A model generated the notes under the pieces. That model was given only the letters and a program-made list of their open reading frames with translations, did no database searches and was not told the DNA's origin. The position numbers were made by a program, and so were the translations under genes. Shown here piece after piece: positions 1 to 64,000 of a stretch of 64,000 nucleotides of DNA. The DNA comes from a virus (taxonomy: Duplodnaviria; Caudoviricetes), in IMG/VR virus record IMGVR_UViG_3300035686_000003, positions 32,001 to 96,000 of that record, one strand, 5' to 3'. Numbering within the stretch: the stretch's first letter is position 1; the number at the start of each line of letters is the position of its first letter.

Positions 1-149
1 GCCAACAATGTTAGGAGAAACTTTTTCTCTTGTTCTTTTTCGCTATCATCCGTTGAAGGATAATTCTTGGCTAATTCTTCAGCTTTGCTTTTGTCAGCTT
101 GAGCTAACTTTTGTACGTATGTGGCGAATGCTGTTGCTTGTGAAGTCAT
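1..149 (-). CDS. Hypothetical early protein, runs off the window edge (MTSQATAFATYVQKLAQADK...)
   Basis: ATG at 149-147 with AGAGGAAG upstream; frame open to position 1. Confidence 0.5.
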   Translation of the reverse strand, partial: MTSQATAFATYVQKLAQADKSKAEELAKNYPSTDDSEKEQEKKFLLTLL

Positions 150-215
150 TGATTCTTCCTCTCTTGTTTACGTCAGTGTAACTTTTGCTCTCAGAGGTAG
201 CAACTGTGAGTTTCT

Positions 216-434
216 CTACAGGTGTCTGTATGCCTGAATTATCGATACGTTTTGTAGATCCGTCAAGTCGTGTACCTCTGCTTGTATTTCTTCAGCTTCA
301 AAGATCTTCCCTGATGTATCTTCCACTGAATACCAATACTTACCTTCCTCTACTTGGTATTCGCCAGTGTACTTTCCAATAGTTGCGCCCGTTGAGCTTG
401 TGTAGCTTTTGTTTGCTAGTCGTGCTGAAAACAT
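216..434 (-). CDS. Hypothetical early protein
   Basis: 72-aa ORF, GGAG-type RBS, co-oriented with the leftward early cluster. Confidence 0.55.
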   Translation of the reverse strand: MFSARLANKSYTSSTGATIGKYTGEYQVEEGKYWYSVEDTSGKIFEAEEIQAEVHDLTDLQNVSIIQAYRHL

Positions 435-658
435 GAGTGTAATCTCCTACAGACTTTTGGATGGTATAGGTGGTAACGATTGTGGGTTTAGCCTGTGTCA
501 AAATGAGACTTCACAATGAGACATTAGTCTATGACCCCAATTTTGATGCCACAATCGCTACCTATCGTCAACTTCTGCCAAAACTTTTGCTGACAGAAGG
601 GTTACGGAATACTGCCACAGTAAGTGTAGCGGCTGTACTCAGTAACAGCTGTTAGCCT

Positions 659-1231
659 TTAGCTATTGGTTGTTAGCTCAACTGTAACTTCCTTGCCTAG
701 GTCGGTCAATTCAAAGTACATATCGTGATCTCTGCCTTTGCCCTCATAGTCTCCAATGATGACTAGTCCCTTTTTGACCAGGGAAGCGATCGCACCTCTA
801 GCAACCTTTGGATCTAGCCGTGATGATTGAATCACTGCGAACACCCAAGGAGAATCATCTTCTACTGCATCACAGTAATCGTTTGTACGGCTAGCTTTGA
901 GTAATGCTTTTTCGTTAGCTGTAAGGCTAGCTACAACACCGTCGCGTTTCAAGAGAATTTTCGCAGCACGATCACGCTTGAATTTTTCTATTGCGGCTTC
1001 TGCCTGAATGTTTGAGATCTCGTCAAAAGTCTTTCCAGCTAAGCCTATTGAATCATCATTATCCGATACATATTCGTCGGGAAGACTGAAAATCTCTGAT
1101 GCGTAATAGTCGCCCTGGTATTCGTACCCACCTAAGCAAATTAGGTCGTTAGTAAAGAATAGCTTAGTCGTTTTCATTGTTCCGTTCTCATTCGTTAACA
1201 ACATTTTGGCAGATGCAACCTTTGGCGACAA
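659..1231 (-). CDS. Hypothetical protein with C-terminal winged-helix (MarR-like) domain
   Basis: C-terminal LTANEKALL...VARGAIASLVKKGLV...YFELTDLGKE matches a wHTH pattern; true start may be ATG 1177. Confidence 0.6.
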   Translation of the reverse strand: MSPKVASAKMLLTNENGTMKTTKLFFTNDLICLGGYEYQGDYYASEIFSLPDEYVSDNDDSIGLAGKTFDEISNIQAEAAIEKFKRDRAAKILLKRDGVVASLTANEKALLKASRTNDYCDAVEDDSPWVFAVIQSSRLDPKVARGAIASLVKKGLVIIGDYEGKGRDHDMYFELTDLGKEVTVELTTNS

Positions 1232-1234
1232 TAG

Positions 1235-1432
1235 TTAGCGATCGCCCTCGAACTTTGCCACTAACTTATCGTAGTATTCTTGCGCCTCTTCCCCTTCATC
1301 GTCAATCCCAGAAGTCAGGATACCAGGGCGATAGTTGCTAGAGCTTAACACTCGATACTGCCATGATCTCATGCCGCTATGGTAATCCGAGCAATACCAA
1401 TATAAGCCAACAATTTTGTCGTACGTAGTCAT
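1235..1432 (-). CDS. Hypothetical early protein
   Basis: 65-aa ORF with GGAGG RBS. Confidence 0.6.
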   Translation of the reverse strand: MTTYDKIVGLYWYCSDYHSGMRSWQYRVLSSSNYRPGILTSGIDDEGEEAQEYYDKLVAKFEGDR

Positions 1433-1530
1433 TGCTTGTATCCTCCGAATACTTTAGTAACGATAGCTGCAATGGTAGCAACTAACTTGAATTTGGCAAC
1501 TGTGAGTAATGTTAGAAACACTTGATTTAC

Positions 1531-2043
1531 TTATCTCCCTAGAATCTTGCTGACATCAGTGATTAGAGCATAAGTGATCGCATCAAGGCACGTCCAAACA
1601 TTATCGTTGTCTCCTTCCCCTACAAACCAAGATGTAGTTGTTGCGATCGCACACCCTAGTTTAACCTTAGCGTACATCAATGCACTAGCCATATAGGGAA
1701 ATACAACTTTGATCGCCCCATAAGTTAACTTAAGTGTTACTATGGCTAACCCTAGAGTCATTATTAGGGCAAAGATGAGGCAATGAAGGAAGGTAAAATC
1801 AGTGGACAGTGAACAAGGATCAGTGATCAATTTCTCTTTACTGTTCACTGGTAACTGACAACTGATCACTGTATGTTGTCCCTCTAGAGGCAACAGTAGC
1901 AAACAATCGTTGACTATGGCGTCTCTAGTGCGACCCTTGCCACTCAGAGGGATCTTAGCCCCCGTAGTGTCCATGAGTACTTTGGCGATCGCAATAGCTT
2001 CCGTGCGTGTAGAGATTGCTTCAATGTCTGCGATAGTAAGCAT
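1531..2043 (-). CDS. LSGKGRT-motif protein with a hydrophobic C-terminal half
   Basis: N-terminal ~55 aa paralogous to 3376..3720; contains an in-frame heptamer repeat insertion. Confidence 0.6.
   Translation of the reverse strand: MLTIADIEAISTRTEAIAIAKVLMDTTGAKIPLSGKGRTRDAIVNDCLLLLPLEGQHTVISCQLPVNSKEKLITDPCSLSTDFTFLHCLIFALIMTLGLAIVTLKLTYGAIKVVFPYMASALMYAKVKLGCAIATTTSWFVGEGDNDNVWTCLDAITYALITDVSKILGR
1800..1871. repeat. Cyanobacterial heptamer tandem repeat (CAGTGAA/CAGTGAT then inverted ACTGTTC/ACTGATC) inside a CDS
   Basis: Direct-then-inverted 7-mer units; related copies at 3002-3033 and 53691-53757. Confidence 0.7.
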
Positions 2044-2082
2044 TAGTTATTCCTTTGTTTGTAGTTGTAGCGAGAGTGGGAA

Positions 2083-3312
2083 TTAGTTAGCTGCAAGTGT
2101 CACTTCGTAGGATTCTTTGATCATCTGAGTGGCTTGACGTTCTAGTTGCTTCTGCTTTTTGATTTCTGCCCAGTTAGGACAATACTTATTGATGAAAGCA
2201 TCTTCATTCATAGTCTTGGTATAGGTTACCTCTACACCCTTCTCAGCTTCAAGACCTAACGCAGTAGCGATCGCGTTACGTAAGTGATCTTTGTCAATCC
2301 CTTTGCCGCCTATGTTGCCTTCATACTTGCCATTGAAGCGTAAAGCCTTACAGATCTTCTGCAATTCACGATAAGGCATAACCTTTACTTGCGCCCACGA
2401 TAGTCCCTCTGGCATAGCGAGAGCCACTTCTGTTGCAGGGGTAGAGCTAGATTTCTTGCGACCCTTAGTTGCTTTTGTGGGTTCTACGTAACCTTGGAAC
2501 AAGAGCATCCCTGCTAGTTGTGTTTTCAAGACTACAGTTGCAGCATTAGCACGAACATCTTTGAAATCTACAGGGTAGTTAGACTTTAAAGCTTTGAAAG
2601 CATCAACAGTTTTCTTACGATCCCACGATTGCAATTCCTCCAGGGACGCAACTGTAGGCATAGGTAGCTTAGGCGTAACTTTAGCTTGCTTTGGTGCTTT
2701 GGGAGTCTTAGGTTTGGAGGATGTAGTCTTAGCTAGAACAGTCGTTTCACTTGCTGACTTTTGTGAATCAGGTTTAACGGGTGTAGGTATGTCTACTTGA
2801 TCGATAAGTTCCCACTTAGATCCCTTCTCCAGGTAGACTCCATGAGTACGGATGAGGTATGCCCGTTCAACAAACCCTCGATAATTCTCTTTAGTAAAGA
2901 TCTCGAAGCTTCCATCCTCCCTAGTCATCTTGATTACTTTCACTGTTGACGGAGTTGCGATTGCCTTCGCAGTAGTGCCAGTCGCAACGATGGCAGGCTT
3001 GCTGACAACTGATAACTGTTCACTGGTAACTGATTCAGGGGTGTATTCTGCAACTAATGCTAGGTATGCGGGACTGTTCTTGAATTGTCCTAGGAGTTTC
3101 CAGATACGCTCGATTTTGTTACGGTGCGTGATTCCTGCTACCTCAAACTTATTCGCACTCGTAGGCTCAATCTCGTAGCAAGCGATCGCCAAAGCTACAT
3201 CAGGAATACAATCCGCCTTATCGAATCTCACATAGTCCTGGAGGAAGTCTTCTAGCAGTTCGGTGAACCGTACGTCGTTAGCAACTAAAGCGGCAACTGT
3301 TGGCTGTGTCAT
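2083..3312 (-). CDS. Lys/Pro/Thr-rich protein with SAP/Rho-N-like helical modules (putative nucleic-acid binding)
   Basis: 409-aa ORF; module MPYRELQKICKAL...IGGKGIDKDHLRNAI; has its own promoter. Confidence 0.6.
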   Translation of the reverse strand: MTQPTVAALVANDVRFTELLEDFLQDYVRFDKADCIPDVALAIACYEIEPTSANKFEVAGITHRNKIERIWKLLGQFKNSPAYLALVAEYTPESVTSEQLSVVSKPAIVATGTTAKAIATPSTVKVIKMTREDGSFEIFTKENYRGFVERAYLIRTHGVYLEKGSKWELIDQVDIPTPVKPDSQKSASETTVLAKTTSSKPKTPKAPKQAKVTPKLPMPTVASLEELQSWDRKKTVDAFKALKSNYPVDFKDVRANAATVVLKTQLAGMLLFQGYVEPTKATKGRKKSSSTPATEVALAMPEGLSWAQVKVMPYRELQKICKALRFNGKYEGNIGGKGIDKDHLRNAIATALGLEAEKGVEVTYTKTMNEDAFINKYCPNWAEIKKQKQLERQATQMIKESYEVTLAAN

Positions 3313-3343
3313 TTGAAAATCCCTCTCTCGTTTACTTTTGTTG

Positions 3344-3373
3344 ACTATAGTTAGCAGTAGATGTACCCGTCAA
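3344..3373 (-). promoter_or_regulatory. sigma70-type promoter for 2083..3312
   Basis: TTGACG-N18-TATAGT on the minus strand. Confidence 0.55.
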
Positions 3374-3375
3374 GA

Positions 3376-3720
3376 CTAGCTTACAAACATTAGCGAAAAA
3401 CAATCTTTGAAGACATTAGTAACTGTTGCTACTTTCTTGCCAATCTCCTCAAAGGTATCGATAATCACATCTCCTGTCTTGGTTTGTGTAACCGTTGGTA
3501 GTTGAGAACTTTGAAAGTTACACACGTCACAGGTCAGGGATGAAGATTGATAGTTGAGTGGTAATGCTGCATAACAGTCTGCTTTGATTACCTCAATGGT
3601 TCTACCCTTGCCTGAGAGCTTGATCACCATTCCACTAGATATAATGACCTCTTTCGCTACTGCTCTAACCTCTGCTATTGTCGTAGCTTCATCAATCATC
3701 GCCAGTAACTTAACTTCCAT
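3376..3720 (-). CDS. LSGKGRT-motif protein, first gene of the early cluster
   Basis: 114-aa ORF, AGGAG RBS; paralog of 1531..2043. Confidence 0.65.
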   Translation of the reverse strand: MEVKLLAMIDEATTIAEVRAVAKEVIISSGMVIKLSGKGRTIEVIKADCYAALPLNYQSSSLTCDVCNFQSSQLPTVTQTKTGDVIIDTFEEIGKKVATVTNVFKDCFSLMFVS

Positions 3721-3855
3721 TGTCTAATCTCCTGTGATGTGTACGTCCGTCTACTGTAGCTAGCGATCGTAACTCTCGCAACCCCTGAAACCCTCGCTAG
3801 TTCTCGTTTTCCCCCGTGGGATCTCTACTATAGCAATGTAGTAAACCACCTGTAA

Positions 3856-3871
3856 TGAGTATATATACTCA
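3856..3871. promoter_or_regulatory. Perfect 16-bp palindrome TGAGTATATATACTCA (candidate operator)
   Basis: Self-complementary; lies just downstream of the leftward promoter at 3899-3926. Confidence 0.5.
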
Positions 3872-3898
3872 ACTTTTCTGTAATATCTGTAGAGGAAG

Positions 3899-3926
3899 AT
3901 GATAGCACAAAAGATTTATATGTCAA
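3899..3926 (-). promoter_or_regulatory. Strong early sigma70 promoter
   Basis: TTGACA-N16-TATCAT with extended -10 TG. Confidence 0.65.
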
Positions 3927-4100
3927 GGATAATTTTCGACTAGCTACGAGCAGAGAATAAGGGCAGGGGGCGGGTCACCTGAATCCCTACCGCACAACAA
4001 AAGCCGCAAAAGCAACACTTTAGCTGTGTTAGTAGACGACGGATTAGCATTAGTTGCGATAGAATTAGTTAAAGTAGTAAACAAAAGTTAGGAGAAGACA

Positions 4101-4466
4101 ATGAAAGGAAAGAGTAAGTTACCACAGGAATTGGCTGACCCCGAAAGAAACATTCGCAGCAATCGCCCACTACCGCAGCTGTGGAGGGAGAGAAATCCTT
4201 CTGCACGGCACCTGTATTATCCGAGTGATGTAGTGTGGAATTCCTATATCTCACAGGAAGACTATGACAAGAGATACGCCTCAGTCGTGTGGTGGTTAGA
4301 TCATCGGCTACAACTCTTCAATCCTTTGATGCCACAGCAACTATTGACACTCACCCGCCTCTGTAAGTTCATGGAAAAGGGAGAAGTCATTGAGGCAGAA
4401 GAATGTATCTCGTCACTGATCAAGTGGGAGGAAGTACGAGAAGAGTCATCGGTAGAAGCAAATTAA
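4101..4466 (+). CDS. Hypothetical protein
   Basis: 121-aa ORF, AGGAG RBS, followed by a hairpin. Confidence 0.65.
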   Translation: MKGKSKLPQELADPERNIRSNRPLPQLWRERNPSARHLYYPSDVVWNSYISQEDYDKRYASVVWWLDHRLQLFNPLMPQQLLTLTRLCKFMEKGEVIEAEECISSLIKWEEVREESSVEAN

Positions 4467-4496
4467 TGCCCTGCAACAGAAAGCTACAGGGCAAAA
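4467..4496. terminator. Intrinsic terminator between convergent genes
   Basis: TGCCCTG...CAGGGCA stem. Confidence 0.5.
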
Positions 4497-4502
4497 GTTT
4501 AT

Positions 4503-4919
4503 CTACTTATCTTTGAGCTGAGGCAGTAGATGAGGGTAATAGGGGTTTAAAGACGCCGTATACCGTTGAATCAGGAATTGTATTGCCTCATCGTCATCCT
4601 TGAGATGGTAGAGGTAAGCAATCGCTTGCAACTGCTTGCGGGTGTTAGACGAAAGTTCCGGTGGTTCCTTCCACCCAGTTTCGCTACGCTCAAACACTAA
4701 CTCGCAAGAGTTAGTGGACGAACGAAGTGAGTTTTGTTTCACTTCAGGGGTGCATTCGCCACGAAGTAACACACGATTGAAGCAACAGTAGAAGTCAATG
4801 AGAAAGACTAGGGTTTCGTAATCATTGGCTTTGTGTTGTGCGAGCGCTATACCTTCGAGTTGTCCCTCGACTTTACCAAGAGCAATATCTCCTGGACATC
4901 GAATAGTTAAGTCAGTCAT
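4503..4919 (-). CDS. Hypothetical regulator with two QLxxIA...LIxxY helical modules
   Basis: Module shared with 5109..5417. Confidence 0.55.
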   Translation of the reverse strand: MTDLTIRCPGDIALGKVEGQLEGIALAQHKANDYETLVFLIDFYCCFNRVLLRGECTPEVKQNSLRSSTNSCELVFERSETGWKEPPELSSNTRKQLQAIAYLYHLKDDDEAIQFLIQRYTASLNPYYPHLLPQLKDK

Positions 4920-5122
4920 TATTCCTCCAATTGATCTGCTAGTGCATTCAACTCATCGTACTCAGCCAACTTCTGTTTAGCCAAAGCTCGCAATCGTTGA
5001 GCTATGGTGAGTTCTTGCTGTGCTTGGTCGGACAGTTGTTGTAGGTGTGGGCGGATGTCGGATTTGGTGAGATGTAAAGCTCGTGCGTCCCATTGCAAGT
5101 TCTCATCATTAGTCTCGCTCAT
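4919..5122 (-). CDS. Small coiled-coil protein
   Basis: 67-aa ORF overlapping its neighbours. Confidence 0.55.
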   Translation of the reverse strand: MSETNDENLQWDARALHLTKSDIRPHLQQLSDQAQQELTIAQRLRALAKQKLAEYDELNALADQLEE

Positions 5123-5417
5123 AAGTCACCACTCCCATTGCTACTGTTTTGCTTCTGCCTGCCCATACTACCTCATTAAGATCTGCTTGATTGTAGAGAT
5201 CTATGAGCATCTGTACTGCATCCCCTTCATCCTTCAGCCCCTCAGCGATCGCTATAGCTCGCAATTGTTGCCAATGGGAACCTGGAGCGAACGTTCGTAT
5301 CAGCGATCGGATGATTGTGGTTTTCGTGTGTTGGGACAACTTTATCTGTGCCTCAAGGATATCTACCTCTTCTTGATCTAACTCAACATAGATTGCAGCT
5401 GCCTTACTCTTTCTCAT
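5109..5417 (-). CDS. Ribbon-helix-helix (CopG-like) DNA-binding protein
   Basis: AIYVELDQEEVDILE...TKTTIIRSLIR; divergent from 5484..5996. Confidence 0.55.
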   Translation of the reverse strand: MRKSKAAAIYVELDQEEVDILEAQIKLSQHTKTTIIRSLIRTFAPGSHWQQLRAIAIAEGLKDEGDAVQMLIDLYNQADLNEVVWAGRSKTVAMGVVTYERD

Positions 5418-5483
5418 TGTCTGTTTCCAGTATCAACATATATATGCTAGCATAGATATAGTGAATTAGGCAAGGGAAATGCA

Positions 5484-5996
5484 ATGAGTGAAGTTGAACC
5501 ATTTTTCAAAATCAATGACAAAGATGCAGAGTGGTTGGAAAGTCAACCGATATCAGTCTACATATTATGGCATCAGGCGGCTCGCTCGAATAGGTTTGGT
5601 TCTGGGTGGGCACCTTTGAAAACAAATATGAAACGTTCGACATTCATGAAAGCCAAGAAAATCATAGAGGAGTATGGGGCTTTCAAGTTTGAGGTGCGAC
5701 AAGGAACGAAAGATGCAAGAAGAACAGAGGGGTGGGCAGTGTTCAATATGCGTATGCACAATGGCAAGCGCATTGAAACAAAATATCAAGAGTTTTTGCT
5801 GGGGGACTATTGGCAGGATGTCAGAACACAGGTGTTAAAACGAGATGGTCACAAGTGTCAAAGCTGTGGATCTAGGAAAAATCTTCATGTTCACCATTTA
5901 ACGTATGAGCATCACGGTGAGGAGCATCTACACTTAGATGAGTTGCAAACGTTGTGCAGCGTCTGTCATGCTGTAGAACACGAAAGCGATACCTAA
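5484..5996 (+). CDS. wHTH-like domain fused to an HNH endonuclease
   Basis: C-terminal VLKRDGHKCQSC...LHVHH...LCSVCH; N-terminal half paralogous to the N-terminus of 6073..7149. Confidence 0.8.
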   Translation: MSEVEPFFKINDKDAEWLESQPISVYILWHQAARSNRFGSGWAPLKTNMKRSTFMKAKKIIEEYGAFKFEVRQGTKDARRTEGWAVFNMRMHNGKRIETKYQEFLLGDYWQDVRTQVLKRDGHKCQSCGSRKNLHVHHLTYEHHGEEHLHLDELQTLCSVCHAVEHESDT

Positions 5997-6072
5997 GCCC
6001 CTTAAAACATTAGCCGCTCTCTGGGGGCAAACCAAAGAACGGCTAAGTCAGGAGGAGAACAATGACAGCAGG

Positions 6073-7149
6073 GTGCAATCTGTAGTGAAGTCGAGTAAAC
6101 AACACACAAGAGATATAAATATTATGCCACAGACAAACGTTCATCGTCAATACGTGAAAAATTCTCAAGAGGATTTGGACTGGGTTGCAGAGCAAGAACC
6201 CTGTGTCCAACAGCTTTGGCTTGACTGCGTGAGAGTAGAAAAGTATGGGGAGCATTTCAATGTCGTCAAAAGCAAGCTTAGCCGAAACTCATTCACCAAA
6301 GCCAAAAATATCCTAGAAGAACAGGGATTGTTTGAATTTGAGCCAATCCAAAAACAGTCTCAAGCGGGAAGATGGCAGGTTCTTGGATGGAAAGTAAGAA
6401 ATTTGCATGGCTCAAAGAACGAAAACTACTGGAAACCTCAATCTGTCCTTGCACAACAAATGGGCGAGGACGCACAACGATTAAGCGAGGATGCACAACA
6501 GATGGGTCACGTCGCACAACAAATGTGCAAGCAAAACGCTGTCGGCTTTGACACCACTGGCTTTGACTCTTCCCTATTAGGTTCCTATAAGGATTCTACT
6601 ATTAACCTACTAACTAGCGACCAATCCTCTGAACAATCACGCTCTGGTCGTTCGGAGAGCGCTCCGCTAGAGGCTACGCACTCCTCACTTCCCGACGCTC
6701 TAAACCCTGACTCCGGAGCTTCGCTGAGAAACGAAAATCCTGAACAACCAGAAACCTTTTGTGACTCAAAGGATCAAGATTCAAATCCAAGCACGAACAT
6801 GATTGATCACTCCGGACAAAGAGTTCCGCCCCGTGCCGCCACGCCCACAAAAAGTGCCGCTGAAACGCACGGAAAGGCAGGCAACGATACAATCACCCTG
6901 AACGAGATCCAGGAGGCTCTAGGACGCTTCCAGCCCCCGCTAAGCTGTTACGTCGAACAACTAGCCTTGTGGCTGTACAAAAACAAGTATCGTTCCGAGG
7001 CGAGGCAGTTGATGAGTACCTACGAGGAGGTCAATAGTTGCGATGAAGTGACACTAGAGTTTGCGATCGCCCACGTCAAGGATTCAATTGCGACAATCGA
7101 TGACTTCAGGGTGTACTTCAGCGATCTGCTGACACCCCTGCCAATGTGA
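6073..7149 (+). CDS. Putative replication-initiator-like protein with internal iterons (likely ATG start at 6124)
   Basis: N-terminal wHTH-like domain, four 21-bp repeats, and a linker shared with the initiator at 51560..52927. Confidence 0.55.
   Translation: MQSVVKSSKQHTRDINIMPQTNVHRQYVKNSQEDLDWVAEQEPCVQQLWLDCVRVEKYGEHFNVVKSKLSRNSFTKAKNILEEQGLFEFEPIQKQSQAGRWQVLGWKVRNLHGSKNENYWKPQSVLAQQMGEDAQRLSEDAQQMGHVAQQMCKQNAVGFDTTGFDSSLLGSYKDSTINLLTSDQSSEQSRSGRSESAPLEATHSSLPDALNPDSGASLRNENPEQPETFCDSKDQDSNPSTNMIDHSGQRVPPRAATPTKSAAETHGKAGNDTITLNEIQEALGRFQPPLSCYVEQLALWLYKNKYRSEARQLMSTYEEVNSCDEVTLEFAIAHVKDSIATIDDFRVYFSDLLTPLPM
6451..6525 (+). repeat. Four 21-bp-period repeats (GCACAAC core), iteron-like
   Basis: GCACAAC at 6451, 6472, 6493, 6514. 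Confidence 0.8.
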
Positions 7150-7203
7150 TATACTTGTAGTAGGCTCAGCTATACAAGTTGGGCTTACTACAATATCTGT
7201 GGA

Positions 7204-7398
7204 GTGACAATGAAGTGTGAGAAATGTGTTGATACTGGAGCAATAAAAGTCGCTGACCAAAGTGAGCAAAAATTTTGCGACTGTGAGCGGGGGCGACAAA
7301 TGCAGACTTTAGAACAAATAAAGAAGTGGAAAGACGAAAATATCTTTGCGAAGATGAGTGATGCGGAGATACTACATTTCTTGCGGTATATCAGTTAG
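7204..7398 (+). CDS. Small zinc-finger protein
   Basis: CEKC...CDC motif. Confidence 0.55.
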   Translation: MTMKCEKCVDTGAIKVADQSEQKFCDCERGRQMQTLEQIKKWKDENIFAKMSDAEILHFLRYIS

Positions 7399-7964
7399 AC
7401 GTGATATCCCATGATATCATCCAAGGTTTTGTGTAGAGTCTCTATCGATTCATTGTTATTAAGCATATAGATACTGTCAGCTTTCTTAAGCAAATATCTT
7501 CGTATCTCGGAGTGATTAAGATCAGAAGTTTCCTGTTGCTCAACATTGCGATAAAGGTCGAGCAATAGTAACTTGTGATTACCTTCGTGGGCGATCGCTA
7601 CCACTTGTTGTGCTTCCTCAATAGCTCTGAGAGATACGAAGCAAATGTTTTGGTTGGCGAGAATTGTGGGTGCGGAGCTTTTGATGTTCAATGCGGAATG
7701 TGAAGGAATCCATTGCTGACCAAAGTGGAAGAGTGCCACAAGTAATTCTTGTACTGTTGTTTTGTTGTTGTTCCCTGGGATTGGTAATGCTTTACCCTCT
7801 GGTGTTTCCAGATAACCTTCAGGGGCACCAATGAGCCTTTCCAATATCTCTTTGATGTATCGAATAGGATGGAAGTGGTAGAAGTTGTACTTCTTGTGGA
7901 GATAGTTCGCAACTTCAGTTTTGCCTGTGCCAGTTTTACCGTGAGCTACAACAATTAATGCCAT
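7395..7964 (-). CDS. Deoxynucleoside monophosphate kinase-like P-loop protein
   Basis: N-terminal HGKTGTGKT, PIRYIKE, terminal NNESIETLH pattern typical of phage dNMP kinases. Confidence 0.7.
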   Translation of the reverse strand: MALIVVAHGKTGTGKTEVANYLHKKYNFYHFHPIRYIKEILERLIGAPEGYLETPEGKALPIPGNNNKTTVQELLVALFHFGQQWIPSHSALNIKSSAPTILANQNICFVSLRAIEEAQQVVAIAHEGNHKLLLLDLYRNVEQQETSDLNHSEIRRYLLKKADSIYMLNNNESIETLHKTLDDIMGYHV

Positions 7965-7991
7965 TGACTTAAACCTAAGTAAGGTGATTTG

Positions 7992-8213
7992 TTATGACGC
8001 AATACCCTTCGTCTCGTACAATTTCATTGGCTTAAACGGTAAAGCATTGAAAGTTGTTCTCTCCTCAAGGAATAGCACTAGTTCGCCAGTGCCAGCTTCA
8101 GCTCCCGGTAGAAATACGGAGCTGTGAAGTTTGTAGTCAGGGGAATCTGCAAACCCTTTAGTCATGAACTCAACAGTTGTTTGTTCGGGATGTCGTAACT
8201 TAATTGTTATCAC
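7992..8213 (-). CDS. Hypothetical protein
   Basis: 73-aa ORF abutting the upstream gene. Confidence 0.5.
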   Translation of the reverse strand: MITIKLRHPEQTTVEFMTKGFADSPDYKLHSSVFLPGAEAGTGELVLFLEERTTFNALPFKPMKLYETKGIAS

Positions 8214-8834
8214 TTACCTCTTTCCTTGATATTTCTCAATGTATTGTTCTATAACTTTTCGTTCTTGTGCGATGACCTTCTCGTCCACCTTCAATGCCTG
8301 TGCAATCTCTTGTACTTTGAAGGCAGCATTAGTTTCATTGACTCCGTAATACATGGAGAAGATTGTCTTCAGTACCTCCATGTATTCAGCAGTTAACCCC
8401 GCTGCACTTGCACCCATCAAAGCAAACTTGTTCACTTGCTCTTGATGAAGGAATGTTAAGAACTCATCGTTAAGTTGTCGCCCCTCACGTCTGCGTTCGC
8501 CTAACACTTGTCGAGCAGCAGGACAACTTTCGTCGCCACAGTAGCGTTGTCTTCCAGCCTTAAGGTTTGACCCCCAAGCTTTGATTATGTGATCGCAAAC
8601 TGTTGTCGCTTCAGCATTATAGATGTTGCCTGAGCAGCGGCAGTGCCACGTAGAGTGACCCAATTCATTTCCTGCATCGGCAATAACCTTCAGGGCACCA
8701 AAAGATTCCCCAACTAGATTGTTCCTTTTCGCCTGTCCCTTCTGGGAGCGATTAAGCACAGTGTCTAACTGGAGAATTATATCAATGAGAAATTCTTTAT
8801 CTAACCTCAGTAACTCTTGTCTGCTATATTTCAT
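8214..8834 (-). CDS. DNA-binding protein: HNH/AP2-associated Cys module plus sigma70 region-4-like HTH
   Basis: LVGESFGALKV...WHCRC...NLKAG...CG; C-terminal IFSMYYG...VQEIAQALKV. Confidence 0.55.
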   Translation of the reverse strand: MKYSRQELLRLDKEFLIDIILQLDTVLNRSQKGQAKRNNLVGESFGALKVIADAGNELGHSTWHCRCSGNIYNAEATTVCDHIIKAWGSNLKAGRQRYCGDESCPAARQVLGERRREGRQLNDEFLTFLHQEQVNKFALMGASAAGLTAEYMEVLKTIFSMYYGVNETNAAFKVQEIAQALKVDEKVIAQERKVIEQYIEKYQGKR

Positions 8835-8892
8835 AAGACTACCTTAACAAACAGGAGTCAACTATGGCAGTACTATTGCGAAATTGGGGCAA

Positions 8893-9291
8893 CTAAACGT
8901 TGCAGGAGTAAGACGAGTAGTGTTTGGGGTAGTACTTGGATTTTTGCTTTTCTACGGCTTCAACGAACCATTGTGGTAAGTTGTGTTCTTCTTGAATGTC
9001 TAGCAGATCCAGGTAACTCAACCAGCCCCTAGCTCTATCTTGTGCATACTCTTTGATGGAAAAGTTGATGCTGCATTTACAAACGATCAACTGGGTTAGC
9101 AATTGCATATCTTTCGTTTGCAAAAGCTTCCCATGAGTATCAAATCTGTAGAACGCCTCCTTGATAGAGATTGGTTTTTTGACGGATTGAGGCACCTTTC
9201 CTTTAAACACATCATAGGGAGCAAAGTTGTAGACATCTTTCAGTCTTGCATACAACTCAAAGTTCTCGTCAAACCTTTCGGAGTATTTCAT
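8893..9291 (-). CDS. Hypothetical protein
   Basis: 132-aa ORF with ATGA overlap. Confidence 0.6.
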   Translation of the reverse strand: MKYSERFDENFELYARLKDVYNFAPYDVFKGKVPQSVKKPISIKEAFYRFDTHGKLLQTKDMQLLTQLIVCKCSINFSIKEYAQDRARGWLSYLDLLDIQEEHNLPQWFVEAVEKQKSKYYPKHYSSYSCNV

Positions 9292-9473
9292 CGAAGTATA
9301 TTGCCAGTAGTTACAGCTGGAAGTAACGGTGGCGTACCTCCACTACGATTGTTATCACAAGCTCCTACAGCTAGCACAACGAAGACTACGGCAAGTGCGA
9401 TGAGGGTTAGGCGGAATAGTCGGTATTGGATGACGACGGGTGTCTTGAGGACATTCGCTAAGATTATATTCAT
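9288..9473 (-). CDS. Small putative lipoprotein
   Basis: Basic residues, a hydrophobic stretch, then LAVGA-C lipobox; ATGA overlaps on both sides. Confidence 0.5.
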   Translation of the reverse strand: MNIILANVLKTPVVIQYRLFRLTLIALAVVFVVLAVGACDNNRSGGTPPLLPAVTTGNILR

Positions 9474-9784
9474 TGGAGTTCTTCCAGCTTGTAGCTTCGG
9501 GTCTTTCTAGTTTTTTGCAGTTGCGCCAACAGTTCTTCGTGTTGTAACGCCTCTTTTTCCCTTTGAGTTTCCGCATCAACAAACTTTTTCTCTAGAAACT
9601 CCGAGATCTGATTGAGACGAGCAATCGCCAAACCCATGCGAGTTCCCGTAGCTAGAACATCCACAGGATCTTCGCCTGCAAAAGCAACTGTTTCTAATTC
9701 CTCGATTGCATCTTGTGCTTTACGATGAAGTTCGTTTAGCTCTTGTTTTGTGATTTCAATGGTTAAGTTGTTTTCTTCGTTCAT
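9470..9784 (-). CDS. Coiled-coil hypothetical protein
   Basis: 104-aa ORF with GAGG RBS. Confidence 0.6.
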   Translation of the reverse strand: MNEENNLTIEITKQELNELHRKAQDAIEELETVAFAGEDPVDVLATGTRMGLAIARLNQISEFLEKKFVDAETQREKEALQHEELLAQLQKTRKTRSYKLEELQ

Positions 9785-9851
9785 GATTTTCCTCTCGGAT
9801 CAAATATCCCTAGTATGACTATTACAATGATAGACCCTATGATAAGTTCTA

Positions 9852-10355
9852 TCACTTCTTTAGCGTCTTGCGAATTTCTTCCCAGTGTTCCTCCTTAAGC
9901 TTTGTTAAGTCACCATTCTTCGCCTTCAGTTCACCAAAGCTGCTGTAGCCTTGCTCTGGTTGACGACTAATAATTTTAGTGGCATAACCTTCACCGATGC
10001 CATCAAATTCAAGTAACTGAGCCTTGGATAGGGGTGCAATACGTTCATCAGGCTTTGGTTCTTCGGGCACGATAGCTGTCCGTGGTGTTTCAAAGATTGG
10101 CAGAGGCTCACCATTGCGGCGGGAGTCAACTACAGTGAAGCCTTCGAGTTCGCTTGTGACGACAGGTGTGCGGGTGAGGACTTCGAGGGTTTCGTTTTCG
10201 TATGCACCCTTGATGATTGGGTGTTGAAGCATTGCGTCGATATCGTCATCAGGAATGTTGAGGCTGATTCCAGGGGGTATGACGAGAGATTTCAGTTGTT
10301 GCCCTAGCATATAGTTGGCAACGAAAGTGGAGGCGTTGTTACGAATACTTCCCAT
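9852..10355 (-). CDS. Head-module accessory protein with C-terminal helix-hairpin-helix domain
   Basis: LLEFDGIGEGYATKII...YSSFGEL (ComEA-like HhH); downstream of the capsid gene. Confidence 0.6.
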   Translation of the reverse strand: MGSIRNNASTFVANYMLGQQLKSLVIPPGISLNIPDDDIDAMLQHPIIKGAYENETLEVLTRTPVVTSELEGFTVVDSRRNGEPLPIFETPRTAIVPEEPKPDERIAPLSKAQLLEFDGIGEGYATKIISRQPEQGYSSFGELKAKNGDLTKLKEEHWEEIRKTLKK

Positions 10356-10442
10356 AGTTGACGTTGAATAAAGAAAAATTATAATTGGGTGAAAGGGTGG
10401 GGATGAGCCACCCTAGTTACTTTACTCACAGGAGATGAGCTT

Positions 10443-11444
10443 ATGTCTATTGTAGACCAACCAGACTATAATCCGCAAAAACATTACTTGGGCAACCTTT
10501 GTAAACAGCAGCACGACTACTTAGGAACGGGCTACAGCCTAAAGTTTCGCAGTAACGATGAGTGTTGGCATTGCAAAAAGGCATATATGACCAACTATGA
10601 TCGGAGTCTAGTGCCGCAAAGGAAAAACGAGAGAGAGCAAAGGTTAGCTCTTGTGGAAGCTAAGATTGTCGATTTACCTAATTACGATGCGAATAAGTTT
10701 AGGTTGGGTAATCTTTGTAGAGAAAAACACAGCTTCCGAGGAACAGGGCAGAGCTTAAGATACAAGTCTAACCGTCAATGTTTCTTCTGTCATTCTGAAA
10801 AGAGTGCTAAAAGTTATGCTGAGAATCGAGAAGAAAGACTAGCACAAAGACGGAAATTCAAAGAAGAGAATTACGAATATTGTCTACAACGGCGACGTGA
10901 GTACAAAAAGAATAACCGAGAACTGTTTCGTGAAATTGAAGCTAGGTATCGAAATAGCGAGAACGGGAAAAAGCTAGTCAAAGCTTCAATTAAACGTTAC
11001 AACAAAACTGAGAAAGGGCGAATCAGAGCAGTAAGAGGAGCGCATAAAAGAAGAGTCACGCTTCGTAATGGTCATCATGAGTTTTATAGCAAAGAAGATA
11101 TTCAGAATCTTTTTGAAAGGTTTGGATTGTCTTGTGCCTATTGCGGAAAGCACCAATCAAAACTGGAAAACGTTTTAGAGATAGAACACGTTGTACCTAT
11201 AACAAAAGGGGGAGCTGATCGATTGCAAAATTTTGTACCTGCTTGTCGTTCTTGCAACAATAGTAAGCGAGCAAAAATGCTGACTGATTGGTACTTAAAG
11301 CAAAACTTCGCCACCTTAGATAGATTAAATAAAATAATCTTACAATTAGGTAGCGAAGAAATTGAGCAGATAGGCTTGCAGGAGATCGAGCATGGAGTTA
11401 GTTTTCTCCAGCAAAAATTAAATCCCCTCGTAAAAGCGGATTGA
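10443..11444 (+). CDS. Free-standing HNH homing endonuclease, antisense within the head operon
   Basis: CAYCG...EHVVPITKGG...N...ACRSCNNSK; two N-terminal LGNLCxxxH...GTGxSL...CxxC repeats. Confidence 0.9.
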   Translation: MSIVDQPDYNPQKHYLGNLCKQQHDYLGTGYSLKFRSNDECWHCKKAYMTNYDRSLVPQRKNEREQRLALVEAKIVDLPNYDANKFRLGNLCREKHSFRGTGQSLRYKSNRQCFFCHSEKSAKSYAENREERLAQRRKFKEENYEYCLQRRREYKKNNRELFREIEARYRNSENGKKLVKASIKRYNKTEKGRIRAVRGAHKRRVTLRNGHHEFYSKEDIQNLFERFGLSCAYCGKHQSKLENVLEIEHVVPITKGGADRLQNFVPACRSCNNSKRAKMLTDWYLKQNFATLDRLNKIILQLGSEEIEQIGLQEIEHGVSFLQQKLNPLVKAD

Positions 11445-12350
11445 CATTGGTTTTAAGTTCACGATGCCCGCAACTCTACTCCGACAAACAACTCGTGTAG
11501 AAAATACGACTTGTTCGGGTGGTCTTTGTTCAAAATCAAGAGGGATTTCATATCTGATTTTAGAAGGGTTACGCTGATAGCCAATCATTAAATCAGATCC
11601 GCCTGTACCCAATCCAGCGAGCATTTGTACTGGCACAATTTCTTTTATGCCTGTTGCAGATGCTCTCTGTGTGGTCAGGAAAAAGTTGAGTAGGGTGTTG
11701 TCTGTATTAGCGGGATAAACAATTGCGGCAATACGATCGTATTGCTCTTGAGGCATCAAAAGAACATCAGGTTGCTCAATACCCCTAGTGGCTTGACGCA
11801 TTCGAGTGAGGAAATCGACCAGTTCAAGGTAAATTTGCTCAGGTGTCTTATGTATCCATCGGGTAGAATTAGTGCCACCATTAGTATTCCCGTTGTTAGG
11901 AGAAGTCTCTCGAATAACATTAGGTAATGTAGTTAATCCAAGTAAAGAATTCTCCGCAGCACCAGCATATCCAATTTTGTCAATGCCTTCTTCAATCACT
12001 CTTCGAGCAACAATTCCCATTTCTGCTGATATATTCATACCAGCAAATTGAGCAGCTTCCAAATCCTCTAAACTGATTTCGTAGCCGTCTACAAGAGTAC
12101 GAATAATGCCCATTTTCTTCTGTACATAGGCGTTAACCAATGGCACATCAGTTGAGGCATTAGCAAGAATTTTTGCTTCGCCAACTGCGGAGAAAAGACT
12201 GTAAGAGAAGGTTTCAGCTCGATAGTCAACCTGGTTGGTGATAGGAATCAAAGCTCCACTCGCCATTTGTAGGTCAGGGAAATCCTGTCTTACAACTTCA
12301 TTGAAAATGTAATCTAGCTGTTCTTTGAGAAAAATACTATTTGCAGGCAT
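11418..12350 (-). CDS. Major capsid protein (DUF2184 family, HK97 fold)
   Basis: FLKEQLDYI, VGEAKIL, GYEISLEDL..A, KTPEQIY, C-terminal PMSIRFYEGI; synteny. Confidence 0.85.
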   Translation of the reverse strand: MPANSIFLKEQLDYIFNEVVRQDFPDLQMASGALIPITNQVDYRAETFSYSLFSAVGEAKILANASTDVPLVNAYVQKKMGIIRTLVDGYEISLEDLEAAQFAGMNISAEMGIVARRVIEEGIDKIGYAGAAENSLLGLTTLPNVIRETSPNNGNTNGGTNSTRWIHKTPEQIYLELVDFLTRMRQATRGIEQPDVLLMPQEQYDRIAAIVYPANTDNTLLNFFLTTQRASATGIKEIVPVQMLAGLGTGGSDLMIGYQRNPSKIRYEIPLDFEQRPPEQVVFSTRVVCRSRVAGIVNLKPMSIRFYEGI

Positions 12351-12380
12351 TTTTTATATCAATTCCTATAGTTTAAAAAA

Positions 12381-12929
12381 TTACCCTGGCAAATTCAAAT
12401 CAAGAATCGCCAAGCCTGGTGCGGTAGTTTTCTCAAACCAACGTGCCCCAGTAAGAGCAAACGTTTCACCAGCAACTGCAACAGCACGGAAGTTACCCAA
12501 TTGCAAGACGCCAGCTCCAGGTGCATAGCGAACGTGAACAGGCAAAGTTAGGTCTACAGGTGTTTCGCTATAAACGTAAATTTTGCCTACTTTTCGAGCA
12601 GGGACAGAATATTTTGCGGGATAGTTTGTGGACAACGAATCAGCCGCTTCATAAAAGAAGTTGGCTTCTCCATTTACTGTGGGAGTCCGGTGACGCAACA
12701 CAGCAACACCGAGGATTAAATCGGTTGCAGCATTCGGTAGTTTAACAGTAGGTCTTCCAGTAGTATCAGAACCTCCTGCATAAGCGAGCGCTTGACCGTA
12801 CTCGATGGGCACAGTAGAAATAGTTGTGATGTCTTCGTTACCATGTTCGACACCAAAGAGCATTCCCTTCAGAGCTTTCGGATGGTAGTATGTGTAATCG
12901 GCAGCAGTATATTGACTAGCTCCAGCCAT
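12381..12929 (-). CDS. Capsid cement/decoration protein
   Basis: PIEYGQAL, ILGVAV, GKIYV, GARW motifs; immediately upstream of the capsid gene. Confidence 0.75.
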   Translation of the reverse strand: MAGASQYTAADYTYYHPKALKGMLFGVEHGNEDITTISTVPIEYGQALAYAGGSDTTGRPTVKLPNAATDLILGVAVLRHRTPTVNGEANFFYEAADSLSTNYPAKYSVPARKVGKIYVYSETPVDLTLPVHVRYAPGAGVLQLGNFRAVAVAGETFALTGARWFEKTTAPGLAILDLNLPG

Positions 12930-12938
12930 AGTGTCTCC

Positions 12939-13721
12939 TTATTTCTTGTATCCAGAAAGTTGACGCTCTTTGCGAGCCTTCATCGTCGGACTATCCTCTT
13001 TAGCAGCAGGCTTTTTGTCCCCAGCATCTAAGGTGAGTTGCCGATTCTGGTTGATCGCATCAGCTAACTGTTGAGTACCTTCGTCTGCTTTAGTAGTAGC
13101 AGTAGTTTGCGGTTGTGGCTTAAGCGCCAAGTACAGATGCTCCACAAAAGCATCGCGATCGCTACCTTGGCTATCAATGCGGCTCTTAGCTTCAGCAGGA
13201 AGAGTCTCAATTGTTTTGAGGAATCGTGCTTTGTATTCAAGAGCTGGTACAGCGAAATCTGGCTCAAATGCAGAATCAACCTTCTTCAATGAAGGGGATA
13301 CTTCGTTCACAACGGTCAGCAACTCTTTGCAATAGGATGCAATCTCATCGGAATCCATCTTTTTAGACTTCCGCTTCTCATTGGCTTCCTCTTCGTCTTC
13401 GCCTTTTGCACCTTCAGCAGCAATCTTGTCTTCCCACTCCTTATTCTTCTTGGTAGCTGCGTCAAGTTTGGTTTGTAGTGCAGCCACTTCAGCGTCTAGC
13501 TTTACTTTGCTAGATTCTGTTTCGTTCAGAGAGGTTTTCGTTTCAGATAGGGCAGACTCAACAGTTGCTTTAGCGGCTTCAGCTGCATCAAGTTTCAGTT
13601 TAAGATCGGCAATTTCGTTAATCAGAGAATCGTTTTTAGTTAGAGTTTGGTCAACGGCTACTGCCAAGGATGCATCATCTACTTGATAGACCGAGTTGCC
13701 AATTTTAAGTGCTTGCGGCAT
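12939..13721 (-). CDS. Capsid scaffolding protein (coiled coil)
   Basis: Ala/Glu/Lys-rich coiled coil with repeated KxDA/S; resembles the C-terminal half of DUF2213 proteins. Confidence 0.7.
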   Translation of the reverse strand: MPQALKIGNSVYQVDDASLAVAVDQTLTKNDSLINEIADLKLKLDAAEAAKATVESALSETKTSLNETESSKVKLDAEVAALQTKLDAATKKNKEWEDKIAAEGAKGEDEEEANEKRKSKKMDSDEIASYCKELLTVVNEVSPSLKKVDSAFEPDFAVPALEYKARFLKTIETLPAEAKSRIDSQGSDRDAFVEHLYLALKPQPQTTATTKADEGTQQLADAINQNRQLTLDAGDKKPAAKEDSPTMKARKERQLSGYKK

Positions 13722-13724
13722 AGT

Positions 13725-14396
13725 TTATGCAAACAGTAAGTGGGCTAAATCAGTGAGATTAAATATGTTCCCCCGATTAATATGAGGCTCAGGAGAGGTT
13801 ATATCTAAAGGTAAGGGTTTAACAATTTCTTGTTGCTCAGCAAAGTCTTCTTCGGAGTCAAACCTTACTCTTGCATCACGACCAGCTCTTGCAAAGTCTA
13901 CGATCGCCAAATGGTTGTAGCGAATGTTAGTTTGCCGCTTGTCATAGGGGAGTTGTTCCCCAGAATCACTCGTGAATACTCCGCTTTCATCGATTACGTC
14001 GCAATCGTAGCCACAGCTTAGCTCTCGCATACCGGAAGCAACTTTAGCAATGGCATCAGCTTTCTGTAGGTTGATTTTGACTTTGATGTAAGGATTGCTC
14101 GTTGCATCAATTTCATCACCAACAATACCGACTCCATAGCTATCAAAGTTGGTAGGCGTAACCCTAACTGGAGGGTGCTTGACAGTCATCGGAACTCCAG
14201 CAAGAGTTTCAAGACTCTTGGGGTCTAGGACATCATCAGGATGCCGTAGTTCACGAATGATCTTCCCAGAGCTGCGATCACGATACTCGAATACGCCCAC
14301 TCTAGTAGCAATGCCATCAAGTCGTAGATGACCTTGATGTGCTTTGAATGGACGATTAAGAGTTTGAATTATGCCGTTATCGAAGCGAAGTGTCAC
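13725..14396 (-). CDS. DUF2213 prohead protease
   Basis: TRVGVFEY, ELRHPDDV, P.TVKHP, ELSCGY, NHLAIV...RAG. Confidence 0.9.
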   Translation of the reverse strand: MTLRFDNGIIQTLNRPFKAHQGHLRLDGIATRVGVFEYRDRSSGKIIRELRHPDDVLDPKSLETLAGVPMTVKHPPVRVTPTNFDSYGVGIVGDEIDATSNPYIKVKINLQKADAIAKVASGMRELSCGYDCDVIDESGVFTSDSGEQLPYDKRQTNIRYNHLAIVDFARAGRDARVRFDSEEDFAEQQEIVKPLPLDITSPEPHINRGNIFNLTDLAHLLFA

Positions 14397-14457
14397 TGAA
14401 TTCTTTGTAGCAACACATTCATGTTACTTAGGTGTGAAATAACATTTTTGTGTGCAA

Positions 14458-16440
14458 TCACAGTTTTTCGTTTTGTTCGTCACGACGATAACGATAATGG
14501 CGCAATTCTTCAGGTGTCAAATCATTGATAAGACCTAAGAATTCTTCTGGCATATGAGCCAAATACAGATCCATTGCTTCTCGAACTGTGTTGCAACCTA
14601 GGATTATTTTGGTTTCATCCAAAGTTTTGCGTTCCAACCAATCGTCTGCATTAGCTTTGAGTTGATAAACTTCAAAGATTTTTCCAGTCGGTTGTTCTCC
14701 ATCAGAGAGAGCTTGGTAAAACTCTTTGGTGGCATAGAAGTCTAGCGGTTGATTGTCGTGCCCCGTATGCTTCTGGATGTAGCCGTAGATACCTTCCATC
14801 GTGCGACTATGACGCAAATCACCTGGTAGGTATTCTACAGCTAATGTGCGATCGCCCCACTTGAATCGTTTCACAGCAGCATCTGTGCGGCGTTTGTCTG
14901 CCATACGTTCACGATCGCTCTCTTCAGCTTGCATTTGTGCGTTAGTGCCACCATCGCCACCTGAAGCAGCAATAGCCTTTTGCCCTATCTTTGTCCCTTC
15001 ATCGACTCCTGAATGCGCTGTACCTCCAGCCGCCATGCCAGTAGGCTTTCCACCTAAGACTGGCAACATAAACTCAGGATCGTCTTTATGTTCCCAAAGG
15101 AGCTTATCAATCTCAGGGTCAAGGGTTGTTTCCATTGTCCACTCTGGCGAACCATAGCGGTTCTTTCGTATCTCTAGCGGGTGCAATGAACCGAGCATTC
15201 GGTAGATTTGGTCAGTGCGAGCTTGAGTTTGGCGCAACTTAGCTTCTGCTTCCATGTCAAGGCGCATCGAAGACTTAGTGGAAATTTTCCAGCCTTTCGG
15301 TTCTTTACCTTTTGTTACTCCTAGCTTGCTAATAAGACAAAGTCGAGCAATAGTTCTCGTTGGTTTCAACCAGTTGTGCCGCTGAAAGGATTCTTGAGCA
15401 TCAGCGTAGTCATATTTTTCCGACTGCCCACTAGTGTTGCCTTGGCTACCTTCGCCCCACAATTTTGTATGAGGAATACCTGATTCAGCAGTCAATAAAT
15501 GCTTCAATCGGTCAACGATGTCACCTACACCACCATAGTTGCGGTGAACAAATTCAGCCTCTTCAGTCTCAGCATCCATAGCCAATCCCTTGTTGTAGCT
15601 CATGCCCAACTGTATAGCTAGGAAGCGACGTATGATTGCGTCCGACTGCCCTTGAAGAATTAAGTCCGACAATCCTTTGAGTTTGTATGTGAAGACTGAG
15701 TAGTCTTGGATCATTCCAGAGCTTGCCATGATTGACTGCATATATGATGAGAATGCAATCACGATAGATTGTAGTATGCTCAGGTCATTACCTTGATTTG
15801 AGTTGAGCATCCAACCGTAAAGTTTTCGTCCTGAGAATCTGAGTACTCTCGACTTATGAATCCTTGTCTGATTTAATGGAACCTTCTGTCCATCTGGCAA
15901 TCTTCTGTTTAGTTCCCATAGACCTATCAAATCATAATATTCTGGCTCAATGAGTGAGTGACCTCCAATCTCAGTCCCCCATACGGAAGGTCTTAGTTCA
16001 TAGGACGACAAGACTTTGAGTTCAGTAATCTCTTGGAGATTTTCCTCATCAATGGCTTGGTCAGGAGTTCTACCGTCATTGGCAAAGATAACGATATAGG
16101 CATTGTGGTGAAGTCGAGCTAAAACTGAAGCCTCTACCAACTTTTCATGGAGATTTAGCTTATCCTCCATGTAGTTGACGATATCTTGAGGCGCAATGTT
16201 GTCTTTGCCTAAGTTCAACGAATACCATTCAACAGGAGAATCTTCTGGCAATAGTGCAACAATTTTTTGAACTAATCCAGAAGTTTTGAATAATACCTCG
16301 CACTCTTCACGAGTGATTGTCGTTGCTTGGACATTGATTTCAAAGTTTAAGCTTTTGTCTCTGCGTGTACCTGTACCCGTTGAAAGGTTGTACATTCCCG
16401 CATAAGCATCTAGTAGCGCACCATCTTCTCTGTAAGTCAT
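14458..16440 (-). CDS. Portal protein (DUF1073 family) with C-terminal InPase-like domain
   Basis: IHKSRVLRF, YKLKGL, SGIPHTKLWG, E.R; C-terminal VEY..G..R...YGYI..H.G.D..PLD...DETKIILG; ATG 16440 preferred to the track start. Confidence 0.85.
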   Translation of the reverse strand: MTYREDGALLDAYAGMYNLSTGTGTRRDKSLNFEINVQATTITREECEVLFKTSGLVQKIVALLPEDSPVEWYSLNLGKDNIAPQDIVNYMEDKLNLHEKLVEASVLARLHHNAYIVIFANDGRTPDQAIDEENLQEITELKVLSSYELRPSVWGTEIGGHSLIEPEYYDLIGLWELNRRLPDGQKVPLNQTRIHKSRVLRFSGRKLYGWMLNSNQGNDLSILQSIVIAFSSYMQSIMASSGMIQDYSVFTYKLKGLSDLILQGQSDAIIRRFLAIQLGMSYNKGLAMDAETEEAEFVHRNYGGVGDIVDRLKHLLTAESGIPHTKLWGEGSQGNTSGQSEKYDYADAQESFQRHNWLKPTRTIARLCLISKLGVTKGKEPKGWKISTKSSMRLDMEAEAKLRQTQARTDQIYRMLGSLHPLEIRKNRYGSPEWTMETTLDPEIDKLLWEHKDDPEFMLPVLGGKPTGMAAGGTAHSGVDEGTKIGQKAIAASGGDGGTNAQMQAEESDRERMADKRRTDAAVKRFKWGDRTLAVEYLPGDLRHSRTMEGIYGYIQKHTGHDNQPLDFYATKEFYQALSDGEQPTGKIFEVYQLKANADDWLERKTLDETKIILGCNTVREAMDLYLAHMPEEFLGLINDLTPEELRHYRYRRDEQNEKL

Positions 16441-16442
16441 AG

Positions 16443-16832
16443 TTACACCACGAATGCCGACATGATTGTTGCCTTGCCACCAGTGCCGCACCCACATAAT
16501 TGATTCAATGCTTCACTCGCACTAAAACCTTGAGGCACTATGAGGGGGATACTCAAGTCAATCGCAAGCTGAAGATTAAGCAATGTTTCGATTGGTATAG
16601 CTTGTCCCGTAAAGGTCACGCCATCTTCTGCCTTTGACAGAGCTTGTATTTCTAGGTTTGTTTGTAATCTTCGAGCAGCAACGTAATAGTAGCGGTATAC
16701 GATGGCTCCAGACGGATCTATTCCTGCTGATAATTCAAGTAAGTCGCTAATGAATTCTATGTCTTGCTCAAGCAAAGCGTCTGCAAGCAGCTGGGCTTTA
16801 GCAATTGCTTGAGGCAGTGTGAGCAATGCCAT
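16443..16832 (-). CDS. Putative head-tail adaptor
   Basis: 129-aa helical protein (YRYYYVAARRL, LSKAEDGVTF) at the head of the head operon. Confidence 0.5.
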   Translation of the reverse strand: MALLTLPQAIAKAQLLADALLEQDIEFISDLLELSAGIDPSGAIVYRYYYVAARRLQTNLEIQALSKAEDGVTFTGQAIPIETLLNLQLAIDLSIPLIVPQGFSASEALNQLCGCGTGGKATIMSAFVV

Positions 16833-16901
16833 ATATAAAAGCTTTTATCTGTGGTTCTATGGTAAGTAATTTGGGTAGCAAAAGTTACGTGGAAATACGT
16901 C

Positions 16902-17318
16902 ATGGGATTCACCTACATTTCTAACAAGGCAGCAGTTCAAAAGCAGCTGGACGAAGCTTTTACGTCAATGGTTGACTATTATTTCAAAGCGATACGAGCA
17001 GTGGTTAACACTGATAGATATTGGTCAGGTTTTGAGAAAAATCCCATCCGAGATATTGTAGACAAGACGACTTTTCGAGAGTCTCAAGGACAGGAGAAGT
17101 TAGGTCGAATGCATCATGCAATCTTTTGGGCAGCAGCTCATGCTGTATACGTGAGATACGGTGGAACAACCCCTAACGGCAAGCGATTTCCAGGTCGTGC
17201 CTTTGAAGAAGTTGCAGCAGAAGAAGCAGATCTAGCTAACTTCTTTATCAAAGCTTACAAGTCAGGGGGTTCTATGCAAGTAAAAGGTGTTGTGTTGATG
17301 TCGGGACAGGAAGTGTAA
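16902..17318 (+). CDS. Putative tail completion/neck protein (HK97 gp10-like)
   Basis: RDIVDK..FRES...W...HAVYV..G...GR.F pattern. Confidence 0.6.
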   Translation: MGFTYISNKAAVQKQLDEAFTSMVDYYFKAIRAVVNTDRYWSGFEKNPIRDIVDKTTFRESQGQEKLGRMHHAIFWAAAHAVYVRYGGTTPNGKRFPGRAFEEVAAEEADLANFFIKAYKSGGSMQVKGVVLMSGQEV

Positions 17319-17381
17319 ACCCACAACAAAGTTTTGTTTACTTTTGCCAACATTAGAGTGTCATTGCAACAGTAGTTTCGT

Positions 17382-17783
17382 ATGTACTTTTCTAACACAA
17401 AGGCTTTGCGAGACTATCTCAGTGAGCTTTTGCGTCCTCTACTGGGAACTATGACTTTACCTAGTGGAGCAGTTGTTCCTGCTGTTTTCGTAGGCGAACC
17501 TCCAGTGGGCAGTGTTGCATCTGGATTAGCTTTGAACTTTCCGAAAATGGCTAATGGAAGTAGTGGTGCTTTAACAGGGGGTACAGCTTCTACACGAAGA
17601 TTTCAGTTTTATCTCGTTCAGCATCCCGGCACTGAAAAACTCAATGAAGCCACAGATTTAGTTTCGAGAGCATTAAAACCTGTCAATTGGCAATATATTC
17701 CTGGAGTACAGAATCCTGACGGTCAGCAACTTACGCTTGACCAATGTATCTTCAGCTTCAATCGTAGTGCTTTAGTTCTTTAA
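17382..17783 (+). CDS. Putative tail terminator protein
   Basis: 133 aa, directly upstream of the tail tube gene. Confidence 0.5.
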   Translation: MYFSNTKALRDYLSELLRPLLGTMTLPSGAVVPAVFVGEPPVGSVASGLALNFPKMANGSSGALTGGTASTRRFQFYLVQHPGTEKLNEATDLVSRALKPVNWQYIPGVQNPDGQQLTLDQCIFSFNRSALVL

Positions 17784-17912
17784 GCCGTCAAAACCCACAA
17801 TAGTTTTATTTTATAAGTTCAACAATAGAGGAAACAAAACCCTCTCTTGGGCGTAGAGGGGAAGTGAAAACTTTATTCGGCACATCTATTCTAACCCTTA
17901 AGAAAACCTCTT

Positions 17913-18800
17913 ATGCCTCAACAAGCTATTTGTCTTGATTTGCTCGAATCTACTGGGACTCAGCTTTATGCTGGGTTAGTCCCAGTGGGTTCTTGTACTC
18001 CGACTCCTTATACAGTGGTTCTTGGTGCAGCTGTTGCAGTAGGTGACGAAACCGTTACTGTCACTGCATTGCCAGTTGCAATTCCTAGAGGAAATCGTTT
18101 AGCCTTTTCTACCACTGTAACAATCACCACAAGTGCGTCTGTAACTCAAAACGCTACATCTATTAGTGTTACTGCTTTAGGTTCAGCTGTGCCTTCTGGT
18201 ACCACCCTAAAGTTTGGTAATGTAACCGTTCAAACAACTGCCGCTGCCGCTGCTGGCGCAACAACTCTAGCAATCAATCCTGCACCTGCTGCGATCGCAT
18301 CTGGCGCAACCGCAACGTATCGTCCAAACCCTATTGTTTTAGTTCTAGCTGCTGATGCTGCTGCTGCAACTACCACTCTCTCGATTGATCCGGCTCCTGC
18401 TGCAATTACTAGTGGTCAGACAGCAATTACTTATGCACTCCTTGAATTACTGGGTGGTGAGTCTGCACCGTTCCAAGGTTCCACTGAATTAAACCAGGTT
18501 ACCCTGCTTAACTCTGGTGGTTGGATGTCGAAATCTGCCTCCCAGTCCCAGTACAACTTTCAGTGGACAGGTTACATTCCCGAAAACTCTGCTGCTGCTG
18601 CTGGCTATCGTTTGCTAAAGAATGCTTGGTTTAACAAGCGTTACCTTTATGTCGAGCGCTACATGGCTAATGGCGAGATGTCTGGAGGTACTGTTGTTAT
18701 CACTGCATTTTCTGATCAGGTTCAGGGTGCTGGATATGTACAGTATCAGTGTACGTTTGAAGGTCATGAAGCACCTGTGTACAACTTTGGCGCATCCTAA
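17913..18800 (+). CDS. Major tail (tube) protein with duplicated Ala/Thr-rich inserted beta domains
   Basis: C-terminal tube-like GGW...YNFQWTG...VITAFS...Q.TFEG; repeated AAAGATTLAINPAPAAI units. Confidence 0.75.
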   Translation: MPQQAICLDLLESTGTQLYAGLVPVGSCTPTPYTVVLGAAVAVGDETVTVTALPVAIPRGNRLAFSTTVTITTSASVTQNATSISVTALGSAVPSGTTLKFGNVTVQTTAAAAAGATTLAINPAPAAIASGATATYRPNPIVLVLAADAAAATTTLSIDPAPAAITSGQTAITYALLELLGGESAPFQGSTELNQVTLLNSGGWMSKSASQSQYNFQWTGYIPENSAAAAGYRLLKNAWFNKRYLYVERYMANGEMSGGTVVITAFSDQVQGAGYVQYQCTFEGHEAPVYNFGAS

Positions 18801-19039
18801 TGCATGAGTTGCTCAAAGATGATCGCGATCGCATTGTATTTGTGAATTGCAGCATTGAGGGCAAGAAGGGAACTGCTGGTTATGCTTTTTTCGCAAAGGG
18901 CTTACCAGCAGGCACCCATCAATTATTTAATCCAATTAACGGCAAAAAGGTTTCGATTGAACTACCTGAGCAAGCCGTGAACTTACCGGGAGTAGGTCAA
19001 CAGTTTAATTATCCGTTCAAAGTATTAGAGGAATCATAA
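18800..19039 (+). CDS. Small tail-module protein
   Basis: 79 aa, TAATG overlap. Confidence 0.6.
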   Translation: MHELLKDDRDRIVFVNCSIEGKKGTAGYAFFAKGLPAGTHQLFNPINGKKVSIELPEQAVNLPGVGQQFNYPFKVLEES

Positions 19040-19045
19040 AAAGTT

Positions 19046-19735
19046 ATGAAGAAGCTACCATTTGTTGTTCGTCCAAAAACTTCGTTTGAAATTGTGGGTA
19101 ATGAAGATATTGGTCAGATTAAGTTACTCAAAGTTAATGGACGACTAGCAGCAGAGAGAGTTGAGTTAGATGAAGAGGAGTTTCGACAGACTCGATTACA
19201 GCTTGATGTTTATAAGCTTGCTCGTGACATTGCTAATCTTGAGGGGATGAGTGTCGAGAGTGCTTTTTCTTTGCTTCAAAGTTTTAACTTAAGCGATCCT
19301 GTACTTTCCAAGTATCTCGAACCTGTATCTAATTTGCTTGAACGTCAGCTTGCAACAATGAAGGGACAAGATCAAGCGGTTACAAGTGTCCTTCGGCATC
19401 GAATCGTTCAGTTGGATGATGATGGTAACGAGATTCTTGACAAGAACGGTAAGCCTGTCATCGGCATGGATGATTGGGAAATTTCTGATACTCACGGTTT
19501 AACAGATCCTTTGATTTCTGCAATCTACGAGTTCTACATCAAAGAATTGAATGGTGGAAAGAACCCCGATACCAAGGCTGAAGAAGAAAAAAACGAACCT
19601 GGGACGAACAAATCCGAGAACTTGAATCCATCAAGCTCACAGACTGGGGAGAAATCTACTGGCGAGTCCAAACCTATCGAAGCGGAGACTCAAGATTCGA
19701 CGCAGACAATTTCGGACAACAACCCGACTGGTTAA
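19046..19735 (+). CDS. Tail assembly chaperone (gpG analogue)
   Basis: Between tube and tape measure genes; slippery site near the 3' end. Confidence 0.75.
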   Translation: MKKLPFVVRPKTSFEIVGNEDIGQIKLLKVNGRLAAERVELDEEEFRQTRLQLDVYKLARDIANLEGMSVESAFSLLQSFNLSDPVLSKYLEPVSNLLERQLATMKGQDQAVTSVLRHRIVQLDDDGNEILDKNGKPVIGMDDWEISDTHGLTDPLISAIYEFYIKELNGGKNPDTKAEEEKNEPGTNKSENLNPSSSQTGEKSTGESKPIEAETQDSTQTISDNNPTG

Positions 19736-20049
19736 TTTTTCAGATCATTGAAGCCTTTGAAAAAGATAAGCGTGAGCAGTCAAACATCAACAGCTTCACA
19801 ACCGCTGTTTTTGCTGCTGGAATCTTCAATGGTTTTAGTGGAAGCACTAGCGACAAATGTGAATTCACTGATTTGCTACCTTTTTCTGGTGAAGTAGAAG
19901 GTAAAAATAATACAAAACAGATCAATGAGCCAACTAAGGAAACTGCTCAAGTATTTCTGAAGCTAATGAAAGATCACCTACTCCCACCAGGAGTAGTAGC
20001 GGAAGCTTTTAACGCAAAACTAGTGCAACGACTGCAAGCAATAGCTTAA
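19046..20049 (+). CDS. Tail assembly chaperone frameshift product (gpGT analogue), -1 shift at A AAA AAC 19588-19594
   Basis: -1 frame open from the slippery site to TAA 20047-20049 (KRTWDEQIRELESIKLTDWGEIYWR...DLLPF...LQAIA). Confidence 0.8.
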
Positions 20050-20053
20050 ATCT

Positions 20054-20089
20054 ACGAGTTCTCACGTTTAAATTTAGTTGAGGACTCGT
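20054..20089 (+). terminator. Hairpin between chaperone and tape measure genes
   Basis: ACGAGTTCTCA...TGAGGACTCGT stem. Confidence 0.4.
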
Positions 20090-20132
20090 TATTCTATTTT
20101 TGAGCAACTATATAAAATCTTAGGTATAACCA

Positions 20133-23100
20133 ATGGCATTGGGTAGTGGCGGCAACTTAGGCACCTTGAGTCTACATATCGAGGCAGACACAAGAGATTT
20201 TGATACCAAAATACTCCAGGTAGAAAAACGTGCTGCCGAAGCTGGTCGCAGAATGTCCAAGTCTTTAGGGGGTGAATTATTCAAGGGGTTGGATAGCCCT
20301 TTGAGTGTGAATGTAGATCATACGTCCTTAAAGGAACTTAACGCTCACCTAGATCTAAAGAGAAAACACTTACATCAGGTCATTGAAGATTTCAAGCGAA
20401 ACCCCATTGTTGCCAAGTATAAAGTTGAAGGAAAAGAGGCTCTTGAAAACTCTAGTGAAACACTCAAGGCTTTAAGCAACAAGCAGGTTGGTGTATCTGT
20501 ACTGGGTACAGGCAAAGCACTAGGGGAGATGGAGGCGATCGCGTCTAAAGACTTAAGTCAGACTGCTCGCATTGATATTGAGATTCATGGTGAAAAAGAT
20601 CTTGACAGAATTTTGCGTAAAATGCAAAGACTTCAAGATAGAAGCATAAGGGTAAATGTTACTAGTGCAAACTATGAAGATATTTCAGCTCCAATAATTA
20701 GTGCTGGAATAAAAAAAACAGGGTTGGTGCCGGACAATTCTCCACAAGAGCGAGCATTACTCAAAGCAATAGAGAAAGTCGGCGGGAAAGAACAAAACGC
20801 TCCATTGTCTGCTGGTGGGCAGGAGATGAAAACTGCCGTTTCTCAAGCACTACGAGAAAATCAGCAAAGCTTTGGATCGCAAGCAGCCGCTACTGTTGTT
20901 AGCACATTGGTTGAACGAACTGTAGGACTCGCTCTGGAAGAAGGATTTTCTAGGGTGATGTTAATTATTTCTAATGTAATTAAAGACAAGCTAAGGTTTT
21001 TAGATTACATTGGACTTAAAGGACTACGACAAGAGCTAGAGAAGACAGTTACTAAAAATTATCGACAAGTAGCTTATACAGAGCAAGGAAGAATTGGCGG
21101 TTTTCGTGGTTTAGCGAGAGATGTTCGCAAAGTTGCTACACTTCCAGCAAAGATGTTGGCAGCACCAGCTTCTCAAGTCATCGGTGGTTTCTATGGTGGC
21201 ATTGGACAGGCATACGCAAGCGCTTTTGCTCGTGGTTCAATGAATAAGTTTCAAGAACGAACCGGAAAGTCAGTCGAAGAGGTTGGTGAAAAAGCTAGCG
21301 GGGGTTTAGCTGGTAGATTTACAGGCACTAATATTGCTGAAGGGTTAGTTTCCAGAGCTGGGACGATCAAGGGAGCGCAAGATTTCATAGAGCCTAGGCT
21401 AAGGACTGCTGCATTGGGGAGAGCGGTTCAGACTGTTGACCCAACTGGTCAAATAGAGAAAGTTCTTCAACCAATACTGAAGAGATATGGTGTCAGGTTA
21501 AACACAGAACCATTACGTAATGCTGATCCTGAGCCAATCACTAATTCTATAAAGAAAATTAGTCAAGCTCTGAAGCAGAACGATATTCAGAGGGATGTTG
21601 CAAACTTTACTCGTTCAATCTTGACGTTGGGCAAGGTAATTAAAACAACTCAACAAAATGTTAACCAGGCAACTACTCCAGAAGAACGCAGTAGTAGGCG
21701 AGGGCAAGCTGATGCAGCTAGAGCTGAGCAGATTGTAGAAATACTAGGAAATCTTGAAACTACCGCTCGCAATGCAACTGAGCCTATTATTAGCAACTAT
21801 AAAAAGGAAGTAGCCGCTGCCGCAAAAGCTTTGGGCGTAGAGCTTTCCAATATAAAAATTGACCCAGACAAACAGTTAGGTCAAGACATAAAAAATGTCG
21901 CAATAGTTTCCGGTGGATTTGCAGGAATGCAAGGGGAAGCTGGGCAAAGGCAGGCACCTATGTATGAACAGATACTAGGTGATGGAACCAAAGTGGTACC
22001 CTTTAATAACGAAGATTTTGATACTTCGGTAAAAGCTCAGGACGATAAGCCTGCTTGGGTTAGAGACATAGCTGGCTTGTTTGCAAGGAATATTAGCAAG
22101 GGCTACAATCCTGCCTCTATAAAAATGGCGCAACAGGCTGCTGAGTATAAGTTGACGAATCCAGCCGTTGATCTTCAACTAATTGGACATTCAGCGGGTG
22201 GGATTATTGTCAAAGAAGCACAGGCAATGCTTAAGGAAATCGGAATAGAAGCAAAAGCTATTGCCTTGGGTAGCCCAAATATAAGAGATGCGGCTTTCAA
22301 TGGGACGGACTCCAATTTTCTGAGTTTCATGGCAGAAAAGGATATGTTAAATCCTCTGTCAGGAGAAACAACTCCTAGAATACCAGGGATTGAGAATCAT
22401 TCTATTGATGAGTACCTATCCAACCAGGCAGTACAAGCAGTTTTAAAAACGGTAAGCAAGGTAGGGATTACGCCTAGGCTTATTGAAATTTTAAACAAAA
22501 CTGGTACAGAGTTTTCAGACTTAACTACGCTAACTCAAGCTTTAGAGGATCACCTTCGAGAATTCACAGGGTCGTTAGATAACGCTACTCAAGAAGTTGC
22601 AAATCAAAACATTGCTCCGTTACAGACTCCTGAAACAGATCCTAAACAGGCAGCGCTAAAAGCTAGGGTATTACTTTTAGCAAGAAAGTCCCAACAAATA
22701 ATTCCAAATTTCAACCCTGCTAATTATGGTAACGCTGCTAGTGCTGCTAGTACTAATAGACAACAGGCTTTACAAGCACTAGAATCCGTGAAAGGATTTG
22801 ATTTTAATCAGCAACTTTCAACTCAAACCTCTAATGAACTCAGGAAAGCAATTAGAAATCTTCAAAGTTTTCTCAAGAGAGCTGGACAAGAAGATAATAA
22901 CAATAGCATCACTGAGCTTGAGCAACTACCGCTTGATGAGTTAAGTACACTGATAGAAACAAACGTGGCAGCAGTTAATTCTATTGCTGCCAATTACCAG
23001 TCGTCTGCACAACAAATAGACGACTTAAAGGCTAGGCTGGGGAGCTTGACCGTCAAAGATTTAAGAGAGATTGGAGGAAAAGCAAACATTCCCAACCTGA

Positions 23101-26100
23101 GTCAGTTAAACAAAGATCCTTTAATCAATAAGTTAACTGAACCCCAGAATGCGTTTAATGTTGCAAAATTTGCTTCGGAAAAAGAACTCTTAAAGTCAAT
23201 ACGAAACGCAGAAAAAAAAGCAACTCAAGCTTTGCAGACGGCTCAAAAATTAAGTGGCGACGAAAAACTTAAGCTTCTTGCAGAGATTAGACAGTCTATT
23301 GAAGCTCAAATTCGCAACATAGACGCTAACTCTGAAAGGGTAACTGATTCAGGGTATAGGCAACGACTAGGAGCTACCAAAGGCAGGCTTGGGCAAAGCT
23401 ATCGTAGAACATTTGATGTTTCTTCGGTAGAAATAGATACAACTAGGCAAAGTCTACAAAATGCTATAGATCAGGGTGGTGCTACTCCTGGTTTATCAGC
23501 TGCTTATACAACACCACCAAAGAATTTTCAACGTTTGGTTGCTAATGCGGCTCAAGCAGCAGGGGTAGAGCTTAACGAGAAGAATCAACCGGAGCTAGTT
23601 GAAGATGACATAAAACTTTTAGCTTTAGGCTCGAAAGCTTTTTATGACTTTACAAAGAACCAAGTAATTGTATCGCGTAGGACAGCCCAAGCACTTAAAT
23701 CATCTGTTACTGACCTTCATAAATATGAAGAAGAACTTGGCGAGGCTATCCATGAAATACAACACGCAGCTGATCTAGGGTTTAGCAAGTTAGATCCCAC
23801 CAACTTTGGTTCTCAAATCATTGAAAAGTCAGCTAATATTCCTACCATTGAAGACTCTCAATTAACCAAAAAATTACTCAAACAAGTAGAGGGGTCTGTA
23901 TCTAATTACAAGATGCTACGACCTAATGCATCGCCTGCCGAACTTGCTGCGGTGCGAAAACTGGAGATGCACGCTTCATACCAACAAAAGAATGCACCTC
24001 AGTATATCAATCAGCTAAAAGATAAGTATGGACAAACGAAAACATCAAGAACTGAATTAGAGGGTATAAAGAAAAATCCTTTTGAGAATATCAGCAAGCA
24101 ATTTGAGAACTTTGTTAACACCATAAAAAAGGTATTGCGATCACTGTTTGCTGCTTTCGAGAATACATCTAGAGGACTTGCAATAGCTGATTCTTTTGCA
24201 ACGCTAAGCAACGTATTTGAAAATTTCAACAAGCAGATGTTGCGCTATGGAGAAGAACTGCAAGAGGTCTTTAATAATATTAGTCTTGCTTTTGACTTTG
24301 TTATTGGGATGTTCATGGAGAAAAATGCTCATGTTGATAAGCTAGTTCAAAAAGCAGAAAGATTTTATGTTAATTTCCAAAGAACCAAGAAAGGAGTTGC
24401 CGATCCCTCAGAAGGTTTGCCCTCTGGGGTAAAAGTAACAGAAAACAACCTCGTTTCCAAGAACAGAAGTTACAGTTTTCAAAGCAAAAGTGGCAAAGAA
24501 GTTGGGGTTTATTTTTCGCACAAGAAAAATATGTCCGATGTTCACTTTGACATTGACAAAAGTATGTCAACCAAAGTCAATGACATGAGCCAAAAGGAAA
24601 AAGATGCAATTGCTTTGAAAGTCTTGAAGATAATGAAGCATGATGCAAAAAGTAGAAAAGAGGGCTATCGTTACAAAACCTCAGCTTACACAGGAGATGA
24701 TTATGGAGCAGTTCGATCTGAAGCCTATGAGCAAATTGCTGGATTTAGTCGTCCTGTTGCAGGTAAGGTAGGAGGCTACCAGTTTGCCGTTGTTCAAGGA
24801 GGAAAGTTAACTCCTGACAATAAAAAATTAGAGCAGCAGGAATACATCCACGATCATTCACCTGATGATGTATCCCAAAATCTAGCTCAATTCAAAGAGC
24901 TTCTTGCAATTCAAAGACAAGCAGCAAAAGCAGCGGCAGCAAACAATCGTGCTAACAAGGGTTTGTCAGTTGCTAACGGCAGAGGCTTAGATGAAGCCTA
25001 CGAAAACTTTGAGAAGTTTGTAAATAAAGTTAATGATAAAGCAGAAGAGTTAATCAAAGCAACGTTTACGCCTGAACTAAAGCAACGAAGGGTAATAGAA
25101 TCAGCCGAAGCAATCAAGAGTTCTGCTCCTACAGGTAAAGCTGCTATGCCTGCCGCTGATAAAGAATTTTCAACTTATTTATCGGCAGGGTTTTCTGGTA
25201 TGCAAGGGTTCAACCCTCAAGTATATGAGAAAATGGCAGGAGTTTTGGGCGAAAAACACAATTTTGTACCCATTACAAATGAAGAGTACGACACTGATGC
25301 AACAGTGTTTGATGACTTGCCTGTTTTTCTAAAATCAGCACTTGAGAGAATTACTGCTGGCGGAATGAAGGGTATAAACCCAGCAGCCGCTAAGATGGCG
25401 CAAAGAGCCTATGAAGACTATCAACTTGACCCTTCAAAGAAAATCAGATTTGCTGGATATTCAGCAGGGGCACACGTAGCTTCTGATGCTTTAGAAATAT
25501 TTAAGCAGCTAGCACCTAACGCTGACGCTAGGGCTGTTGGTATTGGTGGGGCACCCTTTGATCAAAGGCGATCAACACTTCGACCAGAGCAATATGTCAA
25601 TATGTTGCGAAAGGATGACTTGCTCCTTCGTGCATTTGCTGGTGCCTTTAAGATGAATGGTGCCAACCAAAGGATTATTGAGCCGAGTGTTAATAAAGGG
25701 GCGATAAAAGCATTAGATGCTCACTTCATAGAAGGTTATGCCGATGATCAGAATACGGCAAGAGAACTAAAGTATCTTATCGAGGCATCTGAATCTGAGA
25801 TACAAGCATTTCTGAGTTCCGTAGCAGATAGCTCAAGTGTCCTTTCGGTTTTTGCAGACAACGCTGGAGCTTACAAAGGTACTGCTGAAGAAATAATAAA
25901 ACAGCTCGATAATCTTGCATCAGCATTAGAACAGAAGACGGCTCAAATTCAACCACGAATGCAACAACGTGGACAAGCGAGTTTGAATTCTGTAATGCAA
26001 TCTGGAATGGGTGCTTTTAACAACACCTTATCTAATGCTCAAGGACTGAGGCAGACGCCAGCACAAATGCAGCGTTTGATGGCTGAAGCACGAAAGCGAG

Positions 26101-29100
26101 CAATGCAATCAGCAGCGGCTACAGGTATTAGAGAAGGTCAGGGTATCCTTAATTCGGGAATTAATAAGACTTCAAGCTTAGCTGAGACATTTAGACAGCC
26201 TGGTGTAAAAGTCATTCAAGCATATGGAGAAGATCGAAAGGCGCAAGTGAGAGCTTCGTCAGCTCAAGCCATTGCAAGTGTAGCGAATGCGACAGAGGCA
26301 GTTTCTAACAGTATCAGTGAAGCGGCAAGAGTCTTAGCTGAAAAAGCTCAAAACACAAACAACGATGCATTAAAACTTCTTTACAACGAACTTTCCCTAA
26401 ATACTCCGGTGCTTGAAGCGATCGCACAGCGTACTGGACAAAAGGTAGAGACAATCATTCAGAACATTGCATCTGAAGCAGAAAACTCTATTAACGAAAA
26501 AACCCAACAACTTTCAAGTGGTTACCAAGGAGGGATCGATGCAGTTCAAGAAGGAGGTGAGCAAGCTAAAGGGTTTGTAAATGTTGTTGCAGGATTAAGT
26601 CAACGAGCAACTACAGATCCCATAGGAGCTTTCAATGAAGCTAAAGCGTTGTTAGCGGGAAAAATTCTAGATGATCTTAAAGCTAGATTCCCTATTTTTG
26701 GTGAGATTCAACGACGCTTTGGGATGATAACAGGGGCTGCAAGTGCTTTGGTAGGAGCTTTTGTGGGGTTTGCTGTTTTGAAAGGTGTGATGCTGTTCTT
26801 TGAGAAGATAGGGTTTGCGGCTATTGAAGTAGCAACTCGCTTTGAAAACTTAGAGCGCATCATTCGATTTACAAGTGGCAGTGCAACAGAAGCAGCACAA
26901 AATATTTCCTTTGTTCAAGGACTGTCAGACAAGTTTGCCTTGAATCCCGAAAAGGCAATGAGTGGATTTGCTCAGATGTCAGCGGCTGCACTCGAAACGC
27001 CTTTGCAAGGTGAAGGTGTTAAGAAGATTCAAAGCAGTATTTCTCAGGCATCAGCAGTCTATGGTTTAGCTCCAGAATCTCAAGAGCGAGTTTTTGTTGC
27101 ATTGAACCAGATGATTTCAAAGGGCACCGTAAGTTCAGAAGAACTTCGTCAACAACTCGGTGAATCGTTGCCTGGTGCCTTAAATATTGCAGCTCGAAGC
27201 ATGGGGGTTACAACCTCTGAATTCAACAAAATGTTAGAGCAAGGACAAGTTCTTTCAGAAGATTTCTTGCCTAAATTTGCAGCACAACTAGCGGCTGAAA
27301 CAGAAGGAGGCGTTGCTGGAGCAGCTACTAGCGCCCAAGCAAAAATTAATCGATTTAATAACGCAATCCTTACATCTCAAAACATTCTTGGTAAAGGTTT
27401 GATGCCTGTTAAGAATTTTGGCTTAGATGTTCTTACAGGTTTGTTGACAGGATTAACAAAAATCTTGCCAGTTGTTGCTCATCTCATGGGAAGCCTACTG
27501 TTCGCTTCTGTTTTGCAGCTGGGTAAATCATTCTATATGCTAGCAGCAAATCCGATGGTGAGAGGCGCAGTCTGGGGAGGACTCAAAGGGGCTATTGGTG
27601 GTCTGATAACTATCATTAAATCGCTTTCTGGTTACATTTCACAATTCGCAAAAGCTTTCCTCGTATTTACAGCAATTACCGAAGGCTACAAGATGTTCAA
27701 AGCTGCCACAGCAGACGGTGGTGGCGAAAGTAGAACTTATGCTGACAAACTGACAGAAGGGCTTGGCAAGTATCGTAAAGCTTTGGCTGATGCTCGTGGT
27801 GAGACTGAGGCACTTAAGAAATCTACAAGACCAGAGACGCTTCTAGATGCTACTTTCCTAGGCAACTTGATGCCGAAAGAAATAGAGGAAAATGATTCCC
27901 TAGCAAAGAAAGCTGGGTATTATGCAGGCAAGTTTACCTCAACTGGTTTACTCAACGAAGACCAGATTGAAGGGATGAGCAAAAATGCATTAGGTCGCAC
28001 TGCTCTCCAATGGGGACTCGGAGGTATTACAGGTGCCCAAAAGGGATTCGGTTTAGCAACCTTTGAAGAGAAGAAGTTTGCTGACCAACAAGTAGCAACA
28101 GGCGACATCAGAAGTGCAGCCAACGAAACTACTTCACAGATAATTTCTGCTATACCAGGCAAAGAACTAGCAGCATTGAAGGAGTATGACCGTAAGCTTC
28201 GAGACATCCAGATCAAGCGTCGTGGTATCAGTGAGACACAACCCCAGAACAAAGAGGCATTGAGGAAGCTCAAGGAGGAAGAAGCACAAATCCTCAAGAA
28301 CAGGGATGCTGCACAGAAACCTATCAGTGCATTACAAGCTCAAGCCCAAAGCTCGGTAGATGCATTAAAGGCTGAGGTGGAAAAGTATGAGAAGCTCGCC
28401 CTTGAACCCGGAAAGAATCAAGCCTACTACAAAGAAACACTCGCAGGACTCAAAGGTGACCTTGAAGCTGCATACAAGTTCCAAGATAAGCTAAATCAAT
28501 CAGTTGGTGAAGCTGTCAATGCATTTATCCTGTTACAACGACAGTTACAAAATGTAGCCGACCGTTTAGCTGATGCGAATGATCGTATTCAGATGATTGC
28601 TAACAGTGCAAAAGCTGACTTATTCGGAAGGACTGATTTAACTCCAGGTCAAAGGGAAGCGGGACAACAAGAGATTGAACAAGCTGCATTGGGTGAGCAG
28701 ATTAAGCAACGTCAAAGTGCAATTCAGCAATATCAGGTTCTCCTGGAAGATGCTGATAGCCAAAAGATCCTTGAAGCTCGTGGAATAACCAATGTTGATG
28801 CGATAGGTCAAGCTGAGTTAGGAACACTTGCAGGTAAAGCAAAGGATGGCACCCAGGAGAAAGAAGTTCTCACAAGGTTACAGGACGTTAAGCGACTCAA
28901 GCTCGAAACCCAAGATCTGACAGCTCAACTAGCTCAATCTCAAGCGGCAACTCGCGACAGAATCTATGATGCTAACAAACAAATTATTGATTACTTCAGA
29001 GAAGTATCCAGACAGTCTGCTGAGCTAGCTTTGTCAACGAAGGAAGCTGGGGCACAAATCGCAATGCAAGAGCAGAAGAATAAGCTCAAGTCAGCACTGC

Positions 29101-32100
29101 AAGGCTTCCAAGACAATTTCTTCAGCTCGTTCGTAGATTCTCTTATTGAAGGCGTAGATTCTCTCAATGAGCCAATAGCAGCAGCCATCGAAAGAGAAAG
29201 AGAAGTCCAGTCAGCCAAATTTGCTAAAGATGACCGTGATCGTCAAGCCTATGAGTTACAAAGGTCACTACCGTTAGCTGGTGCCGAAGTAAAGCTAGAC
29301 TTTGGTGCATTAGATTCAGCTCCCGTCAAAGAACTAGAGAAGACCCTCCAAAAGTCAGCAGAAGCTAGCAAACAAGTTACAGCAGCATCAAAAGAAACTG
29401 GTGCGGCGATCGCTGACTCGTCAAAGCAAGCTGGGAACCTGAATACTAATGTAACCAAAGTTGCCGAAGACACGAAAGAGACTAAAGCAGCAACTGACAA
29501 CGTAACGACTGCACTAAAGGAGAACGTTGAAGCTGCTCAAAAAGTTGGTGGACAGGTTTACCTCAACACTCAGGAAGTCGATGCAAACACTTTGGCTATC
29601 GGTGGCACCAATGACGCCCTTGGGAACCAGAGTGATGCTCTTGCTGGCTTAGGTGGGCAGTTGCTTGAGCAAGGGGGTTTGATTGATGGGATTAATAGCA
29701 TCTGGAACACTGTTAGTGGAACCATTGCTGGAGCAGCTGCTAGGACTTGGGATTGGTTTAAGGGATTGGTTGCAAACACTCCCATCCTAAGTGGAATCAT
29801 GGAAACTCTTGACGGTTGGGCTAAAAGCATTCAGAATGCAATTGCTAAAGCTTGGGAATTCTTCAAAGGATTAGCTGATAACGTTCCATTCTTGCGTTCC
29901 ATTGCTGATGCAGTAGGAGCCATTGGTTCAGGTATTGGTGGGGCTGTTCAAAATGGAATGCAAGCGATTGGTATTGGCAGGGAACAAATAAATACTGGGA
30001 AGGGTGTAGGTGTCGTTGGAAAATATACCATCGTGGAGAGTGTTGGTGGTGCTATCCAAAACGTCAATACCTTTAGAGATTTAGAAAAACATCATCCCTC
30101 TAGAGGTCGAGAAGCAGGTAGAAGCTACGGTCATGTTGATGGAGAATTTGAAGAAATTAGAAATACTAGAGATGGACGCACTCTAGTTAAAAAAGATTTC
30201 GTTCTGTCAAAAAATGGAAATCAAAATGTAGATATCCCAGCGATGGCTTCTGGTTTCGTCAAAGTGCTAGGTGATGCCACCAACACTGTCCAGATCTATG
30301 CCGATAAAGAAATGACAAAACTTCTTGGGCAGTCATTGCACCAAAGAAGTGTAGCAGTAAAAACAGGACAATTTGTTAACTACGGGCAATCGCTGGGTAT
30401 TCAAGGAGATAGGGGTTCGCCAGGTGCAATTCATGCACACATTGAACTAGAGAAAAGTAGATTTGAACAATACATCAAAGATCTCAAAGATGGAACCTTC
30501 GAGGGTGTAAATGGTGGTGTTAGCACAGCATTAGATGGTGCTGGCGGATCAGTAGTGAAGCTTGGACAAACAATGGTTCAAGAATTAGCTCACTACCCTG
30601 GAGATGGACACAATCATGGTGGCTTTGACGGCAAACAATCTCAGGCTGAACGCTCAAATCTTCAAGGTGCTGGAAACATCCTTCGTGGTGGGAATTTCAA
30701 TCCCTTTGCTGGTGGATCTAATTCATTTGCAGCAAGAGTAGTCGGTCATAGCGAAGGCAACCGAACGGCAACTGGCGGTTTCAACCGTGGCTACAGGGGT
30801 CATGGTGACCCTGGCAATGGTCAAAGAAATGTCGGTTCGTTCAGTGTGCAAACGGGAACTCATGGAAATATGAGTGCTGAACAAGCCGATGTGTATTGGC
30901 AAAAGAAACTGGCGGCAGTGTTGCCACAATTCCAAACAGCAGCAAGAGGTGCTGGATTAGACCCAAACAATCCTAAGCTTCTGGCAAACTTCCTTGACCT
31001 CCACACTCAGTCGCCAGCTGCTGCTACTGATAAAGGGCATCGTAATTTCCTAAGTCAGCTACCTGCGATCGCTAAAGCGGGTATGAGCGATGAGTCGATA
31101 TTACAAGCTCGGATGTCAGGCTACTATCGCAACAATGGTCGTGCTAACTTCCCTGGCTTTGGCAATGACCCCAACCGTCTGCGTCGTGACCAGATGCGGC
31201 GTATGGCGGCACTGCAAGCGGCTCTACCAGGTGCAATACAAGCTACAGGGGCACCAGCAGGTTCTAGTGGAGTAGTTGCTTCAGGAGCGGCTCCAGCGGC
31301 ACAACAGAACTTACCTGTGTTAGCTCCAGTACCTTTTGCTTCCATGAGTAGCACAAGTGTCGATACGGCACCACTGTCTGCTGCTCAAGCGGAAAGTGAA
31401 AGAATTCGTCGTGAACAAGAACGTCAAGCCATTGCCAAGGAACGTGCAAGAAACGAGGAAGCTCGTGTTCAAGGTGAGCAAAGGCAGCGTCAGCGACTAG
31501 AGCAACTACGGCAAAGCATCCGTGATACGGAAGGCGATCGCATCCAAACGAATCGTCAATTCACGAACCTGGGACTAGACGCACAAATCCAAACACCAGA
31601 CGTTGAGTCAAGTAGAAAGATACTTGGTGTCAACGAGACTTATGATGACTTAGAGCGTGACATTGCTGAGAAGGTTCGCAAGGCAACAGCTGGTCGTGAC
31701 CAAGCTAGGGCGACTTTACAAAAATTAAGTTCTCCCGACTACGTTCCTCAACCAGGACAAGATGTTGGACGTGACATCGAAGCAACACGTACAGCTATTA
31801 CCCAGGCTGAGAAGTATTTGGGTGACCTTACGAGAATTCAAGGTGAACTGAAAGGTCAGCGTCAGGAAAGAATTCGCTTTGAGGAGGAACAGGCTGCTCG
31901 TGAGAAGAAACTTCGTGAACAGCAAGAACGATTTGCCACTGAAGAAATCAGTATCTCAGTTCTAGAAGCTGAAGCTCAACGACTCAAAGATTTGCGAGGG
32001 AGGGGCGTCCGTGACCAAGGTACAGAAAACCTTCCGAAGCTTGAGGCAACGATTGCTGCTCGTCGCGAAGAACTACAGCTGCAACAGAAGCTATCAGAGA

Positions 32101-34370
32101 TTGACGAGAACGCTCGAAAGAATGGGACTGATCCGAAGGTCGTTGCTGAACAGAAAGCTGGTCTACAAGATAGGCTGAAGATTGTTCGCCAAACCATTGA
32201 GGCGAACAGAGAATACGCTGAGACAGTAGAAGGTAGAGAGAACAGCAAGCGAGCTAGAGAACAATCCATCGAATTGTCTCGTGGTGAACTGGCTGTAATG
32301 AAACAGCAGCTAGAGGCAGCGGAAGCGATTGCTCAAGTAAACCCGTTGGCACCTGAAGCCTTGGGTATCCCTGAGATGCAGAAGGCGATCGCTCTCAAGG
32401 AAGCTGAGTTAACTCTCACTGAACAGATTGCTGGCATTGAGGACAAGAGATTCACCAACGACATGACCGATGAGGCGGCAGACAAGAGGATAGCCGACTT
32501 AAGGAAAGAGAACGAGCAACTAGTAGAAAACATCAACAAACGTGCCGAACGTGCAACCAAAGAGCAAGAGTTCGCCCGTCGCAGAGCAGCACTCGACAAC
32601 CGTAACCAAGACGTTGAGCTGAAGGGTTCAGTGACGGAAGCTCTCGCAAGGAACATTGAGTTGGGACGCTCCACAGGTGAACCTATCGCAATGAGATTCG
32701 AGCAGCAGCGATCGCAACAACAGCTCAGCTTTGATAGGCAGATGCTCGACTTAGATGAGCTTGAGGCTAGCGGGAAGCGCACCAAGGAAGAGATTGCGGC
32801 GTTACGAGCTGAATATACTCGACTCAATGAAGTGAGTCTGGACAACCTTAAGGCAGAGCAACAACGTGCGACTGAAGACCGGATCATGGAAATCTCTGGT
32901 CGTATGACTTCTTCACGAGTAGGAGTCCTCAATGGTCGTGCCGATCTTCTGAGTTCGATGGGCTTAGATACTCAAAGTAAAAGTTATAGACGGCAAGCAG
33001 CCATTAGTGACCAACAGCAAAACTATAGCCAACAGTCGCTTGAGCTAGAGCGGTTTATAGCGCAACAGCAGCTGAGTAACGAGCAAGCACTGGAGTTGAG
33101 GACTTCGTTGTCAGAGGTTAATAACATGAGCATGGAGAAAATCAACAATGAGTTCTCCACTTGGAACGAATTAATGGTTGGCGTCCAAGGTTCGTTTGAG
33201 TCGGCTTTTACTTCAATCCTTGACGGGAGCAAAACAATTGGGGAAGCCGCAATGGACTTCCTGAAAGGGATTGGAAGCCAGTTGGCGTCAATGGCTAGTA
33301 AGATGCTTGTTGATAAGTTATTTGGTGGTTTGTTCGGCAAAGGTAACGAAGATCAAGAAGCTAAAAAAGCTGGATTAATTTCCCAAGGCGGAATCATTGG
33401 CGAAATGACAGGTGGGAATCCTTTGGCTCAATACTCTGCCTTAAATCCCTTGCCAGTGAGCTTGGTTAACACCAGTGCTTTAGCAGGACTAGGAGGATTT
33501 GGTGGAGGTGGTGCAAACCTATTTCAAAAGTCTTCTGGAGGTGGCATTTTTGATGTGTTCAAAGGTAGCGGAAGTTTGTTTGGTAGTGCAAATCAATTCC
33601 AAAATCCTGTTGCGGTAAACATGGTGGGAGCTAGCAATAACGTTTTTGAGCCTATTACTAAAGGTATTGGAGGTGTGTTCAGTAGCCTGATGGGTGGAGG
33701 TGCTGGTGGAGGACTTGGCGGAATTGTCGGAAGCTTACTCGGTGGCTTAGGCGGAGGGGGAGCTGCTGGTGGTGGAATGGGCGGAGGCTTTGGTTCTCTG
33801 ATAAGCACTGGACTCAGCTTGGTGTCAAGTATCTTCGGGTTCCATAATGGAGGGATTGTAGGAGATGCTGCTCATGTGCAAGCGTACGCTAGTGGAGGCG
33901 TTGTAAGTGGTTGTGGTTGCCGTGCTTGTAGCTTCGCTCAAGGGGGGACGGTCGGCAGTGGAATAGAAGAAAGTTTGGAAGCTGCGATGAAACGAGAACG
34001 CTCAATGAATGGGGGAAAACGGGCTAGGGTGATTATTGCCACTGACGGAGAGTTAATTGTTCCAAACAAAATAGTCAACAGACTTAATGATCGTCAAAAA
34101 GCTTTTCTTATTGGAAAATCATCTGCCCCTTCTGCCTCTATGATGAATTATGCCACTGGAGGAATAGTAGGCTCACAGATGGGTTCTTCCATTGCAAATA
34201 ATGTTACGAACATGGGTGGAAGCACCAAGATTGAAGGCAGCACAGTAAATGTTGGCGAAGGCGGCAACATGAGCCGTTCAGAAGCTGCACAACTGAAGCA
34301 AATGATTGATGCGTCAGTCATGCAGACAATCTCGAAACAGACCCGTCCTAGAGGTTTGCTTTCAAGGTAA
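20133..34370 (+). CDS. Giant multidomain tape measure protein (4745 aa)
   Basis: N-terminal LGTLSLHIEADT; tape domain QMISKGTVSSEELRQQLGE; two GxSxG hydrolases, HEIQH, M23-like HAHIE, long coiled coils, C-terminal FHNGG/YASGG/DGELIVP. Confidence 0.9.
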   Translation: MALGSGGNLGTLSLHIEADTRDFDTKILQVEKRAAEAGRRMSKSLGGELFKGLDSPLSVNVDHTSLKELNAHLDLKRKHLHQVIEDFKRNPIVAKYKVEGKEALENSSETLKALSNKQVGVSVLGTGKALGEMEAIASKDLSQTARIDIEIHGEKDLDRILRKMQRLQDRSIRVNVTSANYEDISAPIISAGIKKTGLVPDNSPQERALLKAIEKVGGKEQNAPLSAGGQEMKTAVSQALRENQQSFGSQAAATVVSTLVERTVGLALEEGFSRVMLIISNVIKDKLRFLDYIGLKGLRQELEKTVTKNYRQVAYTEQGRIGGFRGLARDVRKVATLPAKMLAAPASQVIGGFYGGIGQAYASAFARGSMNKFQERTGKSVEEVGEKASGGLAGRFTGTNIAEGLVSRAGTIKGAQDFIEPRLRTAALGRAVQTVDPTGQIEKVLQPILKRYGVRLNTEPLRNADPEPITNSIKKISQALKQNDIQRDVANFTRSILTLGKVIKTTQQNVNQATTPEERSSRRGQADAARAEQIVEILGNLETTARNATEPIISNYKKEVAAAAKALGVELSNIKIDPDKQLGQDIKNVAIVSGGFAGMQGEAGQRQAPMYEQILGDGTKVVPFNNEDFDTSVKAQDDKPAWVRDIAGLFARNISKGYNPASIKMAQQAAEYKLTNPAVDLQLIGHSAGGIIVKEAQAMLKEIGIEAKAIALGSPNIRDAAFNGTDSNFLSFMAEKDMLNPLSGETTPRIPGIENHSIDEYLSNQAVQAVLKTVSKVGITPRLIEILNKTGTEFSDLTTLTQALEDHLREFTGSLDNATQEVANQNIAPLQTPETDPKQAALKARVLLLARKSQQIIPNFNPANYGNAASAASTNRQQALQALESVKGFDFNQQLSTQTSNELRKAIRNLQSFLKRAGQEDNNNSITELEQLPLDELSTLIETNVAAVNSIAANYQSSAQQIDDLKARLGSLTVKDLREIGGKANIPNLSQLNKDPLINKLTEPQNAFNVAKFASEKELLKSIRNAEKKATQALQTAQKLSGDEKLKLLAEIRQSIEAQIRNIDANSERVTDSGYRQRLGATKGRLGQSYRRTFDVSSVEIDTTRQSLQNAIDQGGATPGLSAAYTTPPKNFQRLVANAAQAAGVELNEKNQPELVEDDIKLLALGSKAFYDFTKNQVIVSRRTAQALKSSVTDLHKYEEELGEAIHEIQHAADLGFSKLDPTNFGSQIIEKSANIPTIEDSQLTKKLLKQVEGSVSNYKMLRPNASPAELAAVRKLEMHASYQQKNAPQYINQLKDKYGQTKTSRTELEGIKKNPFENISKQFENFVNTIKKVLRSLFAAFENTSRGLAIADSFATLSNVFENFNKQMLRYGEELQEVFNNISLAFDFVIGMFMEKNAHVDKLVQKAERFYVNFQRTKKGVADPSEGLPSGVKVTENNLVSKNRSYSFQSKSGKEVGVYFSHKKNMSDVHFDIDKSMSTKVNDMSQKEKDAIALKVLKIMKHDAKSRKEGYRYKTSAYTGDDYGAVRSEAYEQIAGFSRPVAGKVGGYQFAVVQGGKLTPDNKKLEQQEYIHDHSPDDVSQNLAQFKELLAIQRQAAKAAAANNRANKGLSVANGRGLDEAYENFEKFVNKVNDKAEELIKATFTPELKQRRVIESAEAIKSSAPTGKAAMPAADKEFSTYLSAGFSGMQGFNPQVYEKMAGVLGEKHNFVPITNEEYDTDATVFDDLPVFLKSALERITAGGMKGINPAAAKMAQRAYEDYQLDPSKKIRFAGYSAGAHVASDALEIFKQLAPNADARAVGIGGAPFDQRRSTLRPEQYVNMLRKDDLLLRAFAGAFKMNGANQRIIEPSVNKGAIKALDAHFIEGYADDQNTARELKYLIEASESEIQAFLSSVADSSSVLSVFADNAGAYKGTAEEIIKQLDNLASALEQKTAQIQPRMQQRGQASLNSVMQSGMGAFNNTLSNAQGLRQTPAQMQRLMAEARKRAMQSAAATGIREGQGILNSGINKTSSLAETFRQPGVKVIQAYGEDRKAQVRASSAQAIASVANATEAVSNSISEAARVLAEKAQNTNNDALKLLYNELSLNTPVLEAIAQRTGQKVETIIQNIASEAENSINEKTQQLSSGYQGGIDAVQEGGEQAKGFVNVVAGLSQRATTDPIGAFNEAKALLAGKILDDLKARFPIFGEIQRRFGMITGAASALVGAFVGFAVLKGVMLFFEKIGFAAIEVATRFENLERIIRFTSGSATEAAQNISFVQGLSDKFALNPEKAMSGFAQMSAAALETPLQGEGVKKIQSSISQASAVYGLAPESQERVFVALNQMISKGTVSSEELRQQLGESLPGALNIAARSMGVTTSEFNKMLEQGQVLSEDFLPKFAAQLAAETEGGVAGAATSAQAKINRFNNAILTSQNILGKGLMPVKNFGLDVLTGLLTGLTKILPVVAHLMGSLLFASVLQLGKSFYMLAANPMVRGAVWGGLKGAIGGLITIIKSLSGYISQFAKAFLVFTAITEGYKMFKAATADGGGESRTYADKLTEGLGKYRKALADARGETEALKKSTRPETLLDATFLGNLMPKEIEENDSLAKKAGYYAGKFTSTGLLNEDQIEGMSKNALGRTALQWGLGGITGAQKGFGLATFEEKKFADQQVATGDIRSAANETTSQIISAIPGKELAALKEYDRKLRDIQIKRRGISETQPQNKEALRKLKEEEAQILKNRDAAQKPISALQAQAQSSVDALKAEVEKYEKLALEPGKNQAYYKETLAGLKGDLEAAYKFQDKLNQSVGEAVNAFILLQRQLQNVADRLADANDRIQMIANSAKADLFGRTDLTPGQREAGQQEIEQAALGEQIKQRQSAIQQYQVLLEDADSQKILEARGITNVDAIGQAELGTLAGKAKDGTQEKEVLTRLQDVKRLKLETQDLTAQLAQSQAATRDRIYDANKQIIDYFREVSRQSAELALSTKEAGAQIAMQEQKNKLKSALQGFQDNFFSSFVDSLIEGVDSLNEPIAAAIEREREVQSAKFAKDDRDRQAYELQRSLPLAGAEVKLDFGALDSAPVKELEKTLQKSAEASKQVTAASKETGAAIADSSKQAGNLNTNVTKVAEDTKETKAATDNVTTALKENVEAAQKVGGQVYLNTQEVDANTLAIGGTNDALGNQSDALAGLGGQLLEQGGLIDGINSIWNTVSGTIAGAAARTWDWFKGLVANTPILSGIMETLDGWAKSIQNAIAKAWEFFKGLADNVPFLRSIADAVGAIGSGIGGAVQNGMQAIGIGREQINTGKGVGVVGKYTIVESVGGAIQNVNTFRDLEKHHPSRGREAGRSYGHVDGEFEEIRNTRDGRTLVKKDFVLSKNGNQNVDIPAMASGFVKVLGDATNTVQIYADKEMTKLLGQSLHQRSVAVKTGQFVNYGQSLGIQGDRGSPGAIHAHIELEKSRFEQYIKDLKDGTFEGVNGGVSTALDGAGGSVVKLGQTMVQELAHYPGDGHNHGGFDGKQSQAERSNLQGAGNILRGGNFNPFAGGSNSFAARVVGHSEGNRTATGGFNRGYRGHGDPGNGQRNVGSFSVQTGTHGNMSAEQADVYWQKKLAAVLPQFQTAARGAGLDPNNPKLLANFLDLHTQSPAAATDKGHRNFLSQLPAIAKAGMSDESILQARMSGYYRNNGRANFPGFGNDPNRLRRDQMRRMAALQAALPGAIQATGAPAGSSGVVASGAAPAAQQNLPVLAPVPFASMSSTSVDTAPLSAAQAESERIRREQERQAIAKERARNEEARVQGEQRQRQRLEQLRQSIRDTEGDRIQTNRQFTNLGLDAQIQTPDVESSRKILGVNETYDDLERDIAEKVRKATAGRDQARATLQKLSSPDYVPQPGQDVGRDIEATRTAITQAEKYLGDLTRIQGELKGQRQERIRFEEEQAAREKKLREQQERFATEEISISVLEAEAQRLKDLRGRGVRDQGTENLPKLEATIAARREELQLQQKLSEIDENARKNGTDPKVVAEQKAGLQDRLKIVRQTIEANREYAETVEGRENSKRAREQSIELSRGELAVMKQQLEAAEAIAQVNPLAPEALGIPEMQKAIALKEAELTLTEQIAGIEDKRFTNDMTDEAADKRIADLRKENEQLVENINKRAERATKEQEFARRRAALDNRNQDVELKGSVTEALARNIELGRSTGEPIAMRFEQQRSQQQLSFDRQMLDLDELEASGKRTKEEIAALRAEYTRLNEVSLDNLKAEQQRATEDRIMEISGRMTSSRVGVLNGRADLLSSMGLDTQSKSYRRQAAISDQQQNYSQQSLELERFIAQQQLSNEQALELRTSLSEVNNMSMEKINNEFSTWNELMVGVQGSFESAFTSILDGSKTIGEAAMDFLKGIGSQLASMASKMLVDKLFGGLFGKGNEDQEAKKAGLISQGGIIGEMTGGNPLAQYSALNPLPVSLVNTSALAGLGGFGGGGANLFQKSSGGGIFDVFKGSGSLFGSANQFQNPVAVNMVGASNNVFEPITKGIGGVFSSLMGGGAGGGLGGIVGSLLGGLGGGGAAGGGMGGGFGSLISTGLSLVSSIFGFHNGGIVGDAAHVQAYASGGVVSGCGCRACSFAQGGTVGSGIEESLEAAMKRERSMNGGKRARVIIATDGELIVPNKIVNRLNDRQKAFLIGKSSAPSASMMNYATGGIVGSQMGSSIANNVTNMGGSTKIEGSTVNVGEGGNMSRSEAAQLKQMIDASVMQTISKQTRPRGLLSR

Positions 34371-34402
34371 GCGTTTAGTCAATCTTCGTTAGGCTGTCAA
34401 TA

Positions 34403-34780
34403 ATGACGTAAATTGATTTATTGTGTGATGCGGGTGGGGCGAAACTCTTCCAACACCACGATAGTTTTTGTGAAGACCGGATCAAATTGGACTAGTCTCC
34501 ATTTGTTATGACAAGATCAAATTGATCTAGTGACCGGATCAAATTGATCCACTCCTCTTATATATAAAGAGACTAAGAAAAGACTAACTATCTCGCAAGC
34601 GGGTTAGGTAGCTAGTTTTGAGGTCACAAGAGAGTATCGTAGAAGCAGAGATCTCGGTTGCTCACGCTAAGAATCGAAGACCCTCCAAGAACAAACCTTG
34701 TCGTACTCAATGAAATTCAAGATCAAGAACCCTCGCACGAAATACCGTTACAACTCCGGAGGAAGAGTTTCGCCCCTGCC
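34403..34780. repeat. Non-coding degenerate copy of the iteron/linker part of 51560..52927, bounded by a 16-bp inverted repeat
   Basis: ACCGGATCAAATTG at 34476 and 34533 (variant at 34511); GGGGCGAAACTCTTCC 34436-34451 and GGAAGAGTTTCGCCCC 34761-34776. Confidence 0.8.
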
Positions 34781-34960
34781 ATGCCGCAAAAAAAGTCTTT
34801 AAGCCGCCCAAAACCAACCGAACGTCCAAAGACACTACTCTAACTCACAACAGCTGCTACAGCCGTCACCATTGACCGCTAAGGATAACTCTTGCGTACA
34901 ATCACATATTGTTGGACTACCAAAGCTTGCGACCATGAGGTAGTACTTTAGCCTTGTGTT

Positions 34961-35455
34961 ATGACCGTAGCTCCATCTAACCCCTCTGAAATCAAAGGTA
35001 GTGGAATCCTTGGTGGTGGTGGATGCTTCGTTGCGGACACCCTGATTTGGACTGAGGACGGAACCAAGCCGATCCGTGACATTCGTGAAGGCGATCGCGT
35101 CTTATGCTTCGACAGTCACCGAAAGCTGCACTTTAGCGAAGTAATTGCAACATCGTTCCATTGCAACTATGACGTGTGGCGCTATAGGTTCTGGGGTGGT
35201 GAGTTCATTGCGACTCCCAACCACTATGTTTATACCGAGCAGAATGCATTCCAAGAGATCGGGAAGCTTGAGAGAGACGCACCCCTCTACAACTCCTCTT
35301 GGCAAGTGCTACCTCTTGAGTCATCGGTTTACATTGGCAAGGCTAATGTTTACAACTTCTGGGTGGCAGGTTATCACACATACTTTGTTACAGAGTCAGC
35401 GATAGCCGTCCACAACGGCAAACACAAAAAAGGAGCTTATCTTTTGCAAGAATAA
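34961..35455 (+). CDS. Orphan Hint (BIL/intein-like) protein, a truncated duplicate of the tail-tip J 5' end
   Basis: GSGILGGGG|CFVADT...ATPNH...VYNFWV..YHTY...VHN|G; Hint domain 35024-35416. Confidence 0.8.
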   Translation: MTVAPSNPSEIKGSGILGGGGCFVADTLIWTEDGTKPIRDIREGDRVLCFDSHRKLHFSEVIATSFHCNYDVWRYRFWGGEFIATPNHYVYTEQNAFQEIGKLERDAPLYNSSWQVLPLESSVYIGKANVYNFWVAGYHTYFVTESAIAVHNGKHKKGAYLLQE

Positions 35456-35460
35456 ACTCC
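35426..35460 (-). terminator. Intrinsic terminator of the antisense HNH gene
   Basis: GGAGCTTATCTT/AAGAATAAACTCC stem with a U-tract on the minus strand. Confidence 0.55.
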
Positions 35461-35472
35461 CTTTAAAACCGA

Positions 35473-36207
35473 TTAGTAATCTTTGCCTTTGATTTGCCCT
35501 CCAATCTCTCTGTAAGCTTGCCCTTTGGTTATTCGTTCTATTGTCGATATTCCTAATTCATACTTTGACGCTATTTTTGCTAAAGAATCACCTACAAAAC
35601 GGAGGTTTCTTATGTCCAAAACGTCTGAAGGTTCAAGAAGACGTGTCGTTGTCGCCTTTTTGAGAAGTTCATAATCCTTTCCTTTAACAAGTCCACCTAT
35701 ATGCTTCTACTTGTTTCCAAGCACAATGTTGCCTACTATAGTGTGTCCAAGTCCATATTCTTTGGCTAAAGTCTCAAAAGATATGTTTTCGTAGGCATAC
35801 CTCGTTCTAATTTCAATTACAATGTTTTCGTTGATCTTAGCACTGCCTGTTCCTTTTCCTTTCGATTGCCGATCTGCTTCAACCTTATCAATGACGTTTT
35901 CTGCTTGAGAGCCTAAAACTAAATGCTGTGGGTTACAACACTGTGGGTTGTGGCACATATGCCTTACTATCTTTTCAGAAGGTATTTCTTGTTTGTTATA
36001 AACCTGCCACATCAATCGATGAAGTCGTACACATCGACCTATCCCCTTGAGGTCAACAACTCCGTACCCGTGGTTTCTGTGACCGTTCCAGTTCCAGCAT
36101 CCAGATGAAGAAACGCTAATGTTTGATTCTATTTTCACCTGCTGATCAGGAGTTAACTCAGTCGGCAATTTCATAAATTTTATATTCTTCATGACTCTTC
36201 CTCTCAT
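35473..36207 (-). pseudogene. HNH endonuclease with two C-terminal HTH repeats, interrupted by an in-frame TAG at 35709-35707
   Basis: GCWNW...GYG...HR...VRHMCHNPQCCNPQHL..G...N; after the TAG the frame continues KHIGGLVKGKDY...ITKGQAYREIGGQIKGKDY to TAA 35475-35473. Confidence 0.75.
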
Positions 36208-36240
36208 GTGTCCCCAACAGGTTAACAGTTAGAAAACGAA

Positions 36241-38976
36241 ATGTCAAATGTCGCTAACCATTACGACCCATACTCTCAAATCACTGGTTCTGGTCTACTG
36301 GGTGGCGGCTGTTTTGTTGGCGAAACTGTTGTTCTTACTCCAAGTGGACACAAGTTTTTAAAGGATCTTAGGGTTGGAGATAGCGTTTTTTCGTACAAGC
36401 CAACAGGAGAGTTGGTTAATGGAAAAATTGTCGAAACTCATTTCCATGAAAAATATTTAGTCAACGAATATGTTTTGTGGCAAACGCAATTTGTTGCCAC
36501 ACCTAATCATCACGTCTTAACAGAAAATAACGCCTACAAACAAATACAACACTTCAAAATTAACGAGTGTTTAGTTGATGCATTAGGCGAACTTCAGCCA
36601 CTTGTTGCAGTTGAGAACGTTTCGCAACCCCGTGATGTTTACAATCTTACGGTAGAGCCTTATCACAACTATTTAATTACTGAAAAAGGAATAAGAGTTT
36701 CCAATGGGGGAGGTGGAAAATCTTCTGGAGGTGGCAAAGCTGAGGATGACGCATACAAAAGCAATGCAACAGCTTACATCCTTGAACTCTTGTCAGCGGG
36801 AGTAGTCGAAGGTATCGTTGGTGGGCAGAAGGGAATCTTTCTCGACAAGACACCAATCCAGAACGAAGATGGAACGTTAAACTTTAAGAATTTTAAGTAC
36901 GACTTTCGACCTGGCACCCAATATCAGGAATTCATGCCAGGTTATGCCGATGAGATTTCATCAGAGAAGTCGGTAGACCAAGAAGTTAAGAAATCCCAGC
37001 CAGTAGCTCGAACAGTCATCTCCTCTCAGATTGATGGCATTCGAGTTCGCATCGCCCTGCAACAGCAGAAGTACGAAGAGAACGGTGATGTTGTTGGCAT
37101 GGAAATGAGGTACAGGATTTATCTCAAGCAAGGAGGTGGTGCATTCGAGTTACGTGTCGATAAAGAAAAGGAAGGTCGGTTCTCATCGCTCACAGAATTT
37201 GAGTACTACTTGCCCGTCAACAACATGGGCGGAACCATTGACCAGTTCACTGTGAGAGTGGAAAAGGTCACGGATGACGTTGAAGATGGAGACACAAAGA
37301 AGCAACAGGTACTGAAGTGGCAGTCGTACACAGAAGTTATTGAGACAAAGCTAAGGTATGCTCATTCAGCAATCATTGGTGAGCAGTTCAATCCCAAAGA
37401 CTTTTCCTCAATCCCTTCAAGGCAATATAAACTAGCTGGTATACTAGTCCAGATTCCCAGCAACACAGTAGTTGATCCTGTTGACAGAGGATTGAACTTT
37501 ACTTCAGCTATCTGGGATGGGACATTCTACACTCCTGCATTAGCTTGTGCTGACCCTGCTTGGATTGCCTACTACCTGCTCACTGACCCTATCAATGGAC
37601 TCGGTAGATACATCGATGCCCCCTCCATAGATCGGTGGAGCTTGTATCGTGCAAGTCACTACAACAATGAGAAAGTACCCAACGGTTTAGGGGGGCTAGA
37701 GCGACGATTTTCGTGCCATACGGTACTTCAGCAACGAGAGGATGCTTGGAAGGTTCTAGAGGCTGTTTTTTCATCGTTCAACTGTTCCCACTATTGGGCA
37801 GATGGCACAGTGTACTTTGTACAAGACAGACCTCTTGCTCCTGGTGAAGAATACAAGTGGCAGTTCACCCAAGCAGACGTTGAAGGTGGTCAGTTCAGCT
37901 ATAGCTACTCTGCACTACGATCACGTTCATCAGTCGCAATGGTTACTTGGAATGACCCTAGCGACTATTACAATCAAACCATTGAGCCTGTCGAAGATCC
38001 TGAAGGTCTAGCAAAGTACGGGTACAAGGAGATTGAATTTGCTGCGTTTGGGTGCATCTCCAGAGGTCAAGCGATTAGGAAAGGTCGATATGTCTTGTTC
38101 TCGAACAATCGAGAGACACAGACGGTCACGTTTTCTGCTCGCTCATGGGCAGCTTACGTTCGTCCTGGTGAGATTATCCAGATTGCTGATGCTCAACGGG
38201 CAGCTATCCGTTATGGAGGATTAGTCAAAGCTTCTACGCCAGAGACGGTAACCCTTGATGCGCCAATCCAGATTCTTTCAACGGGTTATCGCATCACTTG
38301 CATGACAGCAGCAGGAACATTGCAGACCAGAAACATTACGAATGCTCTTGGGTCAACTCCTTCTGTAGCTGTAGACAAAGTTTTTACCATACCTATTCTT
38401 CCTGAGTCAAACTGGGTTGTTGCTTTGCCTAGCATCTTGCCGCAACTGTTCCGAGTCATCTCAAACTCATCTGACCCAAACGATCCGACGAAGCACACAA
38501 TCACAGCGATACAGTACATCCCAGAGAAGTTCAACTTCATTGAAAATGGATGGGCAATTCCTGATCGTCCCATTCGACAAACTGTACCTGTCATTGTTGC
38601 TCAGCCGCGATCGCCTACTTTAGCTTCAACGACTGTCAATGGTTCACCTAACTTAATCGTTAGCTGGCTACAGGCAACCAATCTTATCGACTACATTGAT
38701 CCTTTCGTGGATTCCTATGAAGTTGAGTGGTCACGAGACGGTATTACTTGGAATGAATCTCGAATTGTCGTAGGTACGAGTACTATTTACAACAATATAG
38801 TTCCTGGTATCTACTATGCACGAGTACGTTCTATCGATATTCAAGGAAAGGTTTCTGGACACGTTTTCACAGCCCCACACACAGTTCAAGTGGTATTGAC
38901 GCCACCAACACCCATTACAACTGAAAGTCAAAACTTTAGCAACTCTGGTAACTCTAGTAACGTTTGGTTATTTTAA
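36241..38976 (+). CDS. Tail tip / central tail hub protein (lambda J-like) with N-terminal Hint domain and C-terminal FN3-like domain
   Basis: ELLSAGVVEG, IFLDKTPIQN, DPAWIAYYLLT, IDRWSLY, FGCISRGQA.R.G; Hint domain 36310-36705 (C...SN|G). Confidence 0.9.
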   Translation: MSNVANHYDPYSQITGSGLLGGGCFVGETVVLTPSGHKFLKDLRVGDSVFSYKPTGELVNGKIVETHFHEKYLVNEYVLWQTQFVATPNHHVLTENNAYKQIQHFKINECLVDALGELQPLVAVENVSQPRDVYNLTVEPYHNYLITEKGIRVSNGGGGKSSGGGKAEDDAYKSNATAYILELLSAGVVEGIVGGQKGIFLDKTPIQNEDGTLNFKNFKYDFRPGTQYQEFMPGYADEISSEKSVDQEVKKSQPVARTVISSQIDGIRVRIALQQQKYEENGDVVGMEMRYRIYLKQGGGAFELRVDKEKEGRFSSLTEFEYYLPVNNMGGTIDQFTVRVEKVTDDVEDGDTKKQQVLKWQSYTEVIETKLRYAHSAIIGEQFNPKDFSSIPSRQYKLAGILVQIPSNTVVDPVDRGLNFTSAIWDGTFYTPALACADPAWIAYYLLTDPINGLGRYIDAPSIDRWSLYRASHYNNEKVPNGLGGLERRFSCHTVLQQREDAWKVLEAVFSSFNCSHYWADGTVYFVQDRPLAPGEEYKWQFTQADVEGGQFSYSYSALRSRSSVAMVTWNDPSDYYNQTIEPVEDPEGLAKYGYKEIEFAAFGCISRGQAIRKGRYVLFSNNRETQTVTFSARSWAAYVRPGEIIQIADAQRAAIRYGGLVKASTPETVTLDAPIQILSTGYRITCMTAAGTLQTRNITNALGSTPSVAVDKVFTIPILPESNWVVALPSILPQLFRVISNSSDPNDPTKHTITAIQYIPEKFNFIENGWAIPDRPIRQTVPVIVAQPRSPTLASTTVNGSPNLIVSWLQATNLIDYIDPFVDSYEVEWSRDGITWNESRIVVGTSTIYNNIVPGIYYARVRSIDIQGKVSGHVFTAPHTVQVVLTPPTPITTESQNFSNSGNSSNVWLF

Positions 38977-38982
38977 ATTATT

Positions 38983-39834
38983 ATGCCAAGTACATCGTTT
39001 ATTGACGGAAACGGACAACTTAAGCATCGTTCAGTTATAGGAGCAGGAACAACAGAAGATCCTTTTGTTTCTGTAGTTAGCGATAACGCTGGAGCAACAG
39101 GAGTTGGCGGTATCACCGATATTCCAGCAACGACACCAGCAGCACCAGGCTCATTAATAAGTTTAATCAAAGGTTTTTGGACTACATTTGGATTAATTTC
39201 AGAAGCTGCTGATACCACTGGCTCACTAATGCAACGCATTCGTGGCATGGGGGATCGGATGGGTAGTTATGGTGATATTGCGAGTCCCACTGGTTCTATC
39301 ATGGGGCAATTACGTTATATCGCAGAAAGCAGACTTATTCCCAAGCCAACTTTAGGTCAGTATTACGCAAGCTTTGCAGGAGGCAACAGAAGTTACAATG
39401 CAACGGCAGGGGTTGTTTCTGTAACTTCTTCAGGAGGCAATGTCTGTGTTTTTGTTAATCCTACTGGGTCAGGGGTTGACTTGTATATTCAGCGCATTGT
39501 ACTTTCATCGGATCAACCTGGTAGATATGAGCGATATCGTCAGGGGACATTGGGTACAGCAGGAACAGCAGCAACTAATGTTAACAGAGGCGGCAATGGT
39601 ACTCCTGGACTTGCAAAACTTTATAACCCAGCACAGATAACTGCAACGGGCGGAAGCCTTGGAATGATAACCTACGTTCCTGCTTCTGCCACTTCAGCTG
39701 ATCCGGTAGATGGCACCCTGATACTACGACCAGGACAAAATTACTATTGGCGGTACATTCCCAACCCTGGAGTATCTGGAAGTTCTAACTGTGCGGTCGA
39801 AGTTGTTTGGTGGGAGCTACCATTGCAAGCTTAA
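38983..39834 (+). CDS. Putative tail fibre / receptor-binding protein
   Basis: Gly/Thr-rich, GAGTTEDPF N-terminus, GSL/GSI repeats, beta-rich C-terminus; follows J. Confidence 0.55.
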   Translation: MPSTSFIDGNGQLKHRSVIGAGTTEDPFVSVVSDNAGATGVGGITDIPATTPAAPGSLISLIKGFWTTFGLISEAADTTGSLMQRIRGMGDRMGSYGDIASPTGSIMGQLRYIAESRLIPKPTLGQYYASFAGGNRSYNATAGVVSVTSSGGNVCVFVNPTGSGVDLYIQRIVLSSDQPGRYERYRQGTLGTAGTAATNVNRGGNGTPGLAKLYNPAQITATGGSLGMITYVPASATSADPVDGTLILRPGQNYYWRYIPNPGVSGSSNCAVEVVWWELPLQA

Positions 39835-40232
39835 GGAGCTTTAGTTAACGAGCGCCTCAACCATTTAATCAATCGCCAGCACTGAATCAAGCCATAGTTT
39901 AACCGACAAATCTGGTTTGCACAACTCTGAAGAATTGTAGGGAACACCTCCTGCTCAGACACTCTTCCTTTCCCATGACTGAGGACATTGTGGAACCAAT
40001 AAGCATGAGTATCACGACTTACTGGCGCAATGTGCCAGAAGATCTCTTCGTGCCCTCGTGATTCATAGGCTTCCCTATTCATGTGGTGCATTGAGTAAGG
40101 GTAGTAACGCCCACCTACGTAACCAATACGCTTCCACGGTAGCAACAGATCACGATTGTCACATTTGTTTAGCCAAGTAGCGTGGCGGTTACGCCATTCG
40201 TTTGACTGTAGATACACCCTGTAGTTGCTCAT
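39831..40232 (-). CDS. Degenerate HNH-like protein
   Basis: YRVYLQSNEWR...MHH...Y...GHE...PVSRDTH pattern. Confidence 0.55.
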   Translation of the reverse strand: MSNYRVYLQSNEWRNRHATWLNKCDNRDLLLPWKRIGYVGGRYYPYSMHHMNREAYESRGHEEIFWHIAPVSRDTHAYWFHNVLSHGKGRVSEQEVFPTILQSCANQICRLNYGLIQCWRLIKWLRRSLTKAP

Positions 40233-40235
40233 GGG

Positions 40236-43200
40236 TTATAGAACCTCTCTCAAAAATGCAGTGTACTCTTCGTCTTCTAACTTTAAACCAAAGACCCCTA
40301 CGAAAGTCAATGATTCATCGATAATGTTGCCATAGTCTTCAACCACTTGATCGTGCAACAAACACTTCATAGATGTCCCTGCGTGATCTTCTACCCTGCA
40401 AAGTTGGTAAAGTTTGCCAGTTTTTGCAGTTTTAGGCTTCTCCCTTTCAACAATAGTGCAAGCAACGGTGAAAGAGTCCTTGAACTTGGGAATGTACAAC
40501 TCTTCCTCAGAATCTTCGTCAGGCATAACTGGGAAGAGATCCTGCTGCTCCAAATCGTCAAGGGGATTGCCACTTATAAAGAACCCGATAGCATCTTGTT
40601 CCTGCCTTAATTTTTCTTCAAAGGTAAAGTCTTCATCCATCTCAGGTAAGGTAAAAACGAATTGCTCCTTGACTTCCAAAAGCTCTAACTGTTTCTTGCG
40701 AATAAAGTTTACATGCTCCTGCTTTGTTTTCTTCAACGGGCTGTAAGCTTGTTCGTAAGCATCTAGAGCCTCTAAGGTGGGTTCTATTTTTAGCTTTTCG
40801 TATCTCTTGGCTAGAGACTCTTGGATTCTTGCTATTCTCTCTGGCAACTTTAGCAGATTGGCTTTCCATTCTTTCAGCAAAGGGATAGCTGAAATTAGTT
40901 GTTTACGATTGCTGTGAAGGCTATCAAAAGCACCAGAATAGGTCAAAGATTGTAGTCCGGTACTATTAACTCCAGTTCTTTGATAAAAGTCAACGATGTC
41001 GGTAAACTTTTCGGACTCGCGAGCGTCAAGTATGTTTGTGATCGCCACTTCACCTAATCTGTTGATTGTCTTAAAGCCAAAGAGAATGTCATCGCCATTA
41101 GGAGTAAACAACAACTTTGATGTATTAATGTCGGGAGGTAAAATTTTAATCCCCATATCTCGACATTTGTTGAGGTACTTAGATACCTTATCTCGCTTAT
41201 CCTGCCCATCTTGATAAGACATTAAGGCTGACATATATTCAGCACTGTAATGAGCTTTCAGTAACGCACAAGCTAAGCTTTGGTAAGCGTAAGACAAACT
41301 GTGGCTCTTATTGAAGCTATAGCCTGACTGATATTCAATGAACTGAAAGAGTTTTTCGGCAATTTCTTTCGTTTGTCCTTTTGCAATCGCCCCTTGAACG
41401 AACTTCTCTGCCTCTTTTTTAATTTCTTCAGTCTTTTTCTTGCCAATACATCTGCGAAGATTATCTGCTTGTCCCAAGGTGTAATCAGAAATATCTTGAG
41501 CAATTTTCAGAGCTTGTTCTTGATAAACTAAGCAGGCGTAAGTACTAGAAAGGATAGGCTCTAGTTCTGGAATCATATATTCCATCGGTTGCCGCCCATG
41601 TTTACGATTGATAAACAAAGGCACTTCTCCAGCATCTAAAGCGCCCGGACGAAACAAAGCGTTCGCACCAGATAAATCTTCAATGTTGTCAGGCTTAAGG
41701 TCTTTGAGCATAGCCTTCATACCTGAAGATTCAAACTGAAATATGCCATCTGTTTCTCCGGTGCGATAGAGATCGTAAACCTTGTCATCTTCCAGCAAGT
41801 CAAGCCTTTCCATATCAGGAATTTGACCTCTGTTTTCCTTAATCATGTCAAGCGCCTTCTTGACAATCGTTAGGTTCTTAAGACCGAGGAAGTCCATCTT
41901 GATAAAGCCCATCTTCTCAATTTGATTCATATCGTATTGAGTACAGACTCCATCTTCCTTGGTCTTCATCAAGGGCACCCACTCACTCAACGGAGTATCG
42001 GAAATAACAATTCCTGCTGCATGAGTTCCATAGGTCTTGACATTTCCTTCTAGATTCATCGCAATGTCAATCCAGTTTTTAAACTCTGGCTCCTTGCGAT
42101 ATCTATCACGAAACTCTAGGCTAGGTGAGTCTTCGGCAATCATATTCTTTAGCTTCTCAGGATTGCCACGACGAACAGGTATTAGTTTGGCAGTTAGCTT
42201 TGAATCCGCAATCGGTAAGTCTAAAACTCTTGCTACTTCTTTTACAACAGCCTTAGAAGTAAGGCGATTATAGGTTCCAATCTGAGCAACTTTGTCACGT
42301 CCGTACTTTGTTATCACGTAGTCAACGACTTCGCCACGCCGCTCCTGACAAAAGTCACTGTCAATATCAGGCATGGACTTTCGTTCAGGGTTTAAGAATC
42401 TCTCAAAAAGTAACCCATGATAAACAGGATCGATGTTCGTGATTTCAAGAGCATAGCAAACCAAAGAGCCAGCAGCAGAACCACGACCCGCTCCAGTAGG
42501 AATGTCTTGTGACTTCGCAAAAGCTATACAATCGTGAACAAACAAGAAGTAAGATTCAAACCCCTTCTGGTGCAGAACATCTAGTTCATAGTTAAGACGC
42601 TCCCTATAGACTTCAACAAGTTCTTGGTTCCAGTTTTTGATTTTTCCTTGAGCCGCTAACCGACCAATGACTTCTAGACGCTTCTCCAATCCCTCCTCAG
42701 CTAAAGTACGCAAATGCGCCTCAGCAGTTACTCCAGTAGGCAGGGGAAACTCTGGTGCTGTTGGTGAGCGATACAATTCGTAATGTTGTACCTTGTCAGC
42801 TAACTTTACTGTGTTAGTGATCGCAGAATCCAGAATCTTGTCCCTTTCATCGGGGGTCAGGTAGGTGAAACGAGACTTTAGATCTGTTCCATCAGCCAAA
42901 AACAAGTCTCTGTCATAATGAAACTTTTCTTGGTCAAGTTCACTCAGCTTCTTCCCATACTTGATGCAATAAAGGACTTGGTGAAACTCGTAGTCACAAG
43001 CATTGAGGTAATGTGTGTCAGGTGTCACCACGAACTCAATGCCTAGCTCTCTCCCCAGCTTGATCAAACCTCGATTGAGTCGAGAATAGATCTTCTGGGA
43101 ATCATGACTTTGAAGTTCAATGTAATAATCTTCACCAAACACTTCCTTGTATTCAGACGCAATCTTCCGTGCTTCCTCGTACTCATCATGAATGATCAAC

Positions 43201-44651
43201 TGCGGCACAAGTGAGCCTATGCAACCACTGGTTACGATTAACCCTTCGGAAAATTCCTTGAGTTTCTCAAAAGTGATGAGGGGATACGCCTTCCCCTTGC
43301 CCCCTGCTGCCTTCTTATTGTGCAACTCAGACCAAGTGGTTAACCGAGAGAGGTTTTTGTAGCCTTCGAGAGTTTTGGCTAGCACAATCTGATGGAAGCG
43401 ATTCCCAGGCTTGTAGTCACCAGTCAATCCATCAAGGGGCTTGGTGGCTAACAATGCTGATAGAGGATGCTCCAAGTACATCTCATTGCCGATGATTGGC
43501 TTGATACCAAATTGCTTGCAAGCTTCGTAGAGATCCAAAGAACCCATCATTGTTCCGTGGTCTGTCAGGGCGATCGCAGGACTACCCTGCTGTATTGCCT
43601 TCTCAACTAAATCTTTGACCTTTGCCGAACCATCGCTATAGTGACTGTGGCAGTGCAATGGCACGAACGGTACGGTAGATGCACTGGTAACCTTATCTTC
43701 CTGAACCTCTGTTATCGTCGGGATCTCTGTACATACCTCAATCTCCTCTAAGGTTTGCTTTGGTTCTTCTAGTGTAACAATTGACTCTTGGGAAGTACCG
43801 AAAGCCATAAACTCCTCTGGTAGTTTAATATTGCTTGGCAAGACACCCTGAAACCATAATGGCGCTATCTCTTCAATGCTGTATCCAGCTAGCGAACATC
43901 CCAACTTCGTGACAAGAAACTCTTTATCAGGATTTGCTGAGGCGAACTCAAACAGCTCTGAAATCTGGGAGCGTATGTACTCTAGCGGTATCGACCGTTC
44001 ACCTTTAGTTAAGTCTTTTGTGACAATAGCGTATGTTTGCCCCTGAAGCCCTTTTGCCTGACCATAGTTTGCTCCAAATGCCATAGCTGCTTTAGCTGCA
44101 CCTTTGCCATGCCTGCCTTCGGTATTAGAACCGAACACAAAGATTTGGTGAGGAAGCAATGACGTGATATGGTCAGGAGTTACGGTAACAGTCTCCAAAC
44201 CTACTTGCTCAACACGATGATTTATCTGGTATCTCTGTCCACTGATAGAAAACCCCTTTGACAACCACTGCTCAACGCACCACTCCCACGAGTGATCGTA
44301 GTCTCCATCAGGCACCAACAGATTGAAAATGTAGTTATCTTGGCGAGAGTTGATTTCCTTGATAAGTTTGATTAGCTCTGGTCGTTTTTCGATGAGAGTA
44401 GGACGCACGGCATCCTTGAAAGCCTCCCAATCAGCATCAGTCTTGCTTGACTTTTCCCACGCATCTCGTGGTTCTTGCGGGCAGAACAATTCTTTGAGTT
44501 CGATAATTCTGATGTTCGAGCTTCCTGTAGGAAACAATACCCAATATTGCCCTACCGTGCCCCAAGTTCCCTCATTGCTGTACCTTACGATTCTAAGAAC
44601 CATATCGTTCCGATTCCTCCCTGTCATCACAACAATTGTAGCATACTCCAC
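40236..44651 (-). CDS. dnaE: DNA polymerase III alpha subunit with a ~320-aa N-terminal extension
   Basis: PHP domain HCHSHYSDG, ALTDHG; GRGSAAGSLV; FERFLNPERKSMPDIDSDF; HAAG; KMDFLGL; FNKSH. Confidence 0.95.
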   Translation of the reverse strand: MEYATIVVMTGRNRNDMVLRIVRYSNEGTWGTVGQYWVLFPTGSSNIRIIELKELFCPQEPRDAWEKSSKTDADWEAFKDAVRPTLIEKRPELIKLIKEINSRQDNYIFNLLVPDGDYDHSWEWCVEQWLSKGFSISGQRYQINHRVEQVGLETVTVTPDHITSLLPHQIFVFGSNTEGRHGKGAAKAAMAFGANYGQAKGLQGQTYAIVTKDLTKGERSIPLEYIRSQISELFEFASANPDKEFLVTKLGCSLAGYSIEEIAPLWFQGVLPSNIKLPEEFMAFGTSQESIVTLEEPKQTLEEIEVCTEIPTITEVQEDKVTSASTVPFVPLHCHSHYSDGSAKVKDLVEKAIQQGSPAIALTDHGTMMGSLDLYEACKQFGIKPIIGNEMYLEHPLSALLATKPLDGLTGDYKPGNRFHQIVLAKTLEGYKNLSRLTTWSELHNKKAAGGKGKAYPLITFEKLKEFSEGLIVTSGCIGSLVPQLIIHDEYEEARKIASEYKEVFGEDYYIELQSHDSQKIYSRLNRGLIKLGRELGIEFVVTPDTHYLNACDYEFHQVLYCIKYGKKLSELDQEKFHYDRDLFLADGTDLKSRFTYLTPDERDKILDSAITNTVKLADKVQHYELYRSPTAPEFPLPTGVTAEAHLRTLAEEGLEKRLEVIGRLAAQGKIKNWNQELVEVYRERLNYELDVLHQKGFESYFLFVHDCIAFAKSQDIPTGAGRGSAAGSLVCYALEITNIDPVYHGLLFERFLNPERKSMPDIDSDFCQERRGEVVDYVITKYGRDKVAQIGTYNRLTSKAVVKEVARVLDLPIADSKLTAKLIPVRRGNPEKLKNMIAEDSPSLEFRDRYRKEPEFKNWIDIAMNLEGNVKTYGTHAAGIVISDTPLSEWVPLMKTKEDGVCTQYDMNQIEKMGFIKMDFLGLKNLTIVKKALDMIKENRGQIPDMERLDLLEDDKVYDLYRTGETDGIFQFESSGMKAMLKDLKPDNIEDLSGANALFRPGALDAGEVPLFINRKHGRQPMEYMIPELEPILSSTYACLVYQEQALKIAQDISDYTLGQADNLRRCIGKKKTEEIKKEAEKFVQGAIAKGQTKEIAEKLFQFIEYQSGYSFNKSHSLSYAYQSLACALLKAHYSAEYMSALMSYQDGQDKRDKVSKYLNKCRDMGIKILPPDINTSKLLFTPNGDDILFGFKTINRLGEVAITNILDARESEKFTDIVDFYQRTGVNSTGLQSLTYSGAFDSLHSNRKQLISAIPLLKEWKANLLKLPERIARIQESLAKRYEKLKIEPTLEALDAYEQAYSPLKKTKQEHVNFIRKKQLELLEVKEQFVFTLPEMDEDFTFEEKLRQEQDAIGFFISGNPLDDLEQQDLFPVMPDEDSEEELYIPKFKDSFTVACTIVEREKPKTAKTGKLYQLCRVEDHAGTSMKCLLHDQVVEDYGNIIDESLTFVGVFGLKLEDEEYTAFLREVL

Positions 44652-44661
44652 TCACCCACAG

Positions 44662-44693
44662 AAAAGCAAGGGCAAGCTTTCGCCTACCCTTGC
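44662..44693 (-). terminator. Intrinsic terminator just upstream of dnaE
   Basis: GCAAGGGTAGGC GAAA GCTTGCCCTTGC TTTT. Confidence 0.6.
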
Positions 44694-44712
44694 CTACGGT
44701 TGTATTCAGTTG

Positions 44713-45303
44713 TTAGGCGGTAGGCGCAACCCAATGTAGCTCGGTAGTGTTTTCCTTCAGACCTTCATAGCGGTTCAGGGAGTACAGGTAGTCACTGAGA
44801 GCATTGAACTCGCGAGCTGTGATTTTGATTGAGTCATTGTACTCATCAACACATTCTCCGTAAAGTTTGTCGATCACAACCCAGAGCAAGTGTTCGACTT
44901 TGCGGGAACGCACCCGAACATAATCTAGTGCCAACGAGCGATTAGTCTCTGGTATCACAAAGTCTTTGGCGGGTGCAATTTGGTCAGCGATCGCCTGCAA
45001 CCGTTCCTCTAATGCGTCCACATGAGAACTTTGGCTAGCGAACTCGATGTTATTGAACTTGAAGTAGACAAGTGCCGAAAGGTTGTTGAGATTCAACTTG
45101 TAGTAGTTGAACAGTTCAATGTCTTCTGCTGCCAATGCCTGTCCATAGTTGAACAAATATGAGCTAAAGTCATTGCGAAGGAACTCGATCTCATTTTGGA
45201 GGTTGCACAGCTGGTGGCTTTTTCGGATTGTCCAACCAGAGATGAGGTTAGATGTGCCTTTGTCGCCTTTCGCTGTCCGTCCGTTAGGTTGTATTCGTGC
45301 CAC
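44713..45303 (-). CDS. pduO: ATP:cob(I)alamin adenosyltransferase (PduO type)
   Basis: RTAKGDKGTSNL, FVIP, LDYVRVRSRKVE, FNALSDYLY; GTG 45303 follows GGAGG. Confidence 0.8.
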   Translation of the reverse strand: MARIQPNGRTAKGDKGTSNLISGWTIRKSHQLCNLQNEIEFLRNDFSSYLFNYGQALAAEDIELFNYYKLNLNNLSALVYFKFNNIEFASQSSHVDALEERLQAIADQIAPAKDFVIPETNRSLALDYVRVRSRKVEHLLWVVIDKLYGECVDEYNDSIKITAREFNALSDYLYSLNRYEGLKENTTELHWVAPTA

Positions 45304-45307
45304 GAGT

Positions 45308-48094
45308 TTATTTGCCTCCAATCAAGCATTTGTCTGAATCACAGCCAGTGACACCCTGATCCTTGTTCCACCCACTATCATAACGCTCTAGCAAACTTTG
45401 GAAGTCTTCTGACTTCCTACGGTCTAACACTTGCTGCTGTAATGCGTCGTAGGTTTCCTTTGATATAGGTTCAAAGGGTAAGCGAGGATACGTTTGCTTG
45501 TCATCGAAACGAGCTAGCAATGCACAAGAGATGTAACCTTCATCGTCACGGATTGCATCATGGATAAGAGTGCCAAGTTCTTCGATTTCGTTCTCTCGTA
45601 GCTCAATAGTGCCGGAAGTATTATGCGTGACATAGTGCTTCTGTACCTGCATATAGAAGTCGAATTGGGCAGCAGCACTGAAGCGAGAAATGTCAATTTT
45701 GTCAGCACCAGGAAGATTTGCCCATGACACTTCAACGGGTATCTCTACCAACCACTCTTGCACTCGCGGATCAAATGGATCGTCCAACAGTTTTCCTTCG
45801 TTGTCCTTACATGACTGTGAGGGAACAACTGAATAACCATAGTCCATACAAGTCAATGCGACAGGATCGTGAGCAGTGAAAGTGATGCGACGAATGTATC
45901 GCTGTGCTTTTGGGGGATGCCACCCTGGAGAGGCTCCTGTCAAAAGGCTTTTGGTACCAGAGGGTTGTGTAGTTGTGTAACGATTGGGACGCTTAAGTCC
46001 ATGTTCGTCACAGTAGCTCCAAACGCTATCACGGGCAGCTTCCTTCCAGAGATTTAGGTAACGCTTCTCTAATTCAATGAACAGTGCAGCATCAGCTTCC
46101 AACCAAACAGAATCGTTGTCACCTAGACCTAGCTTTGTTGCCACTAGATCCAAGTTATCTGCTTCCTCTACTGATAAGCCTTCCCAGTTTCGTGATCTTC
46201 CTGTCTTCCACCAACGCAACCAGCCACTGCCAAAAGCTTTGACAAAAAAGTCGAACAATCCAGTGAAAGACACACCAACAATGGGATCTAGCTCTCGTGA
46301 CTTGCGGTATCGCTCATCAATGAACTCATGATGCAGTAGCGCTCCTACTGACAAACCTCCGGTAGCAAATGCGAGCTTTTGTTCTTCAATGTTCAAGGGA
46401 TCGAATTGATTGAGGTGGATCTCTGAGAGGTTGCAAAGTCCATCAGAAAACACAATTTCTCCACAATTTCCGATAAGCAAACCTGATGATAGAGCGAAGG
46501 CGTTAGTACCTTCTACCGTACAGCAGTAAACTTTGTCAGCTATATGAGAGTATTCAATAGAATGAACGGTTGCAGACTTAATGGCATCACCAAACAAACC
46601 TTGGTCATGTATTTGTAATTTGTCGCCAACATTTAAGTCTTTTAGTTGCTTTCTTTCTCCATTTTCAAGAATGAATGTGTGGTACGCAGTAGCTGTAACC
46701 ACATCGCAACAATCTAAATCAACATTGGTCATTAAAACATTAAGTTGAAGATTATAAACAGGCTGGTTCTCTCCTGTCACTCTAAAATTGTCAACTGTTC
46801 TCCAGTTTAAACCATCCCAAACTTCAACAGTTTTTCCAACCAAATCTTCAACATAAGCAAAAGGATTATCTTTAGTCAAAACCATTGTGCCAGCAGCAAG
46901 ACAAGGGTTTAAACCGTAGCGCTGCATTCGATGCTCAAGCTCGTCTGACCGCATACTTAAGTTACTGGTGCGGCTAATTAGGAAGCCTTCTGCTAGATCT
47001 CGATCATTCGGATATAGATACAAGAATTTTTTCTTATCCATCTCTGTCGCCAACAGGTCAGCATTAGCTCTCGCTACAGCTTCTCCCGCCCACTGAATCG
47101 CACCTTCGCCGCTATAGTATTGCGATCGCACTGCATCAACACACTCTTGCAACGATGGTTTGTAGTGGTAGACTCTCGTATGGTTCGACATCCTCAACGC
47201 ATCTCTTTCAGGGTCAATCTTCCAATTACCATCGGAATCCTGAATCCACAAGTTCTCCTTCAGGAGTCGTGCCGTTGAGTCGAATTGTCGCATTCCCGCA
47301 TAACGACGCACGTTACCTGCGACAATAGTCAGCGCTACCTCATCGAGTAACAGACATACTCCTTCAGCGTCCAACTGACGACCAACGTAACGATTGAGTA
47401 CTGCTACTACTCGCTCGTACATCCGGGATAACTGGATGGGGTTTGCTACTCCCCCGAAACCTTTGATTGGTGTTCCATCAGGTCTGACTGATGAGATGTC
47501 AACGTTGATGTTAATTTTGGAAGCTTTCAAGGGTTCAAAGGCTAACTGCAAAATTGTAGTCATTGAGTTGACCCACCCTTGACGAGAGTCGCCAACTACA
47601 ATGTCTACTTCAACATAGTCATGAAGATCTTCATATACCTCAACAGTAGTCTCCTCTAGCCGCACCAAATGCTTTCCTGGTGTCCCTACGACACGCACTT
47701 GCAAACTGTTGCGAACGGGAGGCAGCTTCGATATGTGACGGGATTCTAGTACACCACCTGTGCCGCAACCCATCATCCCAAGAGCCATCATTAGTCCGAA
47801 GCTCTCAATGTCATTGATATTAGTCGAGTTGCAGTTGTAGGCTGAGTAGTAGTTTTCTGGTTTTTTAATCCAATCTGTACCGCCCACCCACATCCACCGA
47901 CCTGATGGAAGGACTTTGATTTCCTTCATCATTGAGTGAACGATAGTCTTCTGTTCTTCAGTGAACTGCCCTAATTCAGCTAGTCCATTCGTAGTGCGAT
48001 CGCAAACCTCAGCATAACTTTCACGACCATTTGCTGTGCGACGGCTGTACGTGCGAAAGAAAGTTGGGCTACCTGTCGGAGATTTAAATTCCAT
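45308..48094 (-). CDS. nrdJ: Class II (adenosylcobalamin-dependent) ribonucleotide reductase with mini-intein
   Basis: FFRTYSR, PSGRWMW.GG, AYNC, VAGNVRR, NP[intein]CGEI, QPSGTKSLL, C-terminal CDSDKC. Confidence 0.95.
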   Translation of the reverse strand: MEFKSPTGSPTFFRTYSRRTANGRESYAEVCDRTTNGLAELGQFTEEQKTIVHSMMKEIKVLPSGRWMWVGGTDWIKKPENYYSAYNCNSTNINDIESFGLMMALGMMGCGTGGVLESRHISKLPPVRNSLQVRVVGTPGKHLVRLEETTVEVYEDLHDYVEVDIVVGDSRQGWVNSMTTILQLAFEPLKASKININVDISSVRPDGTPIKGFGGVANPIQLSRMYERVVAVLNRYVGRQLDAEGVCLLLDEVALTIVAGNVRRYAGMRQFDSTARLLKENLWIQDSDGNWKIDPERDALRMSNHTRVYHYKPSLQECVDAVRSQYYSGEGAIQWAGEAVARANADLLATEMDKKKFLYLYPNDRDLAEGFLISRTSNLSMRSDELEHRMQRYGLNPCLAAGTMVLTKDNPFAYVEDLVGKTVEVWDGLNWRTVDNFRVTGENQPVYNLQLNVLMTNVDLDCCDVVTATAYHTFILENGERKQLKDLNVGDKLQIHDQGLFGDAIKSATVHSIEYSHIADKVYCCTVEGTNAFALSSGLLIGNCGEIVFSDGLCNLSEIHLNQFDPLNIEEQKLAFATGGLSVGALLHHEFIDERYRKSRELDPIVGVSFTGLFDFFVKAFGSGWLRWWKTGRSRNWEGLSVEEADNLDLVATKLGLGDNDSVWLEADAALFIELEKRYLNLWKEAARDSVWSYCDEHGLKRPNRYTTTQPSGTKSLLTGASPGWHPPKAQRYIRRITFTAHDPVALTCMDYGYSVVPSQSCKDNEGKLLDDPFDPRVQEWLVEIPVEVSWANLPGADKIDISRFSAAAQFDFYMQVQKHYVTHNTSGTIELRENEIEELGTLIHDAIRDDEGYISCALLARFDDKQTYPRLPFEPISKETYDALQQQVLDRRKSEDFQSLLERYDSGWNKDQGVTGCDSDKCLIGGK
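46466..46903 (-). mobile_element. Mini-intein (146 aa, no endonuclease) in nrdJ
   Basis: CLAAGT...TAYH...VYCCTV...LIGN|C. Confidence 0.9.
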
Positions 48095-48151
48095 GTTTAG
48101 TCCCAGAATAATGTATTAGTTGTAGTAGAAAGTCTGATGATCGGGAAAGTC

Positions 48152-48877
48152 TTAAGGTGCTAAACGAGCTTTGCCATAACGGTTCTTCTTGTACCAGGCT
48201 GCAACTTCTGGCATCCAAGCTTCAAAGTGAGGAAACATTAACTCACATAACCATTGAATTTCAAGCTGTGCATCCTTCTTGGCTCGGAGATCTAGAAAAT
48301 GCATGAGGGATCGAGCGTTAAACCCAACGACAAAATGTTGGCGAAAGTCAAACGGTAGTGTACCCCTTGCGTGTTCTTCTGCAAGCCCCAACTGAATTCC
48401 CTTAGCGTAATAAGCAAGACTACATTGTAGATACTGCAAATCTTCTGCTCTCATTTGCTCAGTGTAGTCATATTTTTTGCCACTTCGGTCACTATAGCTA
48501 CCAACAGGACGTAAATAGAACAAATCTTCAATGTCAGATTGTTGCTGGTATGCTTCAACAAGTCTCTGTCCAGTATACCTCATGCTCTGACAGTCGAAAG
48601 TTGTTCCAATACGATGTGTTCGTGCTTGTTGCATTACTGAGTGAGGAAAGTATCCTGTTGCAAAAGTAATTTGAGGGTACTCAAGGCAACCATAGTGACC
48701 TCTGTTGCCCTCTAGTAAACTTTTGACAATGAGTTCTCCTGCTTTCTCTTCTGGAGGCGCCTTGCTCACTCGGTAACCCACAAAGTCTTCGCAATAGTCT
48801 TGGTGCATTGCCAACCAAACTAGTTGTTGTGGATTTTGTGTTTGAGAAAGAGTTACCACTTCAAATCGACTGTCCAT
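48152..48877 (-). CDS. thyX: Flavin-dependent thymidylate synthase
   Basis: GHYGCLE, QARTHR...QSMRY, EHARG, NARSLMHFLDLR, AQLEI. Confidence 0.95.
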   Translation of the reverse strand: MDSRFEVVTLSQTQNPQQLVWLAMHQDYCEDFVGYRVSKAPPEEKAGELIVKSLLEGNRGHYGCLEYPQITFATGYFPHSVMQQARTHRIGTTFDCQSMRYTGQRLVEAYQQQSDIEDLFYLRPVGSYSDRSGKKYDYTEQMRAEDLQYLQCSLAYYAKGIQLGLAEEHARGTLPFDFRQHFVVGFNARSLMHFLDLRAKKDAQLEIQWLCELMFPHFEAWMPEVAAWYKKNRYGKARLAP

Positions 48878-48891
48878 TTAAGCAACTTCTG

Positions 48892-49434
48892 TTAACGATT
48901 GTCACCTGAGCCTTTGAGAACACCACGTTCCTTGCGAGAGAACAGCTTCTTGAGGTTGTCTGCTGCAACTGTCGCAAGAGACACACCCAGCCCTGTTGCT
49001 ATCTGAGCTAAGTACCACAAAACATCACCTAGTTCCTTGGTTGCTCCTTCAACATCGTTGTCCATAACCTTTTCTACTAGCTCACCTACTTCATCGGCTA
49101 AACCGAGCAGGGGATAAACTAACTTGGGATTGATGGAAGAGGCTGAATTGTCACCAATCTTGCTTTCAACCAGAAACTTGACGAGTTCGAGTTCGTTCTG
49201 TGCAAGCAGGATAGCTTTTTTAATGCTACTTTCCTTCTCAACAGAAATCTCTCCTTTAGCATCTCGGTAGATTTTCTTAATGTAGCCTGCGATTGTGGCA
49301 GAGACTTGGATTGCATCTAAACTACAATCGGCTAGCTCGCTACTTACTTCAGGAAAGATTGCTGTTGTCTTTGACAAATCTTGGTAGTTGTCAAGGGTTA
49401 ACTGTTGGGCTTGTGGAATTTCTTGGATGTCCAT
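48892..49434 (-). CDS. MazG-like NTP pyrophosphohydrolase
   Basis: LGLADEVGEL...KELGDVLWY...NLKKL.SR.ERGVLKGSGDNR. Confidence 0.85.
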   Translation of the reverse strand: MDIQEIPQAQQLTLDNYQDLSKTTAIFPEVSSELADCSLDAIQVSATIAGYIKKIYRDAKGEISVEKESSIKKAILLAQNELELVKFLVESKIGDNSASSINPKLVYPLLGLADEVGELVEKVMDNDVEGATKELGDVLWYLAQIATGLGVSLATVAADNLKKLFSRKERGVLKGSGDNR

Positions 49435-49499
49435 GTGTTTCTCCTAACTGTGGAAGTATTGTTGCAGTATAGCACGACACTTCCACAGCGTCACTACTG

Positions 49500-51467
49500 T
49501 CACTCAAGCTGTTGTAGTGCCTTTGGATGTGCCAAATAGATGTTTCCCACTTGGAACAACTTGCCATCACCATGAACAATGTTTTCTAGCGCTCTGACAG
49601 AGTATAGCTCCCTATCCTCCTCATCTATTTCAATGAGTTCAACCTTAAGCTGGCAACCCTTCAACGGATTAAACAAATACGCCTGCCCAATCACAAAGCC
49701 ATTTGCAGGAGCCTCCTCTGAAGGAACATCAGCAACTTCTGGTTCTATAGTCGCTTCTGCTACTACAGGCGGCTCTACGACTTCAGGAACAACCGCTACG
49801 TCAATGAAGGATGGTAGGGGTAAATCGGAAATTACTGGTGAAAGTTTGTCCTCCTTGATCTCGACTAGCTCTAGATCTGGATGAGTGGGCAAAGGGGCGA
49901 GTTCTTCTTCAGGAGAGTCTCCCTCCTTGTCTTGATACTTTTCAAACCCATCCCAGCTTGCAGTCGTTTGCTCTGGAATTCGTTTGGCTGTACTAGCAGG
50001 ATCATCTGGGTAGCTATAGTTGCTAGCGCTAGCGAGAGGGTAAAGCCACCCACTTGACCAGTCGATTCCCATGCGAATCTGTGCGTTCCCACCTTCTCTG
50101 TTTTTGAGCCAGTTAAACTCAAGAACCTTGTAATCGTGAATTGTTTGTCGGTTGGCATAACCCTCCGACCACAATGCAATTATCTGATCTGCGTGTTTGG
50201 AAATACCGTTGCTATCAGCGAAGCAGAAGATGCCCTCCGGCTTTTTGCCGGATTTAACAACATCTGTCGAATATTGTGCGAACGAAAAGAGTGTCGCACC
50301 CATCCCCTTCGCAATGTGTCCCAACTGAGCTGTTGCCGATGAAATCACAGAAGACTTCATCTCGTTTGGGCAAAACTCTCCAAAATACTGCAAATAGTCT
50401 AGTACAATGCAACGGAATCCTGTAAATTGCTCTCCGTATCGCTCTCTGAACTCTGATTCAGCTTCAGCGATCGCCTGATGCACTCCCGCTACGGTTGGTT
50501 CCGTTGGCTGAATGATGTGCAAAGGCAAATCATACATTTTTTGCTCATAAACCTTCTCTAGCCTCTCAACATCTGCAAGGCTAAACACAGGATTTTTGCT
50601 GATTACTCCTGCCGATATCTTTAGCTCTGCACCCCAAATTTTGGCTTGACACTGCTCCTCTGTCATCTCCATCGAAACAAGCAAGGTAAAGTTCCCTGCT
50701 TCTGCCAGTTGCTTAGCTAATGCAACTGCTAGGGTGCTTTTGCCACCACTGGGAGGCGCACCAAATACCACGATTTCACCAGGGATAAAGCCCCCTGCCG
50801 CTTGGTTGAAGTCGTACCAATCAGCAGTCCGTACTGCATTGGTTTGGGCTTCTCCCATCGCAATTGCTTTGATTTGATCAAGCATTTTGCGACCAATATC
50901 CCGCACAGAACCACCCCGCTTCTTCTTCGGCATTCCCTTTTGCCGAAAATTTCGCAAAGTGCTTTCAGCTGCCATTAAGACATCGCTGGAGGTAACGGAA
51001 GGATCTAAAGCCAAACTGATGCTATTGGCAAGAATCTTAGCAAGTTCCCGCTTCTCGTATTTTGCAACAATTCTCTCTGCATAACCCGCTACATATTCAG
51101 GATCGTGGTAGCTAGATTCAAAGAGCTTCGAGAGTAGTGCTTTCGTGAACTCTCCCGTTTTCCCGCAATAATCATGCAGGTAGTTTTCAATGGTTCGTAT
51201 TTCAATGGGAAGTCTATATTTGTGGTAAGCATCACAAACACCCTTCCAAACATCCCGCAAGTCTGGAGATACAAAGTGTTCTGCTTTGAGGGTAGAAGCA
51301 ACCTTCAGAAAGGTCTGTTCTGGACTCGCTGAGCCGAAAATACAAGCCAAGACTCCGTATTCGTCCTCAATTGCCTCTGGCATCTTCCGACTTGCTAATT
51401 CCCGTAGCTGTGCTGCCTGTAAATCATGACCATGACCAAAACCTTTTCCTTTGCCTGCTAGAACCAT
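49500..51467 (-). CDS. dnaB: Replicative DNA helicase, DnaB family
   Basis: N-terminal P.AIEDE..VL; GAPPSGGKS, SMEM, LDYLQ, AQ, ADQII, KNREG. Confidence 0.85.
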   Translation of the reverse strand: MVLAGKGKGFGHGHDLQAAQLRELASRKMPEAIEDEYGVLACIFGSASPEQTFLKVASTLKAEHFVSPDLRDVWKGVCDAYHKYRLPIEIRTIENYLHDYCGKTGEFTKALLSKLFESSYHDPEYVAGYAERIVAKYEKRELAKILANSISLALDPSVTSSDVLMAAESTLRNFRQKGMPKKKRGGSVRDIGRKMLDQIKAIAMGEAQTNAVRTADWYDFNQAAGGFIPGEIVVFGAPPSGGKSTLAVALAKQLAEAGNFTLLVSMEMTEEQCQAKIWGAELKISAGVISKNPVFSLADVERLEKVYEQKMYDLPLHIIQPTEPTVAGVHQAIAEAESEFRERYGEQFTGFRCIVLDYLQYFGEFCPNEMKSSVISSATAQLGHIAKGMGATLFSFAQYSTDVVKSGKKPEGIFCFADSNGISKHADQIIALWSEGYANRQTIHDYKVLEFNWLKNREGGNAQIRMGIDWSSGWLYPLASASNYSYPDDPASTAKRIPEQTTASWDGFEKYQDKEGDSPEEELAPLPTHPDLELVEIKEDKLSPVISDLPLPSFIDVAVVPEVVEPPVVAEATIEPEVADVPSEEAPANGFVIGQAYLFNPLKGCQLKVELIEIDEEDRELYSVRALENIVHGDGKLFQVGNIYLAHPKALQQLE

Positions 51468-51559
51468 TGTCTCTCTCCTATCGGGGTAACTTTACTAGAC
51501 ATCTGTGTTTGTTCCAAATCAAAATCAGCTTCCTAATTTTGGCAAAGCTGAGGAACTTC

Positions 51560-52927
51560 TCAAGGTGTGAGGTTACGTGCAAGGTAGTCGGCATTCTCCT
51601 GCCGTACTTTGAAAGACCAGATCACGTTGTACTGCATGGACGTGTTGCCCTTCAATCTGACTACTTCTCTGATGCACTCCTCCCTTAATTTATCACGCAA
51701 CGCTGATTCCTGCCACAGCCTCAATGCGCTGTCCTTAAGGAATGTTTCCGCCTCGAACAATACAATCTCCTCCTTCTGCATAACAGGTGCCTCTAAGGTA
51801 GGCTGTTGAGCCGCTACCGCTTGCTTCTGTGAGGACTCGTACATCTTAAACTCCTCCAAGAGGTGACGGTATTTCTCTCCACCCAAGGATAAGTTTTCGA
51901 GGACACGGACGTAATAAAGACTTTTGTTTGTCAAAGTCGTATTGTCCTTCAACAACACGGCATAGAACCAAGTGGTGAAGCTCTTGTACCGCTCCTTCGA
52001 TCCGAAGATATCATACCGCCATTGGTTATCACGATCTACCTGCTCTTGCCGCAACCGTTCCTTCTCCTCTTTGGCAAGTCGTCTCGCCTCAGCTGCCGCC
52101 CGACGCTCTGCTTCTTTTGCGGCTTTACCTGCTGCTACTTCCTCCGGTGTTCTTTTGTTGCGTTTGGGCTTTGACGTATTTTGTGTCAATTTAGTTTGCG
52201 GCGGGGGCGAAACTCTTCCAACACCAAGATCAGTTATATTCTCTGCTTTGATTTTAGATTTTGATTCCGATGAGTACGAGAAGGTTTGTTCTTGTGCAGG
52301 GTCTTGGATTTCCAGCGAAGCTCCGGAGTCCAGATTTAGTTGTGTGCGAGATTCCCCTAGCGAAGCGTCAAGGTTGCTGGCTTGCCCTGCGTCAGCAGAA
52401 AGGTTAGTCTCTTGTTTAGTTTCTGCTCTAGTTTCTTGTATATATAGAGGACTGGTGCAATTTGATCCGGTGACTAGATCAATTTGATCCGGTGACTGGT
52501 GCAATTTGATCCGGTCTATTCGTGAGCAGATCAATTTGATCCGGTCATCCTTAGTTAAGCGCCAAGCTTCTTGTCCTATGTAGCCGATAGCTTCTACTCC
52601 CTCTTGATTGATGGTGTACCACTTTTGATTCGTTTTACCGAATTTGGCTGATTCTACTAGCTGCATTTCTTCTAGCGACAGCAGGATTCTTTTGACTGTA
52701 GGAACTGACCACCATCGAAAATTCTTTGCTTGCCACTCTTCTACCGTGTTATAGACCCAATATCTGCCATCTCTGTAGACGGCTTGATTTTGCGACATCT
52801 CGTGATTCTTTATCCAGTAGTTTATTTGCTGTAGCACGATCGCCTCTTCCAAGCCAATTCGGACTGCTAGTTCCGGCAGGATAACCATCGGGAACTCATC
52901 TTGAAGCAAGTAAATATTCTTTCTCAT
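51560..52927 (-). CDS. Phage replication initiator with internal iterons
   Basis: ELAVRIGLEEAIVLQQINYW...GRYWVYNTVEEW...WS..TVKR wHTH; directly upstream of dnaB. Confidence 0.8.
   Translation of the reverse strand: MRKNIYLLQDEFPMVILPELAVRIGLEEAIVLQQINYWIKNHEMSQNQAVYRDGRYWVYNTVEEWQAKNFRWWSVPTVKRILLSLEEMQLVESAKFGKTNQKWYTINQEGVEAIGYIGQEAWRLTKDDRIKLICSRIDRIKLHQSPDQIDLVTGSNCTSPLYIQETRAETKQETNLSADAGQASNLDASLGESRTQLNLDSGASLEIQDPAQEQTFSYSSESKSKIKAENITDLGVGRVSPPPQTKLTQNTSKPKRNKRTPEEVAAGKAAKEAERRAAAEARRLAKEEKERLRQEQVDRDNQWRYDIFGSKERYKSFTTWFYAVLLKDNTTLTNKSLYYVRVLENLSLGGEKYRHLLEEFKMYESSQKQAVAAQQPTLEAPVMQKEEIVLFEAETFLKDSALRLWQESALRDKLREECIREVVRLKGNTSMQYNVIWSFKVRQENADYLARNLTP
52458..52545. repeat. Four 14-bp iterons CAATTTGATCCGGT (putative origin)
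   Basis: Exact copies at 52458, 52480, 52502, 52532, next to a TATATA tract. Confidence 0.85.
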
Positions 52928-52930
52928 TGT

Positions 52931-53155
52931 CTAAACTCTCCCTTTGTTTGCACGATTTTCAAGTTCGTTCATTGCTATCTCATAAAGAGCATCCACAAAT
53001 TCTTGCTTGTTTAGCCCTAGCCGATCTCGCAGACTATCTATTCTTTCTTTGTCTAATTTCGGAATCCTCCAAGGGTACACTGGTCTACTTTCGTTGTATT
53101 TTCCATCTCGTGTTCTTGACATATTTTCTCTCCCATTTGTAAGCGACGTAAGCAA
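52931..53155 (-). CDS. Small RHH-like DNA-binding protein
   Basis: KYNESRPVYPWRI...RIDSLRDRLGLNKQEF; paralog of 53215..53430. Confidence 0.6.
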   Translation of the reverse strand: MLTSLTNGRENMSRTRDGKYNESRPVYPWRIPKLDKERIDSLRDRLGLNKQEFVDALYEIAMNELENRANKGRV

Positions 53156-53214
53156 ATCTCTAACACTATTATAACTTTAGTTTGCCTAAAGCTGCGATAG
53201 TGTTACTTCAAAAT

Positions 53215-53430
53215 TTATGCCCTACCCTCCAAGACCCCTATTGCAAGCTCGTACATTGCCTCTAGGAACTCCTGCTTGCTATAGCCTAACTTTTGTCGCA
53301 CCTGCTCAATCCTTTTTTGTTGCTCTAAATCTACTCGCAAGCTGTACGTGGGATGCTTTGAGTTGTAACGGATGAACCTCTGAGTGTTAGTGCCTGAACT
53401 GCCTGATTTCTTCTGAGCTTTTGAATCCAT
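53215..53430 (-). CDS. Small RHH-like DNA-binding protein
   Basis: RYNSKHPTYSLRV...RIEQVRQKLGYSKQEF. Confidence 0.6.
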   Translation of the reverse strand: MDSKAQKKSGSSGTNTQRFIRYNSKHPTYSLRVDLEQQKRIEQVRQKLGYSKQEFLEAMYELAIGVLEGRA

Positions 53431-53476
53431 GATGCTTCTACCAAATTTAACTTCATCATTGTAGCATACTCAGGAA

Positions 53477-53552
53477 TAGCTGTTAGCGTTTAGCCGTTAG
53501 CTATTAGCTTTCCGGATTCTAGCTAGAGGCTAATAGCTAGTAGCTAAGAGCT
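53477..53552. repeat. Heptamer repeat (TTAGCNN then inverted) forming an imperfect hairpin
   Basis: tagctgttagcgtttagccgttagctattagc...gctagaggctaatagctagtagctaagagct. Confidence 0.65.
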
Positions 53553-53690
53553 GTTGTACGGAAGTTTGCACTAGTTGACTACGGTTTACTTCCATGGACG
53601 ATCAGAGATCTTTGATAAAGTGAGAGATGTAGTTTAACTCCTTGTTGTATTGCGGAATATGAGAACGAGTTATCCACGACCACCCACAAG

Positions 53691-53757
53691 TCAGTGATCA
53701 ATGAACAGTGATCAGTAGTCAAGATTTGTTAACTGATCACTGTGTACTGATAACTGA
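53691..53757. repeat. Heptamer repeat (CAGTGAT / ACTGATC family)
   Basis: Same family as 1800-1871. Confidence 0.7.
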
Positions 53758-53790
53758 AAAGCCCTAGACTCTTTTGCGGAATCTAGGGCT
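53757..53790 (-). terminator. Intrinsic terminator
   Basis: AGCCCTAGA...TCTAGGGCT followed by TTT on the minus strand. Confidence 0.65.
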
Positions 53791-53802
53791 AACTGTTGTT
53801 GG

Positions 53803-54045
53803 CTATTGAATTCCTTTTGCTTTAGCGATCACTTTCCTGGCTCTGCTAATGATGCGACCATCGAAATAGTCGCGAGTGTCACCTATAGCTGCTAGTTGGT
53901 CTGTTGTAAGCTCTAGCATCTCTAGTAGCTCTGGTGCGGCAGCGATGAGGTGGGCAGTATGTGAATCCAAGTCTTCCACAATTAAATACCCATGCTCATC
54001 CCTGACATCAAAAAAGCTCCCGATTTTAACAATTTCCCACCTCAT
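53803..54045 (-). CDS. Small phage protein with LIAAAPELLE motif
   Basis: Common phage motif AHLIAAAPELLE...ARKVIAKAKG. Confidence 0.7.
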   Translation of the reverse strand: MRWEIVKIGSFFDVRDEHGYLIVEDLDSHTAHLIAAAPELLEMLELTTDQLAAIGDTRDYFDGRIISRARKVIAKAKGIQ

Positions 54046-55829
54046 AGTTCTCCTCCTTCATACCCTTCAAAGTATTCCAACTTCATCCCCACAGCTGGCA
54101 GTTCCATTAATGCTTGAATTTCCTCCTCATTGCGAGCCAATGGTACCCAATACATGATACTTTTGCTACGAGTTGTCGCGACGTATGTGGCATTCACCTC
54201 TTGGGCGAACATCCACTTCAACATATCCCGTCGCAAATAAGGCAACACATTTGCGCCCACTAGGAAAACATTTGTTGCTTCGTCGCCCTTCGCTGAGTGA
54301 ATCGATGAGAAAATGATGTGCTTGCTACGGTCTTCAGCCTCCACGGGAAAGGCTTGAGCGATCGCTTGCAAAAACTCATCGAGGTTACGGGCATCCTTCC
54401 CCAAGAACTCGTAGCAATATTCTAGACACTTGTAGCTGTCACCTACAGCATCTGCTAGTTGCAGTTGTTCACCATCGATATACTGCTGCACCAAGAAGTC
54501 CCGTTGTTCTGTGAGCTTATCAATGAATTCGCTCCACTTACAATGACGTGCGATAGACTTTGCGAACCCTGACATTTCCTGAGCGATATTGCGCCCACGA
54601 ACAACCCCCTCTTTCCCTTCAAAGAACTTTGTCTCTAAACACAATTTTACTAGTGGTGCAACAAATCTACATATTACTAAGTCGCCCGGTTGTGCTAAGA
54701 GTCTGACTTTATGGGGGTGGAGTTTCTCAATGTGACCCACCTGTGCATCATCACGAGCTTTGATGGCAGGGACGATGAGACTAGCAAAGGCTACGTGCGA
54801 TTGGGGGCAACGCTGGGTTTCTGCAAGGGGGAGGGTGCGAGCATCTGTCATTCTTGCAAAGGTATCCATTGCATCGTTACGGGCACCCATAAAGGAACCC
54901 GTGATAGCCTGTCGAGGATCGCCTACACCAATGAGCCGATATCCAGCAATCTTAAATTTTTTGTAAAGTGATAACATTGCTGGGTTGTTGTCTTGTATTT
55001 CGTCCCCTAGTAGCACCGCCTTCTCAGCTTTAGGCTTTCTTGGGGATAGTCTTAGCTTATGTACCAGCCATAACATATCGGCATAATCGATGACCTTTTC
55101 GTAGACCCCCTGACGATAACAGTCGTCTAGGAGGGCGATGGCACTGTTGATGCCCCACGCCTGCCCACGCTTGCCTCCTGGAAACCGAATCCCATAGTAG
55201 CCACAGGTGAACTCTAGTGCTTCTGGTGTTGCTTCAGCGAGGTTTAGTCTAGCAAAATCAATGAGTTTTTGTAGCTCGCCTTTCCAGCGATCTAGTACCA
55301 GCTCAGCCTTATCGGGTTCTGGTGGGAGTTGTGGAGGGGCAACAGGATAATCCCCCTTGAAGGGTTGCTTGTTATCCAAGCGGTACTTGTAGTCAGCGAT
55401 TGCCGACTTTAGTCTCCGTGTGCCAACTTCTGCTAGCTTTAGTGCTTTTTTGTAGTCAACCTTGGGAGCTTCGCCCCTGAAGTAAGACATCAGCAAGCCA
55501 TAACAACATCCGTGTGCAGTAGAGACGTTGCAGCGTTTTGGTATGCGTTTATCATTTTCTAACTTCTCCTTGACAGAAACGTTATAGGCGAGAATGTTGA
55601 TTTTTGTATTCACTGGAAGTAATCCAACGATTCCGACAATCAGGGTTGTCTTACCCGCACCCGCCACTGCTTCTACTACTAGGTTGTCATCACTATTCTG
55701 AACTTCTTCAAAGACTGCCAGCTGTTGATCATTCCAGGGGATTGCGTTCAGGAATTCTTTCTTCCAGCGCTGAGGTGTCCAAGTGTCTGATTTAACTTTT
55801 GGTGCTTTTGCTTTGCGTTCTTTCGTCAC
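54042..55829 (-). CDS. UvrD/Rep-like superfamily 1 helicase
   Basis: AVAGAGKT, DEIQD, VGDPRQAI, QRCP, SIHSAKGDE, YVATTR. Confidence 0.9.
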   Translation of the reverse strand: MTKERKAKAPKVKSDTWTPQRWKKEFLNAIPWNDQQLAVFEEVQNSDDNLVVEAVAGAGKTTLIVGIVGLLPVNTKINILAYNVSVKEKLENDKRIPKRCNVSTAHGCCYGLLMSYFRGEAPKVDYKKALKLAEVGTRRLKSAIADYKYRLDNKQPFKGDYPVAPPQLPPEPDKAELVLDRWKGELQKLIDFARLNLAEATPEALEFTCGYYGIRFPGGKRGQAWGINSAIALLDDCYRQGVYEKVIDYADMLWLVHKLRLSPRKPKAEKAVLLGDEIQDNNPAMLSLYKKFKIAGYRLIGVGDPRQAITGSFMGARNDAMDTFARMTDARTLPLAETQRCPQSHVAFASLIVPAIKARDDAQVGHIEKLHPHKVRLLAQPGDLVICRFVAPLVKLCLETKFFEGKEGVVRGRNIAQEMSGFAKSIARHCKWSEFIDKLTEQRDFLVQQYIDGEQLQLADAVGDSYKCLEYCYEFLGKDARNLDEFLQAIAQAFPVEAEDRSKHIIFSSIHSAKGDEATNVFLVGANVLPYLRRDMLKWMFAQEVNATYVATTRSKSIMYWVPLARNEEEIQALMELPAVGMKLEYFEGYEGGEL

Positions 55830-55958
55830 GATAACCCTCTCTTGTGTGTTGGACTTGGAACCAAGTTATTTTTTAATCACTTCAATCCGTTGCCTAGTCT
55901 TTGTTTGGTACTTACAACCAACTTTCGTTCACCATCATAACACTGTAGTAAACTACGG

Positions 55959-56909
55959 TCAACCGAGGTCGATTCTTTCGCCTAGGACTCCTGCATGATA
56001 GGCTCTTTTGCACAGACTTCCCCAAGAATACTCTTCGTTGTAATAGTAGGCATGGAGGATCTTTTTGAACTCCTTCCAGAACCAACAAATTGACCTTTGA
56101 TCGAAGTAGTACAAATCCAGCTTGTAAACCATTGGCTCGCCATCTTCAGAAATATTGTAGGCGCAAGCTAGCATTCCTTGGTTGAGAGTATATTTTTCTT
56201 TTGTCAATTTGTTGAATGGTGCTACATACGCACTGAGCTGCAAAGCATACTTAATCAAAGGGAAGTATAGTTCTCCATTCTTTTTTTTGCTTATGGGAGC
56301 TTTTCTTTTGTTAAAATTCTTCCAGTCAAGAACAGTCATGCTGTAGCCACGCCCTTCATCTAGAATGTATGGTTTCACTTCAGTCGGCAATAGCGAGCAG
56401 TCGATATACTTGTAAGCATCAACTGTACCACCGTAACCTAACCGTGGATCTTCTTCGTCATGCCAGAAGATGCGCTTCTCCAAAGATATAGGGTGAATAT
56501 AGGGAAAGAGTGGTTGGAATGGTTCAATGAGGTTTAGTTGTGCGTCATCTAACCTCAACGATTCCTTAATGCTGGTGATCGCTAACTCTTGTTCTTCAAG
56601 GGGGAGCAACTGCAACTCAGGTCTTTCTGCGAGGATTAACTCAGGATAATGATATCTAAAGTGATTCTCTAATGCAGCATGGGCATTGGTTCCGTGGTTG
56701 CCTGCTTTAACTTTTATAGCTTCTGCCTTAGCCTTTCCTACTCGTTTCTGCCAACCAGAGAGAAAAGCTTTATCCTCGAACTTGCCGATGATTGTTGTAA
56801 CTGAAGAATATTCTTTATCTTTATGGCGGTAAACTCTGCCCTTGCCTTCAACTCTTGAGTTGTCTTGGATAATGTCTGTGTCGTTCCAAAGTTCTATTTG
56901 TGGTATCAT
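55959..56909 (-). CDS. PD-(D/E)XK exonuclease
   Basis: SVTTII, GTNAH..LE, GGTVD, VLDWK, LQLSAY. Confidence 0.85.
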   Translation of the reverse strand: MIPQIELWNDTDIIQDNSRVEGKGRVYRHKDKEYSSVTTIIGKFEDKAFLSGWQKRVGKAKAEAIKVKAGNHGTNAHAALENHFRYHYPELILAERPELQLLPLEEQELAITSIKESLRLDDAQLNLIEPFQPLFPYIHPISLEKRIFWHDEEDPRLGYGGTVDAYKYIDCSLLPTEVKPYILDEGRGYSMTVLDWKNFNKRKAPISKKKNGELYFPLIKYALQLSAYVAPFNKLTKEKYTLNQGMLACAYNISEDGEPMVYKLDLYYFDQRSICWFWKEFKKILHAYYYNEEYSWGSLCKRAYHAGVLGERIDLG

Positions 56910-56951
56910 TGTTTGTCATTTTAGCTGTGCTTATAATATTTTCGCACATTG

Positions 56952-56980
56952 TTGACAAATAATTATAGATTAGGTATATT
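56952..56980 (+). promoter_or_regulatory. Near-consensus sigma70 promoter facing against the replication operon
   Basis: TTGACA-N17-TATATT. Confidence 0.65.
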
Positions 56981-56986
56981 TAAGAA

Positions 56987-57080
56987 GCCTGGTTGAATAA
57001 TACACTTTGACTTGGTAAAACCTTAACCCTCTCTTATTCAAAGCCGCTGTAACTCAAGTAAGTCTACAGCGGCTTTTGCT
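56987..57080 (+). ncRNA. Putative ~90-nt small RNA
   Basis: Between the promoter at 56952-56980 and the terminator AAGCCGCTGTA...TACAGCGGCTTTT; no ATG-initiated ORF. Confidence 0.45.
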
Positions 57081-57092
57081 TTGCGTAAGCTA

Positions 57093-57806
57093 CTATCGAA
57101 GCTTCCTATTGATCCGTTCGATGAGAGAGAGAAGGAGGGATTCTTCTTCGGCTTGGAGGTCAGCTATCTTCTCGTATTCTTTTTTTGCTGTAGTTTTTCT
57201 TTCTTTTAGAATCTGGTTGAGTGCTTCAGCATTTTGATTTACCCAGTCAAACTCTTCTTGACTTAGATCATATCGGCTCTGGGGAGTGACCCGCTGGTTG
57301 TTGCAATCGTAGATGTTACAGAAGCAAGTTGCCTTTTTTAAATCCGATGGCACCGAAATTTCAATCGTAATTATGTCATTGACTTGTGTTCCTAATCGCG
57401 CTAGAGAAAACAAAAGTCCTCTAGTAAAATTTGTAGCTATACCCTTCTCAAGCATCAATGGCACATCAGTCATCAAATCTAAACGTAGCTTAAGATTTTC
57501 TTCTCCTTCAAAATCCCTGACCCCAGTTTTCAGTAGCTTCACTTTTCCCTTAACTGCTCGTTGTTTGATGAACTCTTTCTGGTCGTCTACAGGGCGATCA
57601 CCATGATGCTTGTAAAACGATCCTGTTTTGTCATCAACATAGATTGCTGTACCACCCGAAGGAGGATCGCAGAAGCCAAGCACTTGCTCGCTATTATTAC
57701 TTTGGCTTTGCTGTTGTGCTAAGGACGCCAACACTTTGATTGCTGCCAAGATTTCTTCGTTTATACTTGTCATTGTTCTATCGCCTCTGTGGTCTACTAC
57801 TCTCAT
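57093..57806 (-). CDS. Hypothetical protein, possibly ssDNA-binding or recombination-associated
   Basis: Beta-rich core next to the exonuclease; likely start MTSINEE. Confidence 0.5.
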   Translation of the reverse strand: MRVVDHRGDRTMTSINEEILAAIKVLASLAQQQSQSNNSEQVLGFCDPPSGGTAIYVDDKTGSFYKHHGDRPVDDQKEFIKQRAVKGKVKLLKTGVRDFEGEENLKLRLDLMTDVPLMLEKGIATNFTRGLLFSLARLGTQVNDIITIEISVPSDLKKATCFCNIYDCNNQRVTPQSRYDLSQEEFDWVNQNAEALNQILKERKTTAKKEYEKIADLQAEEESLLLSLIERINRKLR

Positions 57807-57810
57807 TGTA

Positions 57811-59646
57811 TCACGAGATGAGTTTGAATTTTTTCATCAAATCATTGCGTTGAGTCTTGATTAGAAGGCTTAATATTTGTGCCTTTACTTCAGCTACTCT
57901 TCTAGTTTCCCCTAGTTCTTGCTCAATGAAATCATCAAGATCGATGTGGGAGGTCGTGTTTAGCTTACCAAGAACGATGTCGCTTTGTGACTTGACAGTT
58001 GCCACAGCAAGGTTCAACCCCTGACGTTCAGTGGGCGTTAGAGCGTCTTTAGCTGCTATTGCAGTTCTAGTTTTACTTTGGTCTTGCGGAAGTTCAACAC
58101 TGTCAAGTGTAAACTGAGTTTTCGGATGCCACTTCCCATTAAATTCAACAATTCTGTCAGAAAGATCTCGTTTTGCGTTGCGAGGTGGTTCGTTATTTTT
58201 CAGTTCGCCCCAGTTACGTGCAGTCGCATCGAAGAGGTTTACGTTCCAAGTAACAGAACTGCCTGTAATGGTTGGAATTTCAACTCCAGGAGCGATCGCC
58301 GCAAAGCAAACCCTGAGTTTAGTTAGGTTACTCATCAAAGCAAGCTTGTTGATGTTTCCTTGAGGAGAACCAAACCAAACATACTTTCCACGCTTGTCTC
58401 CACCAGAAACCAATGAAGCACAAAGGTTCATCAATAGTTCCATTAGCTCTTTAGCAGCAGAAGCCAGATCCTCGCTTTCTTTTTTCTTTACGTCTCTCTC
58501 TAGTGACTGAGCCAAGAAATAAAACTCGTCAACAATCAAGAGACAAGGGTTGTCGTCTCTGGCATTCTTGAGGTAGTCCCTGATAACCACAATAAAAGAT
58601 TCGTAGGCATCAGTCTTATCAACGACATCTCCCAGATCAAAGAATTGCGTTTTAGTGCAATGTGCCCAATACTCAGGATCTTCGCCCTGTTTGGCTAGTG
58701 AGCTAATCGAATAAACTTTGTTGAATCTCCCCCTTTGCAATCCAATTTTGCTGGAGATTGCCATGAGCAATGATTTGCCGCATCTTTGTCCACCAATAAA
58801 GACAATTGAGTCAACGCACTCCAAGATGAAATCTACGATGTCTTTAGTTTTTTCGGATCGTTTAGCCATTTCGATTACACTTGGTTGTGAGATTTGTTCC
58901 TGCAAACGGGTGAAGGGTTCTTGAAGCTGAGTCGGGATAGACTCTACATCTGTTTCAACGAATACGGGAGCAGGCTTTGGAATAACAGTTTGCTTTGGTA
59001 GTTGAGGACGCTTTGAACTAGGAAGGGCAATGCTAGCCGTATATTCGTTTGCAAGATCTTCGCAAGCATCAAGAACTTCCTCATATCTCCAGCCTTTGCA
59101 ACGAGCTACGTGGTCAATCGCTTTGGTTAAGGGGTTGTCGCCTTTGTAACTAATCTCTCCATCGACAACTGTTACATCAACTGCCTCCTCAACAGCTTCC
59201 AAGAACAAGTCCGTGCCTGCAATTTTCCAAAGGCTAGCCCAATAGACTGTTGGTGACGAAGAAATAGCTAACCTCACTTGCTCAGAGGTTTTCTCTAGCT
59301 TCATTATTTTTGCCTGTTGAGTTCCCGCTGACCCAAGAAGCCCTATCATTCCGGCTCCAGCAAGCACAGGTATAACAGCTGCTCCAATAACACCTAATGT
59401 GGCACAAGAGCTAATTGCAAGTCCTCCAAGTAGCATTCCGCTTAAGCTCAAGGTAGCATTGGTTCTTTCAACGGCATGGCACTCTTTTTCAAGCTTTTTT
59501 AGTCCATTCAGCAATCTACCCAGAACATCAATGCGGTCTGCAACCGGGGTATCAGGAGTTACATTTGCAACTTGGATTAAGTCGTCAAATGGAGAGTTGA
59601 CTAAGCTTCGAGTTAATGCCAGTTCACCTTTGGATAATCTGTTCAT
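57811..59646 (-). CDS. Membrane-anchored FtsK/HerA-like P-loop ATPase
   Basis: Two N-terminal hydrophobic helices; Walker A GGQRCGKS, Walker B LLIVDE, downstream GSPQ. Confidence 0.7.
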   Translation of the reverse strand: MNRLSKGELALTRSLVNSPFDDLIQVANVTPDTPVADRIDVLGRLLNGLKKLEKECHAVERTNATLSLSGMLLGGLAISSCATLGVIGAAVIPVLAGAGMIGLLGSAGTQQAKIMKLEKTSEQVRLAISSSPTVYWASLWKIAGTDLFLEAVEEAVDVTVVDGEISYKGDNPLTKAIDHVARCKGWRYEEVLDACEDLANEYTASIALPSSKRPQLPKQTVIPKPAPVFVETDVESIPTQLQEPFTRLQEQISQPSVIEMAKRSEKTKDIVDFILECVDSIVFIGGQRCGKSLLMAISSKIGLQRGRFNKVYSISSLAKQGEDPEYWAHCTKTQFFDLGDVVDKTDAYESFIVVIRDYLKNARDDNPCLLIVDEFYFLAQSLERDVKKKESEDLASAAKELMELLMNLCASLVSGGDKRGKYVWFGSPQGNINKLALMSNLTKLRVCFAAIAPGVEIPTITGSSVTWNVNLFDATARNWGELKNNEPPRNAKRDLSDRIVEFNGKWHPKTQFTLDSVELPQDQSKTRTAIAAKDALTPTERQGLNLAVATVKSQSDIVLGKLNTTSHIDLDDFIEQELGETRRVAEVKAQILSLLIKTQRNDLMKKFKLIS

Positions 59647-59681
59647 GATCTTAAGCGGAACGCCTCGTGTAGATTCATTGA

Positions 59682-60440
59682 TTACATTTTGCGAGCAGAG
59701 ATATCGACCGTTGGTGCTTCACGTCTTGGTTCGCCACCACCTCTCGAAGATTGTCCTCCCTTGGCTTGCTGGTGCCCCTCATGGATAGCTTCTGCAATAT
59801 CGCAAGCAGCACTGAGCAAAGAGATCGTAACTTCGGGTAACACTAGTGTCACAATGAGCATCAGCATTCCTTGAAAGCTGAGAGACAGAACAGTTGCCCA
59901 AAACACTAGCTGAATAGCAGTCTCAACCAGGTAGGAAAGATACCTGCCTCTCTCTAACGTTCGATGAGAGAAAGTATGCCAGTTCATCAGACGCTCTGAG
60001 ACTCCTTCTGGCAAATCTTTAGCTTTGGGGTCAATGTTTTTGTTAACGTAAGCTTTGGCAATTTTCTTTTTTACTCTCCAAAGACTAGGGAATAATTGAT
60101 ACACGTTGAAACCAATGCCAGCTAATATTCCTAGTGTTCCAGCACCAATCCCAACAAGGACACCCCCAAGACCCAGAGCTTTTGCAGCCCAAACTCCAAT
60201 CGCACTCCACTGGTAACCAGCAGCAATCATCACTCCCGCAAAAATAGCAGCTGCAACAAACACAACAGCATCAGCAGTTGCAAGTACCTCAAGTAAAGTC
60301 TTAATTGCAAAAGTTGTCAGATTAAAGGTGTTATGGATGAACTCGCTAATCAGGTGGACTATCGATTTGCCAAAACTGAAGATCTTCTGCATGATTGCAG
60401 TAATTTTTTCATTCAGAGACTTGTCGTTTCCTTTGGACAT
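59682..60440 (-). CDS. Multi-pass membrane protein
   Basis: About four hydrophobic segments. Confidence 0.7.
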   Translation of the reverse strand: MSKGNDKSLNEKITAIMQKIFSFGKSIVHLISEFIHNTFNLTTFAIKTLLEVLATADAVVFVAAAIFAGVMIAAGYQWSAIGVWAAKALGLGGVLVGIGAGTLGILAGIGFNVYQLFPSLWRVKKKIAKAYVNKNIDPKAKDLPEGVSERLMNWHTFSHRTLERGRYLSYLVETAIQLVFWATVLSLSFQGMLMLIVTLVLPEVTISLLSAACDIAEAIHEGHQQAKGGQSSRGGGEPRREAPTVDISARKM

Positions 60441-60444
60441 GGCT

Positions 60445-60822
60445 TTACTTTCCTGCTTTGATTAAAGAGATTTGAGCATCAAGTTCTTTTTGGGTAAAAA
60501 GGTGTTGCACTTGTAACTGACTGTTATGATATGCAGCGTGACCAATTTTCCCGCTGGGATCTTTGAAACAAGAAGTTGGACTTCTGCCATCAGCGTGCAG
60601 TTGTATAACGTCACCAATTAACATCGGTCTAACAACTTTTTGACAGTTATTGACGAGCGAATGTCTAGCCACAGTATCTAAAGCTTTACTTCTGGAAACT
60701 TGCGCTCTACTAGATGTAAGGTTTTGTGCGAGCTGTGCCGACATTGATAGAACAGCACAGCCTGCGAGAATGGCAAAACTAATATGTTTGGCGTACAGAG
60801 GAGCAATCTTCATCAGCCCCAC
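60445..60822 (-). CDS. Small single-pass or exported protein
   Basis: N-terminal hydrophobic helix, two Cys in the soluble part. Confidence 0.6.
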   Translation of the reverse strand: MGLMKIAPLYAKHISFAILAGCAVLSMSAQLAQNLTSSRAQVSRSKALDTVARHSLVNNCQKVVRPMLIGDVIQLHADGRSPTSCFKDPSGKIGHAAYHNSQLQVQHLFTQKELDAQISLIKAGK

Positions 60823-61511
60823 ACCTCGTCTAAAAAAGAGTCAGTATCAAACTCAACCTTTGAATCCACCGAAGCCTGTCGCTCAACAGTTACTTGCTGT
60901 CTTCTTGTAGTCCGTTGATTCTCCCGTTCCTTCATCTCCTCAAGGAACTCGTCAACATTGACCTCTTCAACCTTGGTCACCTTCTTGTCAACGATCTTCT
61001 GGATATTAGTCGATGACAGTAAGTTGTCCAACACTTCTTCTTGCTCAGCCATTGCGTCAAGGATTCTGTTTGAGTAATCCTTTTGCCGCTGTTGCCAAGC
61101 AGCAACGAAAGTTTTCTCTTGTACTTCCGCTAGCAAATTTGCCCGTTGTTGTTCCCGGTTTGCAATGCTTGTTGCGATCGCGAATAACACTCTGTCAGAG
61201 AATCCAATGTTCTGAGCGGTCAACACCGACTTGGCACTTTTTACTAGCTCAGTTGTGTCTTGCAAGACTAATGCTTCCGTTTGTTCACTACAGTCGCTAG
61301 GGGTCTGTGTTGGTGTAACTGGTGCGGTGCCAGCAAGTTCCTTAGTTTGCTTGACTGCGAATCCCAATGCTTCAAGGGATTCAAATGCTGAAACAACGTC
61401 TTCTTCAGATATGTTATCGCTGTTTTCTGTGTACCCCATAGCTTTTAGAGCAGCTGTCGCATTTTCTTGGGGGTAGCAATCTAAATCTTTTAATGCTTCT
61501 GTAAAGTTCAT
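60813..61511 (-). CDS. Acidic coiled-coil protein
   Basis: 232-aa ORF heading the membrane/ATPase run. Confidence 0.65.
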   Translation of the reverse strand: MNFTEALKDLDCYPQENATAALKAMGYTENSDNISEEDVVSAFESLEALGFAVKQTKELAGTAPVTPTQTPSDCSEQTEALVLQDTTELVKSAKSVLTAQNIGFSDRVLFAIATSIANREQQRANLLAEVQEKTFVAAWQQRQKDYSNRILDAMAEQEEVLDNLLSSTNIQKIVDKKVTKVEEVNVDEFLEEMKERENQRTTRRQQVTVERQASVDSKVEFDTDSFLDEVWG

Positions 61512-61682
61512 GGTCTTCGTTACTTGCGCTTAGTTTTCTGTGTCTTACAACACTATAACACGACGATTAGCAATTGTCGGCTTTTCGACAACAAATATTC
61601 ATTACTATTGCGCTATGAAACGAAGAATATGGATTAGAAATTTTGATGGTAGAAAATACTTAGAGCCAGAGCTACTCCAAGC

Positions 61683-62066
61683 CTATGAGAATAGCCATGA
61701 CTCTACTACTTCTCTTTTCAATGCGAGAATCTTCTTTTTCCCTGACTCATCGGTTCCTCCAATCCAATCGCGAATATCTGCGTACTCACAAATGCTATGT
61801 ACTTCTTGGCACCAGGCAATCATCATAAGGAAAAATTTCTGGTAGAAGTCCAGCTTCTTCCGATTCTTCCTGTTTCCCCAATAAAGGATACGCACCAAAG
61901 AAATCGAACTATCAACAATCTCTCGTTCCCAGTTGTAGATCGTCCGTTCGGTGACGGACAGAACTTTAGCCCATTCTTCACGAGAGGAAAGGGTTTTTAG
62001 ATCGTCCTTGCTTGCCCCAAACATATTCAGCAAGGTACTTAGGTAATATGCCTCTTGAGTCTCCAT
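61683..62066 (-). CDS. Helix-turn-helix DNA-binding protein
   Basis: SREEWAKVLSVTERTIYNWE; ATG 62066 preferred because the longer track ORF runs through the repeat array. Confidence 0.65.
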   Translation of the reverse strand: METQEAYYLSTLLNMFGASKDDLKTLSSREEWAKVLSVTERTIYNWEREIVDSSISLVRILYWGNRKNRKKLDFYQKFFLMMIAWCQEVHSICEYADIRDWIGGTDESGKKKILALKREVVESWLFS

Positions 62067-62159
62067 GTTTTCTACTAATATTAATTCCTTGTAAAGTTTA
62101 ACACTAATTTGTATTTTCAGCCAATTGTTATCACAAAGGTTTGTAGATTTGTTTGTCCG

Positions 62160-62392
62160 AATCCGGAAACGACCCAGAAACGAGTCAGAACCCACCCAGA
62201 AAGGACTCGGAAAGTGCCTAATGATAGTGGTTCGCAATAGTGGACTAAAATTTTGCGAATGAAACTATAGAAAACGAGTGATTTACTTGAGCTGCATCTG
62301 TGAAACCCTTATGGCAGTAAGGTGTTTTATTTGAGGGGTATGTGAATCCCAGATTCTTTGTCGCAATAGTAAATCCAGAAAGGACTCGGAAA
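62160..62392 (+). repeat. Five 11-bp-period 8-mer repeats plus an 18-bp direct repeat
   Basis: AATCCGGA/GACCCAGA/GAGTCAGA/CACCCAGA/GACTCGGA at 62160, 62171, 62182, 62193, 62204; CCAGAAAGGACTCGGAAA at 62196 and 62375. Confidence 0.7.
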
Positions 62393-62580
62393 ATCGGTCT
62401 TATATTGACGTATTGTGGGTCAGAAATCGGAACTTCCGGATTTGCTCACACCGTTTCCGGATTTTGCTGGTAGTATTTATTCCTATGAGTTTGAAAGTTG
62501 GAAGCAGTTCCTTACTTCTTCATTGTTCTTGACTCTGTTATCACAGAAGATGTTCCCGACAATGAGGTAAGCTCGACAAC

Positions 62581-62610
62581 TTGACAACTCGACCGTCCAT
62601 CTACTAAGCT
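62581..62610 (+). promoter_or_regulatory. Putative promoter of the rightward small-gene operon
   Basis: TTGACA-N18-TAAGCT. Confidence 0.45.
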
Positions 62611-62636
62611 GGTGAAATAAACCGTTTCTGGACAAA

Positions 62637-62807
62637 ATGAACACTAAAAGACCGAAATTGACTTGCTTCACAACCCATGAACTTAGAACGTGCCTGAAGA
62701 AACACGTTATAGATGAAGGAACAACCTTGGACAAATTCATCCACGGTTTATTGGAGAATTACTTAAAGGAAAGAGGTCTACTTACAGAGAAAGAGGAGGC
62801 AGCTTAA
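62637..62807 (+). CDS. 56-aa ribbon-helix-helix (ParG/CopG-like) protein, absent from the ORF track
   Basis: MNTKRPKLTCFTTHELRTCLKKHVIDEGTTLDKFIHGLLENYLKERG. Confidence 0.65.
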   Translation: MNTKRPKLTCFTTHELRTCLKKHVIDEGTTLDKFIHGLLENYLKERGLLTEKEEAA

Positions 62808-62808
62808 T

Positions 62809-63018
62809 ATGTTCTGGAATCCCAACGGATGCAACAATCGCACATCACATAACAATGGTGAGCCAGTGTGGAACGAACCGACACTACGAAGATTTTGGCG
62901 ATACTGCGAGATTAAAGGCTTAGACTCAAAGGATGCTAGGTCGGTACAGAAGTTTGTTGAAGAAGAACTGTATCCTCCTATAGGCACGATTAACTCTCAG
63001 GGGGTGCCAAACTTCTGA
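62809..63018 (+). CDS. Hypothetical protein
   Basis: GGAGG RBS; coupled to its neighbours. Confidence 0.55.
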   Translation: MFWNPNGCNNRTSHNNGEPVWNEPTLRRFWRYCEIKGLDSKDARSVQKFVEEELYPPIGTINSQGVPNF

Positions 63019-63290
63019 TGGCTACAGAAGAATTAACCATTGAACACGTAAGGCGATTTGCGCCATACCAATTGTTCCAGTGTGTATCTCCCGATGGGAG
63101 TGAGTATCTGTTGGAGTTGCAGGAGATGGACGTTGATGCTGCCATTGAAGCAGATGTGTTTCATATCAAAAACCTTAACAGCTCTGATCCTGTTGCAGTA
63201 ATGGACTTTGCTAACCTAAAGCTGACATTGCAGACCATCAAAACTTATGTACCCTGTTGGACAAACACCTGGGATAGATTAGTGCATTAA
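63018..63290 (+). CDS. Hypothetical protein
   Basis: 90 aa, TGATG overlap. Confidence 0.6.
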   Translation: MATEELTIEHVRRFAPYQLFQCVSPDGSEYLLELQEMDVDAAIEADVFHIKNLNSSDPVAVMDFANLKLTLQTIKTYVPCWTNTWDRLVH

Positions 63291-63298
63291 AGGAAACC

Positions 63299-63445
63299 AT
63301 GAAGATAATCACTGCTGGGCTTTTCATCGTTACGATTCTTGCTACAGCTCAGTTGCTCACTGACTTCACGCCTATTTATGCAGACGCCCAACCGGAACCC
63401 ACAGAATCTTCGCCCCCACGAGGAGGTGGACGAAGAGATATTTAA
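63299..63445 (+). CDS. 48-aa PatX/PatS-like secreted peptide, absent from the ORF track
   Basis: MKIITAGLFIVTILATAQLLTDFTPIYADAQPEPTESSPPRGGGRRDI; AGGA RBS; terminator follows. Confidence 0.7.
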   Translation: MKIITAGLFIVTILATAQLLTDFTPIYADAQPEPTESSPPRGGGRRDI

Positions 63446-63471
63446 CTTCAAAGGTTAGCGAACCTACCTTC

Positions 63472-63499
63472 AGCCCTGTGGGAAACTACGGGGCTTTTT
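63472..63499 (+). terminator. Intrinsic terminator after the peptide gene
   Basis: AGCCCTGTGG GAAA CTACGGGGCT TTTT. Confidence 0.7.
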
Positions 63500-63550
63500 G
63501 CTGTGTAAACGCCCACAATAGTAGCAGTAGATACAGAGGAGATTACTGTT

Positions 63551-64000
63551 GTGGCTTTTGGGAAACAAGAGTTTGAGCTAAAAGATTTTGTACAAGAGCA
63601 AACTCAGCGGCTAGCAGAAGAGACACCCAATGAAGAGAGTTGTGGATTTATTCTTCGGGATGACAATGTTATTCGGTGCAAGAATGTATTCTACAATCCA
63701 ATGCTCGATGATAAGGACGAGCAGGCACTTGCCGAACTCATGGATGAGTTAATTATTCGTGACGTGTCGCTCGAACAACCTTTGGACAAGGTTCGTGAGG
63801 CAATCTCGGTTAGGACAGGTATCGCAATATCAGCTCGCGATCGCTTAGCAGCAGATAGCAAAGGTATTGCTGCTGTGTGGCATTCCCACTGTCTCGATTC
63901 CTCACCAGGGATGCTGACCTACGAGGATAATCCAGCGCTAGGGATTCATTCGGACATCACACAATCGAAGCTGCAACGGTTACCTTATGTGATGTACCAT
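63551..64000 (+). CDS. JAB/MPN domain protein (lambda gpK-like), truncated by the window end
   Basis: GAGGAG RBS, GTG start; PNEESCGFI...VWHSH...SDI...PY; 150 open codons. Confidence 0.75.
   Translation, partial: MAFGKQEFELKDFVQEQTQRLAEETPNEESCGFILRDDNVIRCKNVFYNPMLDDKDEQALAELMDELIIRDVSLEQPLDKVREAISVRTGIAISARDRLAADSKGIAAVWHSHCLDSSPGMLTYEDNPALGIHSDITQSKLQRLPYVMYH

Follow-up and report, generated by a model that had tools for sequence, protein, structure and literature searches.

Tape measure proteins (TMPs) are the textbook rulers of phage tails: their length scales with that of the tail, by about 0.15 nm per residue in lambda-like phages, and their N-terminus is the head-proximal end, which is the last to leave. 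A few are known with a wall hydrolase; pb2 of phage T5 is a TMP with a C-terminal M23-type motif, and the TMP of mycobacteriophage TM4 has Rpf/peptidase motifs.

Enzymatic domains carried by virion proteins have also been described as polyvalent proteins, which, according to the available parts of Iyer et al. (2017, PMC5512222), combine enzymatic domains of quite different kinds in a single very long chain that is attached to a virion component. Their repertoire includes GNAT, lysozyme and peptidase domains, zincin-like peptidases have been proposed as their processors, and their phage vehicles are head-associated, namely MuF and portal fusions (PMC5512222, same parts). Moreover, a contractile system, the Serratia Afp particle, loads Afp18 as a cargo of its own by means of an N-terminal signal, as described in the accessible portion of the report on it (10.1101/2023.11.13.566157). 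Among phages of cyanobacteria, the peptidase domain of the A-1(L) hub protein gp15 lyses Anabaena cells in vitro (PMC10966104), and in Aphanizomenon phage vB_AphaS-CL131 (MG209611, hereafter CL131) the products of ORF047, ORF048 and ORF049 were all detected in purified virions by LC-MS/MS, with 105 peptides and 54.6% coverage for ORF048 in CsCl-purified virions (PMC6293099, Table S5). ORF047 and ORF048 were annotated as hypothetical proteins by the authors of that study (PMC6293099).

Herein we analysed a gene of the tailed phage whose DNA is presented above; the window, that is the whole stretch under analysis, has 64,000 nt, and the gene takes up 9.6% of the 147.7-kb genome. The first-pass annotation had described one 4745-aa TMP loaded with enzyme domains, about 2200 aa of which precede its core. 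In fact the ORF list and the translation give a single uninterrupted frame, its match to Pfam TMP_3 has an E-value of 4.6e-24, and the core begins at aa 2230, just as described. The features are as follows.

20133..34370, plus strand: TMP gene (P0001), a single ORF of 4745 aa with no internal stop.
20133..21839, plus strand: N-terminal region (aa 1-569), helical and charged, with no known domain, homologous to the N-termini of relatives.
21855..22532, plus strand: hydrolase domain 1 (aa 575-800), Lipase_3/cutinase-like by profile, candidate triad Ser687/Asp737/His756.
23004..23144, plus strand: possible HeH/Rho_N-like helix-extension-helix module (aa 958-1004), from weak profile matches.
23520..24032, plus strand: zincin-like module (aa 1130-1300), HEIQH at 1207-1211 and candidate third ligand Glu1278, from the family alignment.
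24420..24827, plus strand: domain with a predicted GNAT fold (aa ~1430-1565), family without a name.
25125..25802, plus strand: hydrolase domain 2 (aa 1665-1890), paralogue of domain 1, candidate triad Ser1777/Asp1830/His1864.
26718..27524, plus strand: core with two hydrophobic segments (aa 2196-2231 and 2431-2464), from Pfam and a Kyte-Doolittle scan.
26820..27368, plus strand: TMP core itself (aa 2230-2412), Pfam TMP_3.
30090..30512, plus strand: M23-like peptidase domain (aa 3320-3460) with HHPSRG, KKDF, SLH and HAHIE, from its match to PDB 8kea_A.
30690..31250, plus strand: domain with a predicted lysozyme fold (aa ~3520-3706), family without a name, invariant Glu3541 in SEGNRT.
33390..34367, plus strand: Gly-rich region and conserved C-terminal ~150 aa (aa 4420-4745), kept in 7 related TMPs.
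33912..33929, plus strand: CGCRAC within a 16-aa insert, from the Cys count and the alignment of relatives.

Every motif quoted in that annotation was recovered at its nucleotide, with GHSAGG starting at 22185, HSIDEY at 22398, HEIQH at 23751, RSEAYEQIAGF at 24714, GYSAGA at 25455, HFIEGY at 25722, HAHIE at 30432, VVGHSEGNRT at 30738 and CGCRAC at 33912. An open frame of 14.2 kb makes a chance origin impossible. An assembly chimera was ruled out as well, since two close relatives, one of 5054 and one of 4721 aa, show the same architecture on other contigs. A search for an internal promoter or terminator that would give a shorter TMP found 20 sites against 24 expected from shuffles, and the first 9 kb, searched with megablast, matched none of 50,697 phage records.

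By its profile matches, the 4745-aa protein is a genuine TMP: it scores 85.7 bits with PF20155 (cut-off 41) and 64.7 bits with TIGR02675 (cut-off 21.35), and it matches PHROG TMP families with E-values of 3e-32 and 2e-29. It is the one protein of the 147.7-kb record with a match to TMP_3 (PF20155), and its gene is present in a single copy within the tail module, following a major-tail-like ORF (17913-18800) and followed by a gpJ-like ORF (36241-38976). The composition favours helix along the entire chain, and the core is followed by a helical, charged stretch of about 2000 aa and then by the conserved C-terminus. The CGCRAC motif holds the only three cysteines among the 4745 residues; among 8 relatives compared, which are nearly Cys-free apart from it, the 16-aa insert is common to P0002 and P0016 only.

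Downstream of the core lie the two domains that had been proposed as an M23-like peptidase and a probable muramidase. The former is homologous to the lytic domain of the A-1(L) hub, judging from its match to residues 735-897 of gp15 (PDB 8kea_A, E 8e-10); weak PDB matches to TagE and ShyA fall on its HxH region, and Pfam M23 (PF01551) reaches 22.1 bits, below its cut-off of 28.7. In the family alignment HAH (3434-3436) and His3403 are conserved, while the HxxxD of M23 is not evident in this linear alignment, and the conserved upstream HH (3320-3321) and Asp3355 are the candidates in its place. The latter is predicted to adopt a lysozyme fold (the superfamily of GH24, GH104, GH46 and lytic transglycosylases) with the invariant Glu3541 in the catalytic position at the end of the N-terminal helix, in keeping with the muramidase-like domain that had been proposed. 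Its homologues are fused to PG-binding, VanY and M23 domains, and the domain occurs in about 5% of the cyanobacterial genomes sampled. By sequence profile it belongs to none of the named glycoside hydrolase families (GH24, GH104, GH46): neither the domain nor the matching region of its homologues has any Pfam match, a 24-sequence profile of it finds no match among PDB chains, and the Atlas lead from it to VgrG3_C/GH46 reaches only 0.90.

The part ahead of the core contains the two alpha/beta-hydrolases for which full triads had been claimed. Each has a nucleophile elbow of the form G-x-S-x-G (GHSAGG in domain 1 and GYSAGA in domain 2) followed by Asp and His in this order; in the family alignment the Ser is invariant and the Asp and His are present in every untruncated copy. 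These conserved columns, together with profile matches to lipases, cutinases and other alpha/beta-hydrolases, argue for the claim. Self-BLAST at E 1e-3 did not detect a relation between the two domains, but direct pairwise comparison did, with 34% identity over 125 aa (E 2e-19), and by this alignment they are paralogues. Pfam Lipase_3 (PF01764) matches domain 1 with E 6e-4 and 20.1 bits, below the cut-off of 22, and P0002 has a precomputed match to the same family; against the PDB, the family profile finds lipase 3ngm with E 5.7e-4. No relative was found when a single hydrolase domain was searched against IMG/VR, and a word search for shorter homologues of the domain gave none.

In the zincin-like module, an alignment of 24 copies drawn from related TMPs has HExxH in 23; an E-x-D-A motif is conserved downstream of it, as is a Glu some 70 residues from HExxH (Glu1278 here), all consistent with the zincin that HEIQH had suggested. 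Neither Pfam nor PDB sequences gave an assignment for this module even at E 10, and the best lead, from the Oculatella copy, is DUF6782, a 'putative metallopeptidase' (E 0.028). In most relatives the zincin stands directly ahead of the core, whereas in the 4745-aa protein and P0002 the GNAT-fold domain and the second hydrolase come between. The domain inventory of that annotation is sound in the main, and its one weak call is the Rho-N/HeH-like module suggested at about 23040: a match does exist at that site (aa 958-1004), but Pfam Rho_N gives only E 0.006 and 16.9 bits, below the cut-off of 24.9. The same residues match phrog_2724 with E 4.6e-4, and among the relatives the module is present in P0002 only.

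The GNAT-like segment had been correctly recognised, as aa ~1430-1565, a domain of a viral family without a name, have a confident predicted fold (pLDDT 90) of the GNAT superfamily. Its profile has no match to Pfam or PDB by sequence. In an alignment of 44 sequences the acetyl-CoA motif A (R/Q-x-x-G-x-G/A, beta4-alpha3) is absent and the beta4-alpha3 loop is variable, and the conserved residues are F73, D105, R109, D123, R129, Y133 and GF138-139. Stand-alone homologues, whose gene context was taken from two IMG/VR loci, are encoded between portal and head protease genes or beside a gene for an Alt-like ADP-ribosyltransferase virion protein, positions that are typical for packaged or injected proteins.

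Such an architecture is not confined to this phage. Eleven related giant TMPs, that of an Oculatella prophage among them, start with a region homologous to aa 1-569, and hydrolase and TMP core are found together in at least 48 metagenomic or prophage clusters (50% identity), some of them cyanobacterial, where tandem hydrolase copies are frequent. Among cultured phages, only 1 of the 50,697 records has the hydrolase domain, and that one, CL131, encodes it in an ORF apart from the TMP. It had been called unusual for a TMP to bear lipase-like domains in tandem, which holds for cultured phages but not for metagenomes; the architecture is rare among isolates, not unique. Literature searches on TMPs with lipases, phospholipases or hydrolases and on those of cyanophages brought up no account of it. 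Moreover, modules are shuffled, duplicated or swapped between relatives of similar total length, as is expected of a cargo array, and this supports the reading as an array.

We consider it likely that the protein is a polyvalent effector array fused to the TMP chassis of a siphovirus-like phage of about 148 kb, which is most likely cyanobacterial. In such a two-part protein, aa ~2196-4745 would form a long conventional ruler and channel half, with the core, the hydrophobic segments, the helical stretch and the C-terminus, and on expulsion of the TMP from the tail at infection its M23-type endopeptidase and lysozyme-fold glycosidase would breach the cell wall. The cargo half, aa 1-2195, would comprise the two hydrolases, the HExxH zincin, the GNAT-fold domain and possibly the HeH nucleic-acid-binding motif; carried in the virion by the TMP, the array would be set free in the envelope or the cell just before the DNA, where the hydrolases may attack ester-linked envelope lipid, the zincin may process the polyprotein itself and the GNAT-fold domain may modify some host target. 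That the protein doubles as an injected toolkit is plausible, and it gains indirect support from CL131, where the homologous hydrolase-array protein is a virion component. The host is probably a cyanobacterium, and the thick envelope that had been named as the target would follow from this inferred host. As the TMP N-terminus leaves last, it is harder to see how the cargo half would help to penetrate the envelope than it is for the C-terminal lytic domains.

Considering the length of the chain, it is also conceivable that all 4745 residues are ruler, extended in the tube of a tail of about 700 nm, with the domains reduced to unfolded, degenerate and non-enzymatic relics. The general proportion between TMP and tail length, together with the helix-favouring composition from end to end, would agree with this. 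However, distant relatives retain Ser/Asp/His, HExxH, HxH and the Glu of the lysozyme-fold domain, which argues for selection on activity, the GNAT-fold and lysozyme-fold domains yield confident globular models, and relatives of similar total length shuffle and duplicate their modules. Moreover, the 361-nm tail of CL131 corresponds to 0.17 nm per residue for the 2131 aa of ORF049 alone and to 0.085 for all three ORFs, so that its length agrees with the TMP by itself, the hydrolase protein left out; the analogy is indirect, since ORF049 is a TMP of another type with no match to the TMP core at E 1e-4. We hold the full-length ruler to be highly improbable. For the tail of the present phage, the predicted length is about 710 nm (712) from the full chain and about 320-380 nm (382 for the post-core part) from the C-terminal half alone, and under the two-part reading we infer that this half alone sets the length, at about 320-380 nm.

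Another explanation keeps the enzymes and denies their injection: the N-terminal array may be an appendage of the assembly or lysis phase, which the zincin cuts off in tail assembly or which works outside or at host lysis, so that the C-terminal ~2550 aa alone remain in the virion. TMPs such as lambda gpH are indeed cleaved during assembly, most relatives have the zincin immediately ahead of the core, and the lumen-packing problem would be removed. Zincin processing has also been proposed for polyvalent proteins (Iyer et al., PMC5512222, available parts). Nevertheless, we regard such an appendage as improbable, since CsCl-purified virions of CL131 contain the products of ORF047 and ORF048 in abundance and since here and in P0002 the zincin is separated from the core by the GNAT-fold domain and the second hydrolase. 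As for the cargo itself, the Ser hydrolases might be carbohydrate or peptidoglycan esterases (e.g. O-acetyl esterases of the CE5/cutinase type) rather than lipases, removing acetyl or other esters from sheath, exopolysaccharide or murein. In fact the CE5 carbohydrate esterase 4psc is second in the PDB profile list (E 2e-3), and Pfam Cutinase (PF01083) matches 3 of 10 family members; but Lipase_3 is both the commonest and the best Pfam match (5 of 10, best E 1.2e-5) and class-3 lipases predominate among the PDB matches, so that esterases of this kind seem rather unlikely, with the substrate undecidable from sequence.

If the preferred reading, an array fused to a ruler, is true, the idea of polyvalent proteins reaches the tail lumen, with a recurring TMP family in which half of a ~0.5-MDa protein is a shuffled array of lipase-like, protease-like and acetyltransferase-fold domains, and the simple rule that length equals ruler breaks. 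It also poses a storage puzzle, as each chain would bring some 240 kDa of globular cargo to a 4-nm tube. As an observation against the two-part model, folded domains of about 4 nm from three chains are too wide to lie side by side in a lumen of about 4 nm. More speculatively, the TMP could be a dedicated effector-delivery chassis of long-tailed cyanophages with exchangeable N-terminal cargo injected ahead of the DNA, a generalisation that we put forward as tentative. The cargo of this TMP family, consisting of lipase-like hydrolases, a self-processing zincin and a new GNAT-fold effector family, would then be housed within the tail tube or behind it and, once injected, break through membranes and either disarm the host or reprogramme it; only part of the TMP would measure the tail, and siphoviruses would have an equivalent of the MuF-linked polyvalent proteins and of the cargo loading of T6SS and eCIS. 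Under the preferred reading two domain families without names would also be opened up, a lysozyme-fold wall hydrolase and a GNAT-fold domain that is common in phage virion-gene neighbourhoods, and the lytic domains may interest researchers on bloom-forming filamentous cyanobacteria. CL131, a cultured phage with published proteomics and EM, makes these questions directly testable.

Compared with T5 pb2 and the TM4 TMP, the 4745-aa protein has in common the TMP core, the hydrophobic segments and the peptidoglycan hydrolase domains downstream, presumed active on expulsion; however, it is two to four times longer, its two wall hydrolases belong to divergent families, partly without a name, and it has the 2200-aa N-terminal extension with non-murein enzymes (two lipase-like domains, zincin and GNAT fold). 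The hub gp15 of the Anabaena myophage A-1(L) (PDB 8KEA) likewise combines M23-like and lysozyme-type domains in a tail-tip or tail-lumen protein, but the carrier there is a myovirus hub and here a siphovirus TMP; 8kea aligns to the M23 part only, and the lysozyme and endoglucanase domains of gp15 have no sequence match to the lysozyme-fold domain. In CL131 the TMP is ORF049, and the two ORFs that immediately precede it, ORF047 and ORF048, hold three hydrolase copies between them; the array is split into separate ORFs in a reading frame other than that of the TMP. With several disparate domains joined to a virion module and a zincin-like module among them, the 4745-aa protein corresponds to the definition of polyvalent proteins in the available parts of Iyer et al. 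(2017, PMC5512222), where InPase is named as a polyvalent-protein domain that is probably injected. The phage analysed here has a portal with a fused InPase domain, and the pairing of a stand-alone GNAT-fold homologue with an ADP-ribosyltransferase gene is also described in those parts. Tape measure proteins, lipases and M23 are nowhere mentioned in that paper; the vehicle here is instead a TMP and the dominant cargo an alpha/beta-hydrolase array. Afp18, as far as it is described in the accessible portion of its report, is alike in concept only, being a large enzymatic cargo in or behind a narrow tube that is delivered on firing, whereas the cargo of the present protein is covalently joined to the ruler of a non-contractile tail.

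Judged from its sequence, the stretch 20133-34370 on the plus strand is a real gene encoding a tape measure protein (TMP). The ORF listing and the translation give a single open reading frame of 4745 codons, and the motifs quoted in the first-pass annotation were all found in the sequence at the nucleotide positions assigned to them. In this giant TMP, the Pfam family TMP_3 matches residues 2230-2412 (E 4.6e-24), which bears out the claim that about 2200 residues precede the core, and the core is also matched by TIGR02675 and three PHROG tape-measure families. Moreover, a scan of the whole virus record (147,706 bp, complete by CheckV, of which the window is bases 32001-96000) gave no second TMP_3 match anywhere in the genome. 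The neighbouring genes are as follows.

14458-16497, minus strand: portal (Phage_portal_3, E 2.4e-39) with a C-terminal InPase domain (PF18823, E 4.3e-11)
17913-18800: major-tail-like gene, upstream neighbour of the giant TMP
34961-35455: ORF of 164 aa, nearly all Hint/PT-HINT domain
35707-36207, antisense: HNH endonuclease
36241-38976: gpJ-like tip gene, the first ~150 aa of whose product are a second Hint domain

Directly 3' of the giant TMP lies a stretch of about 590 nt without a listed ORF (listing of at least 80 aa), and Dit- or Tal-like ORFs are absent between 34371 and 38976. Iyer et al. 2017 (PMC5512222) treat the portal-InPase fusion as a polyvalent-protein module that is likely injected, which suggests that loading enzymes onto virion proteins is a broader strategy of this phage. 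Elsewhere in the window, a DnaE-type Pol III alpha (40236-44651, minus strand, 1471 aa) has an N-terminal extension of about 300 aa, of which residues 164-284 match phrog_2072, a family of unknown function.

The two hydrolase domains of the giant TMP are paralogues (34% identity across 125 aa, E 2e-19). When 10 excised domains are aligned, every one has the GxSxG serine, and the Asp and His that had been picked as the other triad members are retained in all untruncated copies. Against PDB the best matches of the hydrolase profile are the class-3 lipase 3ngm (E 5.7e-4) and the CE5 esterase 4psc (E 2e-3), followed by many lipases and thioesterases, all aligning at the nucleophile elbow. Among the 10 members, five match Pfam Lipase_3 (best E 1.2e-5) and others match the Cutinase, Thioesterase, PGAP1 or Abhydrolase families. 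Membership of the alpha/beta-hydrolase superfamily is well supported; membership of Lipase_3 proper is not established, since the window copy scores 20.1 bits, under the cut-off of 22.

The zincin region was excised from 23 relatives for alignment, and of the 24 copies 23 retain HExxH, the exception being the degenerate second copy of one protein. A conserved E-x-D-A motif, lying some 70 residues further downstream, provides a candidate third ligand; because no sequence match to this module was found in Pfam or PDB, it is called zincin-like solely from the motif and its conservation. In most relatives it is the final module ahead of the TMP core, and in the giant TMP and its long relative P0002 the GNAT-fold domain and hydrolase 2 are inserted between the two.

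Homologues of the GNAT-like domain form 61 clusters, mainly stand-alone proteins of 150-350 aa, many of which start with a Gly/Arg-rich leader. A Pfam search gave no family for it. The AlphaFold2 model (44-sequence alignment) reaches a pLDDT of 90.2, its top Foldseek matches in PDB are exclusively GNAT acetyltransferases (E 5e-3 and above), and 12 phage proteins in BFVD match it at E <= 1e-3, many of them large, uncharacterised and multidomain. The GNAT fold is supported by this confident model together with both sets of structural matches; any catalytic role is only putative, as no acetyl-CoA motif A can be recognised. Two stand-alone genes lie in phage head-morphogenesis neighbourhoods of IMG/VR.

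L041, 6572-7399: stand-alone GNAT-fold gene
L042, 6911-7501: stand-alone GNAT-fold gene

One is flanked by portal and head-protease genes, and the other adjoins terminase and an Alt-like ADP-ribosyltransferase (ART) virion protein, both positions being typical of packaged proteins. The latter arrangement matches the ART-GNAT pairing reported for polyvalent proteins by Iyer et al. (PMC5512222).

As for the wall hydrolases, the M23-like segment matches the peptidase domain of the hub protein gp15 of Anabaena phage A-1(L) (PDB 8kea, E 8e-10), which lysed Anabaena cells in vitro and lost its activity in point mutants (PMC10966104). In the family alignment HxH and a preceding His are conserved, and the canonical HxxxD is not evident. 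In its closest short homologues (P0157 and P0158, 47% identity), the M23-like domain is joined to PG_binding_1 and to an X-Tfes XVIPCD domain, XVIPCD being the signal at the C-terminus of T4SS effectors that kill bacteria. The lysozyme-fold family is defined by the motif AEGTR..GH.DPGN..N.G.FS.Q and has no match in Pfam scans; 20 of the 401 cyanobacterial genomes sampled have it in chromosomal ORFs of ~240-700 aa (loci L011-L040), with several copies in some genomes. Besides, the only three cysteines among the 4745 residues are all in CGCRAC (33912-33929), within a 16-aa insert GG..GCGC.AC..A.GG shared by three of the eight aligned relatives (the giant TMP and two others), which are otherwise almost Cys-free. 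Across the TMP oligomer, this motif might make up a binding site for a metal or an Fe-S cluster at the tail tip.

Two full-length relatives came out of a word-indexed search: P0002 (5054 aa), with 60% identity to the giant TMP across the first 1640 aa and region 3261-3728 replaced, and P0003 (4721 aa), in which the set of modules is unchanged but their order differs. With residues 560-1640 as query, an exhaustive phmmer search of 1.84 billion representatives yielded 231 matches, and the segments of the giant TMP were mapped onto the best 150 of them. Among these best 150, the hydrolase occurs in 91 clusters, 48 of them having it on one polypeptide with the TMP core, and two or three copies per protein are common; the clusters without the core mostly look like contig fragments. 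The usual order is N-terminal region, one to three hydrolases, short conserved linker, zincin, TMP core, hydrophobic segment, coiled coil, optional M23 or lysozyme-fold domain, coiled coil and C-terminus. Named members are TMPs of Oculatella sp. LEGE 06141 and of one cyanobacterial MAG, and the hydrolase is found in 4 of the 401 sampled cyanobacterial genomes, always within an open frame of 1647-2683 aa. From these cyanobacterial relatives, with a genome survey confined to that phylum, we infer a cyanobacterial host, probably a filamentous one.

Among 50,697 phage records, the hydrolase domain is carried solely by Aphanizomenon phage vB_AphaS-CL131, which has it three times, spread over ORF047 and ORF048 (1811 aa, 'hypothetical'), both directly upstream of the TMP ORF049 (2131 aa). 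In this locus (MG209611, 9791-22651) the end of ORF047 overlaps the start of ORF048 by 4 nt, and 41 nt separate ORF048 from ORF049, in a different frame; frameshifting might join these nominally separate proteins. All three were detected by published LC-MS/MS of virions, ORF048 with 105 peptides and 54.6% coverage (PMC6293099 Table S5), and so a homologous hydrolase array is carried in CL131 virions. Moreover, the array does not add tail length, since the 361-nm tail corresponds to 0.17 nm per residue when ORF049 is counted by itself and to 0.085 for the three proteins together. By analogy, the tail here is predicted as ~320-380 nm from the 2550 aa after the core versus 712 nm from the full chain, an indirect estimate because no homology between the CL131 and giant TMP cores is detectable by sequence comparison.

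TMPs of T5 and lambda are ejected C-terminus first upon receptor binding. What is demonstrated is the architecture, the folds and homologies, the conserved residues and the virion residence of one homologue. The giant TMP would likewise be expelled with its C-terminus leading, with the hydrophobic segments plus the helical region as the conduit and the M23 and lysozyme-fold domains cutting murein. The N-terminal cargo would come next, immediately preceding the DNA; its hydrolases would act upon ester-linked lipids of the envelope, its zincin would set modules free and a host target would be modified by its GNAT-fold domain. By our own arithmetic, a full-chain trimer would fill about 40% of a lumen of 4 nm x 360 nm. 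Folded ~4-nm domains from three chains cannot be stored side by side there, and the cargo may be staggered, partly unfolded or held near the neck.

Neither TMPs with wall hydrolases nor virion proteins of the polyvalent type are new as such. Tape measures, lipases and M23 are absent from the text of Iyer et al. 2017 (PMC5512222), the authors of the CL131 study left its hydrolase array unannotated (PMC6293099), and our literature searches turned up no account of a lipase/zincin/GNAT array fused to a TMP. On these grounds the giant TMP is regarded as a variation on the two known kinds, and it is one of a sizeable, mainly metagenomic family rather than a singular oddity.

Follow-up and report, generated by a model that had tools for sequence, protein, structure and literature searches.

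An unannotated FtsK-HerA-class ATPase family with two membrane partners in large siphoviruses and plasmids of filamentous cyanobacteria

Chromosome segregation, Streptomyces conjugation, type IV coupling, and type VII secretion are all driven by membrane-anchored ATPases of the FtsK-HerA superfamily. What would an ATPase with a predicted membrane anchor, encoded beside small membrane proteins, do in a tailed phage? The question is raised by a 64,000-nucleotide stretch (the window; positions 32,001 to 96,000 of record IMGVR_UViG_3300035686_000003) of a large (148-kb; 147.7-kb) siphovirus of filamentous cyanobacteria, recovered from a biocrust metagenome, in which a Tra/Spd-like operon that might move phage DNA along the host filament had been predicted. 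Here, we report an unannotated family of FtsK-HerA-class ATPases with two new membrane partners, placed first in the early operon in large siphoviruses of cyanobacteria; the ATPase family is common to siphoviruses and plasmids, among them pCC7120alpha from the model strain PCC 7120.

The phage record was linear, terminal repeats were absent, and portal, protease, and capsid (HK97-type) genes lay within the window. Five co-oriented leftward genes head the early/replication operon, followed directly by exonuclease, UvrD-like helicase, DnaD-like initiator, DnaB, and Pol III alpha genes. All five open reading frames (ORFs) of this cassette were as originally predicted, and they adjoin a divergent control region:

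62067 to 62636, no strand: divergent control region separating the cassette from a rightward small-gene operon, with operator-like repeats
61683 to 62066, minus strand: HTH127, first gene of the cassette (127 aa from ATG)
60813 to 61511, minus strand: cc232 (232-aa ORF)
60445 to 60822, minus strand: sp125 (125-aa ORF)
59682 to 60440, minus strand: tm252 (252-aa ORF)
57811 to 59646, minus strand: ATPase611 (611-aa ORF)

Gene junctions were tight, with 10 nt of overlap between cc232 and sp125 and spacings of 4 nt and 35 nt at the next two. A TTG start of HTH127 further upstream, at 62237, is unlikely because its relatives are 127 to 155 aa long. Searches of Pfam, PHROGs, NCBIfam, and PADLOC gave no family match for the five proteins, apart from weak PHROG and PADLOC matches of the HTH127 helix-turn-helix stretch (WAKVLSVTERTIYNWERE). 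The control region contained an exact 18-nt direct repeat (CCAGAAAGGACTCGGAAA, at 62196 and 62375) and a 12-nt perfect inverted repeat (AATCCGGAAACG at 62160 and CGTTTCCGGATT at 62452). Its promoter scan did no better than chance. Repeats were confined to this region, with no clt-like array within or 3' of the operon.

The cassette was found again in about ten phage-like metagenomic loci, with gene order and sequence kept in L002 to L006, L008, L009, and L025; the tm252-ATPase pair was additionally present in L026, L027, and Fischerella plasmid5. Since order and sequence are conserved in many independent loci, the cassette is real, far beyond chance, and it keeps its place at the head of the early/replication operon in phages whose ATPases share only ~25% identity. 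HTH127 (in the same position) and cc232, an acidic and probably helical protein without a match in family searches, both had homologues in L002, L005, L006, L008, L009, L010, and L025. Homologues of neither were detected on cyanobacterial plasmids carrying ATPase relatives; the two are phage-side partners of the ATPase. In L010, the ATPase lacked its N-terminal anchor domain and the sp and tm genes were missing, with the HTH and cc genes retained, a co-loss of the anchor and the sp/tm genes. ATPase relatives were also present in a Nodularia phage and a Phormidesmis metagenome-assembled genome (MAG). The suggestion that the cassette forms one module with the divergent operon carrying a PatX-like peptide found no support: in eight related loci examined, the peptide was not conserved beside the cassette.

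ATPase611 comprised the following parts:

59002 to 59646, minus strand: N-terminal helical domain (residues 1 to 215), carrying a Gly/Ala-rich hydrophobic hairpin (predicted)
58087 to 58854, minus strand: core (residues 265 to 520), with Walker A, Walker B, SGGxKRG, and SPQ
57814 to 58077, minus strand: C-terminal helical domain (residues 524 to 611), confidently modelled helices

The predicted motifs were all verified: Walker A GGQRCGKS (residues 285 to 292; 58771 to 58794), Walker B LLIVDE (residues 369 to 374; 58525 to 58542), and SPQ (residues 427 to 429; 58360 to 58368). A conserved SGGxKRG lies at 58387 to 58407, and a conserved KR (418-419) lies ahead of the sensor strand. Walker A K291 was invariant in 83 relatives, in whose alignment Walker B D373 was nearly so, and E374 showed no variation in a 119-sequence alignment; SPQ was not constant even in the seven nearest relatives, some of which have SPKG. 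A canonical Walker A was found in only four ORFs of at least 150 aa. By Kyte-Doolittle analysis, the N-terminal domain, which was matched separately in an exhaustive search (profile positions 1 to 245), has a single ~45-residue Gly/Ala-rich hydrophobic stretch (about residues 64 to 108; roughly 59323 to 59457), flanked by basic residues and N-terminal to the ATPase core. This is long enough for a predicted two-helix hairpin, in keeping with the membrane anchor originally proposed and resembling TraB, FtsK, and coupling proteins.

The nearest structural neighbours of ATPase611 were FtsK, HerA, VirB4, VirD4/TcpA, EccC, and A32/B204-type ATPases, and at the fold level it has a RecA/ASCE-type P-loop core with the Walker A Lys and Walker B Asp-Glu intact. 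The lead over generic RecA-class ATPases was only 1 to 3 Z units, and the fold does not fix the substrate, because protein-moving EccC/EssC match as well as FtsK/HerA. PF01580 (FtsK_SpoIIIE) gave no match to ATPase611, anywhere in the phage genome, or among the 83 relatives, and weak Pfam matches among relatives included STAND-type and AAA_22 models. The proposed grouping thus stood by fold (FtsK/HerA/T4SS type, not terminases) and not by PF01580; ATPase611 represents a new family in the FtsK-HerA superfamily, outside every named family by sequence. A terminase identity was rejected, as no terminase was among the top 50 structural matches and hhalign against the phage's own TerL gave a probability of 0.2%; ATPase611 is not the packaging motor, because TerL is encoded elsewhere (genome positions 114896 to 117934; phrog_19299, 4.3e-38), away from the cassette.

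The single-pass and approximately four-pass proteins of the original prediction were borne out by one and four Kyte-Doolittle segments, respectively. In sp125, the one hydrophobic segment is N-terminal, and the protein is predicted to be signal anchored or, possibly, a lipoprotein and to place a domain of ~100 residues in the periplasm. Its Cys22 is invariant in a lipobox-like context (LAGC), as are Cys60 and Cys85, and conserved cysteines in a periplasmic partner point to an envelope-spanning job. The four segments of tm252 include Gly-rich helices, and a basic loop is predicted to be cytoplasmic. Family and Atlas searches with tm252 found no match. It is the partner that accompanies the ATPase in the largest number of loci (homologues also in L008, L009, L025, L026, and L027), with 68 to 69% identity in close phages.

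Fischerella plasmid5 (24.5 kb) carried homologues of sp125 (132 aa; 40% identity), tm252 (260 aa; 37% identity; E value, 2.5e-35), and the ATPase in the same order. ATPase relatives occurred on 43 plasmids, all from filamentous cyanobacteria (Nostocales, Leptolyngbya, and Moorena; genera Nostoc, Fischerella, Scytonema, Tolypothrix, Leptolyngbya, and Moorena), where cassette homologues stand after ParM-like genes. The plasmid homologues, among them those on pCC7120alpha (WP_010999624.1) and Fischerella NIES-4106 plasmid5 (BAZ71340.1), are genuine members of the family; they share the anchor-ATPase-C-terminal layout and differ in a Walker A of GxPGSGKG, against GGQRCGKS in the phage protein. All are annotated "hypothetical protein," and a literature search found no study of them; a pNPUN04 protein labelled by RefSeq as a T4SS DNA-transfer family member gave nothing above any curated cut-off. 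The expected filamentous host range was found on all 43 plasmids, but a control query with Uma2, a family common in cyanobacteria, also matched mostly filamentous genera. The filamentous-only distribution may therefore reflect sampling, since the plasmid collection is biased likewise.

The layout of ATPase611 is that of FtsK/SpoIIIE, Streptomyces TraB, type IV coupling proteins (VirD4 and TcpA), and EccC. The Streptomyces TraB/Tra and Spd systems (pIJ101 and pSVH1) share a membrane-associated FtsK-type ATPase with small membrane proteins, a divergently transcribed regulator, elements without a relaxase, and filamentous hosts. They differ in gene order, and the cassette has no clt-like repeats that we could see, a Gram-negative-type envelope, and a periplasmic partner protein. 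Tra, SpdB, and KilB have no detectable sequence relationship to cassette proteins, so the likeness is by analogy only; hhalign gave a probability of 0.8% against pIJ101 Tra (a single-sequence template of limited sensitivity) and 2.5% against TcpA. The Tra/Spd likeness thus held for the layout and the relaxase-less elements, and not for sequence relationship to TraB/Tra, TcpA, SpdB, or KilB. TcpA (Clostridium perfringens pCW3; PDB 6o1x) is 10 to 11% identical to ATPase611, has unrelated partner proteins, and works with the relaxase TcpM and a VirB4-like ATPase, neither of which the phage has. Type IV coupling proteins (VirD4/TraG/TrwB) likewise have N-terminal membrane helices (predicted in ATPase611) followed by a nucleotide-binding domain; curated coupling-protein profiles (Pfam and NCBIfam) did not match ATPase611, and the phage genome lacks a relaxase and VirB4, whereas some plasmid relatives do co-occur with relaxases. 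Compared with VirB4/TrwK (PDB 4ag5 and 8rtd), ATPase611 is much smaller, has its own membrane anchor, and gave no PF03135 match, and the other T4SS parts are absent from the phage. The predicted absence of relaxase and type IV secretion genes held across the full 147.7-kb record, where the families tested (PF03432, PF01076, PF03135, and PF01580) gave zero matches. HerA and the packaging ATPases of membrane-containing viruses (STIV2 B204 and the PRD1 P9 class) differ in that this is a tailed phage with its own TerL; the phage has no NurA partner, and DUF87 did not match ATPase611.

We give an even chance to the reading that the cassette is a membrane-embedded translocation motor built on this new FtsK-HerA family, with the element's own DNA probably the substrate. 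ATPase611 would assemble into a ring at the cytoplasmic membrane and spend ATP on moving a polymer at or across that membrane; double-stranded DNA of the element itself is the likeliest substrate, and tm252 and sp125 would carry the machinery on into the membrane and periplasm. From the gene set, its conservation, the topology predictions, the fold class, and the presence in phages and plasmids, we infer ring assembly, a DNA substrate, a direction of transport, and a biological role (transfer, entry, or exclusion). That phages and plasmids both use the cassette fits an action on DNA of the carrier element itself. Against a translocation motor stand the narrow Z margin, the equal match of EccC/EssC, the weak STAND-type/AAA_22 hits among relatives, the lack of sequence-level membership in any DNA-translocase family, and the lack of clt-like repeats in or beside the operon.

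More specific is the originally predicted role, a TraB/Spd-like relaxase-independent apparatus passing phage or plasmid double-stranded DNA from cell to cell along a filament (or between touching filaments) without a T4SS or virions. A fold and membrane-anchored layout like those of TraB and coupling proteins, a phage without relaxase or VirB4, a periplasmic partner, the filamentous hosts of all 43 plasmids, and the relatives in the Phormidesmis MAG and the Nodularia phage favour it, as do cassette homologues on Fischerella plasmid5 and Scytonema plasmid6 (17 kb), both typed without a relaxase (non-mobilizable). However, mobility typing classed 27 of 41 host plasmids as mobilizable or conjugative, a relaxase lies near the L026 cassette, TraB, SpdB, and KilB homology is absent, clt-like repeats were not seen, the Uma2 control leaves sampling as an explanation of the distribution, the PatX-like neighbour is not conserved, and Anabaena septal junctions, to our knowledge, pass only small molecules; such spread seems unlikely to us. 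Should the cassette indeed transfer DNA between cells, TraB-style conjugation would have arisen a second time, independently, in a multicellular bacterium, and the apparatus would be a relaxase-independent, Gram-negative counterpart of Streptomyces TraB/Spd. The position at the head of the early operon, adjoining a control region with operator-like repeats, and the orientation toward membrane and periplasm suit a cassette acting on incoming DNA, either as an early-made motor pulling in the rest of the 148-kb genome or as a device for entry or superinfection exclusion, from which phages and plasmids would both profit. We know of no FtsK-type import or exclusion motor, and the exclusion proteins known to us need no ATPase; an action on incoming DNA is accordingly improbable in our estimate.

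Protein export like that of EccC/EssC in type VII secretion, sending phage or plasmid proteins to the periplasm or beyond, would accord with the equal structural match, but ATPase611 carries a single ATPase domain instead of three, none of the linked genes encodes a WXG100-like substrate, the conserved partner is an HTH protein, and we know of no type VII system in cyanobacteria, which makes export very unlikely. A cytoplasmic housekeeping role in tethering the replicating element's DNA to the membrane or partitioning it there, as a replication anchor or for plasmid-prophage partition, would suit a cassette directly upstream of replication genes and, on plasmids, after ParM-like genes; we nevertheless give it only a slim chance, since a periplasmic partner would be needless, the plasmids already own ParM or ParA systems, no tyrosine integrase was found in the phage, and FtsK-HerA ATPases are translocases, not partition ATPases. 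Equally, a membrane NTPase sensor with membrane effectors, carried on mobile elements, could serve as an accessory conflict system, in abortive infection or in defence against plasmids. No PADLOC model matched and no effector domain (nuclease or NADase) was recognisable, and the fixed operon-start position across divergent phages looks like a core function, so that a conflict system is highly improbable.

The PCC 7120 homologue offers a tractable handle on the movement of relaxase-less cyanobacterial plasmids and also on tailed-phage activity at the host membrane early in infection. The C-terminal domain of ATPase611 gave no solved relative in sequence searches and is possibly a substrate- or DNA-binding adaptor; it shares 38% identity with the C-terminal end of a plasmid protein from Nostoc flagelliforme and is recognisable by eye in the pCC7120alpha homologue.

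The cassette proved to be as the original prediction had described it, with five open reading frames in that order, tightly spaced, and with three motifs (GGQRCGKS, LLIVDE, and SPQ) in the ATPase. The genes, in window positions, are as follows.

HTH127, 61683-62066, leftward, HTH protein
cc232, 60813-61511, leftward, probably helical protein
sp125, 60445-60822, leftward, 125-aa protein
tm252, 59682-60440, leftward, 252-aa protein
ATPase, 57811-59646, leftward, 611-aa P-loop protein

None of the five proteins scored above any cutoff against Pfam, PHROGs, NCBIfam, or PADLOC. Among 50,697 phage records, tblastn matched neither the ATPase nor tm252, and two scans of a species-genome collection with narrow patterns found no relative. 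No description of the ATPase family or of the cassette was found in the literature. Identity to the closest relatives was 68-69% for tm252, 61-63% for sp125, 49-52% for the ATPase, 36-37% for HTH127, and 29-32% for cc232.

Hydropathy gave one N-terminal segment in sp125 and four membrane segments in tm252. An invariant Cys22 (LAGC context) and two further invariant cysteines within the C-terminal ~100 residues were found in sp125; the protein is read as having a periplasmic domain that a signal anchor or a lipid tethers to the membrane, the lipobox being canonical in only 3 of 6 aligned phage-side sequences. The termini and a basic loop of tm252 were predicted to be cytoplasmic, and its last helix carries a conserved Pro-Glu; the Protein Atlas returned subthreshold leads only (0.82, SseF/SseG). 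The hydrophobic stretch of the ATPase (~45 residues, Gly/Ala rich, flanked by basic residues) is long enough for a two-helix hairpin. The predicted complex of the ATPase N-terminal domain with tm252 scored 0.15 (mark, 0.32), a value read neither for nor against an interaction.

A word-indexed search with the ATPase returned only six relatives (36-52% identity); an exhaustive profile search returned 247 cluster representatives, in which the N-terminal domain (profile positions 1-245) and the ATPase core (about 290-515) often matched separately. The full-length model was poor (pLDDT, 59.6; best Foldseek match, E 0.02) and was replaced by a domain model of residues 255-611 (mean pLDDT, 92.5; 119-sequence alignment). 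Rescored Foldseek candidates were led by 24 FtsK-HerA entries, including FtsK on dsDNA (12.2), with Rho next (11.6); B204 and TcpA took the top Foldseek ranks, and an Atlas structure search listed FtsK_SpoIIIE clusters. Structural modeling thus places the ATPase likely, rather than certainly, in the FtsK-HerA superfamily clade, because generic RecA-class ATPases trailed by a Z margin of only 1-3 units. Membership stops at the superfamily, since PF01580 did not match, hhalign values were low (pIJ101 Tra, 0.8%; TcpA, 2.5%), and the SPQ motif varies even among close relatives. The C-terminal domain had no significant match among PDB sequences. Grouping with terminases, which would have spoken against the original prediction, was not seen; no terminase occurred among the structural matches, and hhalign against the large terminase of the phage itself (TerL) gave 0.2%.

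FtsK, TraB, TcpA, VirD4, and VirB4 have been handled as related ATPase families, and a cyanobacterial conjugation type, MPF-C, has been reported without any experimental knowledge of it (Guglielmini et al. 2013, PMC3548315). The family of the 611-aa protein is likely a further unannotated branch at this level, with its own partners. One family member (P0010, 712 aa) has an extra C-terminal domain of ~90 residues, at 605-700, which recurs in proteins encoded by phages of Cylindrospermopsis, Leptolyngbya, Nostoc (YongM), and Anabaena (Elbi). A packaging-ATPase reading of the 611-aa protein was ruled out because the phage also encodes TerL, a portal, a protease, and capsid protein.

All five genes were found in conserved order in the phage-like metagenomic loci L002/L003/L004 (one phage from three samples), L005, L006, L008, L009, and L025, and the contig of P0010 has the same run of gene sizes. 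In two further loci, L026 and L027, tm252 and the ATPase persist, and a gene of 136-144 aa fills the sp position. L010 lacks the sp and tm genes as well as the N-terminal part that anchors the ATPase, while the HTH and cc genes are retained. This joint loss is the strongest sign in these data that the anchor, sp125, and tm252 act together, and also that HTH127 and cc232 serve the ATPase itself. A distant relative, L009, has SLATT-like and TIR-domain genes (14600-16034), a defence-like pair, ~5 kb downstream of its cassette.

Fischerella, Scytonema, and Nostoc plasmids also carry distant relatives of the ATPase (tblastn). Three homologues on Fischerella NIES-4106 plasmid5 (24.5 kb) keep the phage gene order.

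sp125 homologue, 132 aa, 40% identical
tm252 homologue, 260 aa, 37% identical (E 2.5e-35)
ATPase homologue, 586 aa, 22% identical (E 1.5e-16)

This plasmid, typed as non-mobilizable, also bears genes for ParM-like, ParA, and integrase proteins. With its ATPase as the query, 41 plasmids matched, part of them within the C-terminal ~70 residues only; they belong to Nostoc (24), Tolypothrix (7), Aulosira, Microchaete, and Trichormus (2 each), and Fischerella, Calothrix, Scytonema, and Leptolyngbya (1 each), and include pCC7120alpha of PCC 7120 (WP_010999624.1). Mobility typing classed 14 of them as conjugative, 13 as mobilizable, and 14 as non-mobilizable. P0065, a family member at greater distance, matched plasmids of Leptolyngbya and Moorena, and one family representative came from a Phormidesmis MAG. 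The best viral structure match to the ATPase was gp140 of Nodularia phage vB_NspS-kac65v161, a remote family member confirmed by iterated search; the ATPase profile (A3) missed it in the Nodularia phage genome, and only iterated search and Foldseek found it. A protein of Nostoc punctiforme plasmid pNPUN04 (WP_012413369.1, L021:4384-6207) resembles the Fischerella ATPase over its last ~70 residues only. It is labeled in RefSeq as a [quoted passage not shown] a label left unconfirmed by Pfam and NCBIfam, where nothing exceeded the cutoff; it may be overannotated, or the two proteins may have an adaptor domain in common at this end.

Two kinds of mobile DNA use the cassette, and this is taken as established, as are its conserved linkage, its periplasmic partner, and the fold class and layout. 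In the proposed mechanism, a ring of the ATPase at the cytoplasmic membrane would move a polymer, most likely dsDNA of the element itself; tm252 and sp125 would be the membrane and periplasmic part of the apparatus, and HTH127, cc232, and the ATPase C-terminal domain would be substrate or regulatory adaptors. In this general form, we put the chances of the mechanism at about even.

The specific role is harder to assign. Transfer to neighboring cells, proposed originally as spread along the filament by analogy with Streptomyces TraB/Spd, is unlikely. By architecture, the analogy is a reasonable working model; the likeness does not extend to homology, as hhalign against Tra, SpdB, and KilB gave nothing. 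All named hosts of the relatives are filamentous cyanobacteria, a pattern that is suggestive only, because a control query (a Uma2 protein) likewise returned mainly filamentous genera. That the cassette acts in genome entry or exclusion is improbable. We give only a slim chance to the ring ATPase exporting protein, regard a part in defence as very doubtful, and think it quite unlikely that the apparatus is a partition or replication tether.

The divergent intergenic region (62150-62640) contains the following repeats, together with further TCCGGA-containing ones, which are likely operators for the flanking HTH and RHH regulators. The PatX-like frame is listed with them.

62196 and 62375, exact 18-nt direct repeat, CCAGAAAGGACTCGGAAA
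62160 and 62452, perfect 12-nt inverted repeat, AATCCGGAAACG / CGTTTCCGGATT
63299-63445, PatX-like ORF, 48 aa, with a signal-peptide-like N terminus and the C-terminal end PRGGGRRDI

The PatS/PatX motif is RG[ST]GR; that of the ORF is RGGGR. Eight related loci had neither a counterpart of the ORF nor an RG[STG]GR peptide in any frame, leaving the idea that the cassette and the PatX-like operon form one module unsupported. The sole divergently conserved gene (63018-63290, 90 aa) was found in the closest relatives only.

The 147.7-kb IMG/VR virus record, of which the window covers bases 32001-96000, was rated complete (CheckV) and is a siphovirus-type tailed phage, encoding a portal, a head protease, an HK97-type major head protein, a lambda-J-like tail tip protein, and an endolysin. 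Among the sequencing runs searched, the stretch was present in a biocrust metagenome alone, with no RNA runs listed. The terminase gene is as follows.

Genome 114896-117934, TerL, 1012 aa

Terminase profiles matched two separate parts of TerL (residues 61-483 and 556-883), and residues 162-372, within the first, matched endonuclease profiles, which points to an insertion, either an intein or a homing endonuclease. A long early operon runs leftward from ~62.1 kb, with the five cassette genes first, followed by a 237-aa protein (p237), a phrog_298 exonuclease, a UvrD-like helicase, a DnaD-like initiator, DnaB, MazG, ThyX, a class II RNR, and Pol III alpha. The p237 gene (57093-57806) does not belong to the cassette set; it is conserved in L002, L005, and L007, but its homologue there is shorter (189-192 aa) and on the other strand, a local inversion relative to the cassette. 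The related phage L002 encodes a UvrD-like helicase of 1056 aa (16872-20042) with an intein (PF14890); it aligns in two blocks to the 595-aa helicase of the window (54042-55829), the window copy thus being intein-free. Outside the window, at genome 17850-18620, a 256-aa protein matched PHROG 6287 ("BstA abortive infection system, replication inhibitor"; 4.8e-37) and is, by this profile match, a defence-type gene carried by the phage.

Follow-up and report, generated by a model that had tools for sequence, protein, structure and literature searches.

We have identified a phage gene for a small protein that resembles PatX of cyanobacteria. Descent from PatX or mimicry of it is probable, allowing for the many genomes scanned. 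We hypothesize, at a probability of about one half, that the gene encodes a shortened PatX-type precursor that acts as an inhibitor of HetR, so that infected filaments stay whole and do not differentiate. The gene lies in a segment that close relatives of the phage lack, and its product combines a signal-like N-terminus with a C-terminal RGGGRR motif whose placement and tail are those of PatX.

The phage, the gene and its cassette

The window analyzed here is a stretch of 64,000 nt, positions 32001-96000 of a 147,706-bp virus record that is rated complete (genome G000). The genome includes genes for the major head protein, portal, helicases and tail; no pentapeptide-repeat (HetL-like) gene was found in it. 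The best genome matches of its SSB are in Leptolyngbyaceae, Microcoleus, Coleofasciculus and Elainella (66-79% identity), and it holds 65 HIP1 (GCGATCGC) sites. By these sequence features the host is a cyanobacterium, and the SSB matches make a filamentous one likely; the phage origin and cyanobacterial host given in the initial annotation are thus supported. A four-helix-bundle gene has its best matches on cyanobacterial plasmids, and a DNA search for the host returned only generic matches of about 70% in the ribonucleotide-reductase region. At least eight palindromic hexamers are nearly absent from the genome and many restriction palindromes are strongly avoided, which suggests a host with many restriction systems. 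Both genome ends (G000 1-60 and 147650-147706) fall in the same 21-nt tandem repeat, within a gene with PPIGNEL repeats, and the record probably represents a circular or permuted genome that was broken at this repeat. The tail tip attachment protein J (window 36241-38976, +) has an N-terminal HINT (intein-like) domain, and such a domain also occurs in a small protein at 34961-35455 (+).

The PatX-like gene is the last in a short rightward series, after three small genes with which it is probably co-transcribed, and is followed by a JAB-domain tail gene (Table 1). The adjoining 90-aa gene is conserved in related phages, and translational coupling to it is possible, as judged from the junction. 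A 48-codon gene with its own ribosome-binding site and terminator had been described initially, and this is confirmed by the open reading frame at 63299-63445, the AAGGA and the 10-bp hairpin with its T run. The hairpin is more stable than most shuffled versions (z = -2.25; 4 of 200 shuffles equally stable). Gene callers had also called an identical 48-aa gene in two other assemblies, where the region is 100% identical; these probably derive from the same sample as this phage. Codon usage was uninformative for every gene of this size.

Table 1. Features of the PatX-like gene and its surroundings (window positions)
Feature	Position	Strand	Basis and remarks
PatX-like precursor gene, 48 aa (P0001)	63299..63445	+	Translation without internal stop; ends RGGGRR-DI-stop
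Shine-Dalgarno-like AAGGA	63290..63294	+	Sequence; overlaps stop codon of upstream 90-aa gene, 4 nt before ATG
Putative Sec-type signal region, residues 1-28/30	63299..63388	+	Hydropathy; cleavage site inferred
Motif codons P40-R41-G-G-G-R45-R46-D47-I48	63416..63442	+	Sequence
Intrinsic terminator-like hairpin, 10 bp, with T run	63472..63499	+	Sequence; folding versus shuffles
Accessory cassette, ~205 nt (SD, ORF, most of terminator)	63275..63480		Absent from L012, L014, L015, L270; edges approximate
Three small upstream genes, 56 aa, 69 aa, 90 aa	62637..63290	+	ORFs; 56-aa product RHH-like by eye
Candidate sigma70-type promoter of small rightward operon (TTGACA, 18 nt, TAAGCT)	62581..62610	+	Read by eye; under the scanner's threshold
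JAB-domain tail-tip gene, 310 aa, extends past window	63551..64000	+	Domain match; conserved in relatives, marks insertion site

The predicted protein begins with Met-Lys and a hydrophobic segment (residues 3-20; Kyte-Doolittle 9-mers up to 2.8), and has two A-x-A sites, A15-x-A17 and A28-x-A30. Signal peptidase would most likely cut after A28 or A30, with Pro25 as a helix breaker; a cut after A17 is the alternative. An acidic Pro/Ser linker (residues 29-40) leads to RGGGRR at residues 41-46. The signal-like start, A-x-A site and Pro linker of the initial annotation therefore stand, but PPRGGGRR is not at the very C-terminus, as Asp-Ile follow, an ending in line with RR[ED][hydrophobic], the tail of the PatX family. 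By the XRGSGR rule of PMC4649674, the active hexapeptide is predicted to be residues 40-45.

Since close relatives miss exactly this segment of ~205 nt, we regard the peptide gene as a self-contained accessory cassette. Fixed anchors are 359 nt apart here and 154-155 nt apart in related phages, and DNA alignment with them opens a single gap of ~200 nt that spans the Shine-Dalgarno sequence, the ORF and most of the terminator. In the relatives (L012-L015, and L270 with G001, which together span about 143 kb), the flanking 90-aa and JAB genes are kept along with the entire leftward operon, at 30-70% identity. The search for syntenic small ORFs in related cyanophages, proposed in the initial annotation, accordingly came out negative: the peptide gene was not found in any of these relatives despite their kept flanks. 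A PatX profile search of the near-complete relative G001+G655 gave no match, and a metagenome scan with the JAB neighbor gene as query gave distant matches only. As the relatives are closer to one another, gain of the cassette here and its loss in the relatives are indistinguishable.

The leftward operon (window 57811-62237, -) encodes an HTH protein, a coiled-coil protein, a 125-aa secreted-like protein, a multi-TM protein and a 611-aa membrane-anchored FtsK/HerA-like ATPase, which belongs to large unnamed clusters in Cyanobacteriota. Its gene order is conserved in all related phages found, and the peptide gene is not co-conserved with it, so that the two do not form an obligate unit. In the divergent control region (window 62160-62465), short AATCCGGA-like repeats form an array that is also seen at L012:6900-7320 and L270:3080-3590 and that may serve the HTH protein as operator or centromere-like sites. 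The array includes TCCGGA (DIF1-like) copies. We rejected these as a DIF1 promoter of the PatX-like gene: no TCCGGA lies near the gene, and the nearest copy is 843 nt upstream, in an array shared with relatives that lack the gene. DIF1 lies 54-63 nt upstream of Nostocales-type patX and is missing within 400 nt in most of the non-heterocystous patX examined.

Resemblance to PatX

Only two families match the protein at all. One is NCBIfam PatX, which aligns to residues 23-47 with 13.7 bits (E 0.081), far under the cut-off of 30 bits. The model is insensitive, since only 1 of 81 Leptolyngbyales genomes has a match over the cut-off and hetR-adjacent copies are missed too. A score of 13.7 bits is unconvincing by itself, because the best six-frame match in the same genome (window 42818-42868, +; 13.9 bits) runs antisense to dnaE and lacks a start codon, and was rejected for this; the case rests on architecture. 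In order to rank the protein, 166 PatX sequences were collected and two profiles were built with the phage protein left out. Both placed it first (E about 0.03) among 7,164 small ORFs (start to stop, 25-110 aa) from two phage records, and none of 5000 tail shuffles reached its score. The comparison with a PatX profile HMM suggested in the initial annotation thus had a split outcome, the curated cut-off being missed and first rank being reached with both profiles built without the phage protein. As a lead only, the three nearest among 7.7 million ESM clusters are PatX (0.80-0.82; 165-172 shared features).

The small phage protein has the C-terminal motif, the P at -2 and the RR[ED]h tail by which membership in the family is judged. 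It shares the invariant R, G, G and R, as well as P at -2 (62% of the family), R at +5 (78%) and an acidic residue at +6 (72%). It departs from the family in its motif offset, which is 40 (start at residue 41) versus a minimum of 48 among the 166 PatX, and in the Pro directly before the motif, found in 1% of PatX. The PatX-like architecture and motif noted initially are therefore supported by profile ranking, motif placement and tail. Since the profile score is below the cut-off, RGGGR stands in place of a strict RG[S/T]GR and no DIF1 promoter is present, we call the protein PatX-like and not PatX, despite this architecture.

We considered whether the motif is incidental or disused. The gene would then encode a small accessory protein that is secreted or anchored in the membrane, such as a factor for exclusion or in the envelope, or would be a decaying, functionless hitch-hiker fragment of a host patX. 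Chance RGSGR motifs do occur elsewhere in the genome, one antisense to dnaE and another within the small DNA-binding-like ORF at 117976; the gene is a singleton with a sub-threshold profile score; and where many genomes are scanned, rare coincidences get picked up. However, only 7 small ORFs of the phage genome combine a Shine-Dalgarno sequence, a signal-like N-terminus and a polar tail, and the expected number with a chance RGxGR among them is about 0.004 per genome for this loose motif. A longer PatX-like pattern, partly chosen post hoc, is expected about 4e-6 times. Placement and tail match PatX beyond the five motif residues, and the Shine-Dalgarno sequence, ORF and terminator are intact inside a clean indel of 205 nt. 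An incidental motif is hence rather unlikely.

The ORF at G000 117976-118185 (+; 69 aa) was rejected as a further copy. Its RGSGR, at residues 9-13 in a basic tail, lies before an RHH/CopG-like segment and without a signal region, and is probably due to chance. Two RGSGR-stop stretches lie within dnaE, one antisense (window 42818-42868, +) and one in another frame (43710, -), and a syntenic off-frame RGSGR in the relative G001 near 76619 is explained by conserved dnaE codons.

Searches for homologs found the protein itself and no other in 5.8 billion proteins or in IMG/VR. A single-sequence search of 401 cyanobacterial genomes gave noise only, GenBank phages gave no homolog and a single match at E = 5, which has no start codon, and a plasmid search gave nothing. 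Of about 40 translated sequences from other viral contigs that match the motif, none has PatX-like architecture, and three IMG/VR motif scans (61 loci) revealed no second signal-peptide gene, with patterns narrow enough to miss other forms of phage patX. The gene is therefore known from a single phage, our narrow-pattern scans having given no second phage copy. A literature search that excluded subscription papers found no published case of a phage-encoded PatX or PatS, in agreement with the initial annotation, which knew of no phage-borne patX.

The middle residue of the motif is Ser in about 95-98% of PatX and Gly in about 1-2%. Among the chromosomal RGGGR genes, P0276 immediately follows hetR, two further patX genes lie upstream, and the Gly of P0276 is fixed in all six members of its cluster. 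P0259 is at the FAD-oxidoreductase locus typical of many patX, L163 holds a Microcoleus-type chromosomal paralog (58.7 bits), and P0241 has RGGGR as a second cassette. RGGGR is a natural minority allele of PatX. In the structure of the HetR hood with PatS6, four main-chain and eight arginine hydrogen bonds are made, the serine adds one, and the side chain of the first residue is irrelevant to binding (PMC4649674). With twelve bonds from backbone and arginines and one from serine, RGGGR should bind HetR, perhaps more weakly; we found no paper that tests this binding. The concern that the S/T-to-G change alters activity is thus reduced by the genuine chromosomal RGGGR genes, although weaker binding is still conceivable.

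Several patX loci showed further variation. At the hetR locus L266:1-3231, the three flanking patX-family genes have, respectively, RGSGR, an apparently missing or broken motif, and RGGGR. The Microcoleus-type paralog (L101, L102, L162, L163, L164 and L172, at about 1500-1700) adjoins coaE and usually tldD, and ends at the motif, whose middle residue varies among S, T, E and G. Six chromosomal PatX-family precursors (P0130, P0132, P0133, P0153, P0176 and P0221) have a single signal peptide followed by 2 to 6 RGSGR cassettes in tandem.

Proposed action on the host

In the proposed mechanism, the precursor would come from a 205-nt cassette that the phage has either acquired or retained where a small regulatory operon ends. 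It would be transcribed with this operon and translated, as its Shine-Dalgarno sequence, terminator and context suggest, and its signal peptide would take it through Sec to the periplasm, in keeping with its hydropathy and the biology of PatX (PMC12756182). Signal peptidase and a host PatP-type peptidase would trim it to a hexapeptide around RGGGR. This peptide would spread along the filament, dock in the hood cleft of HetR with its backbone and two arginines, and so weaken DNA binding by HetR, as expected from PMC4649674. More speculatively, the fates that HetR drives would be damped: heterocysts or, in hosts that make none, necridia and fragmentation. Neighboring cells would then stay vegetative, connected and usable by the phage.

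Several of these steps have precedents. Nostoc PatX requires Sec export and is cut by periplasmic PatP, and the hexapeptide blocks HetR DNA binding; a PatP-type peptidase is present across cyanobacteria (PMC12756182). Loss of the inhibitors leaves HetR unrestrained and brings necridia, fragmentation and lysis, so that a phage would most likely use the peptide to hold HetR down; the authors of that work proposed that the HetR-inhibitor circuit first served filament fragmentation (PMC7761841). Our broader idea is offered tentatively: in phages of filamentous cyanobacteria, an exported peptide of the PatX type may serve as a morphogen that the virus itself encodes. It would silence HetR both in the infected cell and in those next to it, suppress differentiation and the making of sacrificial cells (necridia), and thereby leave the filament intact for the spread of the phage.

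In the non-heterocystous Leptolyngbya BL0902, the effects of patX are basically independent of hetR (PMC11298460). This result would count against inhibition of HetR by the phage peptide, as would the relatives without the gene, the sub-cut-off score and the rare Pro and Gly. It would instead favor a PatX-derived peptide with another role in the host, one that acts on another PatX target or serves as a weak agonist or decoy occupying PatP or the import route. With a decoy or agonist HetR activity would rise, filaments would fragment more and their infected pieces would disperse better. Without the Ser-Glu253 bond, and with Pro at -1 and a short linker, processing or affinity could differ, and the extra Microcoleus-type patX, away from hetR and variable at its middle residue (S/T/E/G), hints at more than one target or at relaxed specificity. 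We nevertheless judge such a role unlikely, given that an RGGGR patX directly adjoins hetR, with the allele fixed in its cluster, and that the chromosomal RGGGR/RGEGR copies examined are at coaE-tldD, hetR or FAD oxidoreductase, none by a sensor or receptor gene.

Very unlikely is an arbitrium-like signal between phages, in which a phage receptor would read the exported peptide and decide between lysis and persistence: the architecture predicted here, with a signal peptide, short mature peptide and own terminator, is also that of AimP, and the operon is shared with a small RHH-like regulator, but no hetR, tyrosine integrase or above-cut-off ParA was found in the phage genome, the neighbors (genes of 56, 69 and 90 aa and the JAB tail gene) include no large repeat-type receptor, relatives have the same neighbors and no peptide, and the motif matches a host family. 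The scan for a hetR-like or peptide-receptor gene proposed in the initial annotation thus found no hetR-like gene in the genome and no obvious receptor-sized gene among the neighbors, and the arbitrium-like alternative that it had raised gained no support, with no integrase, no true ParA and no receptor gene beside the peptide gene.

If the broader idea is correct, HetR would have an anti-phage or firebreak role in non-heterocystous cyanobacteria. If the peptide inhibits HetR, a virus would be using a diffusible inhibitor of a bacterial Turing-type patterning circuit, a use for which we found no published case. The phage peptide would then also be a handle on what HetR and PatX do in filamentous cyanobacteria without heterocysts, and it could link phage infection to nitrogen fixation or to filament dispersal in mats and soil crusts.

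Comparison with known systems

The closest known relative is PatX itself (Asl2332 of Nostoc/Anabaena PCC 7120; NF047413, PF28278). Like PatX, the phage protein is small, has no catalytic domain, and joins a putative signal region and a polar Pro linker to a P-x-R-G-x-G-R-R-[DE]-hydrophobic tail; its RGGGR is a minority allele within PatX. Unlike most single-cassette PatX, which have 55-80 residues, it has 48, with the motif at least 8 residues nearer the start. It also differs in scoring below the curated cut-off, in having no DIF1 promoter, and in being phage-borne, beside neither hetR nor a FAD oxidoreductase.

With PatS and HetN the phage protein shares the R-G-x-G-R core, which docks in the HetR hood cleft (PMC4649674). 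PatS is a cytoplasmic peptide of 13-17 aa that ends at the motif and HetN is a large reductase-like protein, and neither has a Sec signal (PMC12756182, PMC7761841). The phage protein differs from PatS in its 48 residues, its putative signal region and the residues after its motif.

AimP, the arbitrium precursor of Bacillus phages, is likewise phage-encoded, small and exported, and gives rise to a hexapeptide. Unlike the arbitrium system, no AimR-type receptor or lysogeny module was found here, and the motif is that of a host signal and is not phage-specific. Firmicutes phages also carry mimics of host signaling, among them Phr/Rap, AgrD-type peptides and sporulation regulators. As in those cases, the phage described here bears a piece of a host communication or developmental circuit; unlike them, its proposed target is a pattern-forming regulator of a multicellular cyanobacterium.
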